Assembly: GCA_964291315.2 (NCBI GenBank)
Contig: OZ219753.1
Location: 2,720,001-2,784,000, forward strand
Reading direction: 5' to 3'
Origin: Candidatus Poribacteria bacterium
GTDB taxonomy: Bacteria; Poribacteria; WGA-4E; WGA-3G
Length of the DNA stretch: 64,000 nt
Shown here: positions 1 through 64,000 of the stretch, piece by piece
Position numbering within the stretch: position 1 is the first letter of the stretch
How the letters are laid out: each line of letters begins with the position of its first letter
Position numbers and translations under genes: made by a program
The notes under the pieces: model-generated
The model's input: only the letters and a program-made list of their open reading frames with translations
What the model was told of the DNA's origin: nothing
Database searches by the model: none

Positions 1-1
1 G

Positions 2-841
2 AATGTAGGGAGTGTCTACACACTGGGTGCCATAGGTAGAGACGGATTTGGGGGAACGCTGCTGGATCACTTAAAGGCGAATGGATGCCTTACCGATTTC
101 ATGATAGAGGTGCCGAATTGGGTTACACCAACTTATCTCAAACCGATACATCGCGGTTATGAAGCGCTGGAAACAGAGGGACCCCGGTTCGATATTGAGA
201 ACCAATCCGCAATGACAGCAGGCGTTGAAGGTACAGTGATAGATGCTCTACAAACCTGTCTTCCGCTTGTTGACGGTATAATTGTCGGAGATCAGGTGCC
301 TCGCGAGAATTTAGGTGTTATTACTAATCGTGTGAGAGAAAAATTGTGTGAATTGGCATTGGCGTTCCCTGAAAAGGTTTTTTTCGCAGATTCCCGCACA
401 CGGATTGGTAGGTACCGAAATGTAATTATTAAGCCAAACCGATTTGAAGCAAAGCAGGCTATTGATCCGGATTGGAGTGGACTGGAAGTTGACATAGAAG
501 CGGCGAAACAGTGTGCTGTGGCACTTGCTGAACAGACACAAGACACGGTATACGTTACCCTCGGGGAAAACGGCATCCTTGTCTACTATGAAGGGAAATT
601 TACGCATATGCCAGGCATTGCTGTCGAGAGTGAGGTTGATCCCGTTGGAGCAGGCGATAGTGTCACAGCAGGCCTTGTTGCAACGCTCTGTAGTCTGCCT
701 GCTTCGCAAAAGAGTGGAGCTATTGAGGCAGCTTATGTTGGAAATTTGGTAGCGTCAATTACCGTTACCAAAATCGGGACGACCGGTACAGCGTCACCAG
801 AAGAGATTCTGGAACGCCATAGGAGCCATGTGAGTCCATGA
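2..841 (+). CDS. PfkB-family carbohydrate kinase (RfaE/HldE kinase-domain-like), 5'-truncated by window edge
   Basis: Frame is open from position 2 (GAIGRDGFG motif upstream of ATG 101); VTLGENG and DPVGAGDS PfkB signature motifs. Confidence 0.85.
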   Translation, partial: NVGSVYTLGAIGRDGFGGTLLDHLKANGCLTDFMIEVPNWVTPTYLKPIHRGYEALETEGPRFDIENQSAMTAGVEGTVIDALQTCLPLVDGIIVGDQVPRENLGVITNRVREKLCELALAFPEKVFFADSRTRIGRYRNVIIKPNRFEAKQAIDPDWSGLEVDIEAAKQCAVALAEQTQDTVYVTLGENGILVYYEGKFTHMPGIAVESEVDPVGAGDSVTAGLVATLCSLPASQKSGAIEAAYVGNLVASITVTKIGTTGTASPEEILERHRSHVSP

Positions 842-1608
842 ATGTCTTTGAGGCAATAATCCAGCGCCGGAGTCATCGCGGAACATTTCAGGAACGCTTA
901 ATAGAAAGAGACGATCTTGAGAAACTGATTGAAGCTGCGCGCTGGACACCTTCGCCGTTTAATGTTCAACCTTGGGAACTAGTGTTAATTCAAGAGACAG
1001 AAGGAAAGGTTGTGCTCGCTGAGCTGACGGAGCGAGCTGTGATTGATCAGTTCAAGGATGCCCAGTTTCTTGATGATAACAGCCGTTGGATGCGTCTTAC
1101 GGAAACAGAGCAGCAGGAACAGGGAGACGGGGTGCTGCTCACGGAACACGTTTCACTACCTAAGCCGCTTCAAAACGCTCCAGAGAAAGTCTTGCAGGAG
1201 CTTTTGAAAAATGCAAAGTCGTTTACGCTTTTAGGACATTTGGGTGTAGGAAAGATACCCGCTAAGGAAATTTCGATGCAAGTGCGCGAGGCACCCCTTC
1301 TTATACTAGTTGCGATGAATTGCAAGAGGCGCCCGCCCGGTGAAGGTGGGACCCGCTGGATGTGGTTAAGTATGGGAATGCTAATTCAAAACATCCTTCT
1401 CACTGCGACTGCACTAGGTGTCGGTGTGCAGTTTGTCAGTGCTCCTTTAGAACGTCCAGCAGATCGTGAACAGGTCCGCCAAGTTTTCAATATTCCTGTT
1501 TTTCATGAAGTAATTACACTTCTCAGGCTGGGGTATGTTGAGGAGGAAACTGGAAACTCTGTCCGGTTGCCGACATCAAAATTTGTACATTTTGAAAAAA
1601 TAAAGTAG
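838..1608 (+). CDS. Nitroreductase family protein
   Basis: RRSHR, AARWTPSPFNVQPW, QNILLTATALGVG motifs; ATGA overlap with upstream gene. Confidence 0.9.
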   Translation: MNVFEAIIQRRSHRGTFQERLIERDDLEKLIEAARWTPSPFNVQPWELVLIQETEGKVVLAELTERAVIDQFKDAQFLDDNSRWMRLTETEQQEQGDGVLLTEHVSLPKPLQNAPEKVLQELLKNAKSFTLLGHLGVGKIPAKEISMQVREAPLLILVAMNCKRRPPGEGGTRWMWLSMGMLIQNILLTATALGVGVQFVSAPLERPADREQVRQVFNIPVFHEVITLLRLGYVEEETGNSVRLPTSKFVHFEKIK

Positions 1609-1628
1609 CCGTTGTATTCTGTTGATAT

Positions 1629-1653
1629 AGGCGGGCAGAGGCCCCGCCTCGAC
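1629..1653. repeat. REP-like palindrome / possible terminator between convergent genes
   Basis: AGGCGGG-N7-CCCGCCT followed by CGAC; similar element at 31774-31800. Confidence 0.45.
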
Positions 1654-1667
1654 GTGGAACTAATAGA

Positions 1668-1790
1668 CTAAGATGGGCGATTTTGAAATAGTTCTTTCAA
1701 TGCTGCTTTCCTCTTTTTCAGGCGGCGTTGTTGACGTTGACGGATTTGCGTCCGGCGCCGGACCTGCCCACTTTTACTGCGTGGCATCAT
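1668..1790 (-). CDS. Small basic protein, 40 aa (MMPRSKSGQVRRRTQIRQRQQRRLKKRKAALKELFQNRPS)
   Basis: Below the ORF-track cutoff; GGAGG RBS at 1795-1799 (minus strand) inside the end of the upstream gene; starts 1 nt after that gene's stop. Confidence 0.65.
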   Translation of the reverse strand: MMPRSKSGQVRRRTQIRQRQQRRLKKRKAALKELFQNRPS

Positions 1791-1791
1791 T

Positions 1792-3024
1792 TTACCTCCT
1801 TTCTTCGATCGTTTTGGCGAGGTACATGAGCTCCGATGTGCACCGGGCTTCTACCTCTGCCATCGCAACGCTGAGTTCTGCTTCCGAGCGAGCGTGTAGC
1901 TGGAGTCGTTCTTCGGTGATTTTGACATAGCGCTCGTTCTCTATATCGACGAATTCAATCTGTTCTTTGTTTTCGTTTACCAAAGCGTAACTTAAGAGAC
2001 CATTCTGTGAGGATTCTTCATCTGCCGGTCCTTCGAAGCAATCTTTTATCGCTAGCCCGTTGAAATTTTTGTAGAGCGCCCGAGCCGGAAGTTTATCAGG
2101 CAACAGACACACCGGCTGCGATGCTGTGTCTGGAATAGATTTTTCGGAATTTGTAAGCGTTTCTGGATTTTGAATTGTTTCGGTTGTTTCCTTACGACTC
2201 AATTCTCCGGGAGGAGATAAGGCATGCTGCGCAGAGATTTCCGTTGCGGATTCAGTATCCTCATTTCTTTCGCGTTTATTATTTACGCTAGTTTCTGAAA
2301 GGATAGGAATCTGTTGTGATGGATCAGGTTCTGAATCTTCGTTTTCCAATACGTCCGAAAGAACCTCCTTGACCCCGTCACGCCAGTCGGTAATTATTTC
2401 CTGTTCCTCGACTAGCACGCGCAGCGTTTCGATCCCGATAGCCTGAATCATTGGGTGAAACGCGAGTATCTTAGGCGGTGCCACCTCAAAAAGGGAGCGG
2501 TTAACATAAGCTGCTTCGGCGAGATTTCGCTTGCCAGTTAGCTTGAGCCGGGTTTCACAGGCAGTGAGTGCTTGGCACAAGCGTCGCATAAATTCGGGTG
2601 TAACTAGGTGCGGGAGCACCTTTACCTGGAAGCTTTCACCTGTCTGTTCCGGTTCTGGCTTTGAAATGAATTGCCCGATGATTGCTGAGTCTTCGTCCAA
2701 CACCTTTGTTTCGGGAACTAGGTTTTCATCAATTGATGGATCTGTCGGAGCATCTGAACCGTCTATGTCCTGAGCGCCGAGTAATTCAATTACCTGCGTG
2801 TACATCTGTTCAGGATCGAAAAGGACTCCTTCAAACTCAGGCTCGAGCAGCAATTCTCGACTCAGTGAGATGCAAGCATGTAAATGCTCTTCCTCCGATT
2901 TTTCGTAAGGAAGTCTACGTTGCTTTTCAACAGCAGTCCGCTTTTGTCTAGATTTTTTGTTCCGATTTCGCTTTTCACGTTTCCGTGCCACATTCGCGGA
3001 ACGGGTTCTCTTTTTTTTAGCCAT
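1792..3024 (-). CDS. Hypothetical protein with very basic N-terminus and acidic linkers
   Basis: 410-aa ORF with its own consensus promoter at 3126-3154; no family recognised. Confidence 0.75.
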   Translation of the reverse strand: MAKKKRTRSANVARKREKRNRNKKSRQKRTAVEKQRRLPYEKSEEEHLHACISLSRELLLEPEFEGVLFDPEQMYTQVIELLGAQDIDGSDAPTDPSIDENLVPETKVLDEDSAIIGQFISKPEPEQTGESFQVKVLPHLVTPEFMRRLCQALTACETRLKLTGKRNLAEAAYVNRSLFEVAPPKILAFHPMIQAIGIETLRVLVEEQEIITDWRDGVKEVLSDVLENEDSEPDPSQQIPILSETSVNNKRERNEDTESATEISAQHALSPPGELSRKETTETIQNPETLTNSEKSIPDTASQPVCLLPDKLPARALYKNFNGLAIKDCFEGPADEESSQNGLLSYALVNENKEQIEFVDIENERYVKITEERLQLHARSEAELSVAMAEVEARCTSELMYLAKTIEERR

Positions 3025-3125
3025 AGTAATGTATTTTCGCTATTACTAACGTAGTTATGTTCTAACGAATAGATGTTCCGTATTCCAAACAGCATGCAGT
3101 ATCAAATTTGACACACTGTTTTTTA

Positions 3126-3154
3126 AGTATATACCAACATATCTTCCTTGTCAA
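3126..3154 (-). promoter_or_regulatory. Sigma70-type promoter for 3024(-) gene
   Basis: TTGACA-17-TATACT on minus strand. Confidence 0.7.
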
Positions 3155-3329
3155 GTCTAAATTTATGGGTGTTTGCAGTTATTTACAGAAACCTGAAGTT
3201 TCCATCCTTGTGGTGTTAGGTTAACACTCGTTGTACTTGGTATCTTCTGTGTGTCTATTTTCACAATAAGCAGTTTAGTAGAACGCGTTTAGTCCGGGCG
3301 ATTGATTTTGTGTCAGGTTCAAATAAAAC

Positions 3330-3358
3330 TTGACATTATGCATTATTTGCTATAAAAT
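3330..3358 (+). promoter_or_regulatory. Sigma70-type promoter for GrpE-like/Hsp70 operon
   Basis: TTGACA-17-TAAAAT; about 260-nt leader follows; no CIRCE seen. Confidence 0.7.
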
Positions 3359-3626
3359 AGTGTGATTTTAAAAAAAATTGGGGGAGGCCAAAAAGATCGG
3401 TAACGCCGTTGTCCGAAAGAAAATGAAAGGGTTGATCTGGCTTATACCCACGGTTTTTGCTTATTCAGAGATGAACCACATGTTTATCAAGGCAGCGTTA
3501 TTGTATGGACAATGGCCGAATCGCGGTTTATTCTATAAGAATTAACACGGATCCCTAAGAACTAGGTGGTTGTGATATAAACTTAATCTCTAAATCCTGT
3601 CTTTTTGGACAGAGGAGGTAATTGCT

Positions 3627-4412
3627 TTGAACTCGGAATTTACAGAACAGCAACGGCAAGGGTTGGAATCGATGGAACAATTGCTGCCGAAGCTGGTATC
3701 AATGGAGCAAGAAATGTCTGCTTTGCGTGAGCTGTTTACAAAGCAGCTCGCCCGCAACCAGCGGCATCAGCAGATGTTCGACGCGGTCTATAAAGAAATG
3801 AAAGCGTATAAGGATGACAGATTCCGTGAAATATTTCACAAACCTGTTATCAATAACTTAATTCGACTCTACGATAACTTTAAGGAGGTAGAATCACAAC
3901 TGCGGGACCTCAAAGAGGTGTCCGGAGCTGATGGATCAGAGGTTAACATCGGTGACCTCATCGTATCTGTTTTTAACGATAGGCCCGAAAAAGAGCAGAA
4001 GAAACTGCTTAAGCAGGTTAAGTCTGCAAGGTCTGTTAAAAGTTTAGCAGAAAGACTGCAATCCATTCAGGAAAACTCTAAAGAGGTTCAACCAAAGTCT
4101 CAGGTGGGCCTGTCTCAATTTCAGAAGAATTTGGAAAACGTCCGTGTTCAATTGGAAGAGGTGTTATGTCGCATGGAGGTTACCCCTTATACCGAGCATC
4201 CAGAGAGACTTAATATGGAAATGCACCAAACCGTTGACACGATAGAGACCGATGACCCTGATAAGGATGAAGTCGTCGTTGAGATACGTAAGTCTGGATT
4301 CAAGTGGCGTGAACAGATATTTCGCCTAGAAGAGGTGATAATCTACCGCTATAAATCCGCTACAGGGGAATCGTCAAAAACAGTTGACGAAAAGTCAACA
4401 AAAGGAGAATAA
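3627..4412 (+). CDS. grpE: GrpE-like nucleotide exchange factor (divergent, with internal insertion)
   Basis: N-terminal coiled coil; C-terminal beta region (PERLNMEMHQTV...VVVEIRKSGFKWREQIFRLEEVII) matches GrpE pattern; GAGGAGG RBS before TTG; adjacent to Hsp70. Confidence 0.75.
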   Translation: MNSEFTEQQRQGLESMEQLLPKLVSMEQEMSALRELFTKQLARNQRHQQMFDAVYKEMKAYKDDRFREIFHKPVINNLIRLYDNFKEVESQLRDLKEVSGADGSEVNIGDLIVSVFNDRPEKEQKKLLKQVKSARSVKSLAERLQSIQENSKEVQPKSQVGLSQFQKNLENVRVQLEEVLCRMEVTPYTEHPERLNMEMHQTVDTIETDDPDKDEVVVEIRKSGFKWREQIFRLEEVIIYRYKSATGESSKTVDEKSTKGE

Positions 4413-4416
4413 ACTG

Positions 4417-6042
4417 ATGGGTAAAGTTGTTGGTATCGATTTAGGCACGACCTTTTCTGCGATCGCACACGTTAACGACTATGCACAAGCAGAAATTGTC
4501 CCGAATAAGCAGAATGAGCGCACTACGCCCTCCGTGATACTATTTCAAGACGATAATGTTGTCGTTGGGAAAATAGCCAAGGCTCAGGCAAAGGCGATGC
4601 CCGAACAGATCGTCGAGTTCGTCAAACGCGAGATGGGGAAACAGAAGGGAGCCGGTGAAAACGAATTTTGCCGTGAGTTTAATGGCAAATCATATTCGGC
4701 TGAAGAACTCTCCGCACAGATTTTGCTAAAACTTAAACAGGATGCGGAGGCACATCTTGGCACAGAGATCACTGACGCTGTCATTACAGTCCCGGCCTAT
4801 TTCAAAGACGCGGAGCGGAGTGCCACACGACTCGCTGGGGAAATTGCCGGACTGAACGTCTTACAAGTTGTCAATGAACCGACCGCCGCCGCGCTCGCTT
4901 ACGGTCTTGATCTACAGAACAGCGGTCAGACCGTGTTCGTCTTTGACCTGGGTGGTGGAACGTTCGACGTAACGATCATGAAGGTCTCCGGTTCGGAGTT
5001 AAGAATGATTGCGACGGATGGAGACAGCCGCCTCGGTGGGAAGGACTGGGACGATGAAATAATTAAGTATGTTGCTGAGAAATTCGAAATAGAGCACGGT
5101 TCCAATCCCTTAGACGACAACTACACGTATCAAGATATCCAATCTGAAGCTATTCAAGCAAAGGAACATTTGACAGAACTTGAAACAACACGCATCGTTT
5201 TCAACTACGAAGGTAAGAGTAGTAATGTGGAGTTGACGCGTGAGAAGTTTGAGGAACTCACTGCAGATCTCCTTGGGAGGTGTAGGGCCACGTGTGAACA
5301 CGTTCTCTCAGAAGCCAAAATGACGTGGGAAGATATTAATACGGTGTTGTTGGTTGGTGGTTCCACCCGGATGCCGATGGTGCGAAAGATGATTGCTGAG
5401 ATCAGCGGTAAAGAAATTAACCCGACGGAGGTCAATCTAGATGAGGTGGTTGCACACGGGGCTGCTATCTATGGAACCCTCCGCCAGATTGAGGAGGTGA
5501 TAATTGACAAAACTTCTGAAACAGCCACGGAAGAAGATATTTCGGAAGCTGTCAAGGATAAGTTCATCAATGATTCTGACGAAACCGTAATAGCGGTGTT
5601 TGATCGCGCCACACATAACCTTGGATTGACTGTAAGCAAAACAGTCGATAAAAAAAGGAAGGTATACACTCATGTGATGATTCCCAAAATGACCCCCGTT
5701 CCATGTGAGATAACAAGAGATTCGTTTGGAACACTAGAGGACAATCAACAAGGTGTCTTAATCAATGTTTTTCAGGGACTCGAACATAACAAACTTATAG
5801 AGGAAATACCTGACTTTGAAAACCATAGAATAGGTAAAACCACCCTTAAACTACCGCCTAACTTACCGAAAGGAACTCCCATTAAAGTTACCTTTGAGTA
5901 TAACCGTGATCAAACGCTTGAGGTAACTGCGGAGGGACCTAATAATAGTAGCATAGATATAACGATTGATCGTAAGACCCTCAATAAAGAGCAAGTTACT
6001 GAAGCAACCACAAACCTCCAAGAAAATTTGAAGGTTAAATAG
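4417..6042 (+). CDS. Hsp70-family protein (DnaK paralogue lacking most of the helical lid)
   Basis: GIDLGTTFS, ITVPAYF, NEPTAAALAYG, FDLGGGTFDVT, LLVGGSTRMP motifs; AAGGAG RBS supports ATG 4417. Confidence 0.92.
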   Translation: MGKVVGIDLGTTFSAIAHVNDYAQAEIVPNKQNERTTPSVILFQDDNVVVGKIAKAQAKAMPEQIVEFVKREMGKQKGAGENEFCREFNGKSYSAEELSAQILLKLKQDAEAHLGTEITDAVITVPAYFKDAERSATRLAGEIAGLNVLQVVNEPTAAALAYGLDLQNSGQTVFVFDLGGGTFDVTIMKVSGSELRMIATDGDSRLGGKDWDDEIIKYVAEKFEIEHGSNPLDDNYTYQDIQSEAIQAKEHLTELETTRIVFNYEGKSSNVELTREKFEELTADLLGRCRATCEHVLSEAKMTWEDINTVLLVGGSTRMPMVRKMIAEISGKEINPTEVNLDEVVAHGAAIYGTLRQIEEVIIDKTSETATEEDISEAVKDKFINDSDETVIAVFDRATHNLGLTVSKTVDKKRKVYTHVMIPKMTPVPCEITRDSFGTLEDNQQGVLINVFQGLEHNKLIEEIPDFENHRIGKTTLKLPPNLPKGTPIKVTFEYNRDQTLEVTAEGPNNSSIDITIDRKTLNKEQVTEATTNLQENLKVK

Positions 6043-6140
6043 GGAAAAGCGTTGGTAACAGCTGCTGTGTCACAAGGTGAGGTTGTTGCCGCACCCTTAC
6101 CTTGTGACGCGCATCCCCCTAATTGCAAAAGGAGTAGTAG

Positions 6141-7229
6141 GTGTCTAAACGAGATGATTTTACCACTATCATTAAAACGTTGAAAAAAGCATTGCCTAGT
6201 ATTACCGATGACCAATATAAAAGGTTGGTCAGGCAAGGCATGCATGACTACGGACTCTCCCAGGATGAGGCAGAGCGGATCATCAAAAAAGAGGTAGGCC
6301 TGATTATTGGGAAAGTGGTAAATCATTTTCAGGAGTTAGGGCTCACAATTGATGACCTGAAAAACCTGAGTGAAGACGAAATCGAAAAACTTGTTCAGGC
6401 TAAGTATGATCTCCTTTATAAGCAGGCAAGAATTAGCGCCAATCCCAGGAATGCTGAGAAACAGGCAGCGTTGAATGCGGCAAGGGATACGCTACTTGAT
6501 CCACAGAGGCGGCAGGAACACATTCAACTCCTTGAGCGGCAGAAAACGTCTTCCAACACCGAGGATGGAAACTCTCAGAAACGCAGTAGCACAGACGTGA
6601 GAGCTATCTTCAAGTTCGGGAAGGTAGCGGCTATTTTAGCAATTCTTGCTTTTCTGCTCTTATTGGGACTTGGACTTGATAACATTATCAAAAATTCGAA
6701 AACACAACCCCACGCTACAGAATTCCAAGAAGGCAAGCCTGCAACCGTACTACGCGCACGTCGTACTGGGGCAGGCACAACGGGCTCGCCAGCAAAGCCT
6801 CAGATCGATCCCACAACGGTGGTGGCCGTTATTGAAACGGCAAAGGGCACTATTGAATTTGAATTTCTTGCAACTGAAGCACCCGAAACTTCCAAGAATT
6901 TCATTAAGAACGCCCAAGTCATGTATTATAAAGGCGAGAAGTTTAATCGCGCAGAAGAACTTCTCGTCCAAGCAGGATCGAATCTCGCCGCCGGAGACAC
7001 ACTTCCAATTGAGAACGGTTCGCAACAGATGTCGCGGGGCGTTGTCGCCCTAGCGAAAGAAGAAGGGGCGAGTGTCTCCTATGTGTCAGAATTCTTTATC
7101 TGTCGAGGCGATGTTATTCTTGACAGTGATTACACCATTTTCGGAAACGTCGTCAGCGGTATGGAGGTCGTTGACAGAATCACCGTTGGCGACGCAATTA
7201 TGAACATTACTATTCGAGAGAAAGAGTAA
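6141..7229 (+). CDS. Membrane-anchored protein: helical N-domain + degenerate J-like domain + TM + cyclophilin-type PPIase-like domain
   Basis: NHFQELGL...SEDEIEK...LNAARDTLLDPQRRQEH (J-fold pattern, no HPD); TM VAAILAILAFLLLLGLGL; APETSKNF, SEFFI, YTIFGNVVSGMEVVDRI cyclophilin motifs; AAGGAG RBS. Confidence 0.8.
   Translation: MSKRDDFTTIIKTLKKALPSITDDQYKRLVRQGMHDYGLSQDEAERIIKKEVGLIIGKVVNHFQELGLTIDDLKNLSEDEIEKLVQAKYDLLYKQARISANPRNAEKQAALNAARDTLLDPQRRQEHIQLLERQKTSSNTEDGNSQKRSSTDVRAIFKFGKVAAILAILAFLLLLGLGLDNIIKNSKTQPHATEFQEGKPATVLRARRTGAGTTGSPAKPQIDPTTVVAVIETAKGTIEFEFLATEAPETSKNFIKNAQVMYYKGEKFNRAEELLVQAGSNLAAGDTLPIENGSQQMSRGVVALAKEEGASVSYVSEFFICRGDVILDSDYTIFGNVVSGMEVVDRITVGDAIMNITIREKE
6246..6724 (+). 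repeat. Near-identical direct repeat, copy 1 (copy 2 at 8549-9027)
   Basis: About 480 bp, offset 2303; only two substitutions seen (V/A and A/T codons); preceding ~105 nt and RBS are homologous but more diverged. Confidence 0.9.
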
Positions 7230-7240
7230 TGGATATCGGC

Positions 7241-7288
7241 TAGCAGTTAGCAGATAGCGGTTGGCAAATCAGAAACTGCTAACTGCTA
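7241..7288. repeat. Heptamer-repeat inverted repeat (possible terminator or processing hairpin)
   Basis: TAGCAGTTAGCAG ... CTGCTAACTGCTA, perfect 13-bp stem built from TAGCAG(T/A) units. Confidence 0.65.
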
Positions 7289-7361
7289 AGACCGATTTGT
7301 GAAGTTTATGTTTTTTCGAACTCTCGTTTAATTGTATATTTTGTTATAAATGGAGGCATAT

Positions 7362-7568
7362 ATGTCTTTAACTGTTACTCGAACGGCGCGTCCAAGCCCC
7401 GTCTGGCAGGAAAGTTACGTGCGCGTCAAAAAAGGGCAACGTCTCATTATTGATGCAGAGGGCGCGTGGTCCCCGGATCTGCAAAATCGGACCGGATGGT
7501 GCGGCGGAGATGGGGTGCCTAAGACCCCAGGCTCCAACGGTTATCTATTACCCGGCACAAATAGTTGA
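7362..7568 (+). pseudogene. Truncated LecA/PA-IL-like beta-sandwich N-terminus joined out of frame to an FGE repeat
   Basis: GGAGG RBS; WQESYVRVKKGQRLIIDAEGAWS...CGGDG...YLLPG; stop codon overlaps the first bases of the FGE linker repeat. Confidence 0.5.
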
Positions 7569-8379
7569 TGAAAACCCTCAAAAATGGAGTAGCAGAGACA
7601 CGCAAGCCCTCGACACCGCAGTCTCAGGGATGGTATTGATCCCATCGGGCACCTTTCGGATGGGCAGCACCACAGGCGATGCCAATGAACGCCCTGTTCA
7701 CACTGTCACTTTAGATGCGTTTTATATGGATACACACGAAGTAACAAACGCAGAATACGTCAAATTTCTCAATGCTATGGGCAGACATGCAAATGCCGGC
7801 CGTCCATGGCTGGCTATCTGGAAGAGTGGTGTGCGCATTGAGCGTTTAGGTGGAACGTATCGCCCAAAGGCGGGGTATGCGGATCATCCTGTTGTTCATG
7901 TGAGCTGGTATGGTGCGATGGCTTATGCTGCCTGGGTAGGCAAGCGTCTGCCGACCGAGGCGGAGTGGGAGTATGCCGCACGCGGTGGGTTAGCAGGGAA
8001 GGAATATCCTTGGGACGACACGATTGACAGCACGCGGGCAAACTACAACGATAATGTCGGTAGTACGACAGCAGTTGGCAGTTATGATGCGAACGGGTAT
8101 GGTCTGTATGATATGGCGGGGAATGTCTGGGAATGGTGTCTGGATGCGTACAACAAACACTTCTATACCATTTCATCTGCCTGTAATCCGCTATCGGGGC
8201 CGTCCAGGATTGATTGGTTATTGAGAAACTATACAAATGTTGAGTCTAATCGCGTCTTGCGTGGCGGATCTTGGTACAGTACAGCGCAAAAGGTACGAGT
8301 TGCCTATCGCTACAAATCTTCTCCTGCGCGCACGAACGTCAGTGTCGGTTTTCGTTGTGCAAGTTCTGTATCCGCTTGA
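7567..8379 (+). CDS. Single FGE-sulfatase (SUMF1-like, CLec-fold) domain with no proper start
   Basis: MVLIPSGTFRMG, RLPTEAEWEYAARGG, GLYDMAGNVWEWC, RVLRGGSW...GFRC; homology to the repeat unit begins at 7567. Confidence 0.75.
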   Translation, partial: DENPQKWSSRDTQALDTAVSGMVLIPSGTFRMGSTTGDANERPVHTVTLDAFYMDTHEVTNAEYVKFLNAMGRHANAGRPWLAIWKSGVRIERLGGTYRPKAGYADHPVVHVSWYGAMAYAAWVGKRLPTEAEWEYAARGGLAGKEYPWDDTIDSTRANYNDNVGSTTAVGSYDANGYGLYDMAGNVWEWCLDAYNKHFYTISSACNPLSGPSRIDWLLRNYTNVESNRVLRGGSWYSTAQKVRVAYRYKSSPARTNVSVGFRCASSVSA

Positions 8380-8443
8380 ACCTTTACTTTACTCCCTGTG
8401 GCACAGATGGACAGTTTATGCTACAGATTATAAGGAGTAGCAC

Positions 8444-11400
8444 ATGTCTAAACGAGATGATTTTACCATTTTTATTCAGGGATGGAAAAAAGCTGCCCCT
8501 AATATTACTGTTGACCAATACAAAGGGTTAATCAGGCAAGGCATACACGACTACGGACTCTCCCAGGATGAGGCAGAGCGGATCATCAAAAAAGAGGTAG
8601 GCCTGATTATTGGGAAAGCGGTAAATCATTTTCAGGAGTTAGGGCTCACAATTGATGACCTGAAAAACCTGAGTGAAGACGAAATCGAAAAACTTGTTCA
8701 GGCTAAGTATGATCTCCTTTATAAGCAGGCAAGAATTAGCGCCAATCCCAGGAATGCTGAGAAACAGGCAGCGTTGAATGCGGCAAGGGATACGCTACTT
8801 GATCCACAGAGGCGGCAGGAACACATTCAACTCCTTGAGCGGCAGAAAACGTCTTCCAACACCGAGGATGGAAACTCTCAGAAACGCAGTAGCACAGACG
8901 TGAGAGCTATCTTCAAGTTCGGGAAGGTAGCGGCTATTTTAGCAATTCTTGCTTTTCTGCTCTTATTGGGACTTGGACTTGATAACATTATCAAAAATTC
9001 GAAAACACAACCCCACACTACAGAATTTGTTGATGATTCGCCGAAGGGGTCTTCGGGCACCGCAGCAATCTCAGAGAGGTCTGCATCCTCTACACAGCAG
9101 GAAACTTCTTCCAGCACGGACGATGGAAACCGACAGAAACGCAATAGCAGAGACGCGCTAACCCCCGAACCCCCAGTCTCAGGGATGGTATTGATCCCAT
9201 CGGGCACCTTTCGGATGGGCAGCACCACAGGTGATGCCAATGAACGCCCTGTTCACACTGTTACTGTAGATGCGTTTTATATGGATACGCACGAAGTAAC
9301 AAACGCACAATACGCCGATTTTCTTAATGCTATGGGCAGACATGCAGATGCGGGTCATACGTGGTTGGCTCTCGGTAGCCGTGGTGCACACATTGAGCGT
9401 TTAGGTGGAACGTATCGCCCGAAGGCGGGGTATGCGGATCATCCTGTTGTTCGTGTGAGTTGGTATGGTGCGATGGCATATGCGAAGTGGGCAGGCAAGC
9501 GCCTGCCTACCGAGGCGGAGTGGGAATACGCCGCACGCGGCGGCGAGTCGGGTCTGAAGTATCCCTGGGGAAACACGATTGACAGCACACGGGCAAACTA
9601 CGACAGAAATGTCGGTGAGACGACAAGAGTAGGGCATTATGGTGCAAATAGCTATGGTCTGTATGACATGGTCGGAAATGTCTATGAATGGTGCTTAGAT
9701 GCATATAATAGAGACTCCTATGCCAGTTATCCTGCCCGTAATCCGCTATCGGGTGCGTTTAGTATTCATTGGCTATCAGATAATTATACAGAGATTAAGT
9801 CTAGACGCGTCTTGCGTGGCGGATCTTGGCTCAGTGAAGCTCAGTACGTGCGGGTCGCCAACCGCTTTGACTATACGCCGACGAGCACGTCCCTCTTCAC
9901 AGGCTTTCGTTGCGCAAGGTCTGCATCCTCTACACAACAGGAAACCCCTCCCAGCCCGGACGATGAAAACCCTCAAAAATGGAGTAGCAGAGACGCGCAA
10001 CCCTCCGACCCATCAGTCTCAGGGATGGTATTGATCCCATCGGGCACCTTTCGGATGGGCAGCACCACAGGTGATGCCAATGAACGCCCTGTTCACACTG
10101 TTACTGTAGATGCGTTTTATATGGATACACACGAAGTAACAAACGCACAATACGCGGACTTTCTTAATGCTATGGGTAGACATGCAGATGCGGGTCATAC
10201 GTGGTTGGCTCTCGGTAGCCGTGGTGCACACATTGAGCGTTTAGGCGGAACGTATCGTGTGAAAGCAGGGTATGCGGATCATCCTGTTGTTCGTGTGAGT
10301 TGGTATGGTGCAATGGCATATGCGAAGTGGGCAGGCAAGCGTCTGCCGACGGAGGCGGAGTGGGAGTATGCTGCGCGCGGCGGCAAGTCGGGTCTGAAGT
10401 ATCCGTGGGGAAACACGATTGACAGCTGGCATGCGAACTACGACAGAAATATCGGTAAGACAACAAGAGTAGGGCATTATGGTGCAAATAGCTATGGTCT
10501 GTATGACATGGTCGGAAATGTCTACGAATGGTGCTTAGATGCATATAATAGAGACTCCTATGCTAGTTCTCCTGCTCACAATCCAGGTACGTTTAGTATT
10601 CAGTGGCTGTTAGATAATTATACAGAGATTAAGTCTGACCGCGTCTTGCGTGGCGGCTCCTGGGCCGGTTCAGCATGGCTCGTGCGTGTTGCCAATCGTG
10701 GCAGCTTTTCGCCTTGGATAACGGGCGCCGGCCTCGGTTTCCGTTGTGTAAGGTCTGTATCTCTTACGCGGCAGGAAACACCTCCCAGCCCGGATGATGA
10801 AAACTCTCAAAAATGGAGTAGCAGAGACGTGCTAACCCCCGCCCCCCCAGTCTCAGATATGGTATTGATCCCATCGGGCACCTTCCAGATGGGCAGCACC
10901 ACAGGTGATGCCAATGAACGTCCTGTTCACACTGTTACTGTAGATGCGTTTTATATGGATACGCACGAAGTGACGAACGCAGAATACGCCGCGTTCCTCA
11001 ATGCGAAGGGAAAACACACAGACGCTGGCAAGACTTGGTTGTTTATCGGTAGCAGTGGTGCACGCATTGAGCGTTTAGGTGGAACGTATCGCCCAAAGAC
11101 AGGGTATGCGGATCATCCTGTTGTTTATGTGAGCTGGTATGGTGCGATGGCGTATGCGAAGTGGAAGGGCAAGCGGCTGCCGACGGAAGCAGAGTGGGAA
11201 TACGCTGCTCGCGGCGGATTAGCAGGCAAACTTTATCCCTGGGGCGACACCGTAGACTCCAGCCGTGCGAACTATGATTGGAACGTCGGTAGGACAACGG
11301 CAGGCGGTGCGTATGCTGCGAACGATTACGGTCTGTATGATATGGTCGGAAATGTTTCGGAGTGGTGTCTGGATGCGTATGATAGCGCCTTCTATACCAG

Positions 11401-13282
11401 TTATCCTGCCCATAATCCGCTATCGGGTGCGTCTAGTATCCAGTGGCTGTTAGATAATTATACAGAGATTAAGTCTGACCGCGTCTTGCGTGGCGGCTCC
11501 TGGGCCAGTTTAGCAGGGCTTGTACGGGTTGCCAACCGCAGTAACTTTTCGCCTGGGGTAACGAGCTCCGTCTTCGGTTTCCGTTGTGTAAAGCCTGTAT
11601 CTCTTACGCGGCAGGAAACCCCTCCCAGCCCGGACGATGAAAACCCTCAAAAATGGAGTAGCAGAGACGCGCAACCCTTCGACACCGCAGTCTCAGGGAT
11701 GGTATTGATCCCATCGGGCACCTTTCGGATGGGCAGCACCACAGGTGATGCGGATGAACGCCCTGTTCACACTGTCACTTTAGATGCGTTTTATATGGAT
11801 ACATACGAAGTGACGAACGCAGAATACGCCGATTTTCTTAATGCTATGGGCAGACATGCCGATGCGGGTCATACGTGGTTAAATATGGATAGCGGCGGTG
11901 TACGCATCGAGCGTTTGGGCGGAACGTATCGTGTGAAAGCGGGGTATGCGGATCATCCTGTTGTTCATGTGAGTTGGTATGGTGCAATGGCATATGCGAA
12001 GTGGAAGGGCAAGCGCCTGCCTACCGAGGCGGAGTGGGAGTATGCAGCACGCGGCGGCAAGTCGGGTCTGAAGTATCCCTGGGGAAACACGATTGACAGC
12101 ACGCATGCAAACTACGGCAGAAATGTCGGTAAGACAACAAGAGTAGGGCATTATGGTGCAAATAGCTATGGTCTGTATGACATGGTCGGAAATGTCTATG
12201 AATGGTGCTTAGATGCATATAATAGAGACTCCTATGCTAGTTCTCCTGCTCACAATCCTGGAGCGTCTAGTATTCATTGGCTATTAGATAATTATGCAAA
12301 GGTTGAGTCTCAACGCGTCTTGCGCGGCGGATCTTGGCTCAGTGAAGCTCAGTACGTGCGGGTCGCCTACCGCAACTACTATACGCCGACGAGCACGTCC
12401 TTCTTCACAGGCTTTCGTTGTGCAAGGTCTGCATCCTCTACACAACAGGAAACCTCTTCCAACACGGACAATAGAAACTATCAGAAACGTAGCAGCAGAG
12501 ACGCGCAACCCTCCGACCCATCAGTCTCAGGGATGGTATTGATCCCATCGGGCACCTTTCGGATGGGCAGCACCACAGGTGATGCGGATGAAAGCCCTAT
12601 TCACACTGTCACTTTAGATGCGTTTTATATGGATACACACGAAGTAACAAACGCAGAATACGCGGATTTTCTTAATGCTATGGGCAGACATGCAGATGCA
12701 GGCCATACATGGCTGGCTATCTGGAAGAGTGGTGTGCGCATTGAGCCTTTAGATAGAACGTATCGTGTGAAAGCGGGGTATGCGGATCATCCTGTTGTTC
12801 ATGTGAGTTGGTATGGTGCGATGGCGTATGCTGCGTGGGCGGGCAAGCGCCTGCCTACCGAGGCGGAGTGGGAATATGCCGCACGCGGCGGCAAGTCGGG
12901 TCTGAAGTATCCGTGGGGAAACACGATTGACAGCACGCAGGCGAGATACGCTAGAAAGACCCGTAGTCCGACAGCGGTAGGGCGTTATGCTGCGAACGGG
13001 TATGGTCTGTATGATATGGTCGGAAATGTCTGGGAGTGGTGTCTGGATGCGTATGACAAAAACTTCTATACCATTTCACCTACTTCTAATCCGCTATCGG
13101 GCGCGTCTAGTATTCAGTGGCTGTTAGATAATTATGCAGAGATTAAGTCTAGACGCGTCTTGCGTGGCGGCTCCTGGGAAAATACAGCGGGAAACGTGCG
13201 GGCCGCCTTCCGCTTTTATGATACGCCGACGAGCACGTTCCCCGTCACCGGTTTCCGTTGTGCAAGGTCTGTATCGCCTTGA
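8444..13282 (+). CDS. Membrane-anchored protein: helical N-domain + degenerate J-like domain + TM + five tandem FGE-sulfatase/CLec domains; putative DGR target
   Basis: 1612 aa; five MVLIPSG...GFRC units; catalytic FGE cysteines absent after RGGSW. Confidence 0.88.
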   Translation: MSKRDDFTIFIQGWKKAAPNITVDQYKGLIRQGIHDYGLSQDEAERIIKKEVGLIIGKAVNHFQELGLTIDDLKNLSEDEIEKLVQAKYDLLYKQARISANPRNAEKQAALNAARDTLLDPQRRQEHIQLLERQKTSSNTEDGNSQKRSSTDVRAIFKFGKVAAILAILAFLLLLGLGLDNIIKNSKTQPHTTEFVDDSPKGSSGTAAISERSASSTQQETSSSTDDGNRQKRNSRDALTPEPPVSGMVLIPSGTFRMGSTTGDANERPVHTVTVDAFYMDTHEVTNAQYADFLNAMGRHADAGHTWLALGSRGAHIERLGGTYRPKAGYADHPVVRVSWYGAMAYAKWAGKRLPTEAEWEYAARGGESGLKYPWGNTIDSTRANYDRNVGETTRVGHYGANSYGLYDMVGNVYEWCLDAYNRDSYASYPARNPLSGAFSIHWLSDNYTEIKSRRVLRGGSWLSEAQYVRVANRFDYTPTSTSLFTGFRCARSASSTQQETPPSPDDENPQKWSSRDAQPSDPSVSGMVLIPSGTFRMGSTTGDANERPVHTVTVDAFYMDTHEVTNAQYADFLNAMGRHADAGHTWLALGSRGAHIERLGGTYRVKAGYADHPVVRVSWYGAMAYAKWAGKRLPTEAEWEYAARGGKSGLKYPWGNTIDSWHANYDRNIGKTTRVGHYGANSYGLYDMVGNVYEWCLDAYNRDSYASSPAHNPGTFSIQWLLDNYTEIKSDRVLRGGSWAGSAWLVRVANRGSFSPWITGAGLGFRCVRSVSLTRQETPPSPDDENSQKWSSRDVLTPAPPVSDMVLIPSGTFQMGSTTGDANERPVHTVTVDAFYMDTHEVTNAEYAAFLNAKGKHTDAGKTWLFIGSSGARIERLGGTYRPKTGYADHPVVYVSWYGAMAYAKWKGKRLPTEAEWEYAARGGLAGKLYPWGDTVDSSRANYDWNVGRTTAGGAYAANDYGLYDMVGNVSEWCLDAYDSAFYTSYPAHNPLSGASSIQWLLDNYTEIKSDRVLRGGSWASLAGLVRVANRSNFSPGVTSSVFGFRCVKPVSLTRQETPPSPDDENPQKWSSRDAQPFDTAVSGMVLIPSGTFRMGSTTGDADERPVHTVTLDAFYMDTYEVTNAEYADFLNAMGRHADAGHTWLNMDSGGVRIERLGGTYRVKAGYADHPVVHVSWYGAMAYAKWKGKRLPTEAEWEYAARGGKSGLKYPWGNTIDSTHANYGRNVGKTTRVGHYGANSYGLYDMVGNVYEWCLDAYNRDSYASSPAHNPGASSIHWLLDNYAKVESQRVLRGGSWLSEAQYVRVAYRNYYTPTSTSFFTGFRCARSASSTQQETSSNTDNRNYQKRSSRDAQPSDPSVSGMVLIPSGTFRMGSTTGDADESPIHTVTLDAFYMDTHEVTNAEYADFLNAMGRHADAGHTWLAIWKSGVRIEPLDRTYRVKAGYADHPVVHVSWYGAMAYAAWAGKRLPTEAEWEYAARGGKSGLKYPWGNTIDSTQARYARKTRSPTAVGRYAANGYGLYDMVGNVWEWCLDAYDKNFYTISPTSNPLSGASSIQWLLDNYAEIKSRRVLRGGSWENTAGNVRAAFRFYDTPTSTFPVTGFRCARSVSP
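9185..13282 (+). repeat. Five tandem intragenic repeats of 834-840 bp
   Basis: Unit starts (ATG of MVLIPSG) at 9185, 10025, 10859, 11699, 12533; further homologues at 7630 and 51135. Confidence 0.95.
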
Positions 13283-13329
13283 TTCTGAATCGCAGATGAA
13301 ATCGACGAAAGGCGCGGAAAATACAATCC

Positions 13330-13383
13330 GGGGCGTGATGGCAGGTAGCCTTCTACTGACGACTATCACCCCCCTTTATTTAT
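13330..13383 (+). terminator. Long hairpin with T-rich tail; homologous to 51965-52016
   Basis: GGGGCGTGATGG...CTATCACCCCCC then TTTATTTAT. Confidence 0.6.
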
Positions 13384-13699
13384 CGCTGGCTCTCTATCTT
13401 TAGAATGGAACCTCCTATTCCCGGCCACACATTATACCCTCCCCCCGGCAAAACAGCCCTCATGAAACCCTACTGAGACGCATTAAATACTGAAACGGAC
13501 AAAACAGAGCATATCTATAGATGTCATGATCCAACTAAGACGCTGCGCATGTTTAAATTTTTTCCAGAAAACAGTTCGCGAGGCTCAGAGATCCCTCGGA
13601 CAGAAGCTCTGAATGCTCCCTCGTTAGTTTTTTCTATTGCACCTGTTCACACAATATGCTAAATTAAAATGATATTTGAATCCAGAGGAGGACTATTAA

Positions 13700-14263
13700 A
13701 TGCGTCGAAATTACATAATCGTTTGCACGATGGGGGTACTTGTAGCCGCCGCCATCGCTCTGAATATCAACAACGTCGAAAGTCAAAGCGATATGATACA
13801 ACGGGGAAAATACCTCGTCGACACAGTCGGAGCATGCGGGCATTGTCACACGCCCCGTGCTGGTGCTGAATATGACATGGAGATGTACCTTGCTGGGCAT
13901 CCCGCGAATGCTTCATATCCACGCTACAACTTTAGCATGATGCAACAAGGAATTTTTCTTCTGACATCCCCGCAAATGAGTGCGTTTTCCGGTCCGTTCG
14001 GAACCACTTTCGCGTCAAACCTTACGCCCGACAATCAAACAGGATTAGGCGAATGGACGGAGGAGATGTTCATTAACGCAATGCGCACGGGACATCATCA
14101 AGGCGACACGAGCAATCGGAAGATCTTCCCGCCAATGCCGATAAAGCATTATGCTGAAATGAATGAGAGTGATCTCAAGGCAATTTGGGCGTATCTCAGG
14201 AGTGTTAAGCCAGTTAAAAATGAGGTGAATCCGCCGTTGAATCAGCGAGGGCGTCCATACTAA
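13700..14263 (+). CDS. Monoheme c-type cytochrome
   Basis: N-terminal signal/TM; RGKYLV..GACGHCHTPR; ASNLTPD..TGLGEWT; PPMP axial Met; GAGGAGG RBS. Confidence 0.88.
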   Translation: MRRNYIIVCTMGVLVAAAIALNINNVESQSDMIQRGKYLVDTVGACGHCHTPRAGAEYDMEMYLAGHPANASYPRYNFSMMQQGIFLLTSPQMSAFSGPFGTTFASNLTPDNQTGLGEWTEEMFINAMRTGHHQGDTSNRKIFPPMPIKHYAEMNESDLKAIWAYLRSVKPVKNEVNPPLNQRGRPY

Positions 14264-14402
14264 TTAGTCTTTAGCCGTTAGCGTGTTCCGCTCTCGGCTG
14301 CTAGGAATCCATTTGTAGCGATCAAGACCTTTTAACTGTCACATGCCTCGCTGACCTCTAAAGGTTACTTCGGGGCAACTCAAAAATTGGGAGACACACT
14401 TT

Positions 14403-15473
14403 ATGAGATCAGAGGAAAAAACTGTTCGAATTGCAGTTGTCGGCATGGGAATCGGGAGACCTAATGGTGCAGCGCTCGCCAGAAATGCCCGAGGCGAGGT
14501 CGTCGCGCTCTGTGACTTGGTTGAGGACCGGATGCAGGCCTTCGCTAAAGATTTACCGGGCGATGTCAAATTCTATACAGACTACAAAGAGATGTGCAGA
14601 GCAGGTGACATCGACGCGGTGTTTGTCGGAACCCCAAATCAGTGGCATGTTCCGATAGCATTAGAAGCGGTGCGGCACGGTAAACATGTGATGGTAACCA
14701 AGCCGCTTGCGGATTCTGAGAGTGCTGCGGAAGAACTGGTTGCGGAAGCCGAGTCGGCTGGGGTCATCAATATGATGTCGCTCTCTACACGCTTCGGCGA
14801 CACTTGCCAACACCTCGGTAACCTTGGGCGTGCCGACTATTTTGGAGAACTTTACTATGCGCGCGCTCGGAGTATCCGTCGTAACGGCATCCCTGCCTGG
14901 AATCTCGGCTTCATCAAGAAGGGCGGTGGTGCCTTCCGGGATATGGGTGTGCATGTGCTTGATGCTGTGTGGTGGATTCTCGGATTGCCGAAGCCTGTTT
15001 CAGTGCTTGGGGCGGCTGGCGCAAAATTTGGACCGCGCGGACGTGGTTACTGGAATCGCAACCGACCTCCGAGGGAAACGTATGAACAGTATGAATCAGA
15101 CGACTACGCCGGCGGCTTCATTACCTTCGAAAATGGAATTGGCTTACAAGTAGAAAGTTTCTGGGCATCCCATCAACCCGATGAATTTCAGATAGAGCTT
15201 TTTGGTACGGAAGCGGGGGCAACGATGAGTCCTCTGCGTCTCTATCGGACTGACGAATCTGGGATGTCCGAGGATATAAGTGTTAATCTGCCGCCGGGCA
15301 AATATAGCGAGGCGTGGGATGCTATTGCAGATCATTTCATCGAGTGCATTTTAGACGGTGTAACCTGTCAGGCGCCGCTTCGTCATGGACTGATTGTCCA
15401 ACAGATGATGGAAGGTTTGCTTAAAAGTGCTGAGACAGGGCGCGAAGTTCAGATTCAAGCGGCAGAGGTTTAA
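14403..15473 (+). CDS. Gfo/Idh/MocA oxidoreductase
   Basis: Rossmann VVGMGIG, GKHVMVTKP, GGGAFRDMGVHVLD. Confidence 0.9.
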   Translation: MRSEEKTVRIAVVGMGIGRPNGAALARNARGEVVALCDLVEDRMQAFAKDLPGDVKFYTDYKEMCRAGDIDAVFVGTPNQWHVPIALEAVRHGKHVMVTKPLADSESAAEELVAEAESAGVINMMSLSTRFGDTCQHLGNLGRADYFGELYYARARSIRRNGIPAWNLGFIKKGGGAFRDMGVHVLDAVWWILGLPKPVSVLGAAGAKFGPRGRGYWNRNRPPRETYEQYESDDYAGGFITFENGIGLQVESFWASHQPDEFQIELFGTEAGATMSPLRLYRTDESGMSEDISVNLPPGKYSEAWDAIADHFIECILDGVTCQAPLRHGLIVQQMMEGLLKSAETGREVQIQAAEV

Positions 15474-15476
15474 GAA

Positions 15477-16202
15477 ATGGGCTTTGACATAGGAACGCTC
15501 CGCAACAATTTTGCAAAGGACGGTTTTGCTATCGCGCCGAACTTGTTCACGGATAGCGAAGTCCAACAGCTTAAATTAGAATGTATCGACATTCTGGCAG
15601 CTGTTAAAGCTGAAACAGGTGCAGAAGTTGGACATGGTGTTTATGTCGGTTTGGCTGCGCGAAGTTCTGTTTTTCGAACCGCAGTAGGCGATGAGCGGTT
15701 ACTCGATATCTTAGGTGGCATCCTCGCCCCGGATATCGAATTTCTGAGTGATAAAGTAGTTTTCAAGAATGAATCGATGACATTTGCAAGCCCATGGCAC
15801 CAAGATTGGCACTATTGGCACGGGGCGCACAAGCTCTCTATCTGGGTGGCGCTGGATGATGCTACTGTTGAAAATGGATGCCTCAAGCTCCTCCCTGGCT
15901 CACACAAAACTGCTATTGTCCACGACGGGGATGCTAGCGACGGGAATGGGTTCGGGAATCGGCTCCGTCCTGGGGCGGTTGATGAAAGTCTGGCTGTCAC
16001 GGCAGAAATTGCAGCAGGAGGTGCTGTCTTTTTCCATGATTTGACGTTGCATGCCAGTCATCCTAATCGTTCTGGCGAAGAACGTTGGGTATGGATTCCC
16101 ACGTATCGTGATGCAAAAGTGGAAGACAACGATTATCCGTGGGCCGTTGCGTCAAAAGTTTTGCGCGGTGAAAAACTGTCTGAACCCGGATCCGGCAAAT
16201 AA
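15477..16202 (+). CDS. Phytanoyl-CoA dioxygenase (PhyH) family protein
   Basis: WHQD, WVALDDAT.ENGCL..LPGSH, LHAS.PNRS. Confidence 0.9.
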   Translation: MGFDIGTLRNNFAKDGFAIAPNLFTDSEVQQLKLECIDILAAVKAETGAEVGHGVYVGLAARSSVFRTAVGDERLLDILGGILAPDIEFLSDKVVFKNESMTFASPWHQDWHYWHGAHKLSIWVALDDATVENGCLKLLPGSHKTAIVHDGDASDGNGFGNRLRPGAVDESLAVTAEIAAGGAVFFHDLTLHASHPNRSGEERWVWIPTYRDAKVEDNDYPWAVASKVLRGEKLSEPGSGK

Positions 16203-16273
16203 GAAGATGGCAGCGATTTTTTATGGCAGCCCGGAATTTTCGTTTACTTTGAAGAAGAACAAAAGGAGAAACT

Positions 16274-17128
16274 ATGTTTAAAAATCTGAATACTGGTGCA
16301 ATTGGTATCCGAGCAGACATGATGGAAGGTTTAGCCTTAGCGAAAAACGCTGGTTTTGAAGGGCTCGATTTGAACATTGACGAAGCCGGTCGACTTGTAC
16401 AAGAACGTTCTGTTCAGTACGTGAAAGACCTATGGGCAGAGGCGGGTATCGCCATGGGCGGATGGGGATTTGGTGTCAATTGGCGGGGCCACGACGCTGA
16501 TTATTACGCCGGCTTAGCGCGGCTTCCTGAACGCGCGGCTCTCGCTGCTGAACTCGGCTGTTATCGGACGACTACGGTTGTCGGCCCCGCTTCAAATGAG
16601 ATGACGTATCAGGAAAACTGGGATTTTTCTGTCAAACGTCTTCGTCTGGTCGCTGAGATCCTCGGAGACCACGGGCATTTAGTCGGACTTGAGTTCATTG
16701 GGCCTGCAACGAGCCGCAAAGGCTCAAAGTACCTTTTCGCCTATTCAATGGATGCGATGTTGGGACTTGCTGCAGCGATCGGAACAGGCAACGTCGGGTT
16801 ACTCTTCGATACATGGCACTGGTATACCTGCCGTTCTGCTATGGATGATGTCCGCAAGCTTTCTGCGTCGGATGTGGTTTACGTCCACATCAACGATGCC
16901 CCCGCCGGAATTGACCCGTATGATCAGATTGATAACATTAGGTGTCTTCCTGCGGAAACAGGCGTAATTCCACTGACGGAATTGATGCAAATTCTGGCTG
17001 AAACCGGTTATGAAGGTCCGGTGACACCTGAACCCTTCAGTCAAAAAGTAAATAGTATGGAACCGGCACATGCGGCGAAATCGACTGCGGAATCATTAGC
17101 TCACGTCTGGAAAAACGCAGGCCTATAG
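16274..17128 (+). CDS. Sugar phosphate isomerase/epimerase (xylose-isomerase-like TIM barrel)
   Basis: GLEF, GLLFDTWH, VHINDA, GYEGPVTPE metal-ligand motifs. Confidence 0.85.
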   Translation: MFKNLNTGAIGIRADMMEGLALAKNAGFEGLDLNIDEAGRLVQERSVQYVKDLWAEAGIAMGGWGFGVNWRGHDADYYAGLARLPERAALAAELGCYRTTTVVGPASNEMTYQENWDFSVKRLRLVAEILGDHGHLVGLEFIGPATSRKGSKYLFAYSMDAMLGLAAAIGTGNVGLLFDTWHWYTCRSAMDDVRKLSASDVVYVHINDAPAGIDPYDQIDNIRCLPAETGVIPLTELMQILAETGYEGPVTPEPFSQKVNSMEPAHAAKSTAESLAHVWKNAGL

Positions 17129-17161
17129 GCGACTACGTGTTCTGTTAGAAAGAGATAAACT

Positions 17162-17965
17162 ATGCGACTTATTGATAAAGAGCGCATTCTTGCAATGACG
17201 CACCTGTGGAAAGGTGAACGGTTTCCTGATGGGCGACCGCGTGTTCCGGATGACATTCTTCAACGGATGAAGGCGATCCGTATTGAACAAGCGTGGGGCG
17301 TTCTCAACAGCAACGACTACACATTCCAATTTGCTGGCGATTGGATGAATCTTCACCCGGATCGGGTGCTTGTGGGTAGGGCGGTGACGTGTGCTTTTGT
17401 GCCGATTCGTCCTGACTTTAACGATGCTATTTCGGCGCAAGGTGAGAAAGATGGGTGCGTTGGCGGGCAGAACTCATGGGTCATCGACACCCTCGTCCGC
17501 GATGATGTTGTCGTGGTTGACCTTTTTGGTAAAGTTAAAGATGGCACTTTTGCGGGCGATAATCTTGGCAATTCCATCTATGCGAAAACAGGGACTGGAA
17601 TGGTCATTGATGGCGGTATCCGAGACCTAGACGGTATTTATGAACTGCCTAATTTTGCGACGTTCGTGCGGGGCGTGGATCCGACAGGCATTGCAAACGT
17701 CACGCTGACGGGTATTAATATCCCGATCCGCATCGGGGAGGCAACAGTTTTACCGGGCGATGTGGTTTTGGGAAGACGTGGGGGTGTTATCTTTATTCCG
17801 CCGCACTACGCGCGGCAGGTAGTTGAACGCGGTGAAGAGGTGGCACTCCGAGACCGATTCGGGCATCAACGGCTGCGCGAAGGTGCATACACGCCGGGTG
17901 AGATAGATAGGAAATGGTCTGAGGAGATCGAGGCAGATTTTGAGAAATGGCGTGAAGGAGAATAA
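17162..17965 (+). CDS. RraA/HMG-CHA aldolase family protein
   Basis: LVGRAVT, VIDGGIRD, VLPGDVVLG..GGVIFIP. Confidence 0.85.
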   Translation: MRLIDKERILAMTHLWKGERFPDGRPRVPDDILQRMKAIRIEQAWGVLNSNDYTFQFAGDWMNLHPDRVLVGRAVTCAFVPIRPDFNDAISAQGEKDGCVGGQNSWVIDTLVRDDVVVVDLFGKVKDGTFAGDNLGNSIYAKTGTGMVIDGGIRDLDGIYELPNFATFVRGVDPTGIANVTLTGINIPIRIGEATVLPGDVVLGRRGGVIFIPPHYARQVVERGEEVALRDRFGHQRLREGAYTPGEIDRKWSEEIEADFEKWREGE

Positions 17966-18028
17966 GAGCTCGGTATCATCGTTAGGGAAGCATGTGTCCT
18001 GGTTTTTGTATGTGGAGTCAACCTGCTG

Positions 18029-18805
18029 TTACATGCGTCTCGCTTTGATGGCATACATGGGCCAGGAAAAATAGAAGTCATCGCCCGCTGGACGGACTGT
18101 GTAGTATTCTCGCGCTTCCTCAGAGGAAAGCTGGGTGAACGCGTTACGGATTTCCTGCACGATCTTCGGTGAGTTATCTTTTGGACGCACCCACCAGAGA
18201 AAAGACATCTGTGCGTTTCGCACATGTGCTGTTTTCTCAAGTGACAATCCAGCGTTTGTAATCATCAGGTCCCATTGAGATGGTGGATACCCGTAGACGT
18301 GAGAGTTGTCCCGGAGTTTCTCCACGCGATTCTGCCACGTTATTAACTTTTCCGATTCAGGTGAAACGGAATCTACCATGCAGAAGAGTCCATTTGTGCG
18401 TAAAACTCGATGCACTTCACTCAGGAAGGCAGTGACATCTTGGAAATGATGTGGGGCAATTCGGCAGGTTACTAAGTCTAACGACGCGTCAGTAAACGGT
18501 AGTGCCTCAGCAGCGGCGATAGAAAAAGTAAGGTTTTTCATGGTTTTTTCTTCTGATATTTCAGCTGCTTTCGCGACCATCTCCGGTGTTAGGTCGGTGG
18601 CAATCATATATGCGACCCTCGGTGCAAGCTTAAACGCCGTGAATCCCGTGCCTGTTGCAACATCTAACGCCCGTTCTGTGCCCTGAGGCTCGGCGAAATC
18701 GAGGATGATGTCTAAGGTGTCGCCCTGGGCATGTGCGCTGCTTTCTGCGTAATAGGTTGCATGTTGGCTAAACTGCTTTTGGACTGCGGTGTGTATAGAT
18801 TTCAT
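18029..18805 (-). CDS. Class I SAM-dependent methyltransferase
   Basis: ALDVATGTG, AEALPFTDASLDLV, EVHRVLR. Confidence 0.9.
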   Translation of the reverse strand: MKSIHTAVQKQFSQHATYYAESSAHAQGDTLDIILDFAEPQGTERALDVATGTGFTAFKLAPRVAYMIATDLTPEMVAKAAEISEEKTMKNLTFSIAAAEALPFTDASLDLVTCRIAPHHFQDVTAFLSEVHRVLRTNGLFCMVDSVSPESEKLITWQNRVEKLRDNSHVYGYPPSQWDLMITNAGLSLEKTAHVRNAQMSFLWWVRPKDNSPKIVQEIRNAFTQLSSEEAREYYTVRPAGDDFYFSWPMYAIKARRM

Positions 18806-18943
18806 AGGAATTGTCAGTAATTAGTTATCGGCAACCGGTTAAGGTTCTCTGTTTTAACAATCCACTGTAGCTTTAAGCAAGGGCTGGAGGCAGCGGTTGC
18901 GTTGTTAAAGGCAAGCCTCCTTCGTTGAAGGGAGTGTTGTATA

Positions 18944-20047
18944 TCAGTTGAAAAGAATAACACCTCGGGCATTTTCGCCGGCTTCCATGTGTACGAACGC
19001 CTCATTAATCTGATCAAGTCTATAGTGTCGTGTAATCAATTCATCTAGCTTCAATTTACCCTCGGTATAGAGATCGAGAAGTTTCGGCATATCCACTCTC
19101 GGTTGGCAGGACCCGTAAAATGAACCGATCAGTCGCTTTTCGGTTGTAACGAGGTGTTGTGCCGGAATGCTGACTTCTGATTGATGATGTGCTATTCCGA
19201 CAATAACGGCTGTGCCAGCTGCACGGACCATATTGTAGGCTTGCAGAATAGTTTTCGGATTCCCGATTACCTCAAAGGCGTAGTCTACTCCCAGGGTGTC
19301 TGTCAATTCATGGACTGCCTCGACTGGATCGCCTGCTGAGGCGTTAACGGTATCGGTTGCCCCAAAATTTTTCGCAAAGTCAAGTTTTTTTTCTGTAATA
19401 TCGATAGCGATAATTTGTTTGGCTTCTGCGATGGCTGCCCCCTGAATTACATTCAAACCGACACCCCCGGTCCCTATAACTGCCACGGAACTCCCCGGTT
19501 CCACTTTCGCGGTATTCAAGACGGCACCCACGCCTGTCGTTACAGCGCATCCCACGAGTGCGGCTTTTTCTAGTGGGTGGTGTTTATCGATTTTGACGAG
19601 ATTTTGCTGGGGGACAACCATGTACTCGGACATGGTTGCGATCCGTGCCATTTGGAGGATTCCATCACCTGAGCTATTATGAAGGCGATAGGTACTATCT
19701 AATTGGAAACCTCGTGGTATATCGTAACTTTCACAGAGGCAAACTTTCCCCATCTGACACAGGCGGCAGGTGCCACAATAGCTGACAAAAGACAAGATCA
19801 CATGGTCACCCGGGCGGAACCCGGTTACCTGGTCGCCGACTTGTTCAATAACGCCTGCGCCTTCATGTCCAAGCGCTACGGCTGCATTGTAGTAGATAGC
19901 GCCGGTGACGACTGACAGATCAGAGTGGCAGACGCCACTCGCGGCAGTTCGGACAAGTACCTCACTCGCCTTTGGTTCATCTAATTCAAGCTCTTCAACA
20001 ACGACGGGTTGATTGTGTTGATACATGACAGCAGCGTGTGTTTTCAT
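18944..20047 (-). CDS. Zn-dependent alcohol dehydrogenase (class III-like)
   Basis: GVCHSD, GHEGAG, structural Zn CGTCRLC...C, GCAVTTG, GTGGVG. Confidence 0.92.
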   Translation of the reverse strand: MKTHAAVMYQHNQPVVVEELELDEPKASEVLVRTAASGVCHSDLSVVTGAIYYNAAVALGHEGAGVIEQVGDQVTGFRPGDHVILSFVSYCGTCRLCQMGKVCLCESYDIPRGFQLDSTYRLHNSSGDGILQMARIATMSEYMVVPQQNLVKIDKHHPLEKAALVGCAVTTGVGAVLNTAKVEPGSSVAVIGTGGVGLNVIQGAAIAEAKQIIAIDITEKKLDFAKNFGATDTVNASAGDPVEAVHELTDTLGVDYAFEVIGNPKTILQAYNMVRAAGTAVIVGIAHHQSEVSIPAQHLVTTEKRLIGSFYGSCQPRVDMPKLLDLYTEGKLKLDELITRHYRLDQINEAFVHMEAGENARGVILFN

Positions 20048-20076
20048 GTTTCCCCTTGTTCTCCGCGATAATGTGT

Positions 20077-20307
20077 TTACAATATAGACTCCAGATACTT
20101 TCTTGCTTTTTGCATGGCTTCCACTCGATTCGACTCACCTTCGTATACAATTGACAGACATCCGTTATAGCCGACTCCTTGCAAAATGTCTAAGCTAAGG
20201 GGATAATTTAACCACTCCTCTACGCCGCTATGGATTTGATAAAACTTTGTGCGGACGTAAGCTGTTGTATTTCTCACGTTGAGGGACATTGTGCCCAATT
20301 TCATCAT
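20077..20307 (-). pseudogene. C-terminal remnant of a sugar phosphate isomerase/epimerase
   Basis: KFYQIHSGVEEWLNY...ILQGVGYNGCLSIVYEG matches the end of a TIM-barrel epimerase; N-terminal majority missing. Confidence 0.6.
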
Positions 20308-20362
20308 CCCCGCGTTTTCCTTTTCTCATTCGAATACTGGCAGGCTCAGTGATTATCAATTT

Positions 20363-21226
20363 TCAGCAGTCTTCCTCATCGGTTGTAATTTCGTCTTGTT
20401 CTTGAAGCGAGATTCTCGTCTGCTGGTTCAATCCTATGAGAAATTTTCGTAAGACGTGTTGAAGATCCTGGAGTTGATGCCGATCTGTTTCGAGGTACTG
20501 GATTCGGTCCCCCCAGGTTTCTAAATGAGTGATTCGCTCTAGAATATCTTCGAGCAGGTTATGTATTTGGCGAAACTGCTGCTGTTCGTCTTGCAGCTGC
20601 TGGACCTTGTTTATTACTACGCCGAGGTGTTTCTGAGTCTGATTCAATTCTTTCTGGAGGTTTTGTGTAAAAGAGATTAGGTTTTCGATCGTGTTTGTAG
20701 TTCTATAAATTGGTTTATTTGGAGTTGGGTTCCCTCTTTGCCCTGTTAGCTGCTGGGGTCTGTTTCCGGAAAGTGGTCTTGTAGTTTGAGCATCTGTGCC
20801 GTTAGGAATCTCGGCATTTGGTTTTCCAGAGATCCCTAACAACTTAATTTGATAGGAAAAGCGCGTATACGGTTCTCTGCGCTCCATATATGTGATTTGT
20901 ACTCGAAGTTCTTGGTTGACCGGTAGTGCGTTCAGCCGGCTATGGATATTCCGGATAACGACTTCATTGTAATTGAAGGCCTCGTTTTTTTTCGGGTTCA
21001 AACGTCGAAGATAATGATAGAGCTCCAAACCGTCGGTGCTTTCTCGTTCTAGCCCTTCTGTCGTTAAAACAGCGACCACCTCTGGATTATCAGCATCAGA
21101 AGTGGTATGACTATCAGGAACAACAATATCCAGTGGTACCTCTCCTCGAATCGCCTTCATCCCGATAATCCAATTGGTTGCTGATGTCCGCCTGCTGTAC
21201 GCGATGAAATCGTAATGAACGGCCAT
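20363..21226 (-). CDS. Hypothetical protein with Gln/Leu-rich C-terminal coiled coil
   Basis: 287-aa ORF; heptad pattern in the C-terminal third; no family recognised. Confidence 0.65.
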   Translation of the reverse strand: MAVHYDFIAYSRRTSATNWIIGMKAIRGEVPLDIVVPDSHTTSDADNPEVVAVLTTEGLERESTDGLELYHYLRRLNPKKNEAFNYNEVVIRNIHSRLNALPVNQELRVQITYMERREPYTRFSYQIKLLGISGKPNAEIPNGTDAQTTRPLSGNRPQQLTGQRGNPTPNKPIYRTTNTIENLISFTQNLQKELNQTQKHLGVVINKVQQLQDEQQQFRQIHNLLEDILERITHLETWGDRIQYLETDRHQLQDLQHVLRKFLIGLNQQTRISLQEQDEITTDEEDC

Positions 21227-21359
21227 AATTTTCTCTTTAGTATAAATGTACTTTATAGAAACAGAAAAATTTCACGATAGCGACATTTCTTAGTAACGTT
21301 TCCTTAGTGTGGATCGGGGCCTTTCTGAATAAATAGGGAAATAGGTCCATTCTATCCTG

Positions 21360-22193
21360 CTATACCTTTAACCTCAACATAACCTGTGCCAGTTCGGGAA
21401 TCCCGGAAGTACCGATGCCTTCAACAGCAAATGAGGCTACGCAATGTGCAAAGTTTAATGCCCTCTCTATGGATCGATTTTGGTAATAGTCAATCAAAAA
21501 AGAGGTTGCAAAGACATCGCCTGCGCCTGTAGGGTCAATTTCTGTTGCGGGATACGCTTTGGATTCCAAGCGTGTGCCATTCTGAAAAAGCGTTGCGCCT
21601 CTTGCGCCTTGCGTGAGCACAGTGATTGGAACCAATCGGATATACTTTTCTAACTCATCCGGGTAGGCGCGTACATCCTCATCACTGAGGATTAAGACAT
21701 CAATGCATGGTAAAATATCTTCGGCGGTTGCCCAACGTTTTGCCTCAACTTTCCCGCTTTTGTCCCACTGCCGGAGCCAGCCTTGTGGGGTGGCGCCTAT
21801 TAGAGTGTGTTTGCCGAAACGGTGAACGAGGTCTGCGGAAACCTCATCTGCGATGGGGCACAAGTAAACGATATTACTCGTACACCACTCGCTTGGAACA
21901 TCAGCTTGCTTTAGTTCTCTTGCTGCCCCTAGGACGAACTGTTGTCTGCGTCCGTTTTCATCGTATAAATTATCAAAAATTGTTGTTTCAGGGGAATCGC
22001 GATAAACGGTCTGTATACCATCCAATAGAGGGTTTAGCTGGTCAAAATTCGCGCTAACTGCTGTGACTGCTCGGGCGTGATGCCCTAGGTTTCGTGCGGT
22101 TAGTGTTGAATAGGAAGCAGATCCACCCAGAATATAACCGTTTGGGGAAACATCATAACAAAAATGTCCGACTGATAAAAACGTTACCGCCAT
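21360..22193 (-). CDS. PfkB-family carbohydrate kinase
   Basis: LGGSASY, VLTQGARGA, IDPTGAGDVFA. Confidence 0.9.
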   Translation of the reverse strand: MAVTFLSVGHFCYDVSPNGYILGGSASYSTLTARNLGHHARAVTAVSANFDQLNPLLDGIQTVYRDSPETTIFDNLYDENGRRQQFVLGAARELKQADVPSEWCTSNIVYLCPIADEVSADLVHRFGKHTLIGATPQGWLRQWDKSGKVEAKRWATAEDILPCIDVLILSDEDVRAYPDELEKYIRLVPITVLTQGARGATLFQNGTRLESKAYPATEIDPTGAGDVFATSFLIDYYQNRSIERALNFAHCVASFAVEGIGTSGIPELAQVMLRLKV

Positions 22194-22216
22194 CGAAGAA
22201 GTATGTCCTTTTCAGG

Positions 22217-22549
22217 TTATAATTGAAAAACAAGCTCCATTCGTGCCCACCACTCGTCTGGTTCTGCTTCTGCCACGGGTTCTTGGAAAGTCCGCATCAA
22301 CTTGTCCCAGGTTTTGCATTTTGGGTTTTCCTTGAGATAGCGCGGAAAATCTCGATCTATATGAAAATTATCGACTGTTTCCATCGTCATAAACAGACGG
22401 CATCCTAATAGGTAGATGTTCATCTTGGTTATACCGACTGCTTTCAAGGCATCGACGACCTCCGGCCAGGCATCGTGGTGATATGCTTTATATGCCTCAA
22501 TGAGAGCTGGATCGTTTTTTAGATTTAAGGTTAAACCGTAGTGCTTCAT
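22217..22549 (-). CDS. rhaM: L-rhamnose mutarotase family protein
   Basis: YKAYH...WPEV...GITKMNIY...W...MELVF pattern, 110 aa. Confidence 0.8.
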   Translation of the reverse strand: MKHYGLTLNLKNDPALIEAYKAYHHDAWPEVVDALKAVGITKMNIYLLGCRLFMTMETVDNFHIDRDFPRYLKENPKCKTWDKLMRTFQEPVAEAEPDEWWARMELVFQL

Positions 22550-22631
22550 TTTAGGTCTCTAACGTCTTTCGGATTATTTCCACGTGATCAAACGCGAATG
22601 AGGGAACCTTGAAAACACAAATGTTTATATT

Positions 22632-22823
22632 TTACTCAACGGTGGATGCTGTTGGCCTGTGAAACTTGCAATATCGGCGCGGGAGCAGCAAGGCTAGTGT
22701 AGTGGTAATAAAACATTTTATTTTCAAAATCCCGTTTCGGTTGATATATGCCACAAGGTCCTTATAAAGCAACTCGGATCGATTGCGTCTATAAGTAAAA
22801 GGGCAATCGACATATTCTGTCAT
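22632..22823 (-). CDS. Possible small hypothetical protein
   Basis: 63-aa ORF downstream of a minus-strand TTGACA-17-TATGCT (22851-22879); no homology recognised. Confidence 0.25.
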   Translation of the reverse strand: MTEYVDCPFTYRRNRSELLYKDLVAYINRNGILKIKCFITTTLALLLPRRYCKFHRPTASTVE

Positions 22824-23143
22824 TTTAATTCTGCATAGATACTACTTTATAGCATACTACATTTTAACATTTCTGTCAACTTTTTTCTAAATAATTCGTT
22901 ATTTTGTTGTATCAGCATACCCGATTGTTAAAGCGGGTGGATTTTTGCAGTTCTCCTGCGCGCAACCAAAATACATGTCACATTCGCCTGCGACTTTCCG
23001 GGGTGATCCTTGTGTTACGTGCAATCTCGGCATGTGTCTTAGTGCAATTTGGCTTTCGACAAGAACCGTTACAAATGAGCGTTGGTTGGATGTTCGTTTG
23101 TAGCCTGTGCCGCCTCTACATTCTAAACCCGGAAGATTGGGGC

Positions 23144-23172
23144 TTGACACCCGGACGTGACAGTGCTATAAT
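23144..23172 (+). promoter_or_regulatory. Consensus sigma70 promoter
   Basis: TTGACA-17-TATAAT with extended TGn. Confidence 0.8.
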
Positions 23173-23237
23173 AAGGTTTATCATTATGGGCTTTTCACAA
23201 AATTCAAGCCTTACAGCGATGAACGCACGGAACTGAC

Positions 23238-24323
23238 ATGAGAGTCCGCATCAGGAAAAATATCCCAAAAGCCCTTATTGTTTCTATTGGGCTTCATATT
23301 CTGCTGTTTTTGATGCTGAGAGCCTTGCACCGGCAAGCCCCGGACCGGCATTTTGAAACAGGCGTGGCATTCGATATCGCAGAAATTCGCTTGAGGACTC
23401 CTCGCCTGCCGATGAAAAAACCTCCTCATATGCCTCTAAAGTCGCTGGTGCTTCCTGAAGCCATGCCAAAGCGGACACAGGTTCTGAAGATCAAGGCTCC
23501 ATCGATCCAACGGCAGCTAACATCCGTAGTCCATCAAGAGGTACGCCTCGACTTGCAAACGCCAGAAATTTCTGCATCGACACACTTTGAGGGACGTATG
23601 CCCGGTAAAGGTCTGCAAGCCACACCTGTATCTGGTAATAGCGGTGGCATCGGGATTGGATCGGGCTCGGCTATTTTCGGTAGTCATGGTAAGTCGGGTA
23701 GCGAGAGGAGCAGATTTACGGTTGAGACCGGGGTGCAACCCGCTTCGGATGTTGAAGGTTTAACACTTCCTGATCTTGCGCTAAATAGGATTGCCAAACA
23801 CATTGTTGCGAATAGAGAGACGAATCTCATCGACATCGTCTTTATTATTGATGGTAGTGGCAGCATGAAAAATGACGTTGACGCAGTCCGCGAGCATCTT
23901 AACAGTATGACTGATCAGTTTGGCAACGCAGGCATTGATTTCACGATCGGCATCGTTGCCTTTCGAGATGGGACTGGATATAGTCTTCTCGGGTTCGACT
24001 TTGAAGTGGTTCCGCAGACTCGCTCAACTGCTCATATTAAGAAAGTCTTGGCACAACTTAAATTCCGGGGCGATGAAAACGGTTTGGATGCCCTTATCCG
24101 TGCAGCTGATGAAGTAACGTTTAGGAACGGGGCTGAAGTTCATTTCATTTTCGTCACAGACGAGTATGTGAGCGGTGCCTATTCTTCAATAGATGTAATG
24201 GTGAAGATGAAAACTGCAAGGATCAAAGTAGACGTTATTGGGCGGGATGAACCTTTCCAGAAGTTTATTGCGAAAACCACCGGGGGCCTATGGTTGCCCA
24301 TTTCAAGTCTCTCAATCCAATAA
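23238..24323 (+). CDS. Membrane-anchored VWA-domain protein
   Basis: N-terminal TM (SIGLH), Pro/Gly linker, DIVFIIDGSGSM MIDAS motif, FIFVTDE. Confidence 0.85.
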   Translation: MRVRIRKNIPKALIVSIGLHILLFLMLRALHRQAPDRHFETGVAFDIAEIRLRTPRLPMKKPPHMPLKSLVLPEAMPKRTQVLKIKAPSIQRQLTSVVHQEVRLDLQTPEISASTHFEGRMPGKGLQATPVSGNSGGIGIGSGSAIFGSHGKSGSERSRFTVETGVQPASDVEGLTLPDLALNRIAKHIVANRETNLIDIVFIIDGSGSMKNDVDAVREHLNSMTDQFGNAGIDFTIGIVAFRDGTGYSLLGFDFEVVPQTRSTAHIKKVLAQLKFRGDENGLDALIRAADEVTFRNGAEVHFIFVTDEYVSGAYSSIDVMVKMKTARIKVDVIGRDEPFQKFIAKTTGGLWLPISSLSIQ

Positions 24324-24361
24324 GATCATAGGGATGCTGCAACTTAAAAGGTTGTGGAACA

Positions 24362-25900
24362 ATGCGTAAGAAGGAAACGCGCTACGCTGTTAGTTTAGGG
24401 TTACTTTTTCTTGCTGTGGGCAGTTACACTGCTGTCCATCATGAGATGTGGCGCGATGAAATTCAGGCATGGCTCCTTGCGCGCGATAGCAGCTCGGTCT
24501 TTGAACTCTTTACACACCTCAAGTATGAAGGGCATCCGGGCTTGTGGCATCTTACGCTTATGCCGCTTACCCGCATCACACCTGCTCCTGTCATTATGCA
24601 GGTTTTTCATCTCTTAATCGCAGTGCTTACTGTCTACCTTTTTGTTCGGTATGCGCCTTTCAATCGTTTCCAAAAATTCCTTTTCTGCTTTGGCTATTTT
24701 GTGGTTTATGAATATGCCATTCTTGCGCGAAATTATGCATTAGGGTTTCTCCTAATAACGATCTTATGTATACTTTTCAGCAAACGTTACAGACACTTCA
24801 TTTGGATCGGTTGCGTGCTGTTTCTACTTGCGCATACGAGTGTTCATGCGTTAATTCTTACTCTATCGATAGGGTTGGCACTTTGCTTCGAATATTTCTG
24901 GCGTAACCGTTTTTTTAAATCGGTCACTGAAGAGATTCAGGCGATAAAAGATAAGAGGCCTATCTGGATCGGTTTTGCGCTTATAGGTATTGGTATCATT
25001 ACATCAGTCTTGCAACTGAATCCCCCTTCAGATACCGGTTTTGCTGTTGAATGGAAGTTCACCTATGACTTGGGCGAAGTCGGCAAGGTTATCAAACTTG
25101 TTTCTCGTGCGCTGCTTCCGATTCCAGCGTTCTCGCTTAATTTTTGGAATAAGCATCAATTAGAAACGTACACCTTTTTCCAATCCATCCAAGTTCCATT
25201 CTGTTGTTTTCTTATAGTTTGTAGTATCCTTTTTCTTTTTAGGCGTCCCACTGCTCTTTTTATATATCTGTTGGCGACCTTGGGCCTTCTAGTATTTTTC
25301 TATATAAAATATTACGGTAGCATGCGTCATCATGGATTCCTATTCATCACATTTCTCATGACGTGTTGGATTCAGAAAGATTGCCCCGGGATAACTTTCC
25401 ACTTCAAAAACCTAAATGTGTTCCTCACACGTCTGTTTTCGGGGTTTGTCACCTTTATTTTTTTCTGCCAGTTTATTGGAGGGGTAACGGCAATCATACT
25501 GGAGGAACGTTATGTGTTTTCATACGGGAAACAGGTAGCTGAATATATCAGGGCAAAAGGTATTGAAGACCTGACGATGGTAGGGGAGCGTGATTTTGCT
25601 GCGAGCACGATTGTCGGGTATCTCGAAAAAGATGAGATTTACTATGTACAGGGTAGTCGGTTCGGTTCCTTCGTCAAATGGGACAGTGCTCGCATGCCGA
25701 ATGTTAGGGTACCAAACGACCAGGTGCTTGAGGAGGCGAATACCCTAAGGACACGAACATCTCAGGATATTCTAATTATTATGAACCGCTCTTTGGCCCC
25801 GAACCTGATTACGCAACATAATCTTACTGTTTTAGGGGAGTTCACAGGTTCGATCGTTAATGATGAAGGTTTCTATCTGTATCTAATGCCTGGGATTTGA
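24362..25900 (+). CDS. Polytopic membrane protein, GT-C-fold glycosyltransferase-like
   Basis: HEMWRDE and YEGHPGLW in first loop, ARNYAL, about 11 TM segments. Confidence 0.65.
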   Translation: MRKKETRYAVSLGLLFLAVGSYTAVHHEMWRDEIQAWLLARDSSSVFELFTHLKYEGHPGLWHLTLMPLTRITPAPVIMQVFHLLIAVLTVYLFVRYAPFNRFQKFLFCFGYFVVYEYAILARNYALGFLLITILCILFSKRYRHFIWIGCVLFLLAHTSVHALILTLSIGLALCFEYFWRNRFFKSVTEEIQAIKDKRPIWIGFALIGIGIITSVLQLNPPSDTGFAVEWKFTYDLGEVGKVIKLVSRALLPIPAFSLNFWNKHQLETYTFFQSIQVPFCCFLIVCSILFLFRRPTALFIYLLATLGLLVFFYIKYYGSMRHHGFLFITFLMTCWIQKDCPGITFHFKNLNVFLTRLFSGFVTFIFFCQFIGGVTAIILEERYVFSYGKQVAEYIRAKGIEDLTMVGERDFAASTIVGYLEKDEIYYVQGSRFGSFVKWDSARMPNVRVPNDQVLEEANTLRTRTSQDILIIMNRSLAPNLITQHNLTVLGEFTGSIVNDEGFYLYLMPGI

Positions 25901-25972
25901 TACGAATTTCTTGCTGTAGAAGTGCATTTCCGAAAGCAATTTTGCTTATGTAGCACGCGAGGAAACTTTTGT

Positions 25973-26001
25973 TTGACAGAATCTGCAACAAATGATACTA
26001 T
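25973..26001 (+). promoter_or_regulatory. Sigma70-type promoter for def
   Basis: TTGACA-17-TACTAT with extended TGn. Confidence 0.65.
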
Positions 26002-26055
26002 ATTAAAAATTATTGTTGCCAAAGATGCGTTAACAAATGGAGAATGTTCTAATAC

Positions 26056-26658
26056 ATGCCAAAACGTAGAAGGAAGTCCAAAAATACATCTACCTCGGAT
26101 GTGGGCGGAGAAGATAGTGTGGTGTTGCGTGAGACAGCTCCGCTGCAATTGTGCTATTACGGTGATCCTGCTCTCCGCAAAAAAGCGGAGCCGGTGGCAG
26201 AGATCACGGATGCGGAACGTCAACTTGCTGAAGACATGTTGATGACGCTGGAGGCTACAGGCAACGGTATCGGACTCGCAGCGACGCAGGTTGGTGTTTT
26301 GAAGAGACTCATCATTGTCGATATTGGGGAGGAAGACGACGAGGACTATGAGCCTTTAGTGCTGTTTAACCCGGAAATTCTAAGTTCCGAGGGAGAAGTT
26401 GTTACTGAGGAAGGGTGTCTAAGCATACCTGATGTGACAGCGGATGTCAAACGGCCAGAGCGAATTGTTGTTGAAGGGGTTGATCCGCAAAGTAAGAGTG
26501 TTCATATTGAATCCGACGGTTTATTAGCGCGTGTCCTCCAACATGAGATCGATCATCTCAACGGTGTGCTCTTTATTGATCGGATTAGTGGATTAAAACG
26601 ACGGTTGCTCAGCGATGAACTGTTGAGAATCCAGCAAGCTGAACGGCCTTATCCGTAA
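26056..26658 (+). CDS. def: Peptide deformylase
   Basis: GIGLAATQVG, EGCLS, QHEIDHLNG. Confidence 0.95.
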   Translation: MPKRRRKSKNTSTSDVGGEDSVVLRETAPLQLCYYGDPALRKKAEPVAEITDAERQLAEDMLMTLEATGNGIGLAATQVGVLKRLIIVDIGEEDDEDYEPLVLFNPEILSSEGEVVTEEGCLSIPDVTADVKRPERIVVEGVDPQSKSVHIESDGLLARVLQHEIDHLNGVLFIDRISGLKRRLLSDELLRIQQAERPYP

Positions 26659-26762
26659 TTTGGTTTGCTGTTTTAGTGGTAGGGCGCTGAATTGCGTCTG
26701 CTGTCACATAAAAGGAGGCTACTTCGGCGCAACTTGTAGGCCGCAGCTTGCTATTGAGAAAT

Positions 26763-27629
26763 ATGCCAAAAGTGAAACTTGATCCTATTCTACAAACGAA
26801 ACTTGAAGAACTCTATACGCGTCTGCGCGCTTACAAGCGAGTTATTGTTGCCTTTTCCGGGGGTGTTGATAGCACATTTCTTGCGGAGGCGGCCCAACAT
26901 GTATTGGAGGATGATGCTCTTGCTGTTACTGCTATCTCGGATTCCTATCCGGTTCGGGAAATGAGAGCGGCTCAGGAGATTGCCAAGCAGATTGGGATCC
27001 GCTTTGAAACGGTTAATACGCGCGAATTAGATCTTGAAGGTTACGCAAGCAATCCAACGAATCGGTGTTTTTTCTGTAAAACAGAATTGTTTGATAAACT
27101 CCGTCCGATTGCTGAAAAGTATGATGTTGGCACGATCGTCTATGGGGCTATTCCGGACGATGTGGGTGACCATCGTCCGGGAATGGATGCGGCGAAAAAG
27201 ATGGGTATCCGAGCCCCTTTGATTGATGCAAACTTGACGAAGGCGGAGATACGTGAGATTTCAAAAGTGTGGGACCTTCCTACGTGGGATAAACCGGCGT
27301 TTGCTTGTCTTTCCTCACGGTTCCCGTACGGCATGCGGATTACCCGTGAATTGCTAAGGCAGGTGGATGCTGCTGAGCAATTTCTTTACGATTTGGGTAT
27401 CCGTCAGTTCCGCGTTCGCCACCACGGCGAGCTTGCTCGAATTGAACTTGAAGCGGAAGAGATCTCGCGCCTGCTCTCAAAAACGGTGCGTCGTGACATT
27501 AGTTTGCATTTTAAAATGCTTGGATACGTCTATGTTACGCTCGACTTGCAGGGGTATCGTTCTGGTAGTCTTAACGAGGGATTAAGATTTCTTGAAATAA
27601 AAAATAGCGGTCAACAGCTGCCGGATTGA
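26763..27629 (+). CDS. larE: ATP-dependent sacrificial sulfur transferase LarE family
   Basis: PP-loop SGGVDS, RCFFCK, DHRPG, ACLSSRFPYG, GYRSGSLN. Confidence 0.9.
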   Translation: MPKVKLDPILQTKLEELYTRLRAYKRVIVAFSGGVDSTFLAEAAQHVLEDDALAVTAISDSYPVREMRAAQEIAKQIGIRFETVNTRELDLEGYASNPTNRCFFCKTELFDKLRPIAEKYDVGTIVYGAIPDDVGDHRPGMDAAKKMGIRAPLIDANLTKAEIREISKVWDLPTWDKPAFACLSSRFPYGMRITRELLRQVDAAEQFLYDLGIRQFRVRHHGELARIELEAEEISRLLSKTVRRDISLHFKMLGYVYVTLDLQGYRSGSLNEGLRFLEIKNSGQQLPD

Positions 27630-27835
27630 TTGTATTAAAATGTATTGACCTCAAAGATGTTATCGTAATCATTACGGCATAGCCGGTTCATATAATGAGT
27701 TTTGCTGGTAACATTTTGCTTTTAGAGCTTGTTCTGAAATGGAAGAGGCGACTAAAATAGAGCTGATTGCAACTGAGTCTGTTAGTGAAAAGCGAGATTT
27801 AAGATAATAGGAATAACTACATATAAACATTTGAT

Positions 27836-29170
27836 ATGCCTAACCAGCAAAGACAACAACTTTTCGGTGTAGACACTTTCAGTTGGGAAAAGTGGGATGC
27901 TTGTACGCACTGTGGGCTCTGCCTGCCGACTTGTCCTACCTATCGGGAATTAGGTTTAGAAACAGATTCTCCAAGGGGCAGGCTCTACCTGATGGGAAGC
28001 GCTTTTAAGACTGAAGGTGCCACGCCGCTCAATGAAGAATGGTCAGAATACATTTATCGGTGTTTAGACTGCCGTGCATGTGAAACTGCCTGCCCTTCTG
28101 GTGTTCATTTTGGGGTGCTTCTTGAAGAGGCGCGTGCTATATACGAGCAGAACGCTCCGCGTTCAGCAGCTTACCGCTTCTGGTCGAACCTTGTTTTCAA
28201 GCAAATTCTGCCAAATAAAGAACGGTTAGATATGATTTTTGAGTTGATGTGGGTGTATCAACGTCTCGGTATCCGATGGTTTTTGCAAAAGATAGGTATT
28301 TTGAAGCTAATGGGCCGCCTTGGACAAATGGAATCGCTGCTTCCGTCGATTCCTTCGCCTCAATTGAAATACACAATACGTGATATTACCGCTGCTGAAG
28401 GTGAAACGCGCTATCGTGTTGGCTTCATACCGGGGTGCATCATGAACCAGGTCTTCACAGAAACAAATGTCGCGACTATTCGCGTTTTAACAAAAAATGG
28501 ATGTGAGGTCGTTACCCCTCGGCAGCAGACGTGTTGTGGTGCGTTGCATCTGCACAACGGCGTGAGAGATGTCGCTACAGTGCTTGCTAAGCAGAATATT
28601 GATGCTTTTGAAAGTGAGAGTTTGGATGCTATTATCATCAATTCTGCAGGTTGTGGTGCTACACTTAAGGAATACGAAGTCCTCTTAGAAAATGATGCGG
28701 TTTACGCTGAGAAAGCGAAACGTTTCAGCCGTCAGATGCGCGATATCAGCGAATTCTTAGCGGAAATTGAGATGGTGCCGCCGATAGGGAAAATTGAGAA
28801 ACGGGTCACTTATGATGAACCGTGTCATCTTCTTCACGGTCAGGGCGTTCGAACACAACCGCGCAAGGTTCTCCAATCGATCCCTGGCCTTGAGTTGATT
28901 GCGTTGACGGAGGCGGAGTGGTGCTGTGGGAGTGCGGGAATTTATAATATTACACACCCTGAACTTTCACAAGAGATTCTGGCACATAAAATGGCTCACA
29001 TTGCGGAGACCGGTGCAGACATCGTAGCGACTGGAAATCCGGGGTGTTTACTTCAGATTCAGCTAGGTATCCAAAAATATAAATTGCCGATGCAGGCGAT
29101 GCATCCTGTTAATCTCTTAGACTATGCTTATCAAGGTATCGCCCCGGAGGACTTTTTGTCTAAACAGTAG
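27836..29170 (+). CDS. glcF: Glycolate oxidase iron-sulfur subunit
   Basis: Two CxxCxxCxxxCP motifs (CTHCGLCLPTCP, CLDCRACETACP) and two CCG domains. Confidence 0.88.
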   Translation: MPNQQRQQLFGVDTFSWEKWDACTHCGLCLPTCPTYRELGLETDSPRGRLYLMGSAFKTEGATPLNEEWSEYIYRCLDCRACETACPSGVHFGVLLEEARAIYEQNAPRSAAYRFWSNLVFKQILPNKERLDMIFELMWVYQRLGIRWFLQKIGILKLMGRLGQMESLLPSIPSPQLKYTIRDITAAEGETRYRVGFIPGCIMNQVFTETNVATIRVLTKNGCEVVTPRQQTCCGALHLHNGVRDVATVLAKQNIDAFESESLDAIIINSAGCGATLKEYEVLLENDAVYAEKAKRFSRQMRDISEFLAEIEMVPPIGKIEKRVTYDEPCHLLHGQGVRTQPRKVLQSIPGLELIALTEAEWCCGSAGIYNITHPELSQEILAHKMAHIAETGADIVATGNPGCLLQIQLGIQKYKLPMQAMHPVNLLDYAYQGIAPEDFLSKQ

Positions 29171-29290
29171 TCTGTTAGGGTTATTGTGAAACGACACAAG
29201 TTAAAATAGCGTCTTATAGTATAGAATACAAATCTAATCCCGACACGCGATGGGGATCGATCATTTTATTGTGAGACAGAAGTTAAAATA

Positions 29291-29869
29291 ATGTTTCTAT
29301 CAGATGAAGATATTATTAAGTATATGGATGCGGGGAAAATTGAGATCACTCCGGCACCTGATTGGGAAACACAACTCGGTAGCTGCTCGATCGATTTTAG
29401 GTTGAGCAATACATTTCGTGTGTTTGAGCACAGCAAACATCCTTACATTGATCTACGTAGCGAAATTGACACGAGTGACTTGATGCGAAGAGTTGATGTT
29501 CCGGATGGAGATGCCTTCACGATACAACCCGGTGAGCTTGTGCTTGCAGCAACACAAGAGAGACTTACATTAGCAAACGATGTGATGGCACGGCTTGAAG
29601 GCAGGAGTAGTTTAGCGCGCCTCGGTATTATCGTTCACAGTACTGCGGGCCTTTTCGATCCGGGGTGGGTAGGTACTCCGACGCTGGAGTTAGGCAATCT
29701 GGGGCGTATGCCGGTTAAATTATATCCAGGTATGCGGATCTGCGCTTTTACTTTCGCGCAGCTTTCTTCGCCGGCGCGTGTTCCCTACCCGCTGAAACCA
29801 ACGAACAAATATGCAGGTCAAGAGGGTGCAGAGACGAGTCGCTTCAATAAAGATGCTGAGTTCATTTAG
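29291..29869 (+). CDS. dcd: dCTP deaminase
   Basis: EGRSSLARLG, TAGLFDPGW.G..TLE, KYAGQ. Confidence 0.93.
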   Translation: MFLSDEDIIKYMDAGKIEITPAPDWETQLGSCSIDFRLSNTFRVFEHSKHPYIDLRSEIDTSDLMRRVDVPDGDAFTIQPGELVLAATQERLTLANDVMARLEGRSSLARLGIIVHSTAGLFDPGWVGTPTLELGNLGRMPVKLYPGMRICAFTFAQLSSPARVPYPLKPTNKYAGQEGAETSRFNKDAEFI

Positions 29870-29922
29870 CCCCGGAGTTGGTTAAGCGATGTGCGGTGCT
29901 CGATAGCGTCTGTCCGCAACTG

Positions 29923-29962
29923 TGCGCGGAAAATAGGCAACATTATGCCCAATAATTTAGCA
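29923..29962 (+). promoter_or_regulatory. Tandem NtrC-like enhancer sites
   Basis: Two TGC-N11-GCA 17-mers: 29923-29939 and 29946-29962. Confidence 0.55.
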
Positions 29963-30096
29963 AAATTTCATGTTTTTTATATAGCGTGTGGGTATGATAT
30001 TGGGACAGCGGTTGGTTTCGCGCGGCGAAACCGCTGTAATTCACGAATTTTAAATGAAAATTGACTGTTTTTCCTGATTAACCAGAGCAATGCCGA

Positions 30097-30113
30097 TTGG
30101 CATAAATTTTGCT
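30097..30113 (+). promoter_or_regulatory. Sigma54 (-24/-12) promoter of glnA
   Basis: TTGGCATAAATTTTGCT = GG-N10-GC with consensus flanks. Confidence 0.75.
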
Positions 30114-30322
30114 CATCTATCCGATTAAGATACTCGTCAAGTGGTATAATTTGCGCGTTCATATTGACGGAATCTAAGGACATTTCGGAATTATTGAAAC
30201 CTCTTAAGGGGGCCGGGGCGCGTTGTTTCGGTTTTCTTCTGGCGTTTCTTACGGTTTTAGCCTTGGTCTTTGGGACCGGGGTAATTTTGATAGCAAGTAC
30301 ACCGAATAGGAGGGTATATTAG

Positions 30323-31738
30323 ATGACACCAAGTGAGGTGGTCGCATTTGCAAAAGAAAATGGTGTTAAAATAGTTGATCTCAAATTCATGGATATGCCG
30401 GGAATGTGGCAACACTTTTCACTGATGGCGGGTGAGTTGGACGAAGGTATCTTTGAAGAAGGCATCGGCTTCGACGGCTCCAGTATCCGTGGTTTTCAGG
30501 CGATTAATGAGAGCGATATGCTGCTCTTTCCGGATCCAGCGACTGCTCTGATTGACCCGGTCTGCAAGGTGCCGACACTGAGTATCACATGTAACATCAA
30601 AGACCCAATTACATTGGAGAATTACACGCGTGATGTTCGGCATATTGCACAGAAAGCAGAGGCGTATCTTCAGTCTACAGGGATCGCGGATATAAGTTAT
30701 TGGGGTCCAGAGGCAGAGTTTTATCTTCTCAACGACATCCGCTACGGTCAAAACCAATATTCGGGCTTCTACTCGGTCGATTCTGTGGAAGGTAGTTGGA
30801 ACTCGGGTCGCGAAGAGAATCCAAACCTTGGTTACAAGCCGCGTTATAAAGAGGGGTATTTCCCGGTACCGCCGTCCGACACACTTCAAGACCTGCGGTC
30901 TGAGATTTGTTTGAAGTTGATGGAAGCTGGCATCGATGTGGAAGTTCACCACCATGAGGTGGGGACTGCAGGTCAAGGCGAAATTGATATTCGTTTTGAT
31001 ACATTGACTGTGGTTGGCGATAAGCTTGCGTTATACAAGTATATTGTCAAAAATGTGGCGCGTGCTAATAATTTAGTTGCTACTTTCATGCCGAAACCGC
31101 TTTTCCAAGACAATGGTTCTGGGATGCATGTACACCAGAGTCTCTGGAAAAACGGCAAGAACCTTTTCTACGATCCACAAGGTTACTCACTTCTCAGCGA
31201 GACGGCTCTCTATTACATTGGCGGTTTGCTGAGGCATGCTCGTTCGCTTTGTGCAATTATTGCCCCGACGACTAATTCCTACAAGCGTTTAGTTCCAGGG
31301 TACGAAGCCCCGGTTAATATTGCTTACTCTCAACGGAATCGTAGTGCTTGTGTGCGTATCCCGGTTTACTCGAAGAGCGAGAAGGCGAAGCGGGTTGAAT
31401 TCCGGACGCCGGATCCGTCTTGTAATCCATATCTTGCGTTTAGTGCGCTGCTCATGGCAGGGCTTGATGGCATCCAGAACCGTATCCACCCTGGTGATCC
31501 GTTGGATAAAGACCTCTATGATCTTGAGCCGGAAGAAATAGCGGACATTGAGTCAACGCCGCCGTCTCTCGGAGATTCACTTGATGCGTTAGAAGACGAC
31601 CACGAGTACCTGCTCAAGGGGGATGTGTTCACGCAAGATGTCTTGGATGTTTGGATCGATTACAAACGTGAGAACGAGGTTGATGCCCTAAATATGCGGC
31701 CCCACCCGTATGAGTTCTACCTCTATCATGATATTTAG
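30323..31738 (+). CDS. glnA: Glutamine synthetase type I
   Basis: [42 protein letters not shown] adenylylation site. Confidence 0.97.
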
Positions 31739-31855
31739 CCTGAGGGAGCGAAGTTGTTAAGGAACAGACTGCGGGGCGGATACGGGAATCCGCCCTCGAC
31801 ACTTATCCCGATCTCCCGATAAGTCTAGAGAGCAGAGATTGCTAGCTCTGATTGA

Positions 31856-32245
<390 letters not shown>

Positions 32246-32270
32246 CTTTCTACTTTATTTTCTCGGTAGT

Positions 32271-32303
32271 GAGGTGGGTATATTTACCTGCCTCTTTTTT
32301 TTT
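32271..32303 (+). terminator. Intrinsic terminator after P-II gene
   Basis: GAGGTGGGTA-TATT-TACCTGCCTC followed by T9. Confidence 0.85.
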
Positions 32304-32444
32304 CCTCGAACCCAAGAACATCGTTGCGGTGATAATGTGTTCGTCGAAGATATCAATCTTTTTTACTGTGAGAGCGTGTCCATGTGCTCTCCATTCATGT
32401 GGACGTTGTAATCTGTCACTGCTAGTTTTGACCTTAATTTTGAT

Positions 32445-32473
32445 TTGACATCCTCAATTTTTTATGCTATTAT
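32445..32473 (+). promoter_or_regulatory. Sigma70-type promoter for ABC operon
   Basis: TTGACA-17-TATTAT with extended TGn. Confidence 0.65.
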
Positions 32474-32584
32474 TTTATAATATATTTTATTCTTTACACG
32501 GCACGGGTTGAAAGAAATATCTTTCGTTCATTTTCCAAGGCGTAATCTGCAAGACTGTATGAGGAAATTAGAAGATTAAAGCGT

Positions 32585-33523
32585 ATGATTGAAGTTAGAG
32601 AACTCACAAAATCTTACGGCACGACAGTTGCTGTCAATCAGGTCACATTTGAGGCACACGCTGGCGAGGTGCTTGGTTTTCTCGGTCCCAACGGTGCGGG
32701 TAAGACCACAACGATGCGTATTCTTACCTGCTATCTCTCGGCTGATGCTGGTAGTGCCACTGTTGCTGGATACGATGTATTTGAGGAATCCGTTGAAGTC
32801 AGGAAGCATATCGGTTACTTACCTGAAAGTGCTCCGCTTTATACCGATATGGGTGTTATTGAATACCTAAACTTCATGACGCAGGTACGAGATATTCCGA
32901 AAAGTCAGCGGAAAGAACGGACACGAACAGTTATCGACATCTGTGGACTTGAGGATGTTATCCAAAAAGACATCGGTGAACTCTCAAAGGGTTACCGCCA
33001 ACGGGTCGGTTTGGCACAAAGTCTCATTCATGATCCGCCTATTTTAATTTTAGATGAACCCACTTCTGGACTTGACCCCAGCCAAATCATCGAGATTCGG
33101 AACTTAATTAAGAATATCGGGCAAGAGAAGCTCGTTCTCTTCAGTACACACATTTTACCTGAAGTCTCTGCGACGTGTAGTCGGATTCTGATTATCAACA
33201 ATGGAACGATTGTGGCGAATGGTACACCAGAGGAGCTCTCCCATCAGGCAAAAGGCGAAGAAATTGTGCATATCACCATCCGAGGTGTGAAAGAGGCGAT
33301 TGAGGCTGAACTAGGCGAGCTAGAATTTGTCTCGCAGTGGAACTGTGTGGGGACGGATGATGGTACAGCTAGCTACCAGATCAATGCGGATCACGGTAGC
33401 GATGCTGCGGAGGCACTGTTTCATATGGTAGTGGAGAATAGGTGGAGTCTCACAGAGCTCCGTCAGGAATCCGTAGACTTAGAGGATGTCTTCCTCAATT
33501 TAACACATAAGGAGCAGGCATAG
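32585..33523 (+). CDS. ABC transporter ATP-binding protein (GldA-like)
   Basis: GPNGAGKTT, LSKGYRQRVG, LILDEPT. Confidence 0.92.
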   Translation: MIEVRELTKSYGTTVAVNQVTFEAHAGEVLGFLGPNGAGKTTTMRILTCYLSADAGSATVAGYDVFEESVEVRKHIGYLPESAPLYTDMGVIEYLNFMTQVRDIPKSQRKERTRTVIDICGLEDVIQKDIGELSKGYRQRVGLAQSLIHDPPILILDEPTSGLDPSQIIEIRNLIKNIGQEKLVLFSTHILPEVSATCSRILIINNGTIVANGTPEELSHQAKGEEIVHITIRGVKEAIEAELGELEFVSQWNCVGTDDGTASYQINADHGSDAAEALFHMVVENRWSLTELRQESVDLEDVFLNLTHKEQA

Positions 33524-33564
33524 CATTACGAAAGTAAAGAGACTGCTTCTACAAACGAAAAATC

Positions 33565-34281
33565 ATGAATAATATTACAGCCATCCTTAAAAAGGAATTT
33601 AAAAGTTATTTTAACTCACCTATTGCGTATATCTTCATCACATTTTTCCTCGGTATCTCTGCCTGGCTCTTCTTTCGTAGTTTTTTTCTTGTAAACCAAG
33701 CGGAAATGCGTGGGTTTTTCGGGCTAATGCCGTGGATTTTCCTATTTTTTATTCCTGCTGTTACCATGAAACTCTGGGCTGAAGAAAAGAAACTCGGCAC
33801 GGTAGAAGTGCTTATGACACTGCCGATTCGGGATTATGAGGTCATCTTGGGAAAATTCTTAGCAAGTTTTGCCTTGCTGGTTGTAACTGTCCTGCTTTCA
33901 CTCGTGCTGCCTTTTTCGGTCATGTATCTTGGGGATCCTGACGGTGGTACATTGATCTCGGGGTACATCGGTCTTCTCTTAATGGGGGGTGCGTATCTTG
34001 CAATCGGGATTTTTGCTTCGACGTTGACCGAGAACCAAATCATCGCTTTTATTTTCGGGATTACTGCTAGCTTCGTGTTGCTCATTATCGGTGAAGATAT
34101 TGTGCTTTTCAATGCGCCGAATTGGCTGTACCCGATCTTCAGCTATCTTGGGCTTGGTGCGCATTACAGTAGTATTCTACGCGGTGTAATCGATTCTCGC
34201 GACATTATCTACTATTTGTCGCTGATCGGTTTCTTTTTATATTTAAGCACATTGTCGGTTGAAAGCCGCAAATGGCGTTAA
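33565..34281 (+). CDS. ABC-2 permease (GldF-like)
   Basis: KEFKSYFNSPIAY, EEKKLGTVEVLMTLP, RGVIDSRD. Confidence 0.88.
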   Translation: MNNITAILKKEFKSYFNSPIAYIFITFFLGISAWLFFRSFFLVNQAEMRGFFGLMPWIFLFFIPAVTMKLWAEEKKLGTVEVLMTLPIRDYEVILGKFLASFALLVVTVLLSLVLPFSVMYLGDPDGGTLISGYIGLLLMGGAYLAIGIFASTLTENQIIAFIFGITASFVLLIIGEDIVLFNAPNWLYPIFSYLGLGAHYSSILRGVIDSRDIIYYLSLIGFFLYLSTLSVESRKWR

Positions 34282-34299
34282 AGAAGGAGGAGAGCTGCT

Positions 34300-35922
34300 T
34301 TGGTTAGCAAGCTGAAATATGGTGGCAACACCCTCGCTTTTGTAGCAATCATTTTTGGCATTCTCGTGCTGATTAACTTTTTGTCCACACGGCGTTTTAT
34401 CCGTGCGGATCTCACTGAGGACAAACGCTACACAATTTCGAAAGCGACGAGAAACGTATTAGACACGCTAGACGACATTGTAACAATTACCGCCTATTTT
34501 TCGACAAATACGGCAGAGGTTGCGAAGCTCCGGCGCGACGTTAGAGATGTGTTGGACGAATACAATGCTTTTTCCAAAAATCTTCAGATCGATTTTGTGA
34601 ATCCTGCTGATTTAGATGATGGACAGAAACAAGAGCTCCGCTTCAAAGGGATTCCTGAAGTGCAAGTTAATGTTGTGAGAACAGATAAAGCGGAGATCGC
34701 GAACGTCTACATGGGGATATCCGTTGGTTACAGCGGTAAAGAAGAAACGCTGCCGATAGTGCGCACAACTGCTAATCTAGAATACGAACTCACCTCTACG
34801 ATTCTCAAAGTTACAACTAAAGAGGCAAAAACTGTCGGGTTTTTGACAGGGCACGGTGAGTTCGATATCAACGATCAAAATTATCAGCAGTTTCGTCAAC
34901 TTTTGGATAAAACTGCCCAAGGTCAATACAATCTGATGTCTGTGAGTTTAGGAGATGGAAAAGGGGTGGATCCGAGCGTTGCGACGTTGATTATTGCAGG
35001 TGCAAAGCGACTGCTCACAGAACGTGAGAAATACGAGATTGATCAGTTCATCATGCGGGGGGGTAGAGCGGTTTTCTTAGTGGATCCGATCCAATTACAA
35101 CCGGGTACTTTGCAAGGTTCGCCGCTAAGCACGGGTCTGAATGATCTGCTTGAACATTACGGAGTTAAACTTGGGAATAATCTCTTGTTGGACCGCAAAT
35201 TCCACGACACTGCGAGATTCCAACAAGGTTTTATGACTGTTATTCAACCGTATCCGTATTTTGTCAAAATTATCAAAGAGAATTTCTCGGTAGAGAACGT
35301 GGTTACCAATGAGTTGGAAACGATGACGCTGCCCTGGACCAGTTCCTTAGACGTTCTTACAAAAGAGGGCATCACAGCGACGCCGTTGGCAAAAACGAGT
35401 GAATTTGGACAGAGCGTTCAAAGTTATTACAACCTGATGCCGAATTCCCCGCTTCCTGAAGCCGAGCTTCAAGTCTACACTGTTGCTGCGGCTCTGGAGG
35501 GGAAGTTTAAGAGCTTCTATGCGGATAAAGAAATTCCGCCGGTGGTGACTGCCACAGATGATGAGGGAAGCGAGGCAGGTGCTTCTGTAGAAGTCGCTGA
35601 GGCACTTCCGATTCAGACTGAGGGTGAACAGACACAAATTGTTATTGTCGGCACGTCGCAATTTCTCACCCAGCTGCGTCCGGATGGCATCAATTTTTTC
35701 TTAAACACCGTGGACTGGCTGACTCTCGGCGATGCGCTTATCGGTATCCGCTCGCATGCTATTACGGATCGCCCCCTCCGAGAAACGGGGGGAATTGAGA
35801 GGGATTTTATCAGATATTTATGTACTATAGGTCTTCCGCTCTTGGTTGTGATTTTTGGACTCGTTCGATATTACCTAAAGCGACGTGCAAAACAATTGGT
35901 AGAAACGTACGGTTCGATATAA
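34300..35922 (+). CDS. GldG-family ABC auxiliary protein
   Basis: RADLTEDKRYTIS, EYELTS, GFLTGHGE, FFLNTVDWL; N- and C-terminal TM. Confidence 0.85.
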   Translation: MVSKLKYGGNTLAFVAIIFGILVLINFLSTRRFIRADLTEDKRYTISKATRNVLDTLDDIVTITAYFSTNTAEVAKLRRDVRDVLDEYNAFSKNLQIDFVNPADLDDGQKQELRFKGIPEVQVNVVRTDKAEIANVYMGISVGYSGKEETLPIVRTTANLEYELTSTILKVTTKEAKTVGFLTGHGEFDINDQNYQQFRQLLDKTAQGQYNLMSVSLGDGKGVDPSVATLIIAGAKRLLTEREKYEIDQFIMRGGRAVFLVDPIQLQPGTLQGSPLSTGLNDLLEHYGVKLGNNLLLDRKFHDTARFQQGFMTVIQPYPYFVKIIKENFSVENVVTNELETMTLPWTSSLDVLTKEGITATPLAKTSEFGQSVQSYYNLMPNSPLPEAELQVYTVAAALEGKFKSFYADKEIPPVVTATDDEGSEAGASVEVAEALPIQTEGEQTQIVIVGTSQFLTQLRPDGINFFLNTVDWLTLGDALIGIRSHAITDRPLRETGGIERDFIRYLCTIGLPLLVVIFGLVRYYLKRRAKQLVETYGSI

Positions 35923-36027
35923 TTTCCCCTATTCGTAAAGAAACAGAATTCACTATAAATATTGCTTATAGGCAAAAAGCGGGTTGATTCTAGATGTCAA
36001 CCTGCACGGAGATTCGACAGTTAGAAA

Positions 36028-36996
36028 ATGAAAACGAAACAACTCCTTATATTAGGCGCTATTTTTGTTGTTCTGGCAATTGTTATTCTGCTCTTCGAGA
36101 ATCCTTTTGGGCAGAGCGAGTACGAGAAGAAAGTTGAAACAGCGACCCCGCTGTTCCCAAACTTCAATAAGGGACAGGTTACAAAAATAGAAATTAATGC
36201 TGATACTGAAAGCACAATACTCTCAAAACAGGACGGCAATTGGGTTGTTACCTCAATGGACGACTATCCGGCAGATAGTGAAGGTATCTCGGAGCTGCTG
36301 TCCAAAGTGGCTGAATTTAAGAACACGCAGCGCGTCTCTAATAACCCGGAAAAACAGGCAGAATTTGAGGTTGATAGCACAGGGGTCGAAGCGAAACTGT
36401 TGGCTGCAGACGATACCCTCCTAGCACACCTATTTGTCGGGAAAACAACCCCTGGATTTCTGAGTAGTTATGTTCGCGTTGCTGATTCCAACGATGTCTA
36501 TGTGGCGCAAGGCTACCTCCAATCTATGTTCAACAAAGGGGCACGGACTTGGAAAGATAGGGCTATCTTCGATTTCAATAAAGGCATTGTCACGCAGTTG
36601 AATATCACTATGCCTGAAGAAAGCGTCGAACTCCGCATTGATGGGGATGGCACGTGGCAGATGCTCAAACCGACTGCTTCGGCTGTCAAGCAAGACGAGG
36701 TTGATTCTCTTCTCACAACCCTTAGCGGATTGGATACCGATGATTTTGCCGAAATGCCAGAGGAGCTCGGCGAATACGGATTGGATACACCGGAATCTAC
36801 TATATCTGCTCTACGCAATGACGGCACAACGGTGACGCTGCACATCGGAAGAGAGGAAGAAGGTAAATACTACGTCAAACGCGATGACAAGGATACTATC
36901 TTCAGACTCTTCAAATCAAATGTTGATAGTTTGATAAAGAAGTCTGATACGCTCCAGGCGGAAGAAGAACCACCAGCCTCAGAGGGAAACGAATAG
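36028..36996 (+). CDS. DUF4340-like protein
   Basis: N-terminal TM; repeated W...YPAD / YGLD.P / YVR motifs; typical position after GldG. Confidence 0.75.
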   Translation: MKTKQLLILGAIFVVLAIVILLFENPFGQSEYEKKVETATPLFPNFNKGQVTKIEINADTESTILSKQDGNWVVTSMDDYPADSEGISELLSKVAEFKNTQRVSNNPEKQAEFEVDSTGVEAKLLAADDTLLAHLFVGKTTPGFLSSYVRVADSNDVYVAQGYLQSMFNKGARTWKDRAIFDFNKGIVTQLNITMPEESVELRIDGDGTWQMLKPTASAVKQDEVDSLLTTLSGLDTDDFAEMPEELGEYGLDTPESTISALRNDGTTVTLHIGREEEGKYYVKRDDKDTIFRLFKSNVDSLIKKSDTLQAEEEPPASEGNE

Positions 36997-37053
36997 TGAA
37001 CTTGTTTGGTCGCAAACAACGCGGTGGGGTTGACTGCACCGAAGGAAATTGTT

Positions 37054-37791
37054 GTGAAAAAATTAAAATTTTTGTGTTTATGGGGCATTGCCCTGACTGT
37101 TATAATGTTCATCGGGTGCGATCCACAAATTGTGGCTCCCTTGTTAACGTCCCCGGAGAGTAGGACTATTCATGTCACTGGAAGTGGTTCAGTCGTTGCT
37201 GCCCCGGATATAGCGATGCTCAATTTAGGTGTGTCTGCCGAAAAAACCTCGGTTGCGGAAGCGCGCGAGGCAGCTGCGAGCGCGATGGCAGATGTCATGG
37301 AGTCTCTAGCGGGTAACGATGTCGCTGAAAAAGACATTCAGACCACAAATTTCAGTATCTACCCGCAATACGACTACACGGACAACGGGCGCGTATTGCG
37401 TGGATACACGGTGAGCAACACTGTCAATGCGAAAGTGCGCAAATTGGAGGGGCTCAGTGATATAATTGACGATGCTGCGGCGGCAGGTGGCGATACTGTT
37501 AGAGTAGACGCTGTTCAATTTATGATTGAAGATCCTACGGCGTTACAGACTCAGGCGAGGGTTTTGGCAGTAAAGAAAGCCGAGATGAACGCGGTAACCT
37601 TAGCAGAAGCGAGCGGTGTTACTCTCGGAAAACCTATCACTATCACAGAGAGTAGCTCTGGTGGCAGCAACCACATTGCTTTTGCGGAGCAAGCATCACT
37701 CGCTGATGATAGTTCTCGGAGTTCAACGCCAGTTCAAGTGGGCGAACTCACGGTTACCGTGAATGTCACTATTGTCTATGAAATTAATTGA
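37054..37791 (+). CDS. SIMPL/DUF541 (BP26-like) lipoprotein
   Basis: IHVTGSGSVVAAPDIA, DIQTTNFSIYPQY, LAEASGVTLG; lipobox FIGC; GTG 37054 after AAGGA. Confidence 0.88.
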   Translation: MKKLKFLCLWGIALTVIMFIGCDPQIVAPLLTSPESRTIHVTGSGSVVAAPDIAMLNLGVSAEKTSVAEAREAAASAMADVMESLAGNDVAEKDIQTTNFSIYPQYDYTDNGRVLRGYTVSNTVNAKVRKLEGLSDIIDDAAAAGGDTVRVDAVQFMIEDPTALQTQARVLAVKKAEMNAVTLAEASGVTLGKPITITESSSGGSNHIAFAEQASLADDSSRSSTPVQVGELTVTVNVTIVYEIN

Positions 37792-37914
37792 GATTTTTCG
37801 CAGCTATGAGATGAGGTGCCTGCTTAGGTTGTATCGGTAAATTGGTGGAGATGTTAGCGTGCCGGCATAATGTGGTGGAGTCTCATAAATCTGTCGGCAT
37901 TTCCAAAGGTCGAC

Positions 37915-37944
37915 TTGACAAAAAAGCGGCATTGATAGTATGAT
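37915..37944 (+). promoter_or_regulatory. Sigma70-type promoter for the helicase operon
   Basis: TTGACA-18-TATGAT. Confidence 0.5.
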
Positions 37945-38029
37945 GAAGTTAGGGTTGACATAACGAATACGACTTTTCACGTAAATCTGATGGCACAATA
38001 CTGTTGCTTGATGCACGCTATAAATAGTT

Positions 38030-39988
38030 ATGATAACATACGAACAATGGAATAAAGCAATAATATCTTACTTTTTTGAAGAGAACGAATCAGGTCAAAT
38101 TGTTTTCTTGCAAACCAATGCTGAAGTTCTTTCTGAAATTGCAGAACTTTTCGATTTCGACATAGCAGATGCCGTCGCGAGTTTTAAAGAATCTGTCAGA
38201 AACAAGGTGGTTGCTTCGAAGACAGTCAACCTCTGGACAGTCAACCCTAATTCTATATTGTCGGAAGACCACTCCGAAAAATATCCACCCCAAGTTGCTT
38301 TTCTTGCTCTCACAGTACTTGCAGCGAGTCTGATGGACGCTGAAGGTTCTGTTGGCTCTCATAATTATTACATTCGTCTCAATGAGTTATTGTTTGAGCA
38401 GTCGGTTAAAGGTGCACCCAAAGGTTTTGATCACGCCCAATTTGAAAATTTCTGGAAGCATCTCCGAAGATGGGCAACTGATCGGCAGGATGTTGAACTC
38501 TATCTAACCCCAGGTTCATCAAGCAGTAGGTACGTCTGGTATCCAAAGTCACAATGCTTGATTAGTAAGCGTGATCGAAGGGCCATTTATCGGTTCTTTC
38601 GCGAGTACGACTTAAATCCCTTTTCAAAAATGTCAGATAACCAACTTGAAAGAAATCTTCGTGCTTGGTTACGAAGACCTGCCGGATCTACCAAGATTGA
38701 ACGTTATTTCTCCAATAGATCGTATAAAAGGTCAATTATCAGTCAGGTTAAATCGATTCTGGAACATTGGGATAATGAAATTCCACCTGACCCGCCTCGC
38801 GATGAAAAACAGACTAGTGCCTCAATCCATGTTGAAATTCGATTCGATCCACCTGACAATAATGCCGAAATTCGCTACTGGTTCCCAAGACGCGGTAGAG
38901 ATGAAACACTTTGCAAAACTAATCTCCTAGAGTTTCAATATCTACAACCGTCACCCTTAGAAAAATGGTTTCGACCAATTATTGATAGCAGCGGTACGTT
39001 TTGGTCCCTACGAGATACTCTGCAATTGCAAACGGATGAGGCCAACTCAATAATTTATACACTAAGTTATTCCGATATCTGGATTTTCAGGAAAGACCCT
39101 GATCGTGACGATAGTTGGCTGTCCCAACGAAACATGCAGAGGTATGAAGATCATTTAATAATATTTCACAAGCGGCTCGTTGATCAGGTTGTAGATTGCT
39201 TAAGACAAACTTGTGAACAAGAGTTTGAAGAATGCAATACTATCCATGTTAATGGGAAAGAAAACGATTGGTTGTACCTGCAAGTTGAGCCCACCAAATT
39301 TGCCTCTTTTCCAGAGAAAGATCTCTGGAAACTTTCTGTCGTTTCGAGTAAGCGGATAGGTCTTATTGGTGGACTATCGGTCACAAACCAAAATGGCCGC
39401 AAGGCTTATGTTGATTTCTGCCTTCCCACTGTTTTCGTTCCTGATCTCGGGCTTCCTGATAAAGAAAATTTGTGGATTGGTGGACGAGCGTTTGCAGTTG
39501 ACGCAGATAGGCGTATTAAGCTAGATGGTGTACTGGATCCGGGATCTCATCTGCTTACCTATGCGGAGCAAACAAGAGAATTACATGTTATTTCTCCGGA
39601 ATGTTCATTGGCACATCACGAACGCACTTTAATTGCCTTTATATCCGAAAACCGGACAACAATGCCTACGTATGCTGTAAAAGAGATTTCAGAAATTTCG
39701 GAGGGATCAAATACCTGGTTTACAGGTGCAAAACTTATAGGAGATATTCCCCCCCTACCTCCAGTTAATGAAGAATTCTTTAGAATTCCTGCACATATTA
39801 TATCGTCTGTTGTGAAAATAGCGATTGATCTTAAACAGAACAAGAATTCAACCCCAGAATGGTTTGATGAGCTAATTGAATATTTGGACCAGAACGTTAT
39901 CCTCCGAGCATTTGTTGAAAAAAAGTTAAATATCTACAACGAGACAGCCTTGTCTTATGCGGAACTCCGGAAACAAATAGGTAGATAG
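38030..39988 (+). CDS. Uncharacterised protein, gene 1 of putative Druantia-like defence operon
   Basis: 652-aa AT-richer ORF, tightly coupled to downstream genes. Confidence 0.7.
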   Translation: MITYEQWNKAIISYFFEENESGQIVFLQTNAEVLSEIAELFDFDIADAVASFKESVRNKVVASKTVNLWTVNPNSILSEDHSEKYPPQVAFLALTVLAASLMDAEGSVGSHNYYIRLNELLFEQSVKGAPKGFDHAQFENFWKHLRRWATDRQDVELYLTPGSSSSRYVWYPKSQCLISKRDRRAIYRFFREYDLNPFSKMSDNQLERNLRAWLRRPAGSTKIERYFSNRSYKRSIISQVKSILEHWDNEIPPDPPRDEKQTSASIHVEIRFDPPDNNAEIRYWFPRRGRDETLCKTNLLEFQYLQPSPLEKWFRPIIDSSGTFWSLRDTLQLQTDEANSIIYTLSYSDIWIFRKDPDRDDSWLSQRNMQRYEDHLIIFHKRLVDQVVDCLRQTCEQEFEECNTIHVNGKENDWLYLQVEPTKFASFPEKDLWKLSVVSSKRIGLIGGLSVTNQNGRKAYVDFCLPTVFVPDLGLPDKENLWIGGRAFAVDADRRIKLDGVLDPGSHLLTYAEQTRELHVISPECSLAHHERTLIAFISENRTTMPTYAVKEISEISEGSNTWFTGAKLIGDIPPLPPVNEEFFRIPAHIISSVVKIAIDLKQNKNSTPEWFDELIEYLDQNVILRAFVEKKLNIYNETALSYAELRKQIGR

Positions 39989-39990
39989 AT

Positions 39991-42036
39991 ATGCAAGGAA
40001 AACCATATCCAGAAGCAAAGCGAAGAATTTTAGTAAATCTCAGTATAGCAAATTTCATCACTTTTTTAGAAGAAGTGACAGATTCTCAAGGAAAACTATT
40101 TATTTCACATCAATTACTCCCAAAAAATGTGAAAGGATTTCGCAAGGGGCGGGCCCCATTCAAACAAACAGTTCCAAAGTTGATTGCAAAATTAAAAAAA
40201 GAACAAGAACTCACAAATAGGGATTCCCCAATTTGGGATTCGTTCGAGAAAGTCTGGATGTTCTGGATTAAATCTTATCCTGAATTAGATAAAACCCTAA
40301 GAGTATTTGACAATAAAAAAGACTTTGATGATGACTACAACTGTATCATACCACCGAATAGCGACTTAGATATTGAGTGCTTTAAATTTTTGTTAAAAGC
40401 TAGTCACAATGCTCCGATTCATCAGGAGATGGTTACTTGCTTTTACGAATATGGTTACTTCAATGAAGATGAACGGATTCAAAATTTAATCAACCAAATA
40501 CCCTCTCGTGAGGAAATTCAACGGAGAGAACAATTAGCAGAGCTGCCATGTAAAGTTGATGAATTGTCCCAGACTATTGATGTTTTTTTTCAAAATATTG
40601 AAAATCTTAAGTCGCGAATTTCCGCCATGGAATCTGCCAATGAACTAGGAACAAAGCTCACTGAACAAATAGCAATAGTGCGTCAGTACTTTGATACTGA
40701 ACTGCAACAACTTGAACAAACAATGATAAACAAACATAGCCAATTTGACAATCGGATTTCTAGTATAGAGTCGAATTCTAAGCAGTCGGTTGGCTTGATA
40801 AGAAGAGGAATCAGTTCACTTAAGGCAGAGCTTTTCGACCTTAGCCAATCGGTTAATTCATTAGCAAATGAACTTACTGAGATAAAATCTGTCAATAGAG
40901 AGGAAATTGATAGATTGATAAATCAGCAAGTGCAAGGTAGAATCAAACAACTAAACTCACAAATGCCACGGGGGATCGAATCTTTTGAAATGAGACTCGC
41001 GGCAGCAGAGAACGCTATTTCTGAAATTAAATCAGAAATGACTGATGGACCCAAAATGTCTATTCAAGCTCTAAAAATTGGAAAAAGGCACAAAACCACA
41101 TTAAAGAAAAAAGCAGAACGTTACTGTGATGAAAATGAGTATCTGGACGATTTCTGCCATTGTCTACAAAGATTTGGCATAATTGATTACGCAGATAAAG
41201 AAATAGCTCCTGCTATTCATATCGCGCTGAAAACGTTTCCTGCAATTGAGATTATTGATGATGCACGAATTATTAAGGTTTGGAGGTTAATGTGCGATCA
41301 CCACTTTCAACTTACAACCATCAATGTAGAAATGGGATGGCTTGGATTACAAGATTGGTTTCCTACTCTTTTTGCCCAACAGTGTTTCGGAGAAAGACTA
41401 GAGCCTGTTGAGCTTGAGGCTTCCATTAAGAAAATGATTGAACTTGGAGATATGCCGTGGGTGATATATTTCCGCTATTGCGATAGGTCATTTCCAGATA
41501 TTTATCTGTCAGGTTTTCTGGACTGGATTGGCGGTTCTTGCCACAAAGGCATTAAAACGTTCCTAATACGTTGTTCCGGAACTAATCGTTGCAAGACGAA
41601 CGAAAATTTTTATGAGCGAATAGCGCGTTTGCCCAAACCCAAGGATCATGCTCCTATTGAGTCAATGAACTTAAAACCTTCTAGGATTCCTCTTACATTA
41701 TCTAAATGGCACTCTTGGTGTCAATCGAATCCTAATATCGCCCCCCAATACAGAGAACCCGATGACCTTCTTGAAAAAATGAGATCGGTCGTTGGAAAAA
41801 GGGGGTGGGAAATTCCAAGAGTGCTTCTTAGAGAAACCCAACATTACCTTCGACTTTCACACAATATTATGGCTCCAAAGCGCGCGCTTGATTGGGCATT
41901 GACCTTACGATTTTTGCCATGGATTGGAAACCGACACCGGTTGATTGAAACAGTACAAGACCTCCTTAATAACGGTAATCAAGAATTACCTCATTTTCAA
42001 GAAGGTCTACAAATAGCACGAGAGGCAGGCGAATGA
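39991..42036 (+). CDS. Coiled-coil protein with degenerate McrB-like AAA+ C-terminal domain
   Basis: Long central heptad region; INVEMGW, RSFPDIYLSGFL, ALDWALTLRFLPWI resemble McrB-like motifs; no Walker A/B. Confidence 0.6.
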   Translation: MQGKPYPEAKRRILVNLSIANFITFLEEVTDSQGKLFISHQLLPKNVKGFRKGRAPFKQTVPKLIAKLKKEQELTNRDSPIWDSFEKVWMFWIKSYPELDKTLRVFDNKKDFDDDYNCIIPPNSDLDIECFKFLLKASHNAPIHQEMVTCFYEYGYFNEDERIQNLINQIPSREEIQRREQLAELPCKVDELSQTIDVFFQNIENLKSRISAMESANELGTKLTEQIAIVRQYFDTELQQLEQTMINKHSQFDNRISSIESNSKQSVGLIRRGISSLKAELFDLSQSVNSLANELTEIKSVNREEIDRLINQQVQGRIKQLNSQMPRGIESFEMRLAAAENAISEIKSEMTDGPKMSIQALKIGKRHKTTLKKKAERYCDENEYLDDFCHCLQRFGIIDYADKEIAPAIHIALKTFPAIEIIDDARIIKVWRLMCDHHFQLTTINVEMGWLGLQDWFPTLFAQQCFGERLEPVELEASIKKMIELGDMPWVIYFRYCDRSFPDIYLSGFLDWIGGSCHKGIKTFLIRCSGTNRCKTNENFYERIARLPKPKDHAPIESMNLKPSRIPLTLSKWHSWCQSNPNIAPQYREPDDLLEKMRSVVGKRGWEIPRVLLRETQHYLRLSHNIMAPKRALDWALTLRFLPWIGNRHRLIETVQDLLNNGNQELPHFQEGLQIAREAGE

Positions 42037-42908
42037 ATCGCGTGGAAACGAACGTCTTTGATGGACTGCTTTATTACTTATCGCACACAGGAAAGTTAAG
42101 TTGGGGAAACTTCAAGGAAGCAATTAGGTGCCTGACGAGGGATAATCCAAGCTTTAAACAATCCACCTACCTCATATCTCTTGCCCGCCTGGGGCATCTT
42201 GATTTTGACCCGATGCTTTTATCCTATGTCAATATTGCTCCGGCTGTTCTTGTGGAAACAGCAATGGAAAATCAATATGTCCTTGTAGGTAGTCGAGTAC
42301 CCAGTTTTCTTGCAGACGTTAAGGAATGTGTTTCCAGAAATAGTGGAAAATTCCTATTAATCCCAGAAAAATATGCTCCGACGACTGTTGTCTTAAGTGA
42401 ATTGACAGAAAAAGCGTTGGCATCCCTCGAAAATTTGGGTATTCATATTAGTTTTGAATTTTCGGAAAAACTGTCACGCATATTGCCTCGGCCAAAACTC
42501 ATGGATCTTCAAAGTAAACCACCTTCTGTTCCCAGCCTGATAAAAAAGTTTAATCTTACTACATTGGACTATGAACCAATAAATGATGGGGAGCACATAA
42601 ATGGACTCTATCAAGTTCCACAACATGGACCTGATGTTTACATTTTAAGATTTGGGAATCATGAGCGAAGAGTACCACGTGATTGGGCAGAATGGAATGT
42701 ACTTGCTGGAACTTCTGGATTAATCTCTTACGAAGAAAAATCTCAAATATGGCGTATCACGAACAAATTGCGTGTACCAATAATTGTAGATCGGTGTGCG
42801 ACACTTTGCTCAGGGCATCCACCAAAGGTAAGGGATAATTTCGTCTGTTATTCCAATGTGCCAGTTGACGTAGCAAAACGATTAACAAAATCGCTCTATC
42901 AAAATTAG
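42033..42908 (+). CDS. Uncharacterised protein, gene 3 of putative Druantia-like operon
   Basis: 291 aa; ATGA overlap with previous gene; LARLGHLDF...IAPAVLV...LVGSR. Confidence 0.7.
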   Translation: MNRVETNVFDGLLYYLSHTGKLSWGNFKEAIRCLTRDNPSFKQSTYLISLARLGHLDFDPMLLSYVNIAPAVLVETAMENQYVLVGSRVPSFLADVKECVSRNSGKFLLIPEKYAPTTVVLSELTEKALASLENLGIHISFEFSEKLSRILPRPKLMDLQSKPPSVPSLIKKFNLTTLDYEPINDGEHINGLYQVPQHGPDVYILRFGNHERRVPRDWAEWNVLAGTSGLISYEEKSQIWRITNKLRVPIIVDRCATLCSGHPPKVRDNFVCYSNVPVDVAKRLTKSLYQN

Positions 42909-42919
42909 GAGACTGTTAT

Positions 42920-45900
42920 ATGTCAGATCCTTTTGAGACTTACAAACGGCTCCGTGAGGGGTACATCCGCTATATCGAGACGGCTATGAGCTTCAACAGT
43001 GAAGAGCTAGAAGAAGAACGTAGAAAGTTACTGAAGAAAAACGGATTGCTTTTTCAAGAACCTCGCTTTGAACCAATTTTCCCTTATCCTTCCTCAGGCA
43101 AAACATTGTCTCAGTTATGCACGGATTTAAAACTACCCGCAGAACTTGGAGAATTTCTTGCAGTAGGAGGTAAAGACGGGCTTGCTCCAATAGACCGCAC
43201 ACTCTATGAACATCAGGCAGAAGCAATCAAAACATCAGTTGTTGATGGTGAGGATGTCGTTGTTACAACTGGCACCGGTTCTGGAAAAACAGAATGTTTT
43301 TTGTTGCCAATCTTCAGCTATCTTATCAAGGAGTCCCGAAACTGGGACGTTTACGGAGAAAGAAAATCACGTCTCTGGTGGCAAAAAACCCAGTCAAAGC
43401 GTATTCCACAGCGGGAGGGCGAAAACCGCCCCGCCGCTATCCGTGCGTTAATTTTGTATCCGCTCAATGCACTTGTAGAAGATCAACTTATGCGACTCCG
43501 GCGTGCTTGTGATAGTCCAGAGGGACATCAATGGCTTAGAAACAACAGAGGCGATAACCGGTTCTACTTCGGGCGGTATACCGGTTTGACACCTGTAACA
43601 GGAGAAGAAAAAAGTGAAAACGCCCGAAAACTCCGGTACCGACTTGAGAAACTACAGAAGCAAGCTGAAAAAGCTAAAGAAACCAAGGAAACACGCTATT
43701 TCTTCCCATCCGCTGATCCTGACGCGTCTGAGATGTGGTCGCGTTGGGATATGCAAGATCATCCACCTGACATTTTAATCACAAACTATTCAATGTTGAA
43801 CATCATGCTCACCCGTGATTTGGAGCAATCAATCTTTGAAAAGACTAGGGAATGGCTAGAAGAACCAGAGAGTGTTTTCCATCTGGTTATTGATGAACTT
43901 CATTCCTACCGCGGCACAGCGGGTTCGGAAGTGGCTTATCTGCTTCGAACCCTATTTAACCGGCTCAACCTTGACCCTAATTCACCTAAATTACGTATCA
44001 TTGCGTCAAGTGCATCCCTTGAAGACGGTGAAGGTCGCAAATACCTTCATCAATTTTTCGCACGACAGAAAGATTTTAAAATCATTGCTTCGCCTCCACA
44101 CCCTGATAAAAATGATGAACTTGAGGAGTGCCTCAAACACGCAAAAGACTTTGAAACATTTAATTCAAATGGCGAGTCCGCTCATTTTGAAGATCTTTCA
44201 AAAGAGTGCGTCAAATCTGCCGTAGCACAACTTTGTAACCGTAACGGTAGGTTGCACGCCTCAACGATTGAAGATATGCATGAGGCTGCAAACAAAGTTG
44301 CTGCGACACCGGTTTCCAAGAGCGCTCTCCGTGGACTAATTCAGTACTTGATTCAACAGAAGGATGAAGCAAATACAGAGAAAGCTCTGTTGCCACTCAG
44401 AGTGCATTATTTCTTTAAAAACTTTGAGGGATTATGGGCATGTAGCAATTCAGACTGCCAATCCCGGAGTTCTAAAAGGTCGATCGGCAAACTGTTTGCT
44501 AATAGACGTGTTTTATGTGATGCGTGTGGTTCACGAGTCTTAGAATTGTTAACTTGCGAAACGTGTGGAGACATTTTCCTCGGAGGATACAAACACAAAA
44601 TATCGGAAGGTGAACAAGGTTGGTACCTCAGTAGTGATTATCAAGATTTATTGGGCCTGCCTGAAAAAGGGGTTAGAGATCGGAACTATGATACTTATGC
44701 CATTTTTTGGAAGAACACACAAGACCCAGCTAAAAAGAAAGCTTGGACAAAAAATGGTATTAAAAGACAGTGGGCTTCTGCTGAACTTTCACATTCGGAT
44801 GGAAGGCTGATTCCGGATACCTCGTCTAAGTCCAATGGTTATTACTACAAAATTAATGATTCAGAGGATTGGTGCTCGGAAATTCCTAAGTTTTGTCCCA
44901 ACTGTGGTGATCTACGAGATTACAAATCGGAAAAAAATCTTATCAACGGAAAAGAACAGGCACCTTCCATAATCCGAACTAGTAGGACTGGTTTGCAAAA
45001 AATAATCCAAATTTTCACCCAAACCTTGCAAACGACTGTCAAAGAGCAATCAGATCGAAAGACAATTATCTTTTCTGATAGTCGGCAGGACGCTGCAAAA
45101 TATGCAGTGGGTATTCAATGGTCTCACTATCAGGATATGATCCGACTCATTGCTATCGAAGCAATGAAAGAACAAGTAAAAGATGATGACTTGGAATTCC
45201 TCCAAATGTTCGAAGCTGGTAAAGACGATTTCCGCACTGCCCGAGAGGTAGCCCGCAATCTACGAGAGGTAATCCGTAATCTAGTTGAGAAATATTCTGA
45301 TCATAAGGAATTATTTTATTCTATTGAGGACGCTTTCGATGATGGAAAGCCTTTAACGCTTGAGCAAAAAGAGGGGCTTTCTGAACTGGGAGGCAACTAT
45401 CCGTTCACGGTTCTTCAGGATGCTTGCTTTGATGCTTTTATCAATCTCGGTATGAATCCTGGAGGCTACGGTAAAGATGTGGAAATTTCTTGGGAAAAGG
45501 GTCGGCGAAATACACTGATTCAGCATAAATGGGAAGAAATATTCAAATGGGATGAAGATCCTATATCAGCACGCCAGCTACGTCTGCTTGAAGAGCATCA
45601 ACGACAGCTTTTGATGAATATCCAAGCGGAATTAAAAAGAATGATAACGGAACAGCTTCTGTTTGCACAAAGAGATATGGGATTAGAAGGGCTTGGACTC
45701 GCTTGGTGTGAACCGGAAACTAATTCGGACAAATGGCGAATTCAGGGAATTGATGTTTCTGAAATGATGTCCGCTGTTACCCGAATCCTTGCTGAACGTA
45801 GACGTACAAGGATTTACCGCCCATATACTGACGAAGAGAAAACGCCAGATTTTCTCCGAGCCTACATCCGGAAATCGGCGACACAAATTAGATACCATGC

Positions 45901-48376
45901 TGATGAACTCATTAGAGCAGTTGAGGAACAACTAGAATTATCAGAGAGTTTTGAAAACGGCTTTGTCCTTGTTGAAAAACTTAATCTTCGCCTTTCACAA
46001 GGAAACACGATCTTCCGATGTTCCAAATGCCGGCGCAAGCATCTCTACGAAGCAAGTAGGATTTGCACAAACACAGTGTGCTTGGGAAAATTGGAGGAAA
46101 TTAATAGAGACGAAGACACTTTTGAAAAATACGGTAACTATTATGCCAATCAGGCGAATTCAGGTATACAACGGTACCGTTTCCATTGTGAAGAATTGAG
46201 TGCACAAACGGATTCAGAGGAACGCCCAAACCGTCAACGGTGGTTCCAGGGGGTAATTCTAGACGATGAGAACCTGCGAACGGATGAAATAGATCTCCTT
46301 AGCGTAACAACAACGATGGAAGCAGGTGTTGATATTGGCGCTCTCTCGCTAGTTTTGTTAGGGAACGTTCCTCCACAACGTTTCAACTATCAACAGCGCG
46401 TCGGACGCGCTGGACGGCGCGGGGAACCAGTAGCATACTCTTTGACGCTCTGCAGTCTTAGAACCCATGATGATCACTACTTCTCCCATACAGGTGAAAT
46501 TACAAATACTCCAACCCCCTCACCTTATTTGGACCTCCGGAGCCGAGACATTATCAAAAGAGTACTAGCCAAGGAAGTTCTGTTCCACGCTCTCCCGAGA
46601 CACTCGATTGAAACTTCAAAGGAGAGAAACGTCCATGGTGCATTTGGAAAAGTCTCCGGTTGGGCCACTAACCGCGAGAAGCTCTCTGAATGGATCAAGA
46701 CTCAACAAGGGCAGATTCAGCAAATCGTGCGTGTGCTCACTGCGCAAACAGAACCAAATATCCAAAATGGGACAGACGCACTGACAAACTGGATTACTAA
46801 CAAACTTGAAACCGCAATTAACGAGTGCGTCGAGAATCATGAGCATGAAGATGATGATTTAAGCCAGGTCCTTGCGGAATCTGGTTTATTACCTATGTTT
46901 GGATTTCCAACAGGTGTGCGTTTATTGTATCATCAACGACCTCTTAGTTCTAATTGGCCTCCAACATCAGGGGTTGTTGACCGCGACATTGAACTAGCGA
47001 TCAGCCAATTTGCGCCGGGCTCGGAAACCATCAAGGATAAAAAAATCCATACATCAATAGGTCTTGTATCCTATAAACGAGAACAAAACCGAATCGTGAC
47101 CGATAAAGGTATAGCGCAGGAAAAAACGATAGGTTTTTGTGAAAACTGCAAAGCCGTTTTTGAGAATGCTGACAAAGATGAAAATACTTGTGAAATTTGT
47201 GGAGATAGCAAATATAAGCCAATTCGAGGGATTGAGCCAAAGGGTTTCCTATCTAATTTTGATAAACCTGCTGATGCCCATGAATCTTTCAATTGGACAC
47301 CGCGCTCAACATATTCTCGCTTACCTTCGGACGTACTTAAAAACAACCTGAAACACGAGCACAATTTCCTATGGGATACAGCAGACAAATTAAAATTGCT
47401 TTCAATTAACACCAACAGCGGCCGGTTGTTTACTCTGCAAAAAAAGCGAAATAGCCAAGCACTTGTATCTCCTGAAGTTTGCAAGGAATTGGATTTAGAA
47501 ATCGATTTCGAAGGGGAACCATCCAAAGCCGCACTTTACGCTGCTAAGACCACAGATGTTTTGCTAATCGAAGTTAACGAAATTCCAATAGGTATTCTCC
47601 AAAATCAAGGGAAAGAATATTGGCGAGCTGCCCTTTATTCTTTCGGGTTCTTGTTCCGTCAATTTGTGGCGAGTCAATTGGATATATCGCCTGACGAGCT
47701 ACGAGTTGAGCTTCGTCCTATGCAGGTAGAAGAGGGAACATATAAACAACAAATCTTCATCGCCGACGCTTTGGCCAATGGAGCCGGATATTGCCGTCAT
47801 ATAGGTGAAGCTGGTGAAAATGAAGAACCATTCCGATTAATGCAATACCTACGCAATATGGTTGATCCCAATCACAATTTCGCAAAAGGGTTCATCGAAC
47901 ATGGAAATGACTGCGATTCATCTTGCTATAACAGAGGTTGCATGCGTGACTACTTCAATATGCCTTACCATCCGTTTCTAGATTGGAGGCTGGGGCTTGA
48001 TGTGACAAAACTGTGTCTTGACAAAAACTATCAGATGGATCTTCAAAAAGACTATTGGATTTCTCTTACAGACATAATTGAAAAAAACTTCATTGAGCTT
48101 TTTCCGAATCTTAAACGTAACGATCGTAACGGAGTGCATGTTTTTGAGGATGAAGCAGAGGGGAGAGCTTTTATCTTACATCATCCTTTGGCTGCAAGCG
48201 GAGATCGTGCAGGGCCAAACATCAAATTCGCTATTGTTGATCTTGAAGAATCTGGATTCAAAGTAGAATATATTAACATTTTCGATGCCATTCGTAGGGT
48301 TAGTGTTGTAATAAATATTATGAGTCCCCGAGGTGGGTCTGGTTTTCTAGCCGCGCCTGTCACGATGTCTAAGTAA
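42920..48376 (+). CDS. Large DExH-box helicase with DUF1998/MrfA-type Zn domain (DruE-like)
   Basis: YEHQ, TGTGSGKTE, YPLNALVEDQ, TNYSMLN, DELH, TTTMEAGVDIG, QQRVGRAGR, many CxxC pairs, C-terminal DALANGAGY...CDSSCYNRGC...LDWRLG. Confidence 0.9.
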   Translation: MSDPFETYKRLREGYIRYIETAMSFNSEELEEERRKLLKKNGLLFQEPRFEPIFPYPSSGKTLSQLCTDLKLPAELGEFLAVGGKDGLAPIDRTLYEHQAEAIKTSVVDGEDVVVTTGTGSGKTECFLLPIFSYLIKESRNWDVYGERKSRLWWQKTQSKRIPQREGENRPAAIRALILYPLNALVEDQLMRLRRACDSPEGHQWLRNNRGDNRFYFGRYTGLTPVTGEEKSENARKLRYRLEKLQKQAEKAKETKETRYFFPSADPDASEMWSRWDMQDHPPDILITNYSMLNIMLTRDLEQSIFEKTREWLEEPESVFHLVIDELHSYRGTAGSEVAYLLRTLFNRLNLDPNSPKLRIIASSASLEDGEGRKYLHQFFARQKDFKIIASPPHPDKNDELEECLKHAKDFETFNSNGESAHFEDLSKECVKSAVAQLCNRNGRLHASTIEDMHEAANKVAATPVSKSALRGLIQYLIQQKDEANTEKALLPLRVHYFFKNFEGLWACSNSDCQSRSSKRSIGKLFANRRVLCDACGSRVLELLTCETCGDIFLGGYKHKISEGEQGWYLSSDYQDLLGLPEKGVRDRNYDTYAIFWKNTQDPAKKKAWTKNGIKRQWASAELSHSDGRLIPDTSSKSNGYYYKINDSEDWCSEIPKFCPNCGDLRDYKSEKNLINGKEQAPSIIRTSRTGLQKIIQIFTQTLQTTVKEQSDRKTIIFSDSRQDAAKYAVGIQWSHYQDMIRLIAIEAMKEQVKDDDLEFLQMFEAGKDDFRTAREVARNLREVIRNLVEKYSDHKELFYSIEDAFDDGKPLTLEQKEGLSELGGNYPFTVLQDACFDAFINLGMNPGGYGKDVEISWEKGRRNTLIQHKWEEIFKWDEDPISARQLRLLEEHQRQLLMNIQAELKRMITEQLLFAQRDMGLEGLGLAWCEPETNSDKWRIQGIDVSEMMSAVTRILAERRRTRIYRPYTDEEKTPDFLRAYIRKSATQIRYHADELIRAVEEQLELSESFENGFVLVEKLNLRLSQGNTIFRCSKCRRKHLYEASRICTNTVCLGKLEEINRDEDTFEKYGNYYANQANSGIQRYRFHCEELSAQTDSEERPNRQRWFQGVILDDENLRTDEIDLLSVTTTMEAGVDIGALSLVLLGNVPPQRFNYQQRVGRAGRRGEPVAYSLTLCSLRTHDDHYFSHTGEITNTPTPSPYLDLRSRDIIKRVLAKEVLFHALPRHSIETSKERNVHGAFGKVSGWATNREKLSEWIKTQQGQIQQIVRVLTAQTEPNIQNGTDALTNWITNKLETAINECVENHEHEDDDLSQVLAESGLLPMFGFPTGVRLLYHQRPLSSNWPPTSGVVDRDIELAISQFAPGSETIKDKKIHTSIGLVSYKREQNRIVTDKGIAQEKTIGFCENCKAVFENADKDENTCEICGDSKYKPIRGIEPKGFLSNFDKPADAHESFNWTPRSTYSRLPSDVLKNNLKHEHNFLWDTADKLKLLSINTNSGRLFTLQKKRNSQALVSPEVCKELDLEIDFEGEPSKAALYAAKTTDVLLIEVNEIPIGILQNQGKEYWRAALYSFGFLFRQFVASQLDISPDELRVELRPMQVEEGTYKQQIFIADALANGAGYCRHIGEAGENEEPFRLMQYLRNMVDPNHNFAKGFIEHGNDCDSSCYNRGCMRDYFNMPYHPFLDWRLGLDVTKLCLDKNYQMDLQKDYWISLTDIIEKNFIELFPNLKRNDRNGVHVFEDEAEGRAFILHHPLAASGDRAGPNIKFAIVDLEESGFKVEYINIFDAIRRVSVVINIMSPRGGSGFLAAPVTMSK

Positions 48377-48408
48377 TTTTAAAACGTATTATAAAAGGGA
48401 GATTTTCC

Positions 48409-49446
48409 ATGTATAAAACAGCGATGTTAGGGTGCGGTGGTCGCGCCCGTGCCCATGCAGATGCGTATCGTTTCGTCAAAAACGGCAAACTTGCCGCAAT
48501 CTGTGATATGAATACCGAGCTTCTGAACAAATTCGGAGATGATTTCGGTATTTCTTCACGCTACAGCGATCTGGATGTGATGCTTGAAAAGGAAAAACCG
48601 GACGTGCTTCACATCGTTACGGCCCCGGTGTTGAGAGGTAGCAACGAGCGAATTCGCTATTCGCTCATGAAGCAAGCTTCTGACCACGGGGTGCCAGCAG
48701 CGATTATCGAAAAACCGATCGCTGTTGAAAGCGAAGATTGGCGGCAGATCGCAGGATTAGCGGAAGAAACGAAAACCAAGTTTGTCGTCAATACACAGCT
48801 TAACTTCCATCCGCAAAATCTGGAATTGAAGCGGGATGTTGCAGAGGGGCGCATTGGAGACATCAAGTTCATCGATGCGAGCGCACGCAGCACTCCGGTC
48901 GATCAAGGTCCACATGTGCTGCAATTGGTATCTTCCTATATTGACAATTCTCGGCCAACGCGGGTGCTGGGACAGATTTCGGGAAGCGAGCAGCTAGATT
49001 CGGCGCAACCGTCTCCGCAATATGCTAGTGCTCGCGTTCAGTACGAGAACGGGCTGCATGTGTCTGTTGCCTTTGGGACAGCGATCGCGCCAGCTGCGTC
49101 CGATGATCCTGGTATTTTTTGCCACAAACGCGTTTTTGTCATTGGAACGGATGGATTTGTGCATTGGCGGTTCAGCAATTGGGAGCGTTCAACCCGAGAG
49201 CGTGGCTACGAAAGCGGTCTGCTTAACTACGGAGAGCAGGATGTTGTGGCACAAGGGAACCTCACGGAGGCTGTTTTTGACTGGCTTGATAATGAGAGCA
49301 AGGTACATCCGACACACCTCAAGCAATCTCTTGCAGAGTTCAACCTCCTTTTGGGAATTTATTATAGCGGTATCACAAACGAGGTGATTGAGCTCCCGTT
49401 TGATCCACCCGATAAATTGATGGATTCGCTGAGAGCGAAGTTGTAG
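48409..49446 (+). CDS. Gfo/Idh/MocA oxidoreductase
   Basis: LGCGGRA, EKPIA, DQGPH. Confidence 0.85.
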   Translation: MYKTAMLGCGGRARAHADAYRFVKNGKLAAICDMNTELLNKFGDDFGISSRYSDLDVMLEKEKPDVLHIVTAPVLRGSNERIRYSLMKQASDHGVPAAIIEKPIAVESEDWRQIAGLAEETKTKFVVNTQLNFHPQNLELKRDVAEGRIGDIKFIDASARSTPVDQGPHVLQLVSSYIDNSRPTRVLGQISGSEQLDSAQPSPQYASARVQYENGLHVSVAFGTAIAPAASDDPGIFCHKRVFVIGTDGFVHWRFSNWERSTRERGYESGLLNYGEQDVVAQGNLTEAVFDWLDNESKVHPTHLKQSLAEFNLLLGIYYSGITNEVIELPFDPPDKLMDSLRAKL

Positions 49447-49566
49447 CCGGTGCTTTGTCCTTTCATTATTTAACCGAGAGGCGTTTGGACACCTTGTGTG
49501 GTGGAAGCTACTGATCGGTTGCGAGTAACGGCTGTAACAACTCCTAAACGGGCAGAGATGTTAATC

Positions 49567-49604
49567 CTAGGATGGAAACAGTGGAATGCCTGTTTCCGTC
49601 CTAG
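49567..49604. other. 15-bp intergenic hairpin
   Basis: CTAGGATGGAAACAG-N8-CTGTTTCCGTCCTAG (one G-U pair). Confidence 0.6.
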
Positions 49605-49779
49605 ACTCCTAAAAAGGAGATTTCTCAGGCTCCGTTTTACTACTAAGGAACTCAATAGAGAACCAATGACAATGGATGAGGTTAGCGCTTTATAGGAGCC
49701 GATAATAGTTTTCAACCGGTGGCATCCCGGCAAATCTGAAAACCTAACTTCTAATTTTTCCGTTTTAAAAATAAGGTGC

Positions 49780-49808
49780 TTAACACAGTGAATGTTTTAT
49801 GATATAGT
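49780..49808 (+). promoter_or_regulatory. Sigma70-type promoter upstream of the FGE gene
   Basis: TTAACA-17-TATAGT with extended TGn; AAGGAGAG RBS and ATG 49846 follow. Confidence 0.55.
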
Positions 49809-49967
49809 ATTAAAAAAGTATAGAACTTAAGGAGAGAAATAATCTATGAAAGTTTTAGACACTTATACTTCCGTTGAGATTTCGAGAGGGTTTAGCGAAG
49901 ATTTCCCTCCGCGGTGCCCTTTGCATCGGCTAAATTCTGTTGTCGGGTTATTTTTTAATAAGCATCA

Positions 49968-49975
49968 CCCCCCCC
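49968..49975 (+). repeat. C8 homopolymer tract, candidate phase-variation switch
   Basis: ORF from ATG 49846 stops 2 nt after the tract; one extra C joins it in frame to the 50043-51899 gene. Confidence 0.55.
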
Positions 49976-50042
49976 TTTAACTTCACAAATAACAAGCAAT
50001 AAATATACATCTGTGTATCTTCACAGAGAAAAGAAGCATAAA

Positions 50043-51899
50043 ATGAAAAGAACATTAGTGGTTTTTTCCGTGCTTGCCGCGTTTATGTTTGCAAGCGCCC
50101 CGTTCGCAGCGGCAGAATGGCAAGAGAACATGGTAACCAATAACACGCTTGAAGAGATCTATGTGATCAAGAGCACCTGGCAGGCAGCAGATGATAACAA
50201 AGGTATCCCTGCAGGGTTCTGGACGCGCGGCTCTTACCGGCTTGCTCCCGGGAAGTCTAGGATTTTCCATTCCTGGGACACCAACAGCATCTATTTCCGT
50301 ATTTCAAACGCACAGGGTGCGATAAAAGCGAACAGCGGCACGACGGCTTTTGCGTTCTGGTCTCATCCGGGTCGCTCCTTCCGCGTTGTCTCACAGACGT
50401 TCGATGCCTCTGTGACGACGGATCAGCTGCTCTACTCTGATCGTTCGCCGGGTCAGTTGGCTCAATTGGAGGGATTTGTCAGCTATACAGGCGGCTCGGC
50501 AGTGGTTGTCACTCCGACGTGGGTGTCGCTAGATGGACAGCCGACTGCTCCGCCGAATGACGAACTCGGAGACGATGGGGGTCGGCCTGGTGAAGATGTT
50601 GCGCCGCCTGCGTGGGTAGCGAGCGTGATAACAAATGCCACGGAAGCCGACCTATATGTAGTCTACGCGACGTGGAAGTTGGAGAACTCGAAGAAAGGGT
50701 ATCCGGAGGGATTTCGGACGCGCGGCACGTATCGCATTCGTTCAGGGAAGGGGCGCGTATTTCATGCCTGGGCGGATAACGAGATCTATTTTCGGATTGC
50801 CAATGCTGCGGGAGCGTTAAAACCGGAGGCGAGCTCGGAGACGTTTGGGTTCTGGTTGCATCCGAGTCGTTCGTTTCGGCTGGTCTCGGATCAGATTTCT
50901 GCGACTGTAGCCACGTCAAGCTTGAGTTACTCGGATCGTTCGGTGTCGAAGTTAGAGCGTTCGGATGGCTTTATGGTGTATGAGAGCGGTTCTGACGTGA
51001 CGGTGACTGCTGATTGGGTGCCGGTCTCTCCTGTTGAGGTCGGGAATAATGGTAACGGGAATGAGGGTGACGATGGCGCTCCACCGCCTCCCAAAACCCC
51101 AACCCCGCCAAAAACCCCAGTAGTTCCTGCAGGCATGGTGTTGATCCCTGCAGGCACCTTCCAGATGGGCAGCACTATAGGCGATGCAGATGAAAGCCCC
51201 GTCCACGCTGTGTCTTTAGACGCATTTTATATGGATACACACGAAGTGACAAACGCAGAATACGTCGCGTTTCTCAATGCGGCCAAATACACAGATATCC
51301 TTACTTATGCGGTTACCCCTCAGGCCAGTTGGGCACACATTGCATTAGTAGATGGTGTGTATCGTGCGAAGGCGGGGTATGCGAATCGTCCCGTTGTTCA
51401 TGTGAATTGGTATGGTGCGATGGCGTATGCTGCGTGGGCAGGAAAACGACTCCCCACCGAGGCAGAGTGGGAGTATGCCGCCCGAGGCGGGTTAGCTGGA
51501 AAGGAATATCCCTGGGGAAACACCATAGATAAAACCAAGGCGAACTATAACTATGATGACAGCTTCGGCGATGGTTTGACGGCAGTCGGTAGTTATCCGG
51601 CGAATGGGTATGGTCTGTATGATATGGTAGGTAATGTCTGGGAGTGGTGTCTGGATGCGTATGATAGGGAGTTCTATGCGAAATCTGCTGCCGAGAACCC
51701 GTTATCGGGTGGTTCCAGTATTCAGTGGTTATTAGATAACTACCCAGACCGCGCCTTGCGTGACACTTACCGCGTCTTGCGTGGCGGCTCCTGGCGCACT
51801 TCAGCCCAGGATGTGCGGGTCGCCCAACGCGTCTACAATGCGCCCAGTTTCTTGGGCCCCTTTAATGGGTTCCGTTGTGTGAAGTCAGTGTCTCCTTGA
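50043..51899 (+). CDS. Secreted protein: signal peptide, two ~140-aa beta-rich repeats, Pro-rich linker, FGE-sulfatase/CLec domain; putative DGR target
   Basis: MKRTLVVFSVLAAFMFASAPFAAA signal; TN.TE..IYV..TW...G.P.GF.TRG.YR repeats; FGE motifs without catalytic Cys. Confidence 0.85.
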   Translation: MKRTLVVFSVLAAFMFASAPFAAAEWQENMVTNNTLEEIYVIKSTWQAADDNKGIPAGFWTRGSYRLAPGKSRIFHSWDTNSIYFRISNAQGAIKANSGTTAFAFWSHPGRSFRVVSQTFDASVTTDQLLYSDRSPGQLAQLEGFVSYTGGSAVVVTPTWVSLDGQPTAPPNDELGDDGGRPGEDVAPPAWVASVITNATEADLYVVYATWKLENSKKGYPEGFRTRGTYRIRSGKGRVFHAWADNEIYFRIANAAGALKPEASSETFGFWLHPSRSFRLVSDQISATVATSSLSYSDRSVSKLERSDGFMVYESGSDVTVTADWVPVSPVEVGNNGNGNEGDDGAPPPPKTPTPPKTPVVPAGMVLIPAGTFQMGSTIGDADESPVHAVSLDAFYMDTHEVTNAEYVAFLNAAKYTDILTYAVTPQASWAHIALVDGVYRAKAGYANRPVVHVNWYGAMAYAAWAGKRLPTEAEWEYAARGGLAGKEYPWGNTIDKTKANYNYDDSFGDGLTAVGSYPANGYGLYDMVGNVWEWCLDAYDREFYAKSAAENPLSGGSSIQWLLDNYPDRALRDTYRVLRGGSWRTSAQDVRVAQRVYNAPSFLGPFNGFRCVKSVSP

Positions 51900-51915
51900 A
51901 GCTTTATTGCTGAAT

Positions 51916-52016
51916 GCGATTTATCTTGAGATAAATCGCTGAAAGGCACTAAAGATACAAACCAGGGCGTGATAGCGGTTAGGCTTTTGCTGACGGCTCT
52001 CACGCCCGTTTTTATT
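51916..52016 (+). terminator. Perfect palindrome followed by long terminator-like hairpin
   Basis: GCGATTTATCT-TG-AGATAAATCGC (51916-51939); GGGCGTGA...TCACGCCC (51965-52007) then GTTTTTATT. Confidence 0.7.
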
Positions 52017-52082
52017 GCTGGATACGCTAAATCTAGCGAATCATAGGTAAGGTTGACAAGCGTATCAAATCCAGATAAAATC

Positions 52083-52113
52083 GTTGACATCAGCGCTATA
52101 TGTCAACTATAAT
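52083..52113 (+). promoter_or_regulatory. rbsK promoter overlapped by an operator-like inverted repeat
   Basis: TTGACA-18-TATAAT; GTTGACAT-N9-ATGTCAAC with internal AGCGCT. Confidence 0.65.
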
Positions 52114-52146
52114 TGCCTAAAATCGTTAGAAAGATAGGTTTAAGTT

Positions 52147-53085
52147 GTGAAGAACAACGCAGCACCGAAAGTTGCGGTCGTTGGTAGTCTGAACATAGAT
52201 CTGGTCTGCTATGCAGCACGGTATCCTGAAAGAGGGGAAACGCTCATCGGCGATGCGTTCCATATTTTCACGGGTGGGAAAGGATTTAATCAGGCGACTG
52301 CTGCGGCGCGCCTGGGGGCTGATGTGGCGCTTGTCGGAAGTGTCGGCGTGGATACCTTCGGAGAGATGCTGCTCACAGCGACTGAAGACGAGCAGATTGA
52401 CAGCAGGTTTGTCAGAAAACGTGCCGATATTGGGACTGGTGTGGCGACGATCGTTGTAGAACCTGATGGTGACAATAGTATTATTGTAGTGCCGCGGGCG
52501 AACATGGCGCTAACGGTAGCAGACGTAGACGTTGCGGGGGATAGCATAGCGAACGCGGACGTGCTGCTTTTGCAGTTGGAAACGCCTATTGCAGCGTCTG
52601 AGCGTGCTGCAGCGATTGCGAAATCACACGGGACAACTGTGATATTAAATCCTGCACCTGCACAACCACTTCCTGATAGGCTATTGGCTTGTGTAGACAT
52701 TCTTACCCCGAACCAGTCTGAAACCCAATTACTGGCGCGGATGCAAGTAAGGAGTGATGAAGAGGCGTGCAATGCAGCATCGGTGTTACGTGCGCGTATG
52801 GCAGACACGGAAACATCTGCTGTCATCTTAACGCTTGGAGAACGCGGGGTCTTGATGTTAACAGCCACAACAACTGAAGTTGTTCCTGCACTCTCCGTTG
52901 AAGTTGTTGATACGACAGGTGCGGGTGATGCCTTTTGTGGGGCACTTGCAACGGCATTGGCGAGTGGTGAAACGCTGCATACAGCGGTTGCGTTTGCAAA
53001 CGCGGCAGGCGCAGCGGCGGTAACTGTTCCTGGGGCGACCCCCTCTATGCCGACACGCGCCGATGTCGAGCTTTTAATGTGCTAA
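52147..53085 (+). CDS. rbsK: Ribokinase
   Basis: VGSLNIDL, GGKGFNQA, LLQLE, NPAPA, DTTGAGDAFCG. Confidence 0.92.
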   Translation: MKNNAAPKVAVVGSLNIDLVCYAARYPERGETLIGDAFHIFTGGKGFNQATAAARLGADVALVGSVGVDTFGEMLLTATEDEQIDSRFVRKRADIGTGVATIVVEPDGDNSIIVVPRANMALTVADVDVAGDSIANADVLLLQLETPIAASERAAAIAKSHGTTVILNPAPAQPLPDRLLACVDILTPNQSETQLLARMQVRSDEEACNAASVLRARMADTETSAVILTLGERGVLMLTATTTEVVPALSVEVVDTTGAGDAFCGALATALASGETLHTAVAFANAAGAAAVTVPGATPSMPTRADVELLMC

Positions 53086-53134
53086 TATCAAAAACTGTAT
53101 CTTTGAGAGCATCAAGATCTGAGGGAAATAGACG

Positions 53135-56083
53135 ATGAAAAAAATGAGAAAAAAGATCTTCATTCTTATTGTGTTAATCACATGCTTATGGGGCAATACA
53201 ATCGCGACACGAACATTTTCAGCGGAAAAATGGGAATCGAAGATGAAAAAAGACTTCGCCAAGGTGCTGCGAGAGAAGAAACGTCCCGCGGAGAAACACC
53301 GGGATTTCATTCGCAAATGGCAGAAGGAGGGACGCCTTTCTCCGCTCCTGACGTTGTATGAAACGGAAAAGGAAGATCGTGCCCCGTCTTCTGCGGTAAT
53401 CGAGGCAGCATTCTACTACGGTTTGGGCTATACACACGCGCTTCATGCCACGGAGATCGGTGAAACACTTGAGACTGCGATTACGTACTTAAAACATGCC
53501 GTTGAAATTGATCAGGATCTGTTCTGGGCACACTTCAACCTGGGTGGTATCTACGAGCAGCTGGAAGAGAACGAGTTAGCACTTAGCGAGTTTGGGATCT
53601 GTGTTCGTCTGAATCCGAACTACTATCCGACTCACTATCGCATCGGTGAGGTGCATTTGAAGCAGCAGAATTATCCGGAGGCACTCTACGCTTTTGACGC
53701 AGCGCGTCAGTTAAATCGAAAATGGGAATATCCACAGTACGGTATCGGTTTGGTGCGGTTTGCACAAGGCGAGTTGGACCGTGCACGAGAAACATTTGAA
53801 AATCTCACGCAACGGAAGAGCAAGTTTGCGCCTGCCTACTTCAAGTTGGGGCAGGTTCTTGCTGCTCAGGGTTTTTTCGACGATGCCTTGGAAGAATATG
53901 CTAAGGGCGCGCGCTATGAGCCTTACTCAGCGGAGGTTGTTTACGAACTCGCTGCTATCTTCGATGAAAAAGGTAACACAACAGGGGCTATTAAGTTGTA
54001 TGAACGCACGCTTGAAATTGAGCCGACACATGGACAGGCGCATCTATCGCTCGGAGATAACCTCTACGCCGTGGGCGACACAACAGGAGCTTTACAACAT
54101 TACCGAGAGGCGCTTTCCTTAATGCCGCATATTAAAGAGGATTTTTTTGAACCGCTTGACCCTTATTTTGCCGGATTAATGACAGTCGATGAAGCACTGC
54201 CTATTTTAGAGAAAGCGATGTTCGTTTTGCCCAATGATCCGCGTTCCTACTTTTACGCGGGTAACCTTGAGACTGATGCGGGGAACATCGAGAAAGCTAT
54301 TGAACATTACAAAAAGACTGTTCAAATTATTGAAGCGGATGCAAGTTATTTGCAAATAGAACTTCCTCTGGGAAGCTTAAACGACGTTTATTTTAAGCTC
54401 GGGGAACTCTATCACCGGCAAGGCGACATAGAAGAAGCAGTCTTCCACTTTAAACGCGCTTTGGCATTAGATCCGACGTTAGCAAATAGATTTATGTTAG
54501 AAGGGCAGGCGGCTTTCGATGCGGGGAACTACGCGGCTGCTATTGAGCCTCTAAATATGCATCTGCTGCTGTTTCCGAAGGATGTTACGGCCCTGTATCT
54601 GTTAGGACAAAGCTACGAGGCTAACGGCAATACAGAGACTGCTCTTATCTTTTATGAGCGTACGTTGGCGTTGGATTCGGAGCGCCCGGATGTGCTTTTT
54701 AAGATGGTTCACATCTATCGAGGACGCGAGGCGCACCAAGAGGTCGTTGAGGTTTTAGAGAAAGTTATTGAGATAGCCCCTGACACGACTGAAGCCCACT
54801 ATCTATTGGCTCTCTCCTATCTCACGTTGTCAGAAACTGATGCTGCCCTTTCTGCGTTTCTTGCGACGGTTCGGCTGGATCCGGATGATGTGGCGGCGCA
54901 CTACCACGCCGCAATTCTATTTGAAGGGCAAGGTAAAATAGATAAAGCCGTTGAGCACTATGAAAAAACAGTAGCGCTTGATACGACTTTACTCGAAAAC
55001 GCTGAAGGGCGCAGCTTGCAAAGTCCGTTGCCAAACGTCGAAGTAACCGCGGCGGAACCCTTTTTCCGTCTTGGGGCGATCTATCGTGGGCGCAATGACG
55101 AAGATAACATTATCCGCGTCTACCAACCAGCGTTGGAAATTGAGCCTGCACATCCGGAACTGCATCACCTGCTGGCGGTTATCTTTGAAGAACGGGGGGA
55201 TCGCGAGAATGCTATTCGCTACTACGGATTGGCGAATCATTACAATCCGGAAACCTTCGAGTGGCGCTACAGTTATGCCCGTCTACTTGATCAGCATGCA
55301 GAAACCTTGGGGGATAGTTATCACAAACATGCCGAGATGGCAGTTAAGGAATACACGGCTACGATTGCTTTGAATCCAAATTATGTGGAGGCTTACTTCT
55401 ACCGCGGTCTGCTCACACTCCGCTACAAGCAGATCGGCGATACACTCTATCGCTATAGCCAAATTTTGGAGGATTTCAGACAGGTCACAGAGCTGCAGCC
55501 GAGACATCGTGAGGCGAACTATCAGCTGGGTATTCTTTACCTTGAAATAGATCAGCACAAGCTTGCGAAAAGGCTTTTTGAAAACATGCGCTCTTACGCT
55601 CCCAAATATAGGGGTATCCACATGCATTTAGGAATAATTGCAGAATGGGAGCAGGCGTGGAGCGAGGCGGTTCAGTACTACGAAGCGGAAGTCAAACTAA
55701 TTGAGGAGCCGGCGAAGGAAGATGATGACATCGCTGCAAGGACCTATCAACGTCTCGGTAACCTTTACTATGCCCACACGCTGGATTATAATATGGCAAA
55801 AGAGACATTAGAAAAAGCACTGGCTTTGGATGAAACACATGTCCCGACGCTCCTCAACTATGCAAACAACCTCTTCAGTATGGATTTACTTGGGGCAGCA
55901 ACAGAACAATTTGAACGGGTGATACAGCTTGAACCGCGCAACTTAACGGCGAACTACAATCTCGCGCTGATGTATGAATATCGAGAAAAGTACCAACAGG
56001 CGAAAACGCAATGGAAACGTTTTCTCGAACTGAACCCGCCTGAGCAGTGGAAAATTGAGGCAGAGAAGCATTTAGGTCAATAA
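53135..56083 (+). CDS. Large exported tetratricopeptide-repeat protein
   Basis: N-terminal signal/TM followed by many 34-aa TPR units. Confidence 0.9.
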   Translation: MKKMRKKIFILIVLITCLWGNTIATRTFSAEKWESKMKKDFAKVLREKKRPAEKHRDFIRKWQKEGRLSPLLTLYETEKEDRAPSSAVIEAAFYYGLGYTHALHATEIGETLETAITYLKHAVEIDQDLFWAHFNLGGIYEQLEENELALSEFGICVRLNPNYYPTHYRIGEVHLKQQNYPEALYAFDAARQLNRKWEYPQYGIGLVRFAQGELDRARETFENLTQRKSKFAPAYFKLGQVLAAQGFFDDALEEYAKGARYEPYSAEVVYELAAIFDEKGNTTGAIKLYERTLEIEPTHGQAHLSLGDNLYAVGDTTGALQHYREALSLMPHIKEDFFEPLDPYFAGLMTVDEALPILEKAMFVLPNDPRSYFYAGNLETDAGNIEKAIEHYKKTVQIIEADASYLQIELPLGSLNDVYFKLGELYHRQGDIEEAVFHFKRALALDPTLANRFMLEGQAAFDAGNYAAAIEPLNMHLLLFPKDVTALYLLGQSYEANGNTETALIFYERTLALDSERPDVLFKMVHIYRGREAHQEVVEVLEKVIEIAPDTTEAHYLLALSYLTLSETDAALSAFLATVRLDPDDVAAHYHAAILFEGQGKIDKAVEHYEKTVALDTTLLENAEGRSLQSPLPNVEVTAAEPFFRLGAIYRGRNDEDNIIRVYQPALEIEPAHPELHHLLAVIFEERGDRENAIRYYGLANHYNPETFEWRYSYARLLDQHAETLGDSYHKHAEMAVKEYTATIALNPNYVEAYFYRGLLTLRYKQIGDTLYRYSQILEDFRQVTELQPRHREANYQLGILYLEIDQHKLAKRLFENMRSYAPKYRGIHMHLGIIAEWEQAWSEAVQYYEAEVKLIEEPAKEDDDIAARTYQRLGNLYYAHTLDYNMAKETLEKALALDETHVPTLLNYANNLFSMDLLGAATEQFERVIQLEPRNLTANYNLALMYEYREKYQQAKTQWKRFLELNPPEQWKIEAEKHLGQ

Positions 56084-56091
56084 ATAAGACC

Positions 56092-56814
56092 ATGGATACC
56101 AACCTGACACAGGAGGCACTTCAGACGGCGTTTATTGGGTGCAGGATTGAGCATTACCTGCAAGTTGCTTCTACGCATGATAATGCTATTGCGCGTGGAA
56201 AAGCTGGGGCAGCAGAGGGTACTCTTATCATTGCAGAGCATCAAACCGCTGGACGTGGTAGATACGGCAGGAGATGGGAGGCGCCATCAGGGAAAAGTCT
56301 CCTTGTATCTATTGTGTTCAGGCATCGGTTGCTGCGCGACCAAGTTGCGCTCCCCAATCTGATCGGAGCAATTGCAATTGCACAGGCAATTCGTGCGACA
56401 CATGGCCTTGATGCCTGTATTAAAGTGCCTAACGATGTCCGTATAGAGAGAAAAAAGGTGGCAGGTGTGCTTACAGAACTAGCCTATGATGTCCAGGATC
56501 AGTCCTTTTTCGTCTTAGGTTTTGGTGTGAATGTTAATAGCACTTTGGCGGATTTTCCATCTGAACTCAGTGAAACTGCGACCTCTGTGCGGATAGCTGC
56601 CGGTTGTGTAGGTAATCAGAATGCGTTAATCTGTCGAACCACACTGCTACGAAGCATACTCTGTCAATTGGAAAAGGTCTACCTGCAACTAAAGGCCGGT
56701 AAGATAGATTTAATCATGCAGCAATCTGAGGCATTACAGGAAACCGTACCAAATGAAAGTGCTTATGAGTGCTTGTCTTTTAGGGGTGCGCTGTCGATAC
56801 GACGGCGGTCATAG
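56092..56814 (+). CDS. birA: Biotin-[acetyl-CoA carboxylase] ligase (no HTH domain)
   Basis: QTAGRGRYGRRW, IKVPNDV, KKVAGVL, GFGVNVN. Confidence 0.9.
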   Translation: MDTNLTQEALQTAFIGCRIEHYLQVASTHDNAIARGKAGAAEGTLIIAEHQTAGRGRYGRRWEAPSGKSLLVSIVFRHRLLRDQVALPNLIGAIAIAQAIRATHGLDACIKVPNDVRIERKKVAGVLTELAYDVQDQSFFVLGFGVNVNSTLADFPSELSETATSVRIAAGCVGNQNALICRTTLLRSILCQLEKVYLQLKAGKIDLIMQQSEALQETVPNESAYECLSFRGALSIRRRS

Positions 56815-57190
56815 TCGAAGCGAAACGGTGATGAGCTACGAGAAAGCGCATCGGTTAATTTCTGTCTGTCCAGAGCAAGCGGGCGGCTTGTCGACCCCCC
56901 GCCCGCCTGCGGAAATCGTTGGTGGTGACGGCGGTGCAGTCTTAGATGGCAAAGCAAAGGTTATGACTGTGGATGGCAGGGACGTAACAGAGGCATATTT
57001 GCGAGGCGCGTACCACACTTTAGCGGTTGCTCAATCGCAGGCGGTAACGCAGGTAATCCTCAAAGCGAGAAGTCCTGCCTGCGGTTGTGGGAACATCTAC
57101 GACGGCACTTTTTCGGGGACTCTCACGTCCGGTGACGGCGTGACTACTGCACTTCTGAAACGGCACGGTATCACCGTCACTTCTGTGTAG
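56753..57190 (+). CDS. DUF523 / 2-thiouracil desulfurase (TudS) family protein
   Basis: SACLLGVRCRYDG, VCPEQAGGLSTPRPP, KARSPACG, GDGVT. Confidence 0.9.
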   Translation: MKVLMSACLLGVRCRYDGGHSRSETVMSYEKAHRLISVCPEQAGGLSTPRPPAEIVGGDGGAVLDGKAKVMTVDGRDVTEAYLRGAYHTLAVAQSQAVTQVILKARSPACGCGNIYDGTFSGTLTSGDGVTTALLKRHGITVTSV

Positions 57191-57309
57191 TTCTGATGAG
57201 CGGAATTGGTTTGTAGCGCCCTCTAATAGTTTGGTGTACAACTTATACGGTTGACATGTGAAATGGTTCATTTAGTATGAATGAAGCGTTTAAGACTAAC
57301 CGGCGTTGT

Positions 57310-58101
57310 TCAAGAGACTAGACGGCGCACCTGCTCTCCAATATCGTGGCTTCGCATCAATGACTCACCGACAAGCATTGCGTGGACTCCTGCTTCTTGG
57401 AGCTTCGCAACGTCTTCCCGCGAGTAAATTCCACTTTCACTCACGACGATTTTGTCTGCCGGAATAGCTTCCTGCAGGCGGAAGGTTGTGGCGATGTCTG
57501 TATGAAAGGTGTGCAAGTCCCGGTTGTTTATACCGATCATTTGTGCATCGGCCTGCAATGCGATCGCCAATTCCTCTAGTGTATGTACCTCTACCAAAGC
57601 TGCCAAGGATAGCGAATTTGCGATCTCCATAAACTTCTGTAGCTGTGCCGGGGTCAATGCTGCGACAATCAGTAAGATTGCGTCTGCTCCGGCGGCACGC
57701 GCTTGATAGATATGATAGGGGTCAATCGTGAAATCTTTTCGCAGAAGCGGGAGATCAACGACGTTTCGAATTGTGCGTAGATGGTCGAGTTCGCCCGCGA
57801 AGAAACGTTTGTCTGTTAGGACAGAGATAGCAGCGGCGCCGTTTTCGCAGTAGGTTTTAGCGATGGATACTGGATGGAAATCTTCTCGAATGATGCCTTT
57901 ACTGGGCGATTTTTTCTTCACCTCTGCGATCAATTTGATGGGGGGATTTTTGGAGTGCGTGTTTTGGCCAACGAGCTGCCCCAGAAAGTCCCGCGTGGGT
58001 GGAAGGTTCTTGACTTCGGCCTTCAACTCCGTAAGGGGTACCTTCAATTGTTCAGCTGTTAGTTCCTTTTGTTTATGTGAGAGGATAGTGTCGAGTATCA
58101 A
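57310..58101 (-). CDS. trpC: Indole-3-glycerol phosphate synthase
   Basis: IAEVKKKSPSKG, LLRKDF, GINNRDL, VSESGI, LVGESLM. Confidence 0.95.
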   Translation of the reverse strand: MILDTILSHKQKELTAEQLKVPLTELKAEVKNLPPTRDFLGQLVGQNTHSKNPPIKLIAEVKKKSPSKGIIREDFHPVSIAKTYCENGAAAISVLTDKRFFAGELDHLRTIRNVVDLPLLRKDFTIDPYHIYQARAAGADAILLIVAALTPAQLQKFMEIANSLSLAALVEVHTLEELAIALQADAQMIGINNRDLHTFHTDIATTFRLQEAIPADKIVVSESGIYSREDVAKLQEAGVHAMLVGESLMRSHDIGEQVRRLVS

Positions 58102-58105
58102 TCCA

Positions 58106-59167
58106 TCAACCTCTTTTTGTGACAGGTAAGTTATTTGAAAATGTTTTGAGTTTTTCTAACTTTGCGAGTGCCGCGCCTGAGTCGATGGATTCCGATGCAA
58201 GTTGGATACCGCCATCAAGACTACGGGCCTTGCCACTTGCAAGAATCGCTGCGCCAGCGTTTAGCACGACAATATTGCGTTTGGGGCCTTTTTCACCGTT
58301 TAGCATATCAACGATGATTTCAGCGTTTTCCTCGGGTGTGCCGCCCAATAGGTCCTGGTGTTCGGCTTTCGGAATTCCGAGCGTTGTGGGATCAAGCGTA
58401 TAGGTTTCGATGTTGCCGTTTCGGAGTTCCGAGACGCGTGTGGTGGTTGTCGTGGTGATGTCGTCTAAGCCGTCGTCGCCGCGCACAATAAAAGCGTGCT
58501 GGCACCCGAGGTTTTTCAGGGCATTTGCATGTGCCTCTGTTAGTTCTGGAGCATAGACTCCAATCACTTGTGCCTGTGGCCTCGCTGGATTGGTCAATGG
58601 TGCTATGGCATTGAAAATCGTACGGATTCCGATCTCTCGTCTTGGTCGGATGGCATGCTTCATGGCGCCGTGCAGGATTGGTGCAAAGAGAAAGCCGATG
58701 CCAACTTCGTTGATACAGTGTCCGACGTGTTCGGGATCGATTTCAATGTTCACGCCGAGTGCTGTTAGCACGTTTGCACTCCCGCTCTGTCGTGTCACGC
58801 CGCGGTTGCCGTGTTTTGCAACTGGTATGCCTGCTCCGGCAGTAACGATAGCAGAGGCGGTCGAAATGTTGAAGTGGTTTAAACCGGTGCCGCCGGTGCT
58901 ACATGTATCAACAAGTCGTGGGATTTGGGGCGTATCTTGTAAATCGGGCTTATGCCGTGTAGGGACAGGTGTAGCTTTGGCGCGCATTGCACGCGTTGCG
59001 CCTGTAAGTTCCTCTATTGTCTCCCCTTTGAGGCGTAGTGCGGTAAGAAAACAGGCGATCTGTGCATCTGTCGCCTTCCCTTCCATGATCTCGTTCATTG
59101 TTCCAACCATCTCTGCTTCGGTTAAGGCATTTCCTGCCATAACCTTCTGAATTGCTTCACGAATCAT
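58106..59167 (-). CDS. trpD: Anthranilate phosphoribosyltransferase
   Basis: DTCSTGG, FNIST, KHGNR, RREIGIRTIFN, DGLDD. Confidence 0.95.
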   Translation of the reverse strand: MIREAIQKVMAGNALTEAEMVGTMNEIMEGKATDAQIACFLTALRLKGETIEELTGATRAMRAKATPVPTRHKPDLQDTPQIPRLVDTCSTGGTGLNHFNISTASAIVTAGAGIPVAKHGNRGVTRQSGSANVLTALGVNIEIDPEHVGHCINEVGIGFLFAPILHGAMKHAIRPRREIGIRTIFNAIAPLTNPARPQAQVIGVYAPELTEAHANALKNLGCQHAFIVRGDDGLDDITTTTTTRVSELRNGNIETYTLDPTTLGIPKAEHQDLLGGTPEENAEIIVDMLNGEKGPKRNIVVLNAGAAILASGKARSLDGGIQLASESIDSGAALAKLEKLKTFSNNLPVTKRG

Positions 59168-59377
59168 GCAATGTCCCTCCTGAGAATATTGTATTTACAA
59201 TCATAGCAGATATCCGTAGGTTTTTCAAGTGCAACCGCTGAGTGCAACCTGCAGAAAATTTACTTTTGGCTCTATGCCTTAGCAGAAGGCGTGACACATC
59301 GCGTGACTCTCGTCAAAAAGGCAGGGATTGGGTATTCTCCGTGAAAAGGGCATCCATAGAGCAAAAGAATCTGTGTG

Positions 59378-61354
59378 CTAAAATAGAAATCGATACATCG
59401 GTTGATTCGTCGTAATTCCTATAATGCTCCATATACTGCCAATAATGAATTCACCTAAGATTAGGCCTAAGAAGAAGGGTATAAGTTTTCGGTGGGTGCT
59501 CACGCCGCCGTGGCGAAGGAGAATCCACTTAATAACGGAGCTCACCAAGATCGAGAACCAGAACACATTCATAGACCAGCTGCTGGAGATAGCGAACCCA
59601 GCTGGGTGAAAGGGCCACCAAAACAGTCGCATGCGCATGATCATTAAGAAACCGGTTATGAGGAAGCCGATACACATTGCAACGATTGCTGGAATATTTG
59701 GGTCTCTGGGTGAAGTCAACCAGCTCTGGAGGCGATTGAAAGGTCTGCCTGCGAACCAGTCTTGTGCGCCTTCAATGTAAGAGATATGGTAGAATGCCCA
59801 AAACGAAGTGAACGTTCCGACAACAATTGCAATGCACATTGCAATCAGGAGCCGGCGGTTGGAAATCTGTGTGCGTTCTGCCAATTTAAACCCCTCTAGG
59901 ATATGTGGCATCGGGTGTCCTCGATAGGCGCGGTTGAAGAAGAAGAGGTACGCCATTATTGTCAAGTTGCGTGGCCCGAGGGATCGCGTGCCAAAAATCT
60001 GGGGCATCATCTCATCGGGTCCAATGAAGTGCAGGTCGTGGACGGGTGAACCGAGTTCTGCTCGCATGCGAGTCACTGCTGTGGAGATAGCGTAATAGAT
60101 ACCGAAGAACACGAGTATTACCCAGACAGACATACCGGCTGTTTTGCAGAACCCGATGATGAAAACAGTGCTTGCGATGAGTGCGACTATTGTTGCCCGG
60201 TAGGACATCGGTTCGTCTGAGTCGTGGATACTCTGGTCATTTTTGAATAGCTTTTGTCCGACTTGTGTGAGGTGTTTTCGCGTGGCTATAATTGCGATCA
60301 TAAATAGGCCGAGGTAGGCGCCGAAGGATTGCTCATCGGTAAAAGGGAAGTTGGGTACGCCGTGCACCCCCAAAGCATCTCCAAAGATGCGTTCTGCTTT
60401 CCAGAAAAGATAGAAGAACCAGCAGGAGAAGGATAAATCGAGCGGGATAAAGAAGGCCATCCCGACAGCGAACGGAAAGACTGCGATTGGTGTCCAGCCG
60501 ATTGCGCTCCACGGTTTCTGTGTGAAGAATGGGCGTATATCGTAGAGTCTGCCTCCCAGGCTGGGTACGTTTGGATAGAGATGGTGTAGCCCATTGAGGA
60601 TATCAATTGCTCCTGCAATGCCGAAACCAAGCCACATCATTTTATTTGTGAGCAGATTTGTTCGGTTTCCGGTGTTTGTCAATTCAAGTGGCAATTGGAT
60701 GATAGGGTAGCTGAGTTTCTCATGTTCTGTCCACTGTTTGCGGACGAGGGTATTGATGCAAACCATCAAAAACACCATGATGCATAAGAAAGAGCCCCAG
60801 ACGAGCGTTGTGGTTAGCCATCCTTCGAGGGTTTCCCATTGGTAGAGAGTTGTTTCGCCCCGATAATAATCGGTCAGAAATCCCCGATCTTTCACAGCTA
60901 TCCAATCTGGTATGTACTGATGGAATAGGTGTGCCCAGTCGTTTTCTGGGGTTGCGTACCAGAAGGCGTAGGGGATCATTGGGATTAGGACGCGGAGTAT
61001 ATCGTGTCCTGCCAGTGAGGAGGCGATTGCCAACATGACGTAGACCGTCAGCAATTCGCCTTGTTGGAGCGCTATCTTGGGCGCGGTTCGGGTGAAGAAA
61101 AGATTGACACCGGTGATCGCAAATATGCAGAAAATGACGTTAAAGTAGAGGGAGATCGTGGTTGGGTAACCTTGCCCGGCCGAGTCCACAATCCAGTACA
61201 TGTTGGGGATGATGAGGACGGTTCCGAGCAAGATTGCTCGCCATGAGGTGCCAAGTCTTGCGCTATTGAAGCGTGAAGCTTGGTTTTGCCGGACGTTTCG
61301 GCTGTTTTGTTTGGATAGTTCTCTATGAGGTTGTGAAGTCAATTGGCTACTCAA
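59378..61354 (-). CDS. Polytopic membrane protein, putative peptide-transporter-like (DUF6785/DUF6784-like)
   Basis: QWTEHEKLSYPIIQLP, WWPFHPAGF, PFFLGLILGE; many TM helices. Confidence 0.7.
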   Translation of the reverse strand: MSSQLTSQPHRELSKQNSRNVRQNQASRFNSARLGTSWRAILLGTVLIIPNMYWIVDSAGQGYPTTISLYFNVIFCIFAITGVNLFFTRTAPKIALQQGELLTVYVMLAIASSLAGHDILRVLIPMIPYAFWYATPENDWAHLFHQYIPDWIAVKDRGFLTDYYRGETTLYQWETLEGWLTTTLVWGSFLCIMVFLMVCINTLVRKQWTEHEKLSYPIIQLPLELTNTGNRTNLLTNKMMWLGFGIAGAIDILNGLHHLYPNVPSLGGRLYDIRPFFTQKPWSAIGWTPIAVFPFAVGMAFFIPLDLSFSCWFFYLFWKAERIFGDALGVHGVPNFPFTDEQSFGAYLGLFMIAIIATRKHLTQVGQKLFKNDQSIHDSDEPMSYRATIVALIASTVFIIGFCKTAGMSVWVILVFFGIYYAISTAVTRMRAELGSPVHDLHFIGPDEMMPQIFGTRSLGPRNLTIMAYLFFFNRAYRGHPMPHILEGFKLAERTQISNRRLLIAMCIAIVVGTFTSFWAFYHISYIEGAQDWFAGRPFNRLQSWLTSPRDPNIPAIVAMCIGFLITGFLMIMRMRLFWWPFHPAGFAISSSWSMNVFWFSILVSSVIKWILLRHGGVSTHRKLIPFFLGLILGEFIIGSIWSIIGITTNQPMYRFLF

Positions 61355-61492
61355 ATATTATTTTGATTTTTCTTTGTATATCCCGTATAATGTATAGGAT
61401 ACTTAGGATATTGATTCCAGGGTTGAGACTTGTTTCGGCACAGCTTGTCGGCCGAAAATTGGTATGCAAAAGTCAGTATGACTTAAAAGAGG

Positions 61493-62338
61493 ATGAACTG
61501 TATGGATACTACAACTGACGCTGCCCAGGCAGCGGTCTTTACAACAGAACATAAGGAATTTATTGAAAATAACGGTTATCTGCTGATTAAAAATGCGCTG
61601 CCTCGCGATGTCGTCACAGAAATTGATGCTGCCGTTGACGAGGTGTATGCCAAAGAGGAATCCGCCGGTCGCCTTGAGGCGGGCGGGAAGTTGAATCTTC
61701 GTAACTGCATTGTACATCATGAGGCATTTCTGCAACTGCTCGATTGGCAGAAGACAGTGCCGTTTGCCTATGGGGTGCTGAATTGGAATGTTCAGATGAT
61801 CACGTCGCATCTGATTGTTTTGCCCTCTAAAGAAAAACCGCCTGATGACGTAAAGAACCGTATTGGTTTGCATCGTGATGGTGGCACGTCGTATCGTGAG
61901 ATGCAGGAGCCTCATCCGCGGATCATGCTCAAGATCGCCTATGCGATCAGCGACCAATCTGATCCTGCTTCCGGTGCAACCGTTGTTGTGCCTGGGAGCA
62001 ACCGGTTAACGGGCAGGCCGCCTATTGATCCAGAGACAGGATGGGCGCGCGGTGCAATCTCTATGAACATCGATGCTGGCGATGCCTTCCTTTTTGAGCA
62101 GCGTACCTGGCATGGCATCGGACACAATTGGTCTGGTATGCCGCGTAAGACCATCTTTATGGGATATGCCTACCGTTGGGTGAAACCGATGGATTATATC
62201 GCGATGCCCAATGAGCTAGTGGCTAAGTGCAATCCGATCCAGAGGCAGCTTGTCGGGGTTGTCAGCGACCCGCTTAGCTACTATCTGCCGCAAGAGCAAG
62301 ACGTACCGCTAAAGGCGTTGCTCGATTCGGAGGCTTAG
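61493..62338 (+). CDS. Phytanoyl-CoA dioxygenase (PhyH) family protein
   Basis: NGYLLIKNAL, LHRD, VVPGS, GDAFLFEQRTWHG...R. Confidence 0.88.
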   Translation: MNCMDTTTDAAQAAVFTTEHKEFIENNGYLLIKNALPRDVVTEIDAAVDEVYAKEESAGRLEAGGKLNLRNCIVHHEAFLQLLDWQKTVPFAYGVLNWNVQMITSHLIVLPSKEKPPDDVKNRIGLHRDGGTSYREMQEPHPRIMLKIAYAISDQSDPASGATVVVPGSNRLTGRPPIDPETGWARGAISMNIDAGDAFLFEQRTWHGIGHNWSGMPRKTIFMGYAYRWVKPMDYIAMPNELVAKCNPIQRQLVGVVSDPLSYYLPQEQDVPLKALLDSEA

Positions 62339-62364
62339 TTAATGGGTTTTATATTGCTTAGTTC

Positions 62365-63264
62365 CTATTCGATCTCGCTTTTGAGCGAGAGGCTGTAGTC
62401 CAGTAATGCGTTTGCGTAGGGCATATTGTGGAGTCCATAACCGCTGTCGCCTTTGACCATGTCGTAGTTCAACTTTGCGTCGAGATAGGCCTGTGAGGTT
62501 TTGTTGGGTGCGGCATCAAGTAGCGCTTTGACGGCTTGCATCTTTGTCTCTATCTCAGCACGGTACTGCGGCAGTTTCACATCCATGTTGTTATCTGCGC
62601 TATCGTGACAGCCGGCAGTACTACATACGGATAACTTTGCAACGAAGGTATGACCGCCGTGTTGTGCGACTGTTTCTGGGTCTTCTTTTACCATATGGCA
62701 GGTGACGCATCGTTTCTTCATGATACGGACATGCGGTGACGGCATTCGTTTCACACCAATCCCTTCGCGTCCGAGGAACATTTCCGACTGAGATTGGTGA
62801 ACAATACCTGCTCCGGCGCATCCACAGTCCATCTTGTGGCAAGTGACACATAGATGCTTTGCGGGTTTCACCAATAAGTGTTCTGATCTGCTGGTATGCG
62901 AATGGCAGGAGGAGCAGGCAACTGCGTTCACTGCTGTCTCAATGTTATAGGTGTGTCCTGGATAGACTCGGTTACTGAACGTTTCGTAACCAGAAGAATG
63001 GCAGCTCAAGCAGGAGGTTCTGAGCTCATAAGGTCCCTCGATCAAGTTGACAAGTGCGTGGAAATGTCCGGCTTGCTGCCACTCTTGATAAGCAGGTTCA
63101 TGCCCATGACACTTAACGCATCCTTCGGCAAAGGGTGTTTTTGTATCAGGTGTCGTCTCGTCTGCTGCATGAACGGTAGTTATCTGATTGTAGCCACAAA
63201 GTGCGAAAATGGCGATTATTCCCATGAGTAGGGATGCCCCGAAAAATAATAAGGCTTGTTTCAT
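62365..63264 (-). CDS. Exported multiheme c-type cytochrome
   Basis: Five CxxCH motifs plus one Cx4CH (CSTAGCH); N-terminal signal/TM. Confidence 0.88.
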   Translation of the reverse strand: MKQALLFFGASLLMGIIAIFALCGYNQITTVHAADETTPDTKTPFAEGCVKCHGHEPAYQEWQQAGHFHALVNLIEGPYELRTSCLSCHSSGYETFSNRVYPGHTYNIETAVNAVACSSCHSHTSRSEHLLVKPAKHLCVTCHKMDCGCAGAGIVHQSQSEMFLGREGIGVKRMPSPHVRIMKKRCVTCHMVKEDPETVAQHGGHTFVAKLSVCSTAGCHDSADNNMDVKLPQYRAEIETKMQAVKALLDAAPNKTSQAYLDAKLNYDMVKGDSGYGLHNMPYANALLDYSLSLKSEIE

Positions 63265-63458
63265 GAATTTTAATTGTCCCCGTACTTTTGGTGCGCCTCC
63301 TCAGCCGGAAAGTAATATGCGGCTGAAAAGCGTTATTATATGAAAGCCTGTTTCTCCCCGCTGGGGCGATAGTGCTTATTGTACAATCCATGGTAATTTA
63401 GCATACATGATTTGCGGAAATATGTCAATTGTTTTTAGTGTATATAGGAGGTACTGTT

Positions 63459-64000
63459 ATGTCTGAAAACAGAAACGGGGTTAACCTTTTCAATGGTAAA
63501 GACATGGAGGGTTGGCTTGCCCGAGGAGATGTGTCAGCGCATGAATGGGACACGGCTGGCGGCATTGCTCTTAACCCAGCGGATTCCAAGCTTTTCACGA
63601 TAACGGCCGGTGAAGGTATTTTTTACAACGGTGCCGCTGGACGAACGCGCGATATCTACACCGAGGCAAGTTACGGAGATTGTGAATTGCGCGTGGAATT
63701 CATGGTACCAGAGGGTTCTAATTCAGGGGTCTACCTCATGAGCAGGTATGAGATTCAGATATTGGACAGTTGGGGTGAAACGGGGCTTCACTATGGCAGT
63801 TGTGGTGGTGTATATTGTCGCTGGATTGACAATCAGCCCGTGGATGGTGTTGCCCCGAGCGTTAATGCTAGCAAACCGGCTGGTGAGTGGCAAACGTATG
63901 CGATCACTTTCCGTGCGCCAAGGTTCGATGCTGATGGCAATAAGATTGCCAATGCTACCTTTGTTAAAGTGATATGGAACGGACAGGTGGTCCATGAGAA
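63459..64000 (+). CDS. DUF1080 (3-keto-disaccharide hydrolase family) protein, 3'-truncated by window edge
   Basis: Not in ORF track (no stop in window); AGGAGG RBS; LFNGKDMEGW, SNSGVYL..RYEIQILDS, GEWQTY.I. Confidence 0.88.
   Translation, partial: MSENRNGVNLFNGKDMEGWLARGDVSAHEWDTAGGIALNPADSKLFTITAGEGIFYNGAAGRTRDIYTEASYGDCELRVEFMVPEGSNSGVYLMSRYEIQILDSWGETGLHYGSCGGVYCRWIDNQPVDGVAPSVNASKPAGEWQTYAITFRAPRFDADGNKIANATFVKVIWNGQVVHE

Follow-up and report, generated by a model that had tools for sequence, protein, structure and literature searches.

Why does a bacterium with a housekeeping DnaK also encode a second Hsp70, placed directly behind a GrpE-like gene and ahead of two genes that have an N-terminal module in common and differ in their C-terminal domains? 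The locus belongs to a sponge-associated Candidatus Poribacteria genome (GCA_964291315.2, contig OZ219753.1). All coordinates given here are those of the window, the whole stretch of 64,000 nt that was analyzed (positions 2,720,001 to 2,784,000 of the contig, forward strand). An earlier note on this DNA had read the operon as a set of membrane receptors that couple recognition of an external ligand to a private Hsp70 switch. Our analysis leads us to favor, tentatively and at slightly less than even confidence, an accessory Hsp70 machine in which J-like adaptors link a dedicated ATPase to variable binding domains. A sensing or conflict system is a reasonable inference.

Layout of the operon

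Comparison of ORFs, Pfam matches, and DNA confirmed the gene order noticed previously: a promoter-like site, a GrpE-like gene, a lid-less Hsp70 gene, and then two genes with a common N-terminal module and one transmembrane (TM) helix. All five ORFs are on the + strand and all are open. The features are as follows:

3330 to 3358, +: candidate sigma-70-like promoter, TTGACA-17-TAAAAT (11/12 match), ~270 nt upstream of the first gene
3627 to 4412, +: GrpE-like protein, 261 aa (Pfam GrpE, 36.8 bits)
4417 to 6042, +: accessory Hsp70 paralogue, 541 aa (Pfam HSP70), with nucleotide-binding domain (NBD), acidic insert, linker, and beta substrate-binding subdomain (SBD-beta)
6141 to 6725, +: 5′ part of the interrupted gene, with helical subdomain, J-like domain, linker, and TM helix (alignments, profiles, AlphaFold2 model)
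6141 to 7229, +: ORF reading module-TM-cyclophilin, 362 aa (Pro_isomerase, 78.5 bits at residues 230–351)
6726 to 7563, +: 838-bp insertion, cyclophilin part plus 334 bp of 3′ flank (near-identical donor in the genome; contig lacking the insert)
7450 to 8379, +: ORF of 309 aa with a TTG start inside the insertion (FGE-sulfatase, 234.7 bits)
7564 to 8379, +: stranded 3′ remainder of the interrupted gene, a linker and a single non-catalytic FGE domain (Pfam FGE-sulfatase), within ORF 7450 to 8379
8444 to 13282, +: intact module-TM-5xFGE protein, 1612 aa (Pfam FGE-sulfatase, 1125.5 bits, five stretches)
8444 to 8848, +: module of the 1612-aa protein
about 8927 to 8983, +: TM helix of the 1612-aa protein
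9176 to 9931, 10013 to 10762, 10850 to 11602, 11687 to 12439, and 12521 to 13276, +: the five FGE repeats of the 1612-aa protein

The promoter-like site is the best + strand site of the region; as promoter-type sites show no excess there (14 in total vs 15.1 in shuffles), its candidacy rests on position and match quality. The leader upstream of the GrpE-like gene matched no Rfam family. The Hsp70 frame is open from 4384 to 6042, and its likely start is the ATG at 4417, which gives the 541-aa length of the window's own Hsp70 database entry (P0002). The 309-aa ORF at 7450 to 8379 had gone unlisted in the earlier note.

Metabolic genes lie on either side of the operon (PfkB, nitroreductase, cytochrome c, GFO/IDH/MocA, PhyH, a TIM-barrel protein, and an RraA-like protein), and the window contains no recognizable effector. 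As had been noted, CIRCE and a canonical dnaJ are missing: no CIRCE element was found in the window at up to three mismatches, and no Pfam DnaJ gene, all four of the genome's DnaJ matches lying elsewhere.

The Hsp70 is a paralogue of the housekeeping DnaK

Although the operon Hsp70 scores 403.8 bits against Pfam HSP70 (PF00012; cut-off 20.6), it falls below both NCBIfam DnaK equivalogs (409.1 vs 648 bits; 402.2 vs 822.55 bits). It is not the only DnaK of the genome, which has a separate housekeeping copy scoring 895 bits against 392 bits for the operon protein. The two are 40% identical (198/495), and their alignment stops about 25 residues past SBD-beta, as the operon protein has no α-helical lid. 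In a quick IQ-TREE search, a branch of length 1.94 with 100% support separated 7 DnaK rows from 50 Hsp70 rows of the system, and the window's Hsp70 sat in a 24-row clade (support 97%). The ATPase motifs DLGTT, K70, NEPTAA, and DLGGGTFD are invariant in 44 paralogues, and we predict that the operon Hsp70 is ATPase-competent. Assignment to the HscC type was rejected because the protein is closer to its own DnaK than to Escherichia coli HscC (31% identity), and because a GrpE-like gene is conserved directly upstream.

The GrpE-like protein matches Pfam GrpE (PF01025) at residues 123–239 with 36.8 bits (cut-off 25.8). As it lies far below the NCBIfam GrpE equivalog (21.3 bits vs a cut-off of 176), we regard it as a divergent member of the family. 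An alignment with 13 relatives shows that it carries a private insertion of ~60 residues. The gene is patchily distributed: 46 of the 176 genomes in the phylum have it (no match in the other 130), as do 10 of 64 in its own genus. The Hsp70 paralogue of ~400 bits was present in all three examined genomes that have the GrpE-like gene and absent from two same-genus genomes that lack it.

The common module contains a J fold without HPD

The module consists of a helical subdomain (aa 1–57) and a J-like domain (aa 58–135), and is followed by a TM helix at residues 162–180 (Kyte-Doolittle 2.59) that is preceded by RAIFKFGK. The two N-termini are homologous, the proteins being 91% identical over 199 residues. 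At the DNA level, the stretches at about 6240 to 6725 and 8543 to 9028 are all but identical, with divergence in the first ~100 coding bases.

Pfam DnaJ (PF00226) did not match the module even at E ≤ 10. A profile-profile comparison with 20 canonical J domains did (probability 89%, E 2.3e-6, 67 columns), and in the AlphaFold2 model of the module (mean pLDDT 82.3) the J-like region adopts the four-helix J fold. Residues 58–135 of the model matched J domains in a structure search with Z scores of 9.3 to 6.4, for example 7aoi_BK (Z 9.0, rmsd 1.4 Å, 68 residues), and the top 12 Foldseek rows were all J domains, with target-normalized TM-scores of up to 0.79. The HPD motif is absent, as proposed before: the loop between helices II and III reads ISANPRN, and the HPD position is NPRN in the window and mostly RPRPDG or RPRADG in relatives. 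Canonical J domains need HPD to stimulate Hsp70. Without it, the module may bind Hsp70 without activating it, or may not bind at all. In having a J fold without HPD, the module is like Tim16/Pam16 (chain 2guz_B vs the model: Z 6.0, rmsd 3.7 Å, 60 residues). Tim16 does not activate Hsp70 but regulates a true J-protein; in contrast to that case, the operon here encodes no partner with HPD.

The predicted complex of the operon Hsp70 with module residues 1–140 scored 0.47, and the best of three controls 0.00; of 80 solved complexes, 58 pass the same mark, as do 2 of 110 mismatched pairs, with passing scores of ≤0.60 seen in only 7 of the 80 solved complexes and in both passing mismatches. The runs agreed in at least 86% of contacts, with a partner pLDDT of at least 78. 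Because a J-domain-DnaK complex has already been solved, the pass may show likeness only. Thus, of the J domain proposed previously to bind this Hsp70, the fold holds up in the model, and the complex prediction faintly suggests that binding may occur.

The FGE domains are non-catalytic and variable

Among solved structures, the closest sequences to the FGE domains are true FGEs (E 2e-26) and SUMF2 (E 5e-19), as found with a mixed profile. The cysteine pair after the GGS motif is catalytic in FGE. With the pattern taken from solved FGE 6s07, none of the 127 FGE domains with an RGGS motif, including all six in the window, has the CxxxxC pair. The domains are therefore non-catalytic, as had been supposed, and formylglycine-generating enzyme was rejected as an identity for them despite their FGE-sulfatase matches. 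The five repeats of the 1612-aa protein are 72–75% identical to the domain of the 7450 ORF, with differences clustered between RGGSW and GFRC. Across 115 FGE domains, sequence entropy peaks in this same interval and in three other loops. The genome has 65 FGE-domain matches, and only the two FGE proteins of the operon carry the module.

FGE genes with ~75–80% DNA identity flank the two reverse-transcriptase (RT) loci of this genome. Identity as variable proteins of a diversity-generating retroelement (DGR) was rejected for the operon's FGE proteins: no RT was found in 77 system loci, and differences between the window's variable segments and the genome's template-like repeat are not mainly at template adenines (9–16 mismatches at A, 18–27 at other bases).

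A recent insertion created the cyclophilin fusion

The 838-bp insertion is 97.97% identical, without gaps, to a sequence near 3.12 Mb of the same genome (G000:C4). It comprises the mature-protein part of a lipoprotein cyclophilin gene, whose donor copy has a signal peptide and lipobox, and 334 bp of that gene's 3′ flank. By frame arithmetic, the insertion begins just past the donor's lipobox Cys-Ala and is in frame with the module, so that ORF 6141 to 7229 reads module-TM-cyclophilin. A contig from another run (X2) joins 6725 directly to 7564, giving the uninterrupted module-TM-FGE form, and no module-cyclophilin fusion was found in the other loci examined. The fusion is a strain-specific chimera, formed when a recent insertion split a module-TM-FGE gene, and the cyclophilin ectodomain that had been read as part of a receptor is thus not a feature of the system. 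That the cyclophilin part is an inserted duplicate had been overlooked.

Conservation across related loci

The gene linkage is conserved. The GrpE-like gene directly precedes the Hsp70 gene in 56 of 57 related loci, nearly all from Candidatus Poribacteria; in the remaining one (L101) the two are in one aberrant ORF. Tandem module genes, one to six or more per locus and mostly module-FGE, are carried by 47 of the 57 loci (172 ORFs). In all 20 fetched neighborhoods, the order is GrpE-like, Hsp70, module genes; this set shares loci with the 57, and with both drawn from related genomes the two are not independent. Few proteins belong to the module family: a search of 1.84 billion proteins gave 70 representatives at E ≤ 0.001, and among 71 members the module is fused to FGE (19), ankyrin (9), and WD40 (3) domains. 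Conflict-type neighbors include Hsp70-vWA fusions (17 of the 57 loci) and caspase-PEGA-FGE proteins (5 of the 57). Several related arrays contain fragments of module or FGE ORFs (e.g., L071, L074, L088, L093, and L102).

Membrane anchoring is the exception. Only 2 of the 172 module ORFs have a TM helix in the 60 residues that follow the module. Of the 152 ORFs with a full module, 148 have no TM helix at all and are small (about 420 aa), and most relatives are predicted from sequence to be soluble cytoplasmic module-FGE or module-WD40 proteins. Some module members have TM segments, or many, and one locus (L039) encodes a J-like-TM-13x ankyrin protein. Within the arrays of six loci, mean pairwise identity is 0.50–0.60 for the module and 0.50–0.56 for the FGE domain; the module is no more conserved than its partner, a poor fit to a simple picture of constant adaptor and variable sensor.

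In distant triads, from Myxococcota and other metagenome-assembled genomes, the gene after the short Hsp70 was checked for DnaJ. One had a true Pfam DnaJ domain (L110; 31.1 bits, cut-off 27.8), another a sub-threshold match (L109; 25.0 bits), and in a third (L113) no DnaJ domain was found.

Comparison with known systems

GAP1-N2/DO-GTPase systems with HSP70, GrpE, and FNIII-DnaJ proteins have been read as conflict systems (Kaur, Burroughs, Iyer, and Aravind, eLife 2020, PMC7159879), and in some a second HSP70 lacks the peptide-binding domain (PMC7159879). Like these, our locus combines a dedicated HSP70 with its own GrpE and a J protein fused to a variable, non-enzymatic binding module. Unlike them, it has no GTPase or GAP1 gene, and its J-like domain lacks HPD and escapes Pfam DnaJ. 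The binding module is FGE, WD40, or ankyrin here and FNIII there; the adaptors here stand in tandem arrays, and the hosts are Poribacteria rather than actinobacteria and firmicutes. Identity with the DO-GTPase/GAP1-N2 systems was rejected, as Pfam, searched without a GAP1 model, placed the five operon ORFs and seven of eight flanking ORFs in other families. Relatives share this gene set, for which there is no earlier description, although the supplements of Kaur et al. might list similar loci.

Three kinds of bacterial Hsp70 are recognized: DnaK, HscA, and HscC (Mayer 2021, PMC8215388). The operon resembles E. coli HscC with DjlC/DjlB in pairing a specialized, shortened Hsp70 (550–580 aa in the HscC type) with adjacently encoded, membrane-associated J-proteins of its own. 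According to that review, HscC works with no J-proteins but its own and without GrpE, an HPE triad is retained in DjlB and DjlC, and the HscC lid is shortened but kept (PMC8215388); here, a GrpE-like protein is encoded, the triad is gone, and the lid is absent.

FGE (FGS) domains serve as hypervariable binders, often DGR-linked, in vWA-MoxR systems (PMC7159879). The operon's adaptors are like DGR variable proteins of the FGE/C-type-lectin type and “antigen sensor” conflict proteins (PMC10907252; Kaur et al. 2020) in their non-catalytic FGE fold with variability near the C-terminus, and related FGE genes do adjoin RT loci in this genome; unlike them, the system loci have no RT or template repeat, and the differences are not adenine-specific. 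DnaK-like domains without lid helices are also fused to EACC1-protease defense modules (bioRxiv 2025, PMC12642450), where FGE domains fused to proteases are given as sensors. In contrast, the Hsp70 here is free-standing, with GrpE-like and J-like partners, and the window has no protease. A search of PADLOC-DB 2.0 matched the Hsp70 to PDC-M61B only (E 4.6e-4, 17 bits) and gave no hit for the other five proteins.

Proposed mechanism and alternatives

In the machine that we favor, the constant core would be a GrpE-like exchange factor and a lid-less Hsp70, apparently restricted to Candidatus Poribacteria lineages. The variable part would be one to many adaptors, each a module joined to a non-enzymatic binding domain. 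In most cases this is one FGE/C-type-lectin-fold domain; in some, WD40, ankyrin, or membrane segments take its place. The J-like domain may dock the adaptor on the dedicated Hsp70, the C-terminal domain would pick what reaches the chaperone or what regulates it, and the GrpE-like protein would reset the Hsp70 cycle. Rather than serving general folding under heat shock, the machine would most likely recognize proteins or ligands that vary and are probably foreign, like the NTPase-centered conflict systems with FGS domains (Kaur et al. 2020), which it resembles. The adaptors of this genome are atypical in having one TM anchor each, so their FGE domains should face outward.

A more specific version is Hsp70-powered, innate-immune-like surveillance: arrays of adaptors, each with a different variable FGE or repeat sensor, would catch foreign phage or competitor proteins, and the coupled lid-less Hsp70/GrpE cycle would unfold or sequester the target or license vWA/caspase effectors. 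We consider this possible, though on balance unlikely; the lack of a recognizable effector in the window and the metabolic flanks are points against the favored reading as a whole. Somewhat less likely still, in our judgment, is that the module is a recruitment tag by which the operon Hsp70 and GrpE-like protein fold the tagged FGE, WD40, and ankyrin proteins, maintain them in an export-competent state, or place them in the membrane, the role of the system then being whatever the FGE proteins do, such as binding sponge-matrix or host molecules. The tag is on the same polypeptide as large, repeat-rich domains, members with TM segments exist, the signal anchor of the window's members leaves as many as about 1400 residues to be moved across the membrane, FGE proteins make up a large protein class in the genome, and Hsp70 guides proteins bound for export (Mayer 2021, PMC8215388). 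However, as just two of those FGE proteins have the module, FGE domains generally fold without it; the small soluble relatives should need no private chaperone; and patchy presence in close relatives together with vWA/caspase neighbors better fits an accessory conflict or sensing role.

The N-in/C-out receptor of the earlier note, signaling an external ligand through a cytoplasmic J-like domain to the private Hsp70, now appears improbable. In both module proteins of the window a strong TM helix does come immediately behind the module, its N-terminal side marked by KFGK, the J-like domain must be cytoplasmic to meet Hsp70, and the anchored ankyrin relative has the same plan. The near-absence of TM helices in the family nevertheless argues that outside-in signaling is not its mechanism; a single-pass anchor offers no evident way to pass on ligand binding, the cyclophilin “ectodomain” is a recent insertion, and the arrangement may be a local derivative of the system. 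Both features, the “membrane receptor” and the “cyclophilin,” are peculiar to this genome. With one of its two adaptor genes broken, the locus may be decaying, and a remnant without current function would also account for the fragmentary ORFs in related arrays and for a window Hsp70 and GrpE-like protein that are on long branches or have private insertions. Yet the five ORFs are open, the Hsp70 catalytic motifs are kept, the 1612-aa gene is intact, and the insertion is in frame from just after the Cys-Ala, and we regard decay as decidedly improbable. Least probable of all is sulfatase handling, in which the FGE domains, like pFGE/SUMF2, would bind the motif of unfolded sulfatases and pass them to Hsp70 to be matured or exported. 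Sulfatases abound in Poribacteria, and true FGEs and SUMF2 are the nearest solved sequences, but WD40 or ankyrin takes the FGE position in the same arrays, the system is absent from most genomes of the phylum by the GrpE-like query, and variability is highest at the putative binding surface, where a conserved CxPxR motif would lead one to expect little.

Implications

The 838-bp insertion is a clean natural case of domain shuffling, in which a lipoprotein signal peptide was replaced by a J-like module and membrane anchor. The operon Hsp70 adds a further coherent clade, with its own GrpE-like protein and private HPD-less J-like partners. If these partners still act on Hsp70, they would represent an alternative coupling of J-type adaptors to Hsp70 and a simple system for how adaptor choice directs a chaperone. 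If the surveillance reading is true, STAND, MoxR, and GTPase switches would gain in Hsp70 an immune NTPase counterpart of a new class, and the membrane-anchored 5xFGE form would extend surveillance to the cell surface. Should the FGE arrays recognize invaders, Hsp70 would join the NTPase switches of prokaryotic immunity, here in sponge symbionts.

Organization of the operon

A candidate promoter in the window stands ahead of five ORFs on the forward strand. The first two encode a GrpE-like protein and an Hsp70. Two of the others share an N-terminal module, consisting of helical subdomain A (residues 1-57) and a J-like domain without the HPD motif (residues 58-135), and formylglycine-generating-enzyme-type (FGE) domains are also encoded. 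The features are as follows:

3330-3358, +, sigma-70-like promoter candidate (TTGACA-17-TAAAAT), ahead of the five ORFs
3627-4412, +, GrpE-like protein (Pfam GrpE, 36.8 bits against a cut-off of 25.8)
4417-6042, +, Hsp70 (Pfam, 403.8 bits)
6141-7229, +, ORF with the shared module, one transmembrane (TM) helix and a cyclophilin domain (Pfam)
7450-8379, +, ORF with a lone FGE-sulfatase domain (Pfam)
8444-13282, +, ORF in which the same module and TM helix are followed by five FGE-sulfatase domains (Pfam)

Metabolic genes lie on the operon's flanks. An RNA element such as a riboswitch was rejected for the 270-nt leader, as Rfam gave no match at E≤1 across 2900-13800, which covers leader and operon. 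A divergent 410-aa ORF (1792-3024, -) has no Pfam family and is preceded by a second promoter-like site (3154-3126, -; 11-of-12 match). The GrpE-like protein carries an insertion of ~60 residues rich in Lys, Glu and Ser (residues ~95-160) that is absent from 13 aligned relatives.

A private Hsp70 and GrpE-like pair

The genome encodes a separate housekeeping DnaK, which scored 895 bits versus 392 bits for the operon Hsp70 and is 40% identical to it (198/495). A heat-shock operon was rejected on the basis of this separate DnaK, the absence of any CIRCE element in the window, and canonical dnaJ genes elsewhere in the genome. This agrees with the earlier note, which set the operon apart from heat-shock folding; the operon Hsp70 is not the only DnaK of the genome.

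Aligned with the genome's own DnaK, the operon Hsp70 ends ~25 residues past the beta-sandwich substrate-binding domain and therefore has no helical lid; an acidic insert lies ahead of the interdomain linker. It falls under the NCBIfam equivalog cut-offs for both DnaK and HscA, and membership of HscC was ruled out by an identity of only 31% to the E. coli protein. Its ATPase motifs are invariant across 44 close paralogues (62-72% identity). A quick maximum-likelihood tree, for which 57 of 80 rows were kept and every second Poribacteria short Hsp70 was left out, split seven housekeeping DnaKs from 50 system Hsp70s by a branch of length 1.94 with full support, and placed the window Hsp70 within a 24-row clade of short Poribacteria paralogues (97% support). 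The phylum was represented by 176 genomes, of which 46 have the GrpE-like gene; within the window's own genus it was found in 10 of 64. Two same-genus genomes without it also have no Hsp70 paralogue, and three genomes with it have one. By these comparisons, the pair is private and accessory.

The module resembles a J domain

No Pfam DnaJ domain was found in the module even at E≤10, and only 70 module relatives were recovered among 1.84 billion representatives scanned. Profile-profile comparison matched the second half of the module to a profile of 20 canonical J domains, drawn from the window's genome and related genomes (probability 89%, E 2.3e-6, 67 columns). The AlphaFold2 model of a module protein (mean pLDDT 82.3; blocks 1-140 mostly >85) shows three short helices (residues 3-52), then a J-type helix arrangement (residues 62-142). 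All of rows 1-12 from Foldseek were J domains, with TM by target of at most 0.79 and weak E-values (0.14-1), and a structure search independent of Foldseek returned J domains at Z 9.3-6.4. Structure 7aoi_BK superimposed on model residues 59-134 at Z 9.0 (rmsd 1.4 Å, 68 residues); HscB (1fpo) matched at Z 7.9, and Tim16, which has no HPD, at Z 6.0. Subdomain A matched only unrelated three-helix pieces at Z~5. The ESM Atlas provided leads only (best scores 0.83; a DnaJ cluster at rank 7, 0.78), and a profile built from an untrimmed alignment and compared with PDB sequences was uninformative on the module, since some members contributed C-terminal FGE and Hsp70-like parts that dominated it. By model and profile, a small helical prefix precedes a J-like domain in the module, in agreement with the J-like domain lacking HPD that the earlier note proposed.

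Where HPD would stand, the window has ISANPRN and most relatives have RPRPDG or RPRADG. In E. coli, R167 of DnaK pairs with the HPD aspartate of DnaJ. On the Hsp70 side, the corresponding arginine of the genome's own DnaK (...VERIINEPT...) is a glutamine in the operon copy (...VLQVVNEPT...), and this glutamine is at least 90% conserved in the Hsp70 paralogues.

Complex prediction weakly favors the proposed binding of the J-like domain to this Hsp70: the pair scored 0.47, with the best control at 0.00, and runs shared at least 86% of contacts with a partner pLDDT of at least 78. Of 80 solved complexes, 58 reached the mark, as did 2 of 110 mismatched pairs, though scores of 0.60 or below came from only seven of those 80 and from both passing mismatches. 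The pass may also be explained by likeness to a solved J-DnaK complex.

Linkage and architecture in relatives

The order GrpE-like, Hsp70, module genes was found in 20 of 20 neighborhoods from related genomes. In a second set of 57 loci from named species genomes, which overlaps the first, Hsp70 lies directly 3' of the GrpE-like gene in 56; the exception, L101, has both in a single aberrant ORF. In this 660-aa ORF (G130:C22), a single frame with one internal TAA gives matches to Hsp70, the module and the GrpE-like protein; it may be a rearranged or decayed copy. Module ORFs, 172 in total, occur in 47 of the 57 loci, the other ten being L057, which is cut by a contig end, and nine distant loci. 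The linkage is thus conserved, and the earlier note's central claim, that pseudo-J partners go with a dedicated GrpE-like and Hsp70 pair, holds.

Loci typically have a tandem run of four to six genes, or more, of ~420 aa, each encoding the module and one FGE domain, interspersed with module-WD40 genes of ~460 aa. No TM helix is predicted in 148 of 152 full-module ORFs, and only 2 of the 172 module ORFs have one within 60 residues past the module. One FGE domain is present in 131 ORFs, two in a single ORF, and five in none. A second subtype has only the J-like half, after which come other regions, multi-TM segments or 13 ankyrin repeats; an Hsp70-vWA fusion (17/57 loci) and sometimes a caspase-PEGA-FGE protein (5/57) go with it. 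Immediately ahead of the GrpE-like gene, some Poribacteria loci encode a caspase (Peptidase_C14)-PEGA-FGE protein that has one TM helix: L037:10980-12842 (-), and also L058, L060, L061, L095 and L100.

The nine distant loci (L104, L106-L113) come from metagenome-assembled genomes (MAGs) mostly labeled Myxococcota, Deltaproteobacteria, Proteobacteria or "Enterobacteriaceae/Enterobacterales"; several of these organism labels look doubtful. Eight of the nine combine Hsp70-vWA, a short GrpE-like protein and a short (~560-aa) Hsp70, and L106, which begins at a contig end, has no visible upstream Hsp70. The gene after the short Hsp70 was scanned in three: it has a true Pfam DnaJ domain in L110 (31.1 bits, cut-off 27.8), a sub-threshold match in L109 (25.0 bits) and no match in L113. 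In at least one distant version, a J-protein therefore occupies the slot that in Poribacteria is held by the adaptors, which join the module to a C-terminal FGE, WD40 or ankyrin (Ank) domain.

The cyclophilin domain is a recent insertion

Positions 6726-7563 (838 bp) are 97.97% identical, without gaps, to a site ~393 kb away on the same contig, where the sequence covers the mature portion of a 200-aa cyclophilin lipoprotein together with 334 bp 3' of the gene. The segment begins right after the donor's lipobox Cys-Ala (donor gene L157:1732-2334, -) and lies between codons F (6723-6725) and V (7564-7566). Since it is in frame, the module and TM anchor exactly replace the donor signal peptide. 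Without the insertion, the flanks join into a single module-TM-FGE frame, open over 466 codons, in which TEF/VDE... parallels TEF/VDD... of the second gene; the 7450 ORF is thus the orphaned 3' half of a split gene. A contig from public sequencing run X2 joins 6725 to 7564, omitting exactly the 838 bases. In run X1, which may be the source sample, a 111-nt contig spans the 5' junction with 0 mismatches, and no contig among the matches listed bridges the 3' junction (7563/7564). The target (ACAGAATTC/GTTGATGA) and donor end (CACAAATA/) are alike over a short stretch. No module-cyclophilin fusion was found in the other loci examined.

The cyclophilin "ectodomain" is therefore a recent insertion and, with the rarity of TM helices in full-module relatives, this means that the membrane receptor mechanism proposed in the earlier note is not general. 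The two module copies are near-identical from ~6240 to the insertion point, with the first ~100 bases diverged, which points to recent gene conversion or duplication.

FGE domains as putative binding modules

Among 139 FGE domains with a C-terminal part, 12 lacked the RGGS motif, and none of the remaining 127 had the catalytic-type cysteine pair of solved FGEs. Sulfatase maturation by canonical FGE chemistry was rejected on this basis, and the domains are non-catalytic, as anticipated. Variability across 115 of them peaks in four surface stretches, with its maximum between the invariant RGGSW and GFRC, the same stretch in which the window's six copies differ most. These sequence patterns suggest that the FGE domains are binding modules. 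Poribacteria are rich in sulfatases. The 4.4-Mb genome has 65 FGE-sulfatase domain matches, many in 3-repeat proteins. An additional FGE ORF in the window (51129-51893; open frame 645 aa) has no module and is located well away from the operon.

Two reverse transcriptase (RT) loci of the genome are flanked by FGE genes with 75-80% DNA identity to the window's repeats. These are two copies of an element resembling a diversity-generating retroelement (DGR), 96% identical over 2.5 kb:

G000:C4:493866-497507 (L114), DGR-like element, copy 1
G000:C3:30628-34269 (L115), DGR-like element, copy 2

In each, the FGE-domain gene precedes an Avd-sized ORF of 118 aa, a 368-aa RT and finally a 130-bp repeat that is 84.6% identical to the FGE gene end. 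Of the 20 repeat mismatches, only 9 coincide with adenines in the presumed template, and the DGR signature is thus not clean. The window's FGE domains are not supported as DGR targets, with no adenine bias among their copies and no RT in 77 system loci.

Relation to known systems and proposed working

Private sets of Hsp70 and co-chaperones are a known kind, which includes HscA/HscB, HscC/DjlC and the HSP70, GrpE and DnaJ-FNIII theme attached to DO-GTPases that is among the NTPase-centered conflict systems of Kaur et al. 2020 (PMC7159879). That paper also treats FGS (FGE) domains as variable binders, and according to a 2025 preprint (PMC12642450), DnaK-like domains without a lid occur in protease-effector defense modules, as do FGE sensors. 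The Poribacteria operon is likewise a private set, but it falls outside DnaK, HscC, canonical J-proteins, active FGEs, DGR targets and the systems of PADLOC, which gave no convincing match to a known defense system. A search of main texts found no Hsp70 system reported in Poribacteria. It likewise found no account of a GrpE / Hsp70 / J-like-FGE operon, so this form is without a description in the literature found; supplements, above all that of Kaur et al., may list relevant neighborhoods.

The vocabulary of FGE, WD40, Ank, vWA and caspase domains, the tandem arrays with fragments and the patchiness resemble the conflict systems of Kaur et al. Counting against a defense reading, the window has no recognizable effector or defense neighbor, conservation within arrays is no higher in the module than in the FGE domain, and the HPD motif is absent. 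In the main rival reading, the module is a tag for self-delivery, by which the adaptors themselves would be folded or exported.

The Poribacteria loci hold a conserved triad of a GrpE-like protein, a lid-less Hsp70 and J-fold adaptors with non-enzymatic binding domains, and this triad is accessory and patchily distributed. In the probable mechanism, the J-like domain would dock on the operon Hsp70, the C-terminal domain would pick a target or sense a ligand, and the GrpE-like protein would recycle the Hsp70 ATPase.

Follow-up and report, generated by a model that had tools for sequence, protein, structure and literature searches.

The window, the whole stretch of 64,000 nucleotides of Candidatus Poribacteria DNA analysed here, encodes a 1612-amino acid (aa) membrane protein (8444..13282, + strand) in which the Pfam FGE-sulfatase family PF03781 matches five stretches (1125 bits). 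The protein comprises an N-terminal cytoplasmic module of ~160 aa, a single transmembrane helix (aa 162-179, nt 8927-8980), and five FGE-sulfatase/C-type lectin (CLec) domains that start at nt 9185, 10025, 10859, 11699, and 12533, are joined by S/T/P/Q-rich linkers, and repeat with a period of 834/840 nt. The N-terminal module has no match in Pfam or NCBIfam; in the protein atlas its scores do not exceed 0.82, with a DnaJ cluster at 0.80, and are a lead only. Two further ORFs on the + strand contain one PF03781 stretch each. The first (7450..8379), of 309 aa and with a doubtful TTG start, consists of one linker and one FGE unit, with neither an anchor nor a signal peptide, and the second (50013..51899) encodes a secreted protein of 628 aa in which two N-terminal repeats of ~170 aa precede one FGE domain.

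Every one of these PF03781 domains has at its C-terminal end a 108-nt segment made up of RVLRGGSW, 24 codons, and GFRC. The seven segments, starting at 8251, 9806, 10640, 11480, 12314, 13154, and 51771, align without gaps, as reported in the preliminary description of the locus, which had assigned them to the variable regions (VRs) of a diversity-generating retroelement (DGR). Each ends 5-7 codons ahead of a domain, linker, or stop boundary. The codon pattern behind that assignment is reproduced across the seven segments: codon 21 after the Trp reads AAC/TCC/GGC/AGC/TCC/TTC/GGC, codon 22 reads GTC/CTC/GCC/TCC/TTC/CCC/CCC, and codons 2 and 15 end in T in 7/7.

Domain 4 of the large protein matches solved FGE structures (6s07, 1e-39) as well as the Treponema variable protein 2y3c (E=1.8e-16). 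In the alignment with 6s07 the enzyme's LCHESYC, whose cysteines we take to be the FGE catalytic Cys pair, lies opposite WLSEAQY of domain 4, from which Cys is absent. With the pair missing from its C-terminal region, domain 4 falls outside the catalytic FGEs, and a PF03781 domain with a VR at the C-terminal end places it with TvpA-like proteins. Because the VR stands in place of the catalytic pair, the five-domain protein probably lacks enzymatic activity and acts as a multivalent binding protein or receptor on the surface.

A DGR and its template repeat elsewhere in the genome

Neither a reverse transcriptase (RT) nor a template repeat (TR) lies in the window, as had been noted before; both RVT_1 matches in the genome (78-79 bits, two 352-aa ORFs) are found outside it, at C4:495156-496214 and C3:31921-32979. 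The two RTs are 99% identical and carry the motifs IGNLTSQ and YVDD, and we take the SQ motif, as in IGNLTSQ, to be diagnostic for DGR RTs. A group II intron model scores 147 bits on the RT, under its cut-off of 300. Upstream of each RT lie a bAvd gene (PF22296, 77.9 bits with a cut-off of 40; Avd equivalog NF033474, DivGenRetAVD, 112.7 bits with a cut-off of 80) and a 462/463-aa FGE target, the genome thus holding two Avd-RT cassettes, on contigs C3 and C4, in the duplicated order target-avd-RT-TR.

The intact TR (G000:C3:31739-31846; NNTAQNVRVANRNNNTPTNTNNNNGFRC) lies 75 nt downstream of the RT stop, is 108 nt long with 32 A, and contains 12 AAY codons, only two of which are AAT. In its frame a stop follows GFRCAKTL and an FGE domain is absent upstream. 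The TR copy of the C4 cassette is a TR/VR hybrid, and a whole-genome scan gave a single intact TR, in an assembly that is 95.2% complete and from which another TR could be missing. With an RT of DGR type, an adjoining Avd, and an A-rich TR outside any target domain, the element is a genuine DGR in the same genome as the window. The BLASTn-type check proposed in the preliminary description therefore came out in its favour, an A-rich TR with a DGR RT and avd being found elsewhere in the genome. Furthermore, comparison by eye shows that the template deduced from the window alone is identical to the TR on C3 in 84 of 87 nt, and the two AAT codons of the TR fall at exactly codons 2 and 15.

The retention of third codon positions, to which importance had also been attached, proved less informative. 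Of the 84 window codons at the 12 AAY positions of the TR, 76 are NNY, compared with 57% in the domain bodies (binomial p=1.5e-11), more than chance would give. As a discriminator of recent DGR action it fails: FGE paralogs in the genome that no longer resemble the TR have NNY at 194/216 of these codons (90%; background 56%), and since retention is equally strong there, it is by itself no proof of recent DGR action and was dropped as a stand-alone test. The same 90% would be compatible with an explanation that needs no retroelement, in which ordinary paralogous lectin domains diverged in their loops by point mutation under positive selection and amino-acid and codon preferences conserved the third positions. 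This explanation is extremely improbable and close to refuted, for the TR exists and had been predicted within 3/87 nt from the window VRs alone, the codons ending in T in all seven segments are its only two AAT codons, and on C3 it lies downstream of the RT, with a stop after GFRCAKTL and no FGE domain upstream.

Mismatches to the template repeat

The window segments were compared with the TR over a core of 32 A sites and 39 non-A sites, and over a wider set of 76 non-A sites. Within the five-domain protein (+ strand), core mismatches number 19/32 at A sites and 2/39 at non-A sites in domain 1 (9806..9913), 25/32 and 7/39 in domain 2 (10640..10747), 22/32 and 8/39 in domain 3 (11480..11587), 18/32 and 1/39 in domain 4 (12314..12421), whose segment is nearest to the TR of all seven, and 18/32 and 6/39 in the terminal domain 5 (13154..13261). 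The segment of the 309-aa ORF (8251-8358, + strand) is the most drifted, with 17/32 and 9/39, and that of the 628-aa protein (51771-51878, + strand) has 21/32 and 6/39. Mismatches at 17-25/32 A sites thus stand against 1-9/39 at non-A sites, an enrichment at TR adenines that is seen in 7/7 segments (Fisher p 0.013 to 2e-7), and the spectrum of bases at A sites resembles that of the best VRs in the genome. The proposed signature of DGR adenine mutagenesis is real: the preliminary description had staked its reading on a TR and RT in this genome or close relatives and on mismatches enriched at template adenines, and these are what we found.

The genome holds ~24 TR-like VRs. Seven that lie outside the window (C4:494579, C3:33559, C3:227110, C4:500492, C4:501338, C4:1233679, and C1:562165) are cleaner, with 0-1/39 core non-A mismatches each and 0-3/76 over the wider set, compared with 7-12/76 in the window VRs. 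Because their non-A mismatches exceed those of the clean VRs, the window VRs have drifted, and the suggestion that they are remote targets, in the sense of being served at present, is not upheld. Summed over the core, non-A mismatches come to 39/273 in the window VRs and 0/273 in the seven cleanest segments; the associated Fisher p=8e-13 is descriptive only, as the groups were defined by the same non-A feature. Differences in the window VRs are not confined to TR adenines: VRs 12314 and 9806 are borderline in this respect, and the other five (6-9/39) depart from such a pattern. Synonymous changes have also entered the invariant V-R-V and R codons of VRs 8251, 10640, and 11480, those of VR 11480 including GTA and GTT. 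The 1-2/39 of VRs 12314 and 9806 nevertheless lie within the range that curated surveys allow for targets, one of which has as many as 11 non-A differences (PMC5758913).

The bodies of the window domains are 72-76% identical to the best targets, no higher than unrelated paralogs. VRs 9806 and 12314 are identical to the TR at 95-97% of non-A sites, whereas the domain bodies that carry them reach 72-73% identity to any clean target, which further argues against the divergence of ordinary paralogous domains as the origin of the segments.

Flanks, population reads, and probable copying between units

Nevertheless, the window VRs, or a part of them and especially 9806 and 12314, might be live, rarely hit trans targets of the C3 TR and RT, with non-A differences that arose from occasional RT errors, integration errors, or post-homing selection. 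The strong adenine bias of the mismatches would be in keeping with this, as would the low core non-A counts (1-2/39) of VRs 12314 and 9806. Several clean VRs are themselves remote (C1, C3:227110, and C4:1233679), so that long-distance trans action works in this genome, and clean VRs also occur internally, with C4:500492 and C4:501338 in one 565-aa protein. Additionally, the 3' flanks of the window VRs are GCAAGGTCTGTATC-like and could not be told apart from the flanks of the cleanest VRs; flanks of clean and window VRs alike are GYRARGTCTGTATC-like, and their comparison revealed no loss of a targeting signal at the window VRs. A GTATCC-CCTTC-GGATGC hairpin occurs 3' of some internal clean VRs only. 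No IMH or hairpin common to the VRs could be defined, and no element separates clean from window VRs.

Read data were taken as Logan contigs from two runs (X1 and X2); such contigs drop rare variants and break inside repeats, and 40 of 351 variant places were listed. In X1 the contigs with the window's exact VRs are ~545-606 deep, compared with ~1010-1060 for unique flanks, which suggests a second haplotype in the array region; left without explanation, these half-depth contigs count in favour of live targets. Contig variants over 7 kb, with contigs that are fragmentary in the repeats, show no adenine excess (A>N 50/204 in X1 and 65/273 in X2), which is weak evidence against live targets. No contig piece spanning a whole unit is among the pieces listed for X1 and X2. 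An X2 contig linking 8264 to 13193 was rejected as a distant paralog, with 25 other letters in 165.

Continued service of the window VRs is at odds with the fidelity of the RT, which copies non-A bases with 0-1/39 mismatches in each of the seven clean VRs, and with the synonymous drift in invariant codons. Moreover, independent homing events should leave unrelated states at the A sites, yet VRs 9806 and 12314 have 27/32 A-site states in common and VRs 10640 and 11480 have 23/32; VR 13154 shares 17-18/32 with 9806 and 12314, and pairs of clean VRs (n=21) share 6-16/32. The independent VR sequences in paralogous copies that mark current targets are, given this sharing, not what the array contains, and we regard live targets as unlikely. 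VRs 9806 and 12314 differ at 6/71 core sites, equal to the 9% divergence of their domain bodies, and the linker-plus-domain units (~837 nt) are mosaics in identity. As judged from sequence, 9806/12314 and 10640/11480 appear to be copies of each other, and the five tandem VRs do not represent five independent diversifications.

To account for the non-A differences, the preliminary description had offered drift or more than one template. Drift is borne out by the mismatches themselves, and a second template is not. A different TR, belonging to a third DGR that is lost, unassembled, or harboured by a co-resident element, might have served the window VRs or serve them still, and the apparent mismatches would then mirror that other template. 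VRs 10640 and 11480 do have non-A differences in common (core positions 37, 51, 77, and 81), the genome is 95.2% complete, and TRs vary slightly between species of the genus. However, the common differences accompany 23/32 shared A-site states, which argues for shared ancestry and not for a shared template; in the remaining window VRs non-A differences are mostly private, and the whole-genome scan gave one intact TR. The TRs of G011 and G021, the two relatives in which an intact copy was detected, fit no better than the genome's own (3-9 and 6-13 non-A mismatches, respectively, compared with 2-9), in a comparison that left out G022, where the segment at the TR position is a 5'-diversified hybrid. 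A different template is accordingly quite improbable. The hybrid TR of the C4 cassette was also considered as a template and rejected, its non-A codons being kept by no window VR (by eye).

A search with the whole 1612-aa protein (lengths 886-2821 aa) left it in a cluster of its own (n=1), with a best outside match of 44-53% identity, and yielded no strain-level comparator for the window VRs. The N-terminal module is matched in 19/60 genomes of the genus, at <=44% identity and in frames of ~400-840 aa, and this query found no five-domain ortholog among the 60; metagenome contigs searched with the N-terminal 249 aa gave 310 pattern matches and 0 confirmed. The record G077 has the same TR with flanking genes ~75% identical, and the FGE array is not syntenic.

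We favour, at a probability of roughly two in three, the reading that the window VRs are former remote targets of the genome's own DGR, which have since been frozen and, through duplication and gene conversion, increased in number. The match to the TR and the adenine-restricted mismatches establish the writing step, in which the DGR RT copied the C3 TR into cDNA, misincorporating opposite template adenines, and the mutated cDNA took the place of the ligand-binding loop region at the C-terminus of FGE-type CLec domains. From the non-A drift, the shared A-site states, and the mosaic identity of the units we infer the steps of ageing and copying: the window copies would long have escaped re-writing and gathered ordinary substitutions at non-adenine sites, and the ~837-nt linker-plus-domain unit would have been multiplied by duplication and gene conversion. 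The outcome would be a membrane-anchored protein specific to this lineage, whose five lectin heads go back to only about two or three mutagenesis events and whose binding specificities presumably originated with the DGR and have become fixed in the germline. A more sweeping account, in which the DGR is a birth engine whose lectin tips are repeatedly released, frozen, and amplified, such that all 53 FGE-type domains in 34 ORFs descend from retired targets, is doubtful; hints of it are the graded decay from 0 to 21/39 non-A differences and the NNY imprint in the TR-unlike paralogs (194/216).

Significance and comparison with known systems

No earlier description of a DGR-rich Poribacteria case was found in the literature searched, and the lineage gains such a case here. 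The codon signature is a reliable pointer to DGR history, since it allowed a template to be predicted within 3/87 nt that was then found on another contig. With live-looking, slightly aged, and strongly aged VRs together with an intact template, this one genome provides a natural series suited to the study of DGR target recruitment, release, and fixation. The existence of the five-headed protein suggests that duplication can preserve binding sites of hypermutation origin and bring them together; in this way, somatic-like diversification would be able to give rise to a multivalent receptor that is inherited.

The DGR of Bordetella phage BPP-1 consists of the mtd VR, avd, TR, and brt, with an IMH and a downstream hairpin. 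The Poribacteria system resembles it in combining Avd, RT, and TR and in the adenine-specific mutagenesis of AAY codons at the tip of a CLec fold, and differs from it in being cellular rather than phage-borne and in having the TR downstream of the RT.

A closer parallel is the DGR of Treponema denticola, with TvpA (PDB 2y3c) and remote FGE-type targets, as presented in the consulted part of Wu et al. (2018, PMC5758913). Both are non-phage chromosomal DGRs with FGE-sulfatase/CLec-fold targets that carry the VR at the C-terminal end, and in both several targets lie far from the RT. Unlike the Treponema system as described there, the Poribacteria cassette has the order target-avd-RT-TR and is duplicated, and the mismatches of the window copies to the TR extend beyond adenines, with five of these copies in one ORF.

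Tandem arrangements are also on record. Three tandem FGE/CLec VR domains occur in a single ORF of Marichromatium purpuratum 984 (MarpuDRAFT_1558; Schillinger et al. 2012, PMC3521204) and likewise in the DGR 4/5 targets of Thiohalocapsa PB-PSB1, on which a TR from a different locus acts in trans (Doré et al. 2024, PMC10907252). Three tandem FGE VRs per ORF and trans targets are thus already published. The claim that five tandem VRs on one receptor are unusual holds in that five VR units exceed the three per ORF of the published accounts, so far as the parts consulted extend (PMC3521204, PMC5758913, PMC10907252), and is weakened by proteins with 4-8 tandem FGE domains in public data. Like these three-domain ORFs, the Poribacteria protein has tandem FGE/CLec domains that each end in a VR related to one TR. 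It departs from them, as those accounts depict them, in having five units with 1-9/39 core non-A mismatches and unit pairs that share A-site states, and in an N-terminus formed by a module without family match and a transmembrane helix in place of vWA.

Finally, the target VR of DGR 1 in Thiohalocapsa PB-PSB1 appears to be non-diversifying and matches its TR at all non-A sites, in the part of the account available (PMC10907252). The window VRs are comparable in bearing a DGR imprint while apparently not diversifying. They differ from that case, as far as it is set out there, in a decay that is graded from 0 to 9/39 within one genome that holds the intact TR.

FGE-type proteins of the window

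Three ORFs in the window, which spans C4:2720001-2784000, encode FGE-sulfatase (PF03781) proteins: a one-domain ORF at 7450-8379 (+; 309 aa), a five-domain ORF at 8444-13282 (1612 aa; five PF03781 domains, 1125 bits) and a one-domain ORF at 50013-51899 (628 aa). The 1612-aa protein begins with an N-terminal module of about 160 aa that has no match in Pfam or NCBIfam, followed by a single hydrophobic helix (aa 162-179) with a K/R-rich stretch just before it, a stalk rich in Ser/Thr, and five linker-plus-domain units repeated with a period of 834/840 nt. Among solved structures, domain 4 matches the FGE enzyme 6s07 at 1e-39 and, at 1.8e-16, the variable protein 2y3c of Treponema denticola. Because the LCHESYC of 6s07, whose cysteines we take to be the catalytic ones, is replaced by WLSEAQY in the alignment with domain 4, the FGE domains of the window are predicted to be lectin-like binders rather than enzymes.

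The 309-aa ORF, which holds the variable region (VR) starting at 8251, consists of one array-type linker and one domain; it has neither signal peptide nor anchor, its TTG start is doubtful, and its VR is the most drifted of the window. It resembles a unit split off from the array next to it, and may not be expressed in the annotated form. The 628-aa protein shares a signal peptide ending in AAAEWQENM with at least a dozen paralogs in the genome, and in its upstream part (50013-51134, +) this peptide precedes two copies of a domain of about 170 aa (…IYVIKSTWQ…GFWTRGSYRL…IYFRI…), with the FGE domain after them.

Retroelement cassettes and their template repeat

The preliminary description attributed seven gapless 108-nt segments of these genes to a diversity-generating retroelement (DGR) outside the window. 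All seven consist of RVLRGGSW, 24 codons and GFRC, exactly as quoted there codon by codon, and the same genome does contain Avd-RT cassettes. Searching the whole genome with RVT_1 yielded two reverse transcriptase (RT) genes of 352 aa each, both outside the window, at C4:495156-496214 (the contig of the window, OZ219753.1) and at C3:31921-32979 (another contig), with 99% identity to each other. The RT carries the motifs IGNLTSQ and YVDD, and upstream of each copy lie a 115-aa Avd gene (NF033474, 112.7 bits with the cut-off at 80; PF22296, 77.9 bits) and a gene for a 462/463-aa FGE protein. An A-rich VR copy, the template repeat (TR), lies 75 nt downstream of the C3 RT; it translates as RVLRGGSW NNTAQNVRVANRNNNTPTNTNNNN GFRC, then AKTL and a stop; 32 of its 108 nt are A, and it contains 12 AAY codons. 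The template that had been deduced from the window alone differs from it, as compared by eye, at 3 of 87 bases (AAA for ACA, CCG for CCA and TTC for TTT), and the codons that end in T in all seven window VRs are the sole two AAT codons of the TR.

The two cassettes have 3,824 bp in common at 97.15% identity. The C4 copy of the TR (C4:496289-496400; about 2424-2535 of locus L001) is a TR/VR hybrid: its 5' third keeps every template adenine, and its 3' two-thirds are VR-like, with 13 of 32 A sites and 0 of 76 non-A sites altered, and run in frame into a 540-aa FGE ORF. Most simply, this looks like recombination of the TR with a VR of the downstream multi-domain target, although it may also be a join made across the repeat during assembly. 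With the C4 cassette left without an intact template, the C3 TR is the sole intact one. A hybrid of the reverse type stands at the TR position in G022, a genome of the same genus (L006:2712-2819); it is diversified in its 5' part (SPSVRLVRVAF), resembles the TR in its 3' part (NNNTPTNTNNN) and is shorter by one AAC codon. Exchange between TR and VR may be recurrent in this genus. Of 24 same-genus genomes searched, 3 have an orthologous RT (80-83% identity), as do 0 of 16 genomes drawn from the order's other families. Two of the three RT-bearing relatives have an intact TR with few non-A differences, and the third is G022. Three public records, all titled as Candidatus Poribacteria MAGs, match a 45-nt pattern of the TR. 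As to the assembly itself, C3:1-13225 is the reverse complement of C2:1-13224 at 99.99% identity; either the contig ends overlap or the assembly contains a large inverted repeat.

Origin and probable ageing of the window variable regions

A gapless genome scan for segments that agree with the TR at 60% or more of its 76 non-A positions returned 50. Five without a GFRC end in gapless register (C3:29444, C3:30582, C4:497783, C4:2076350 and C4:497024) were dropped, leaving 45 for codon-level counts, the TR among them. Fit was scored over the core, from the first to the last template adenine (32 A and 39 non-A sites). Core non-A mismatches are 0/39 in C4:494579, C3:33559, C3:227110, C4:500492, C4:501338, C4:1233679 and the C4 hybrid, and 1/39 in C1:562165; we call these VRs from outside the window clean. 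The window VRs have 1 (12314), 2 (9806), 6 (13154 and 51771), 7 (10640), 8 (11480) and 9 (8251), and the 'STGGDLGFRC'-type and other TR-unlike paralogs have 11-21. Other genes of the genome occupy the range of 2-9 mismatches, so that the genome holds a continuous decay series. A motif-based census counted 53 such C-termini in 34 ORFs and placed C3:29444, C3:30582 and C4:497783, each with one extra codon, at 1/39. In TR-unlike FGE paralogs with 12-21/39 mismatches (e.g. C4:563437, C4:931610 and C1:512663), 194 of 216 TR-AAY codons are NNY, against 56% in their domain bodies, the paralogs not being mutually independent; this excess may stem from an old imprint of the DGR or from an amino-acid preference of the binding loop.

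The window VRs are almost certainly of DGR origin. As the preliminary description had anticipated, their mismatches are enriched at template adenines (17-25 of 32 A sites; Fisher p 0.013 to 2e-7), and their A-site bases (A 84, T 65, G 49, C 26) resemble those of clean VRs (A 97, T 52, G 52, C 23). Identity to the TR at non-A core sites is 95% for 9806, 97% for 12314, 77-85% for the other five window VRs and 56-67% for three TR-unlike paralogs. Over the 630 nt upstream of each VR, the bodies of the window domains are 72-76% identical to those of clean targets (TR-unlike paralogs, 69-75%). A non-A identity of 95-97% beside such bodies can arise by template-driven replacement but not by common descent of the domains.

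The same VRs appear to have aged since. Their core non-A differences from the TR total 39/273, against 0/273 in the seven cleanest segments (p=8e-13, a descriptive value only because the groups were defined by that same feature). Synonymous changes in invariant codons (GTG>GTA, CGG>CGA/CGT, GTC>GTT, CGC>CGT) in 8251, 10640 and 11480 are the outcome expected of ordinary drift. Drift had been proposed earlier alongside a second possibility, more than one template; the latter fared poorly, and we consider it improbable that the window VRs derive from another template: they show 2-9 non-A mismatches to the TR of this genome (position 96 counted), and the TRs of two relatives, with 3-9 and 6-13, fit no better.

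The VRs also appear to have been copied. Identical A-site states number 27/32 between 9806 and 12314, 23/32 between 10640 and 11480, and 17-18/32 between 13154 and either 9806 or 12314, whereas 21 pairs of clean VRs have 6-16 in common (mean 10.2); the five tandem VRs would thus go back to some two or three events of mutagenesis. Since 9806 and 12314 differ at 6/71 VR core sites, equal to the 9% divergence of their bodies, neither appears to have been re-written since copying. The bodies of 9806 and 10640 are 93.6% identical and their VRs 77% (non-A) and 22% (A), and 10640 and 11480 reach 98% identity immediately before the VR and 58-63% mid-domain; such mosaic units point to gene conversion among them.

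We favor the reading, at a probability of roughly two in three, that the window VRs are targets now retired, or visited only rarely, which duplication has propagated. That they are still live targets is a less likely alternative, for which there are several arguments: their 3' flanks resemble those of clean VRs, with no lost targeting signal found and no shared hairpin at the 3' flank of either group; the remote VRs C1:562165, C3:227110 and C4:1233679 are clean in this genome, as are internal ones (C4:500492 and C4:501338, in one protein); and 12314 and 9806 would count among the 'minor exceptions' of published surveys, with non-A differences in 23% of DGRs and a maximum of 11 in one target (PMC5758913). 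The trans-target criterion of PMC10907252 and PMC5758913 asks for a perfect or near-perfect match to the TR outside its adenines; two of the seven window VRs are borderline by it and the other five fail, which does not support the earlier suggestion of remote targets if these are understood as currently served.

Population data came from Logan contigs of two sequencing runs (X1 and X2) of one study. In X1, the exact VRs 8251, 10640 and 13154 lie on contigs with a depth of about 545-606, where unique flanks reach about 1010-1060. Array-region contigs identical to the window (8118-8578, 8987-9203, 10637-10917, 11129-11470 and 13141-13428) have a depth of 532-606, against 1010-1061 in unique flanks, which suggests that a second haplotype of the array region co-exists in that sample. 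Over VR 11480, an X2 contig departs from the window by 8 differences and a 3-nt insertion along 206 nt. Adenines are not in excess among the variant places (X1 50/204, X2 65/273), but contigs drop rare variants, so these data weigh little.

The five-domain array and published systems

The N-terminal module recurs in the nearby ORF 6141-7229 (+) at 91% identity. In this 362-aa protein the first ~200 residues (module and TM helix) are the part so conserved; beyond them lies a cyclophilin-type PPIase domain (PF00160, 8.5e-22) and no FGE domain, so that the same anchor bears different ectodomains in the two proteins. The module occurs in 19 of 60 genomes of the genus at no more than 44% identity, and the one relative locus read (L015) encodes two adjoining proteins of ~440 aa, each with the module and a single FGE domain.

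The preliminary description called five tandem VRs unusual. No five-domain ortholog was found in the genus search, in JGI metagenome contigs, in G077, which shares the TR, or in a 5.8-billion-protein set (886-2821 aa), where the best match outside this genome has 44-53% identity. Tandem FGE proteins do occur elsewhere: the five that were scanned have 8, 6, 6, 5 and 4 PF03781 stretches, with C-terminal loops strongly unlike each other in P0016 and near-identical in P0034. The literature describes a single ORF of Marichromatium purpuratum with three FGE VRs in tandem (PMC3521204; PMC5758913), a set of three tandem CLec VR domains in Thiohalocapsa PB-PSB1 that are served in trans (PMC10907252) and up to seven remote targets in Treponema (PMC5758913). 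Beside these, the system is of moderate interest for its Poribacteria-lineage host, the recombined TR of its second cassette, a decay series within one genome that also holds an intact TR, and five VR units in one ORF where Marichromatium purpuratum and Thiohalocapsa PB-PSB1 have three.
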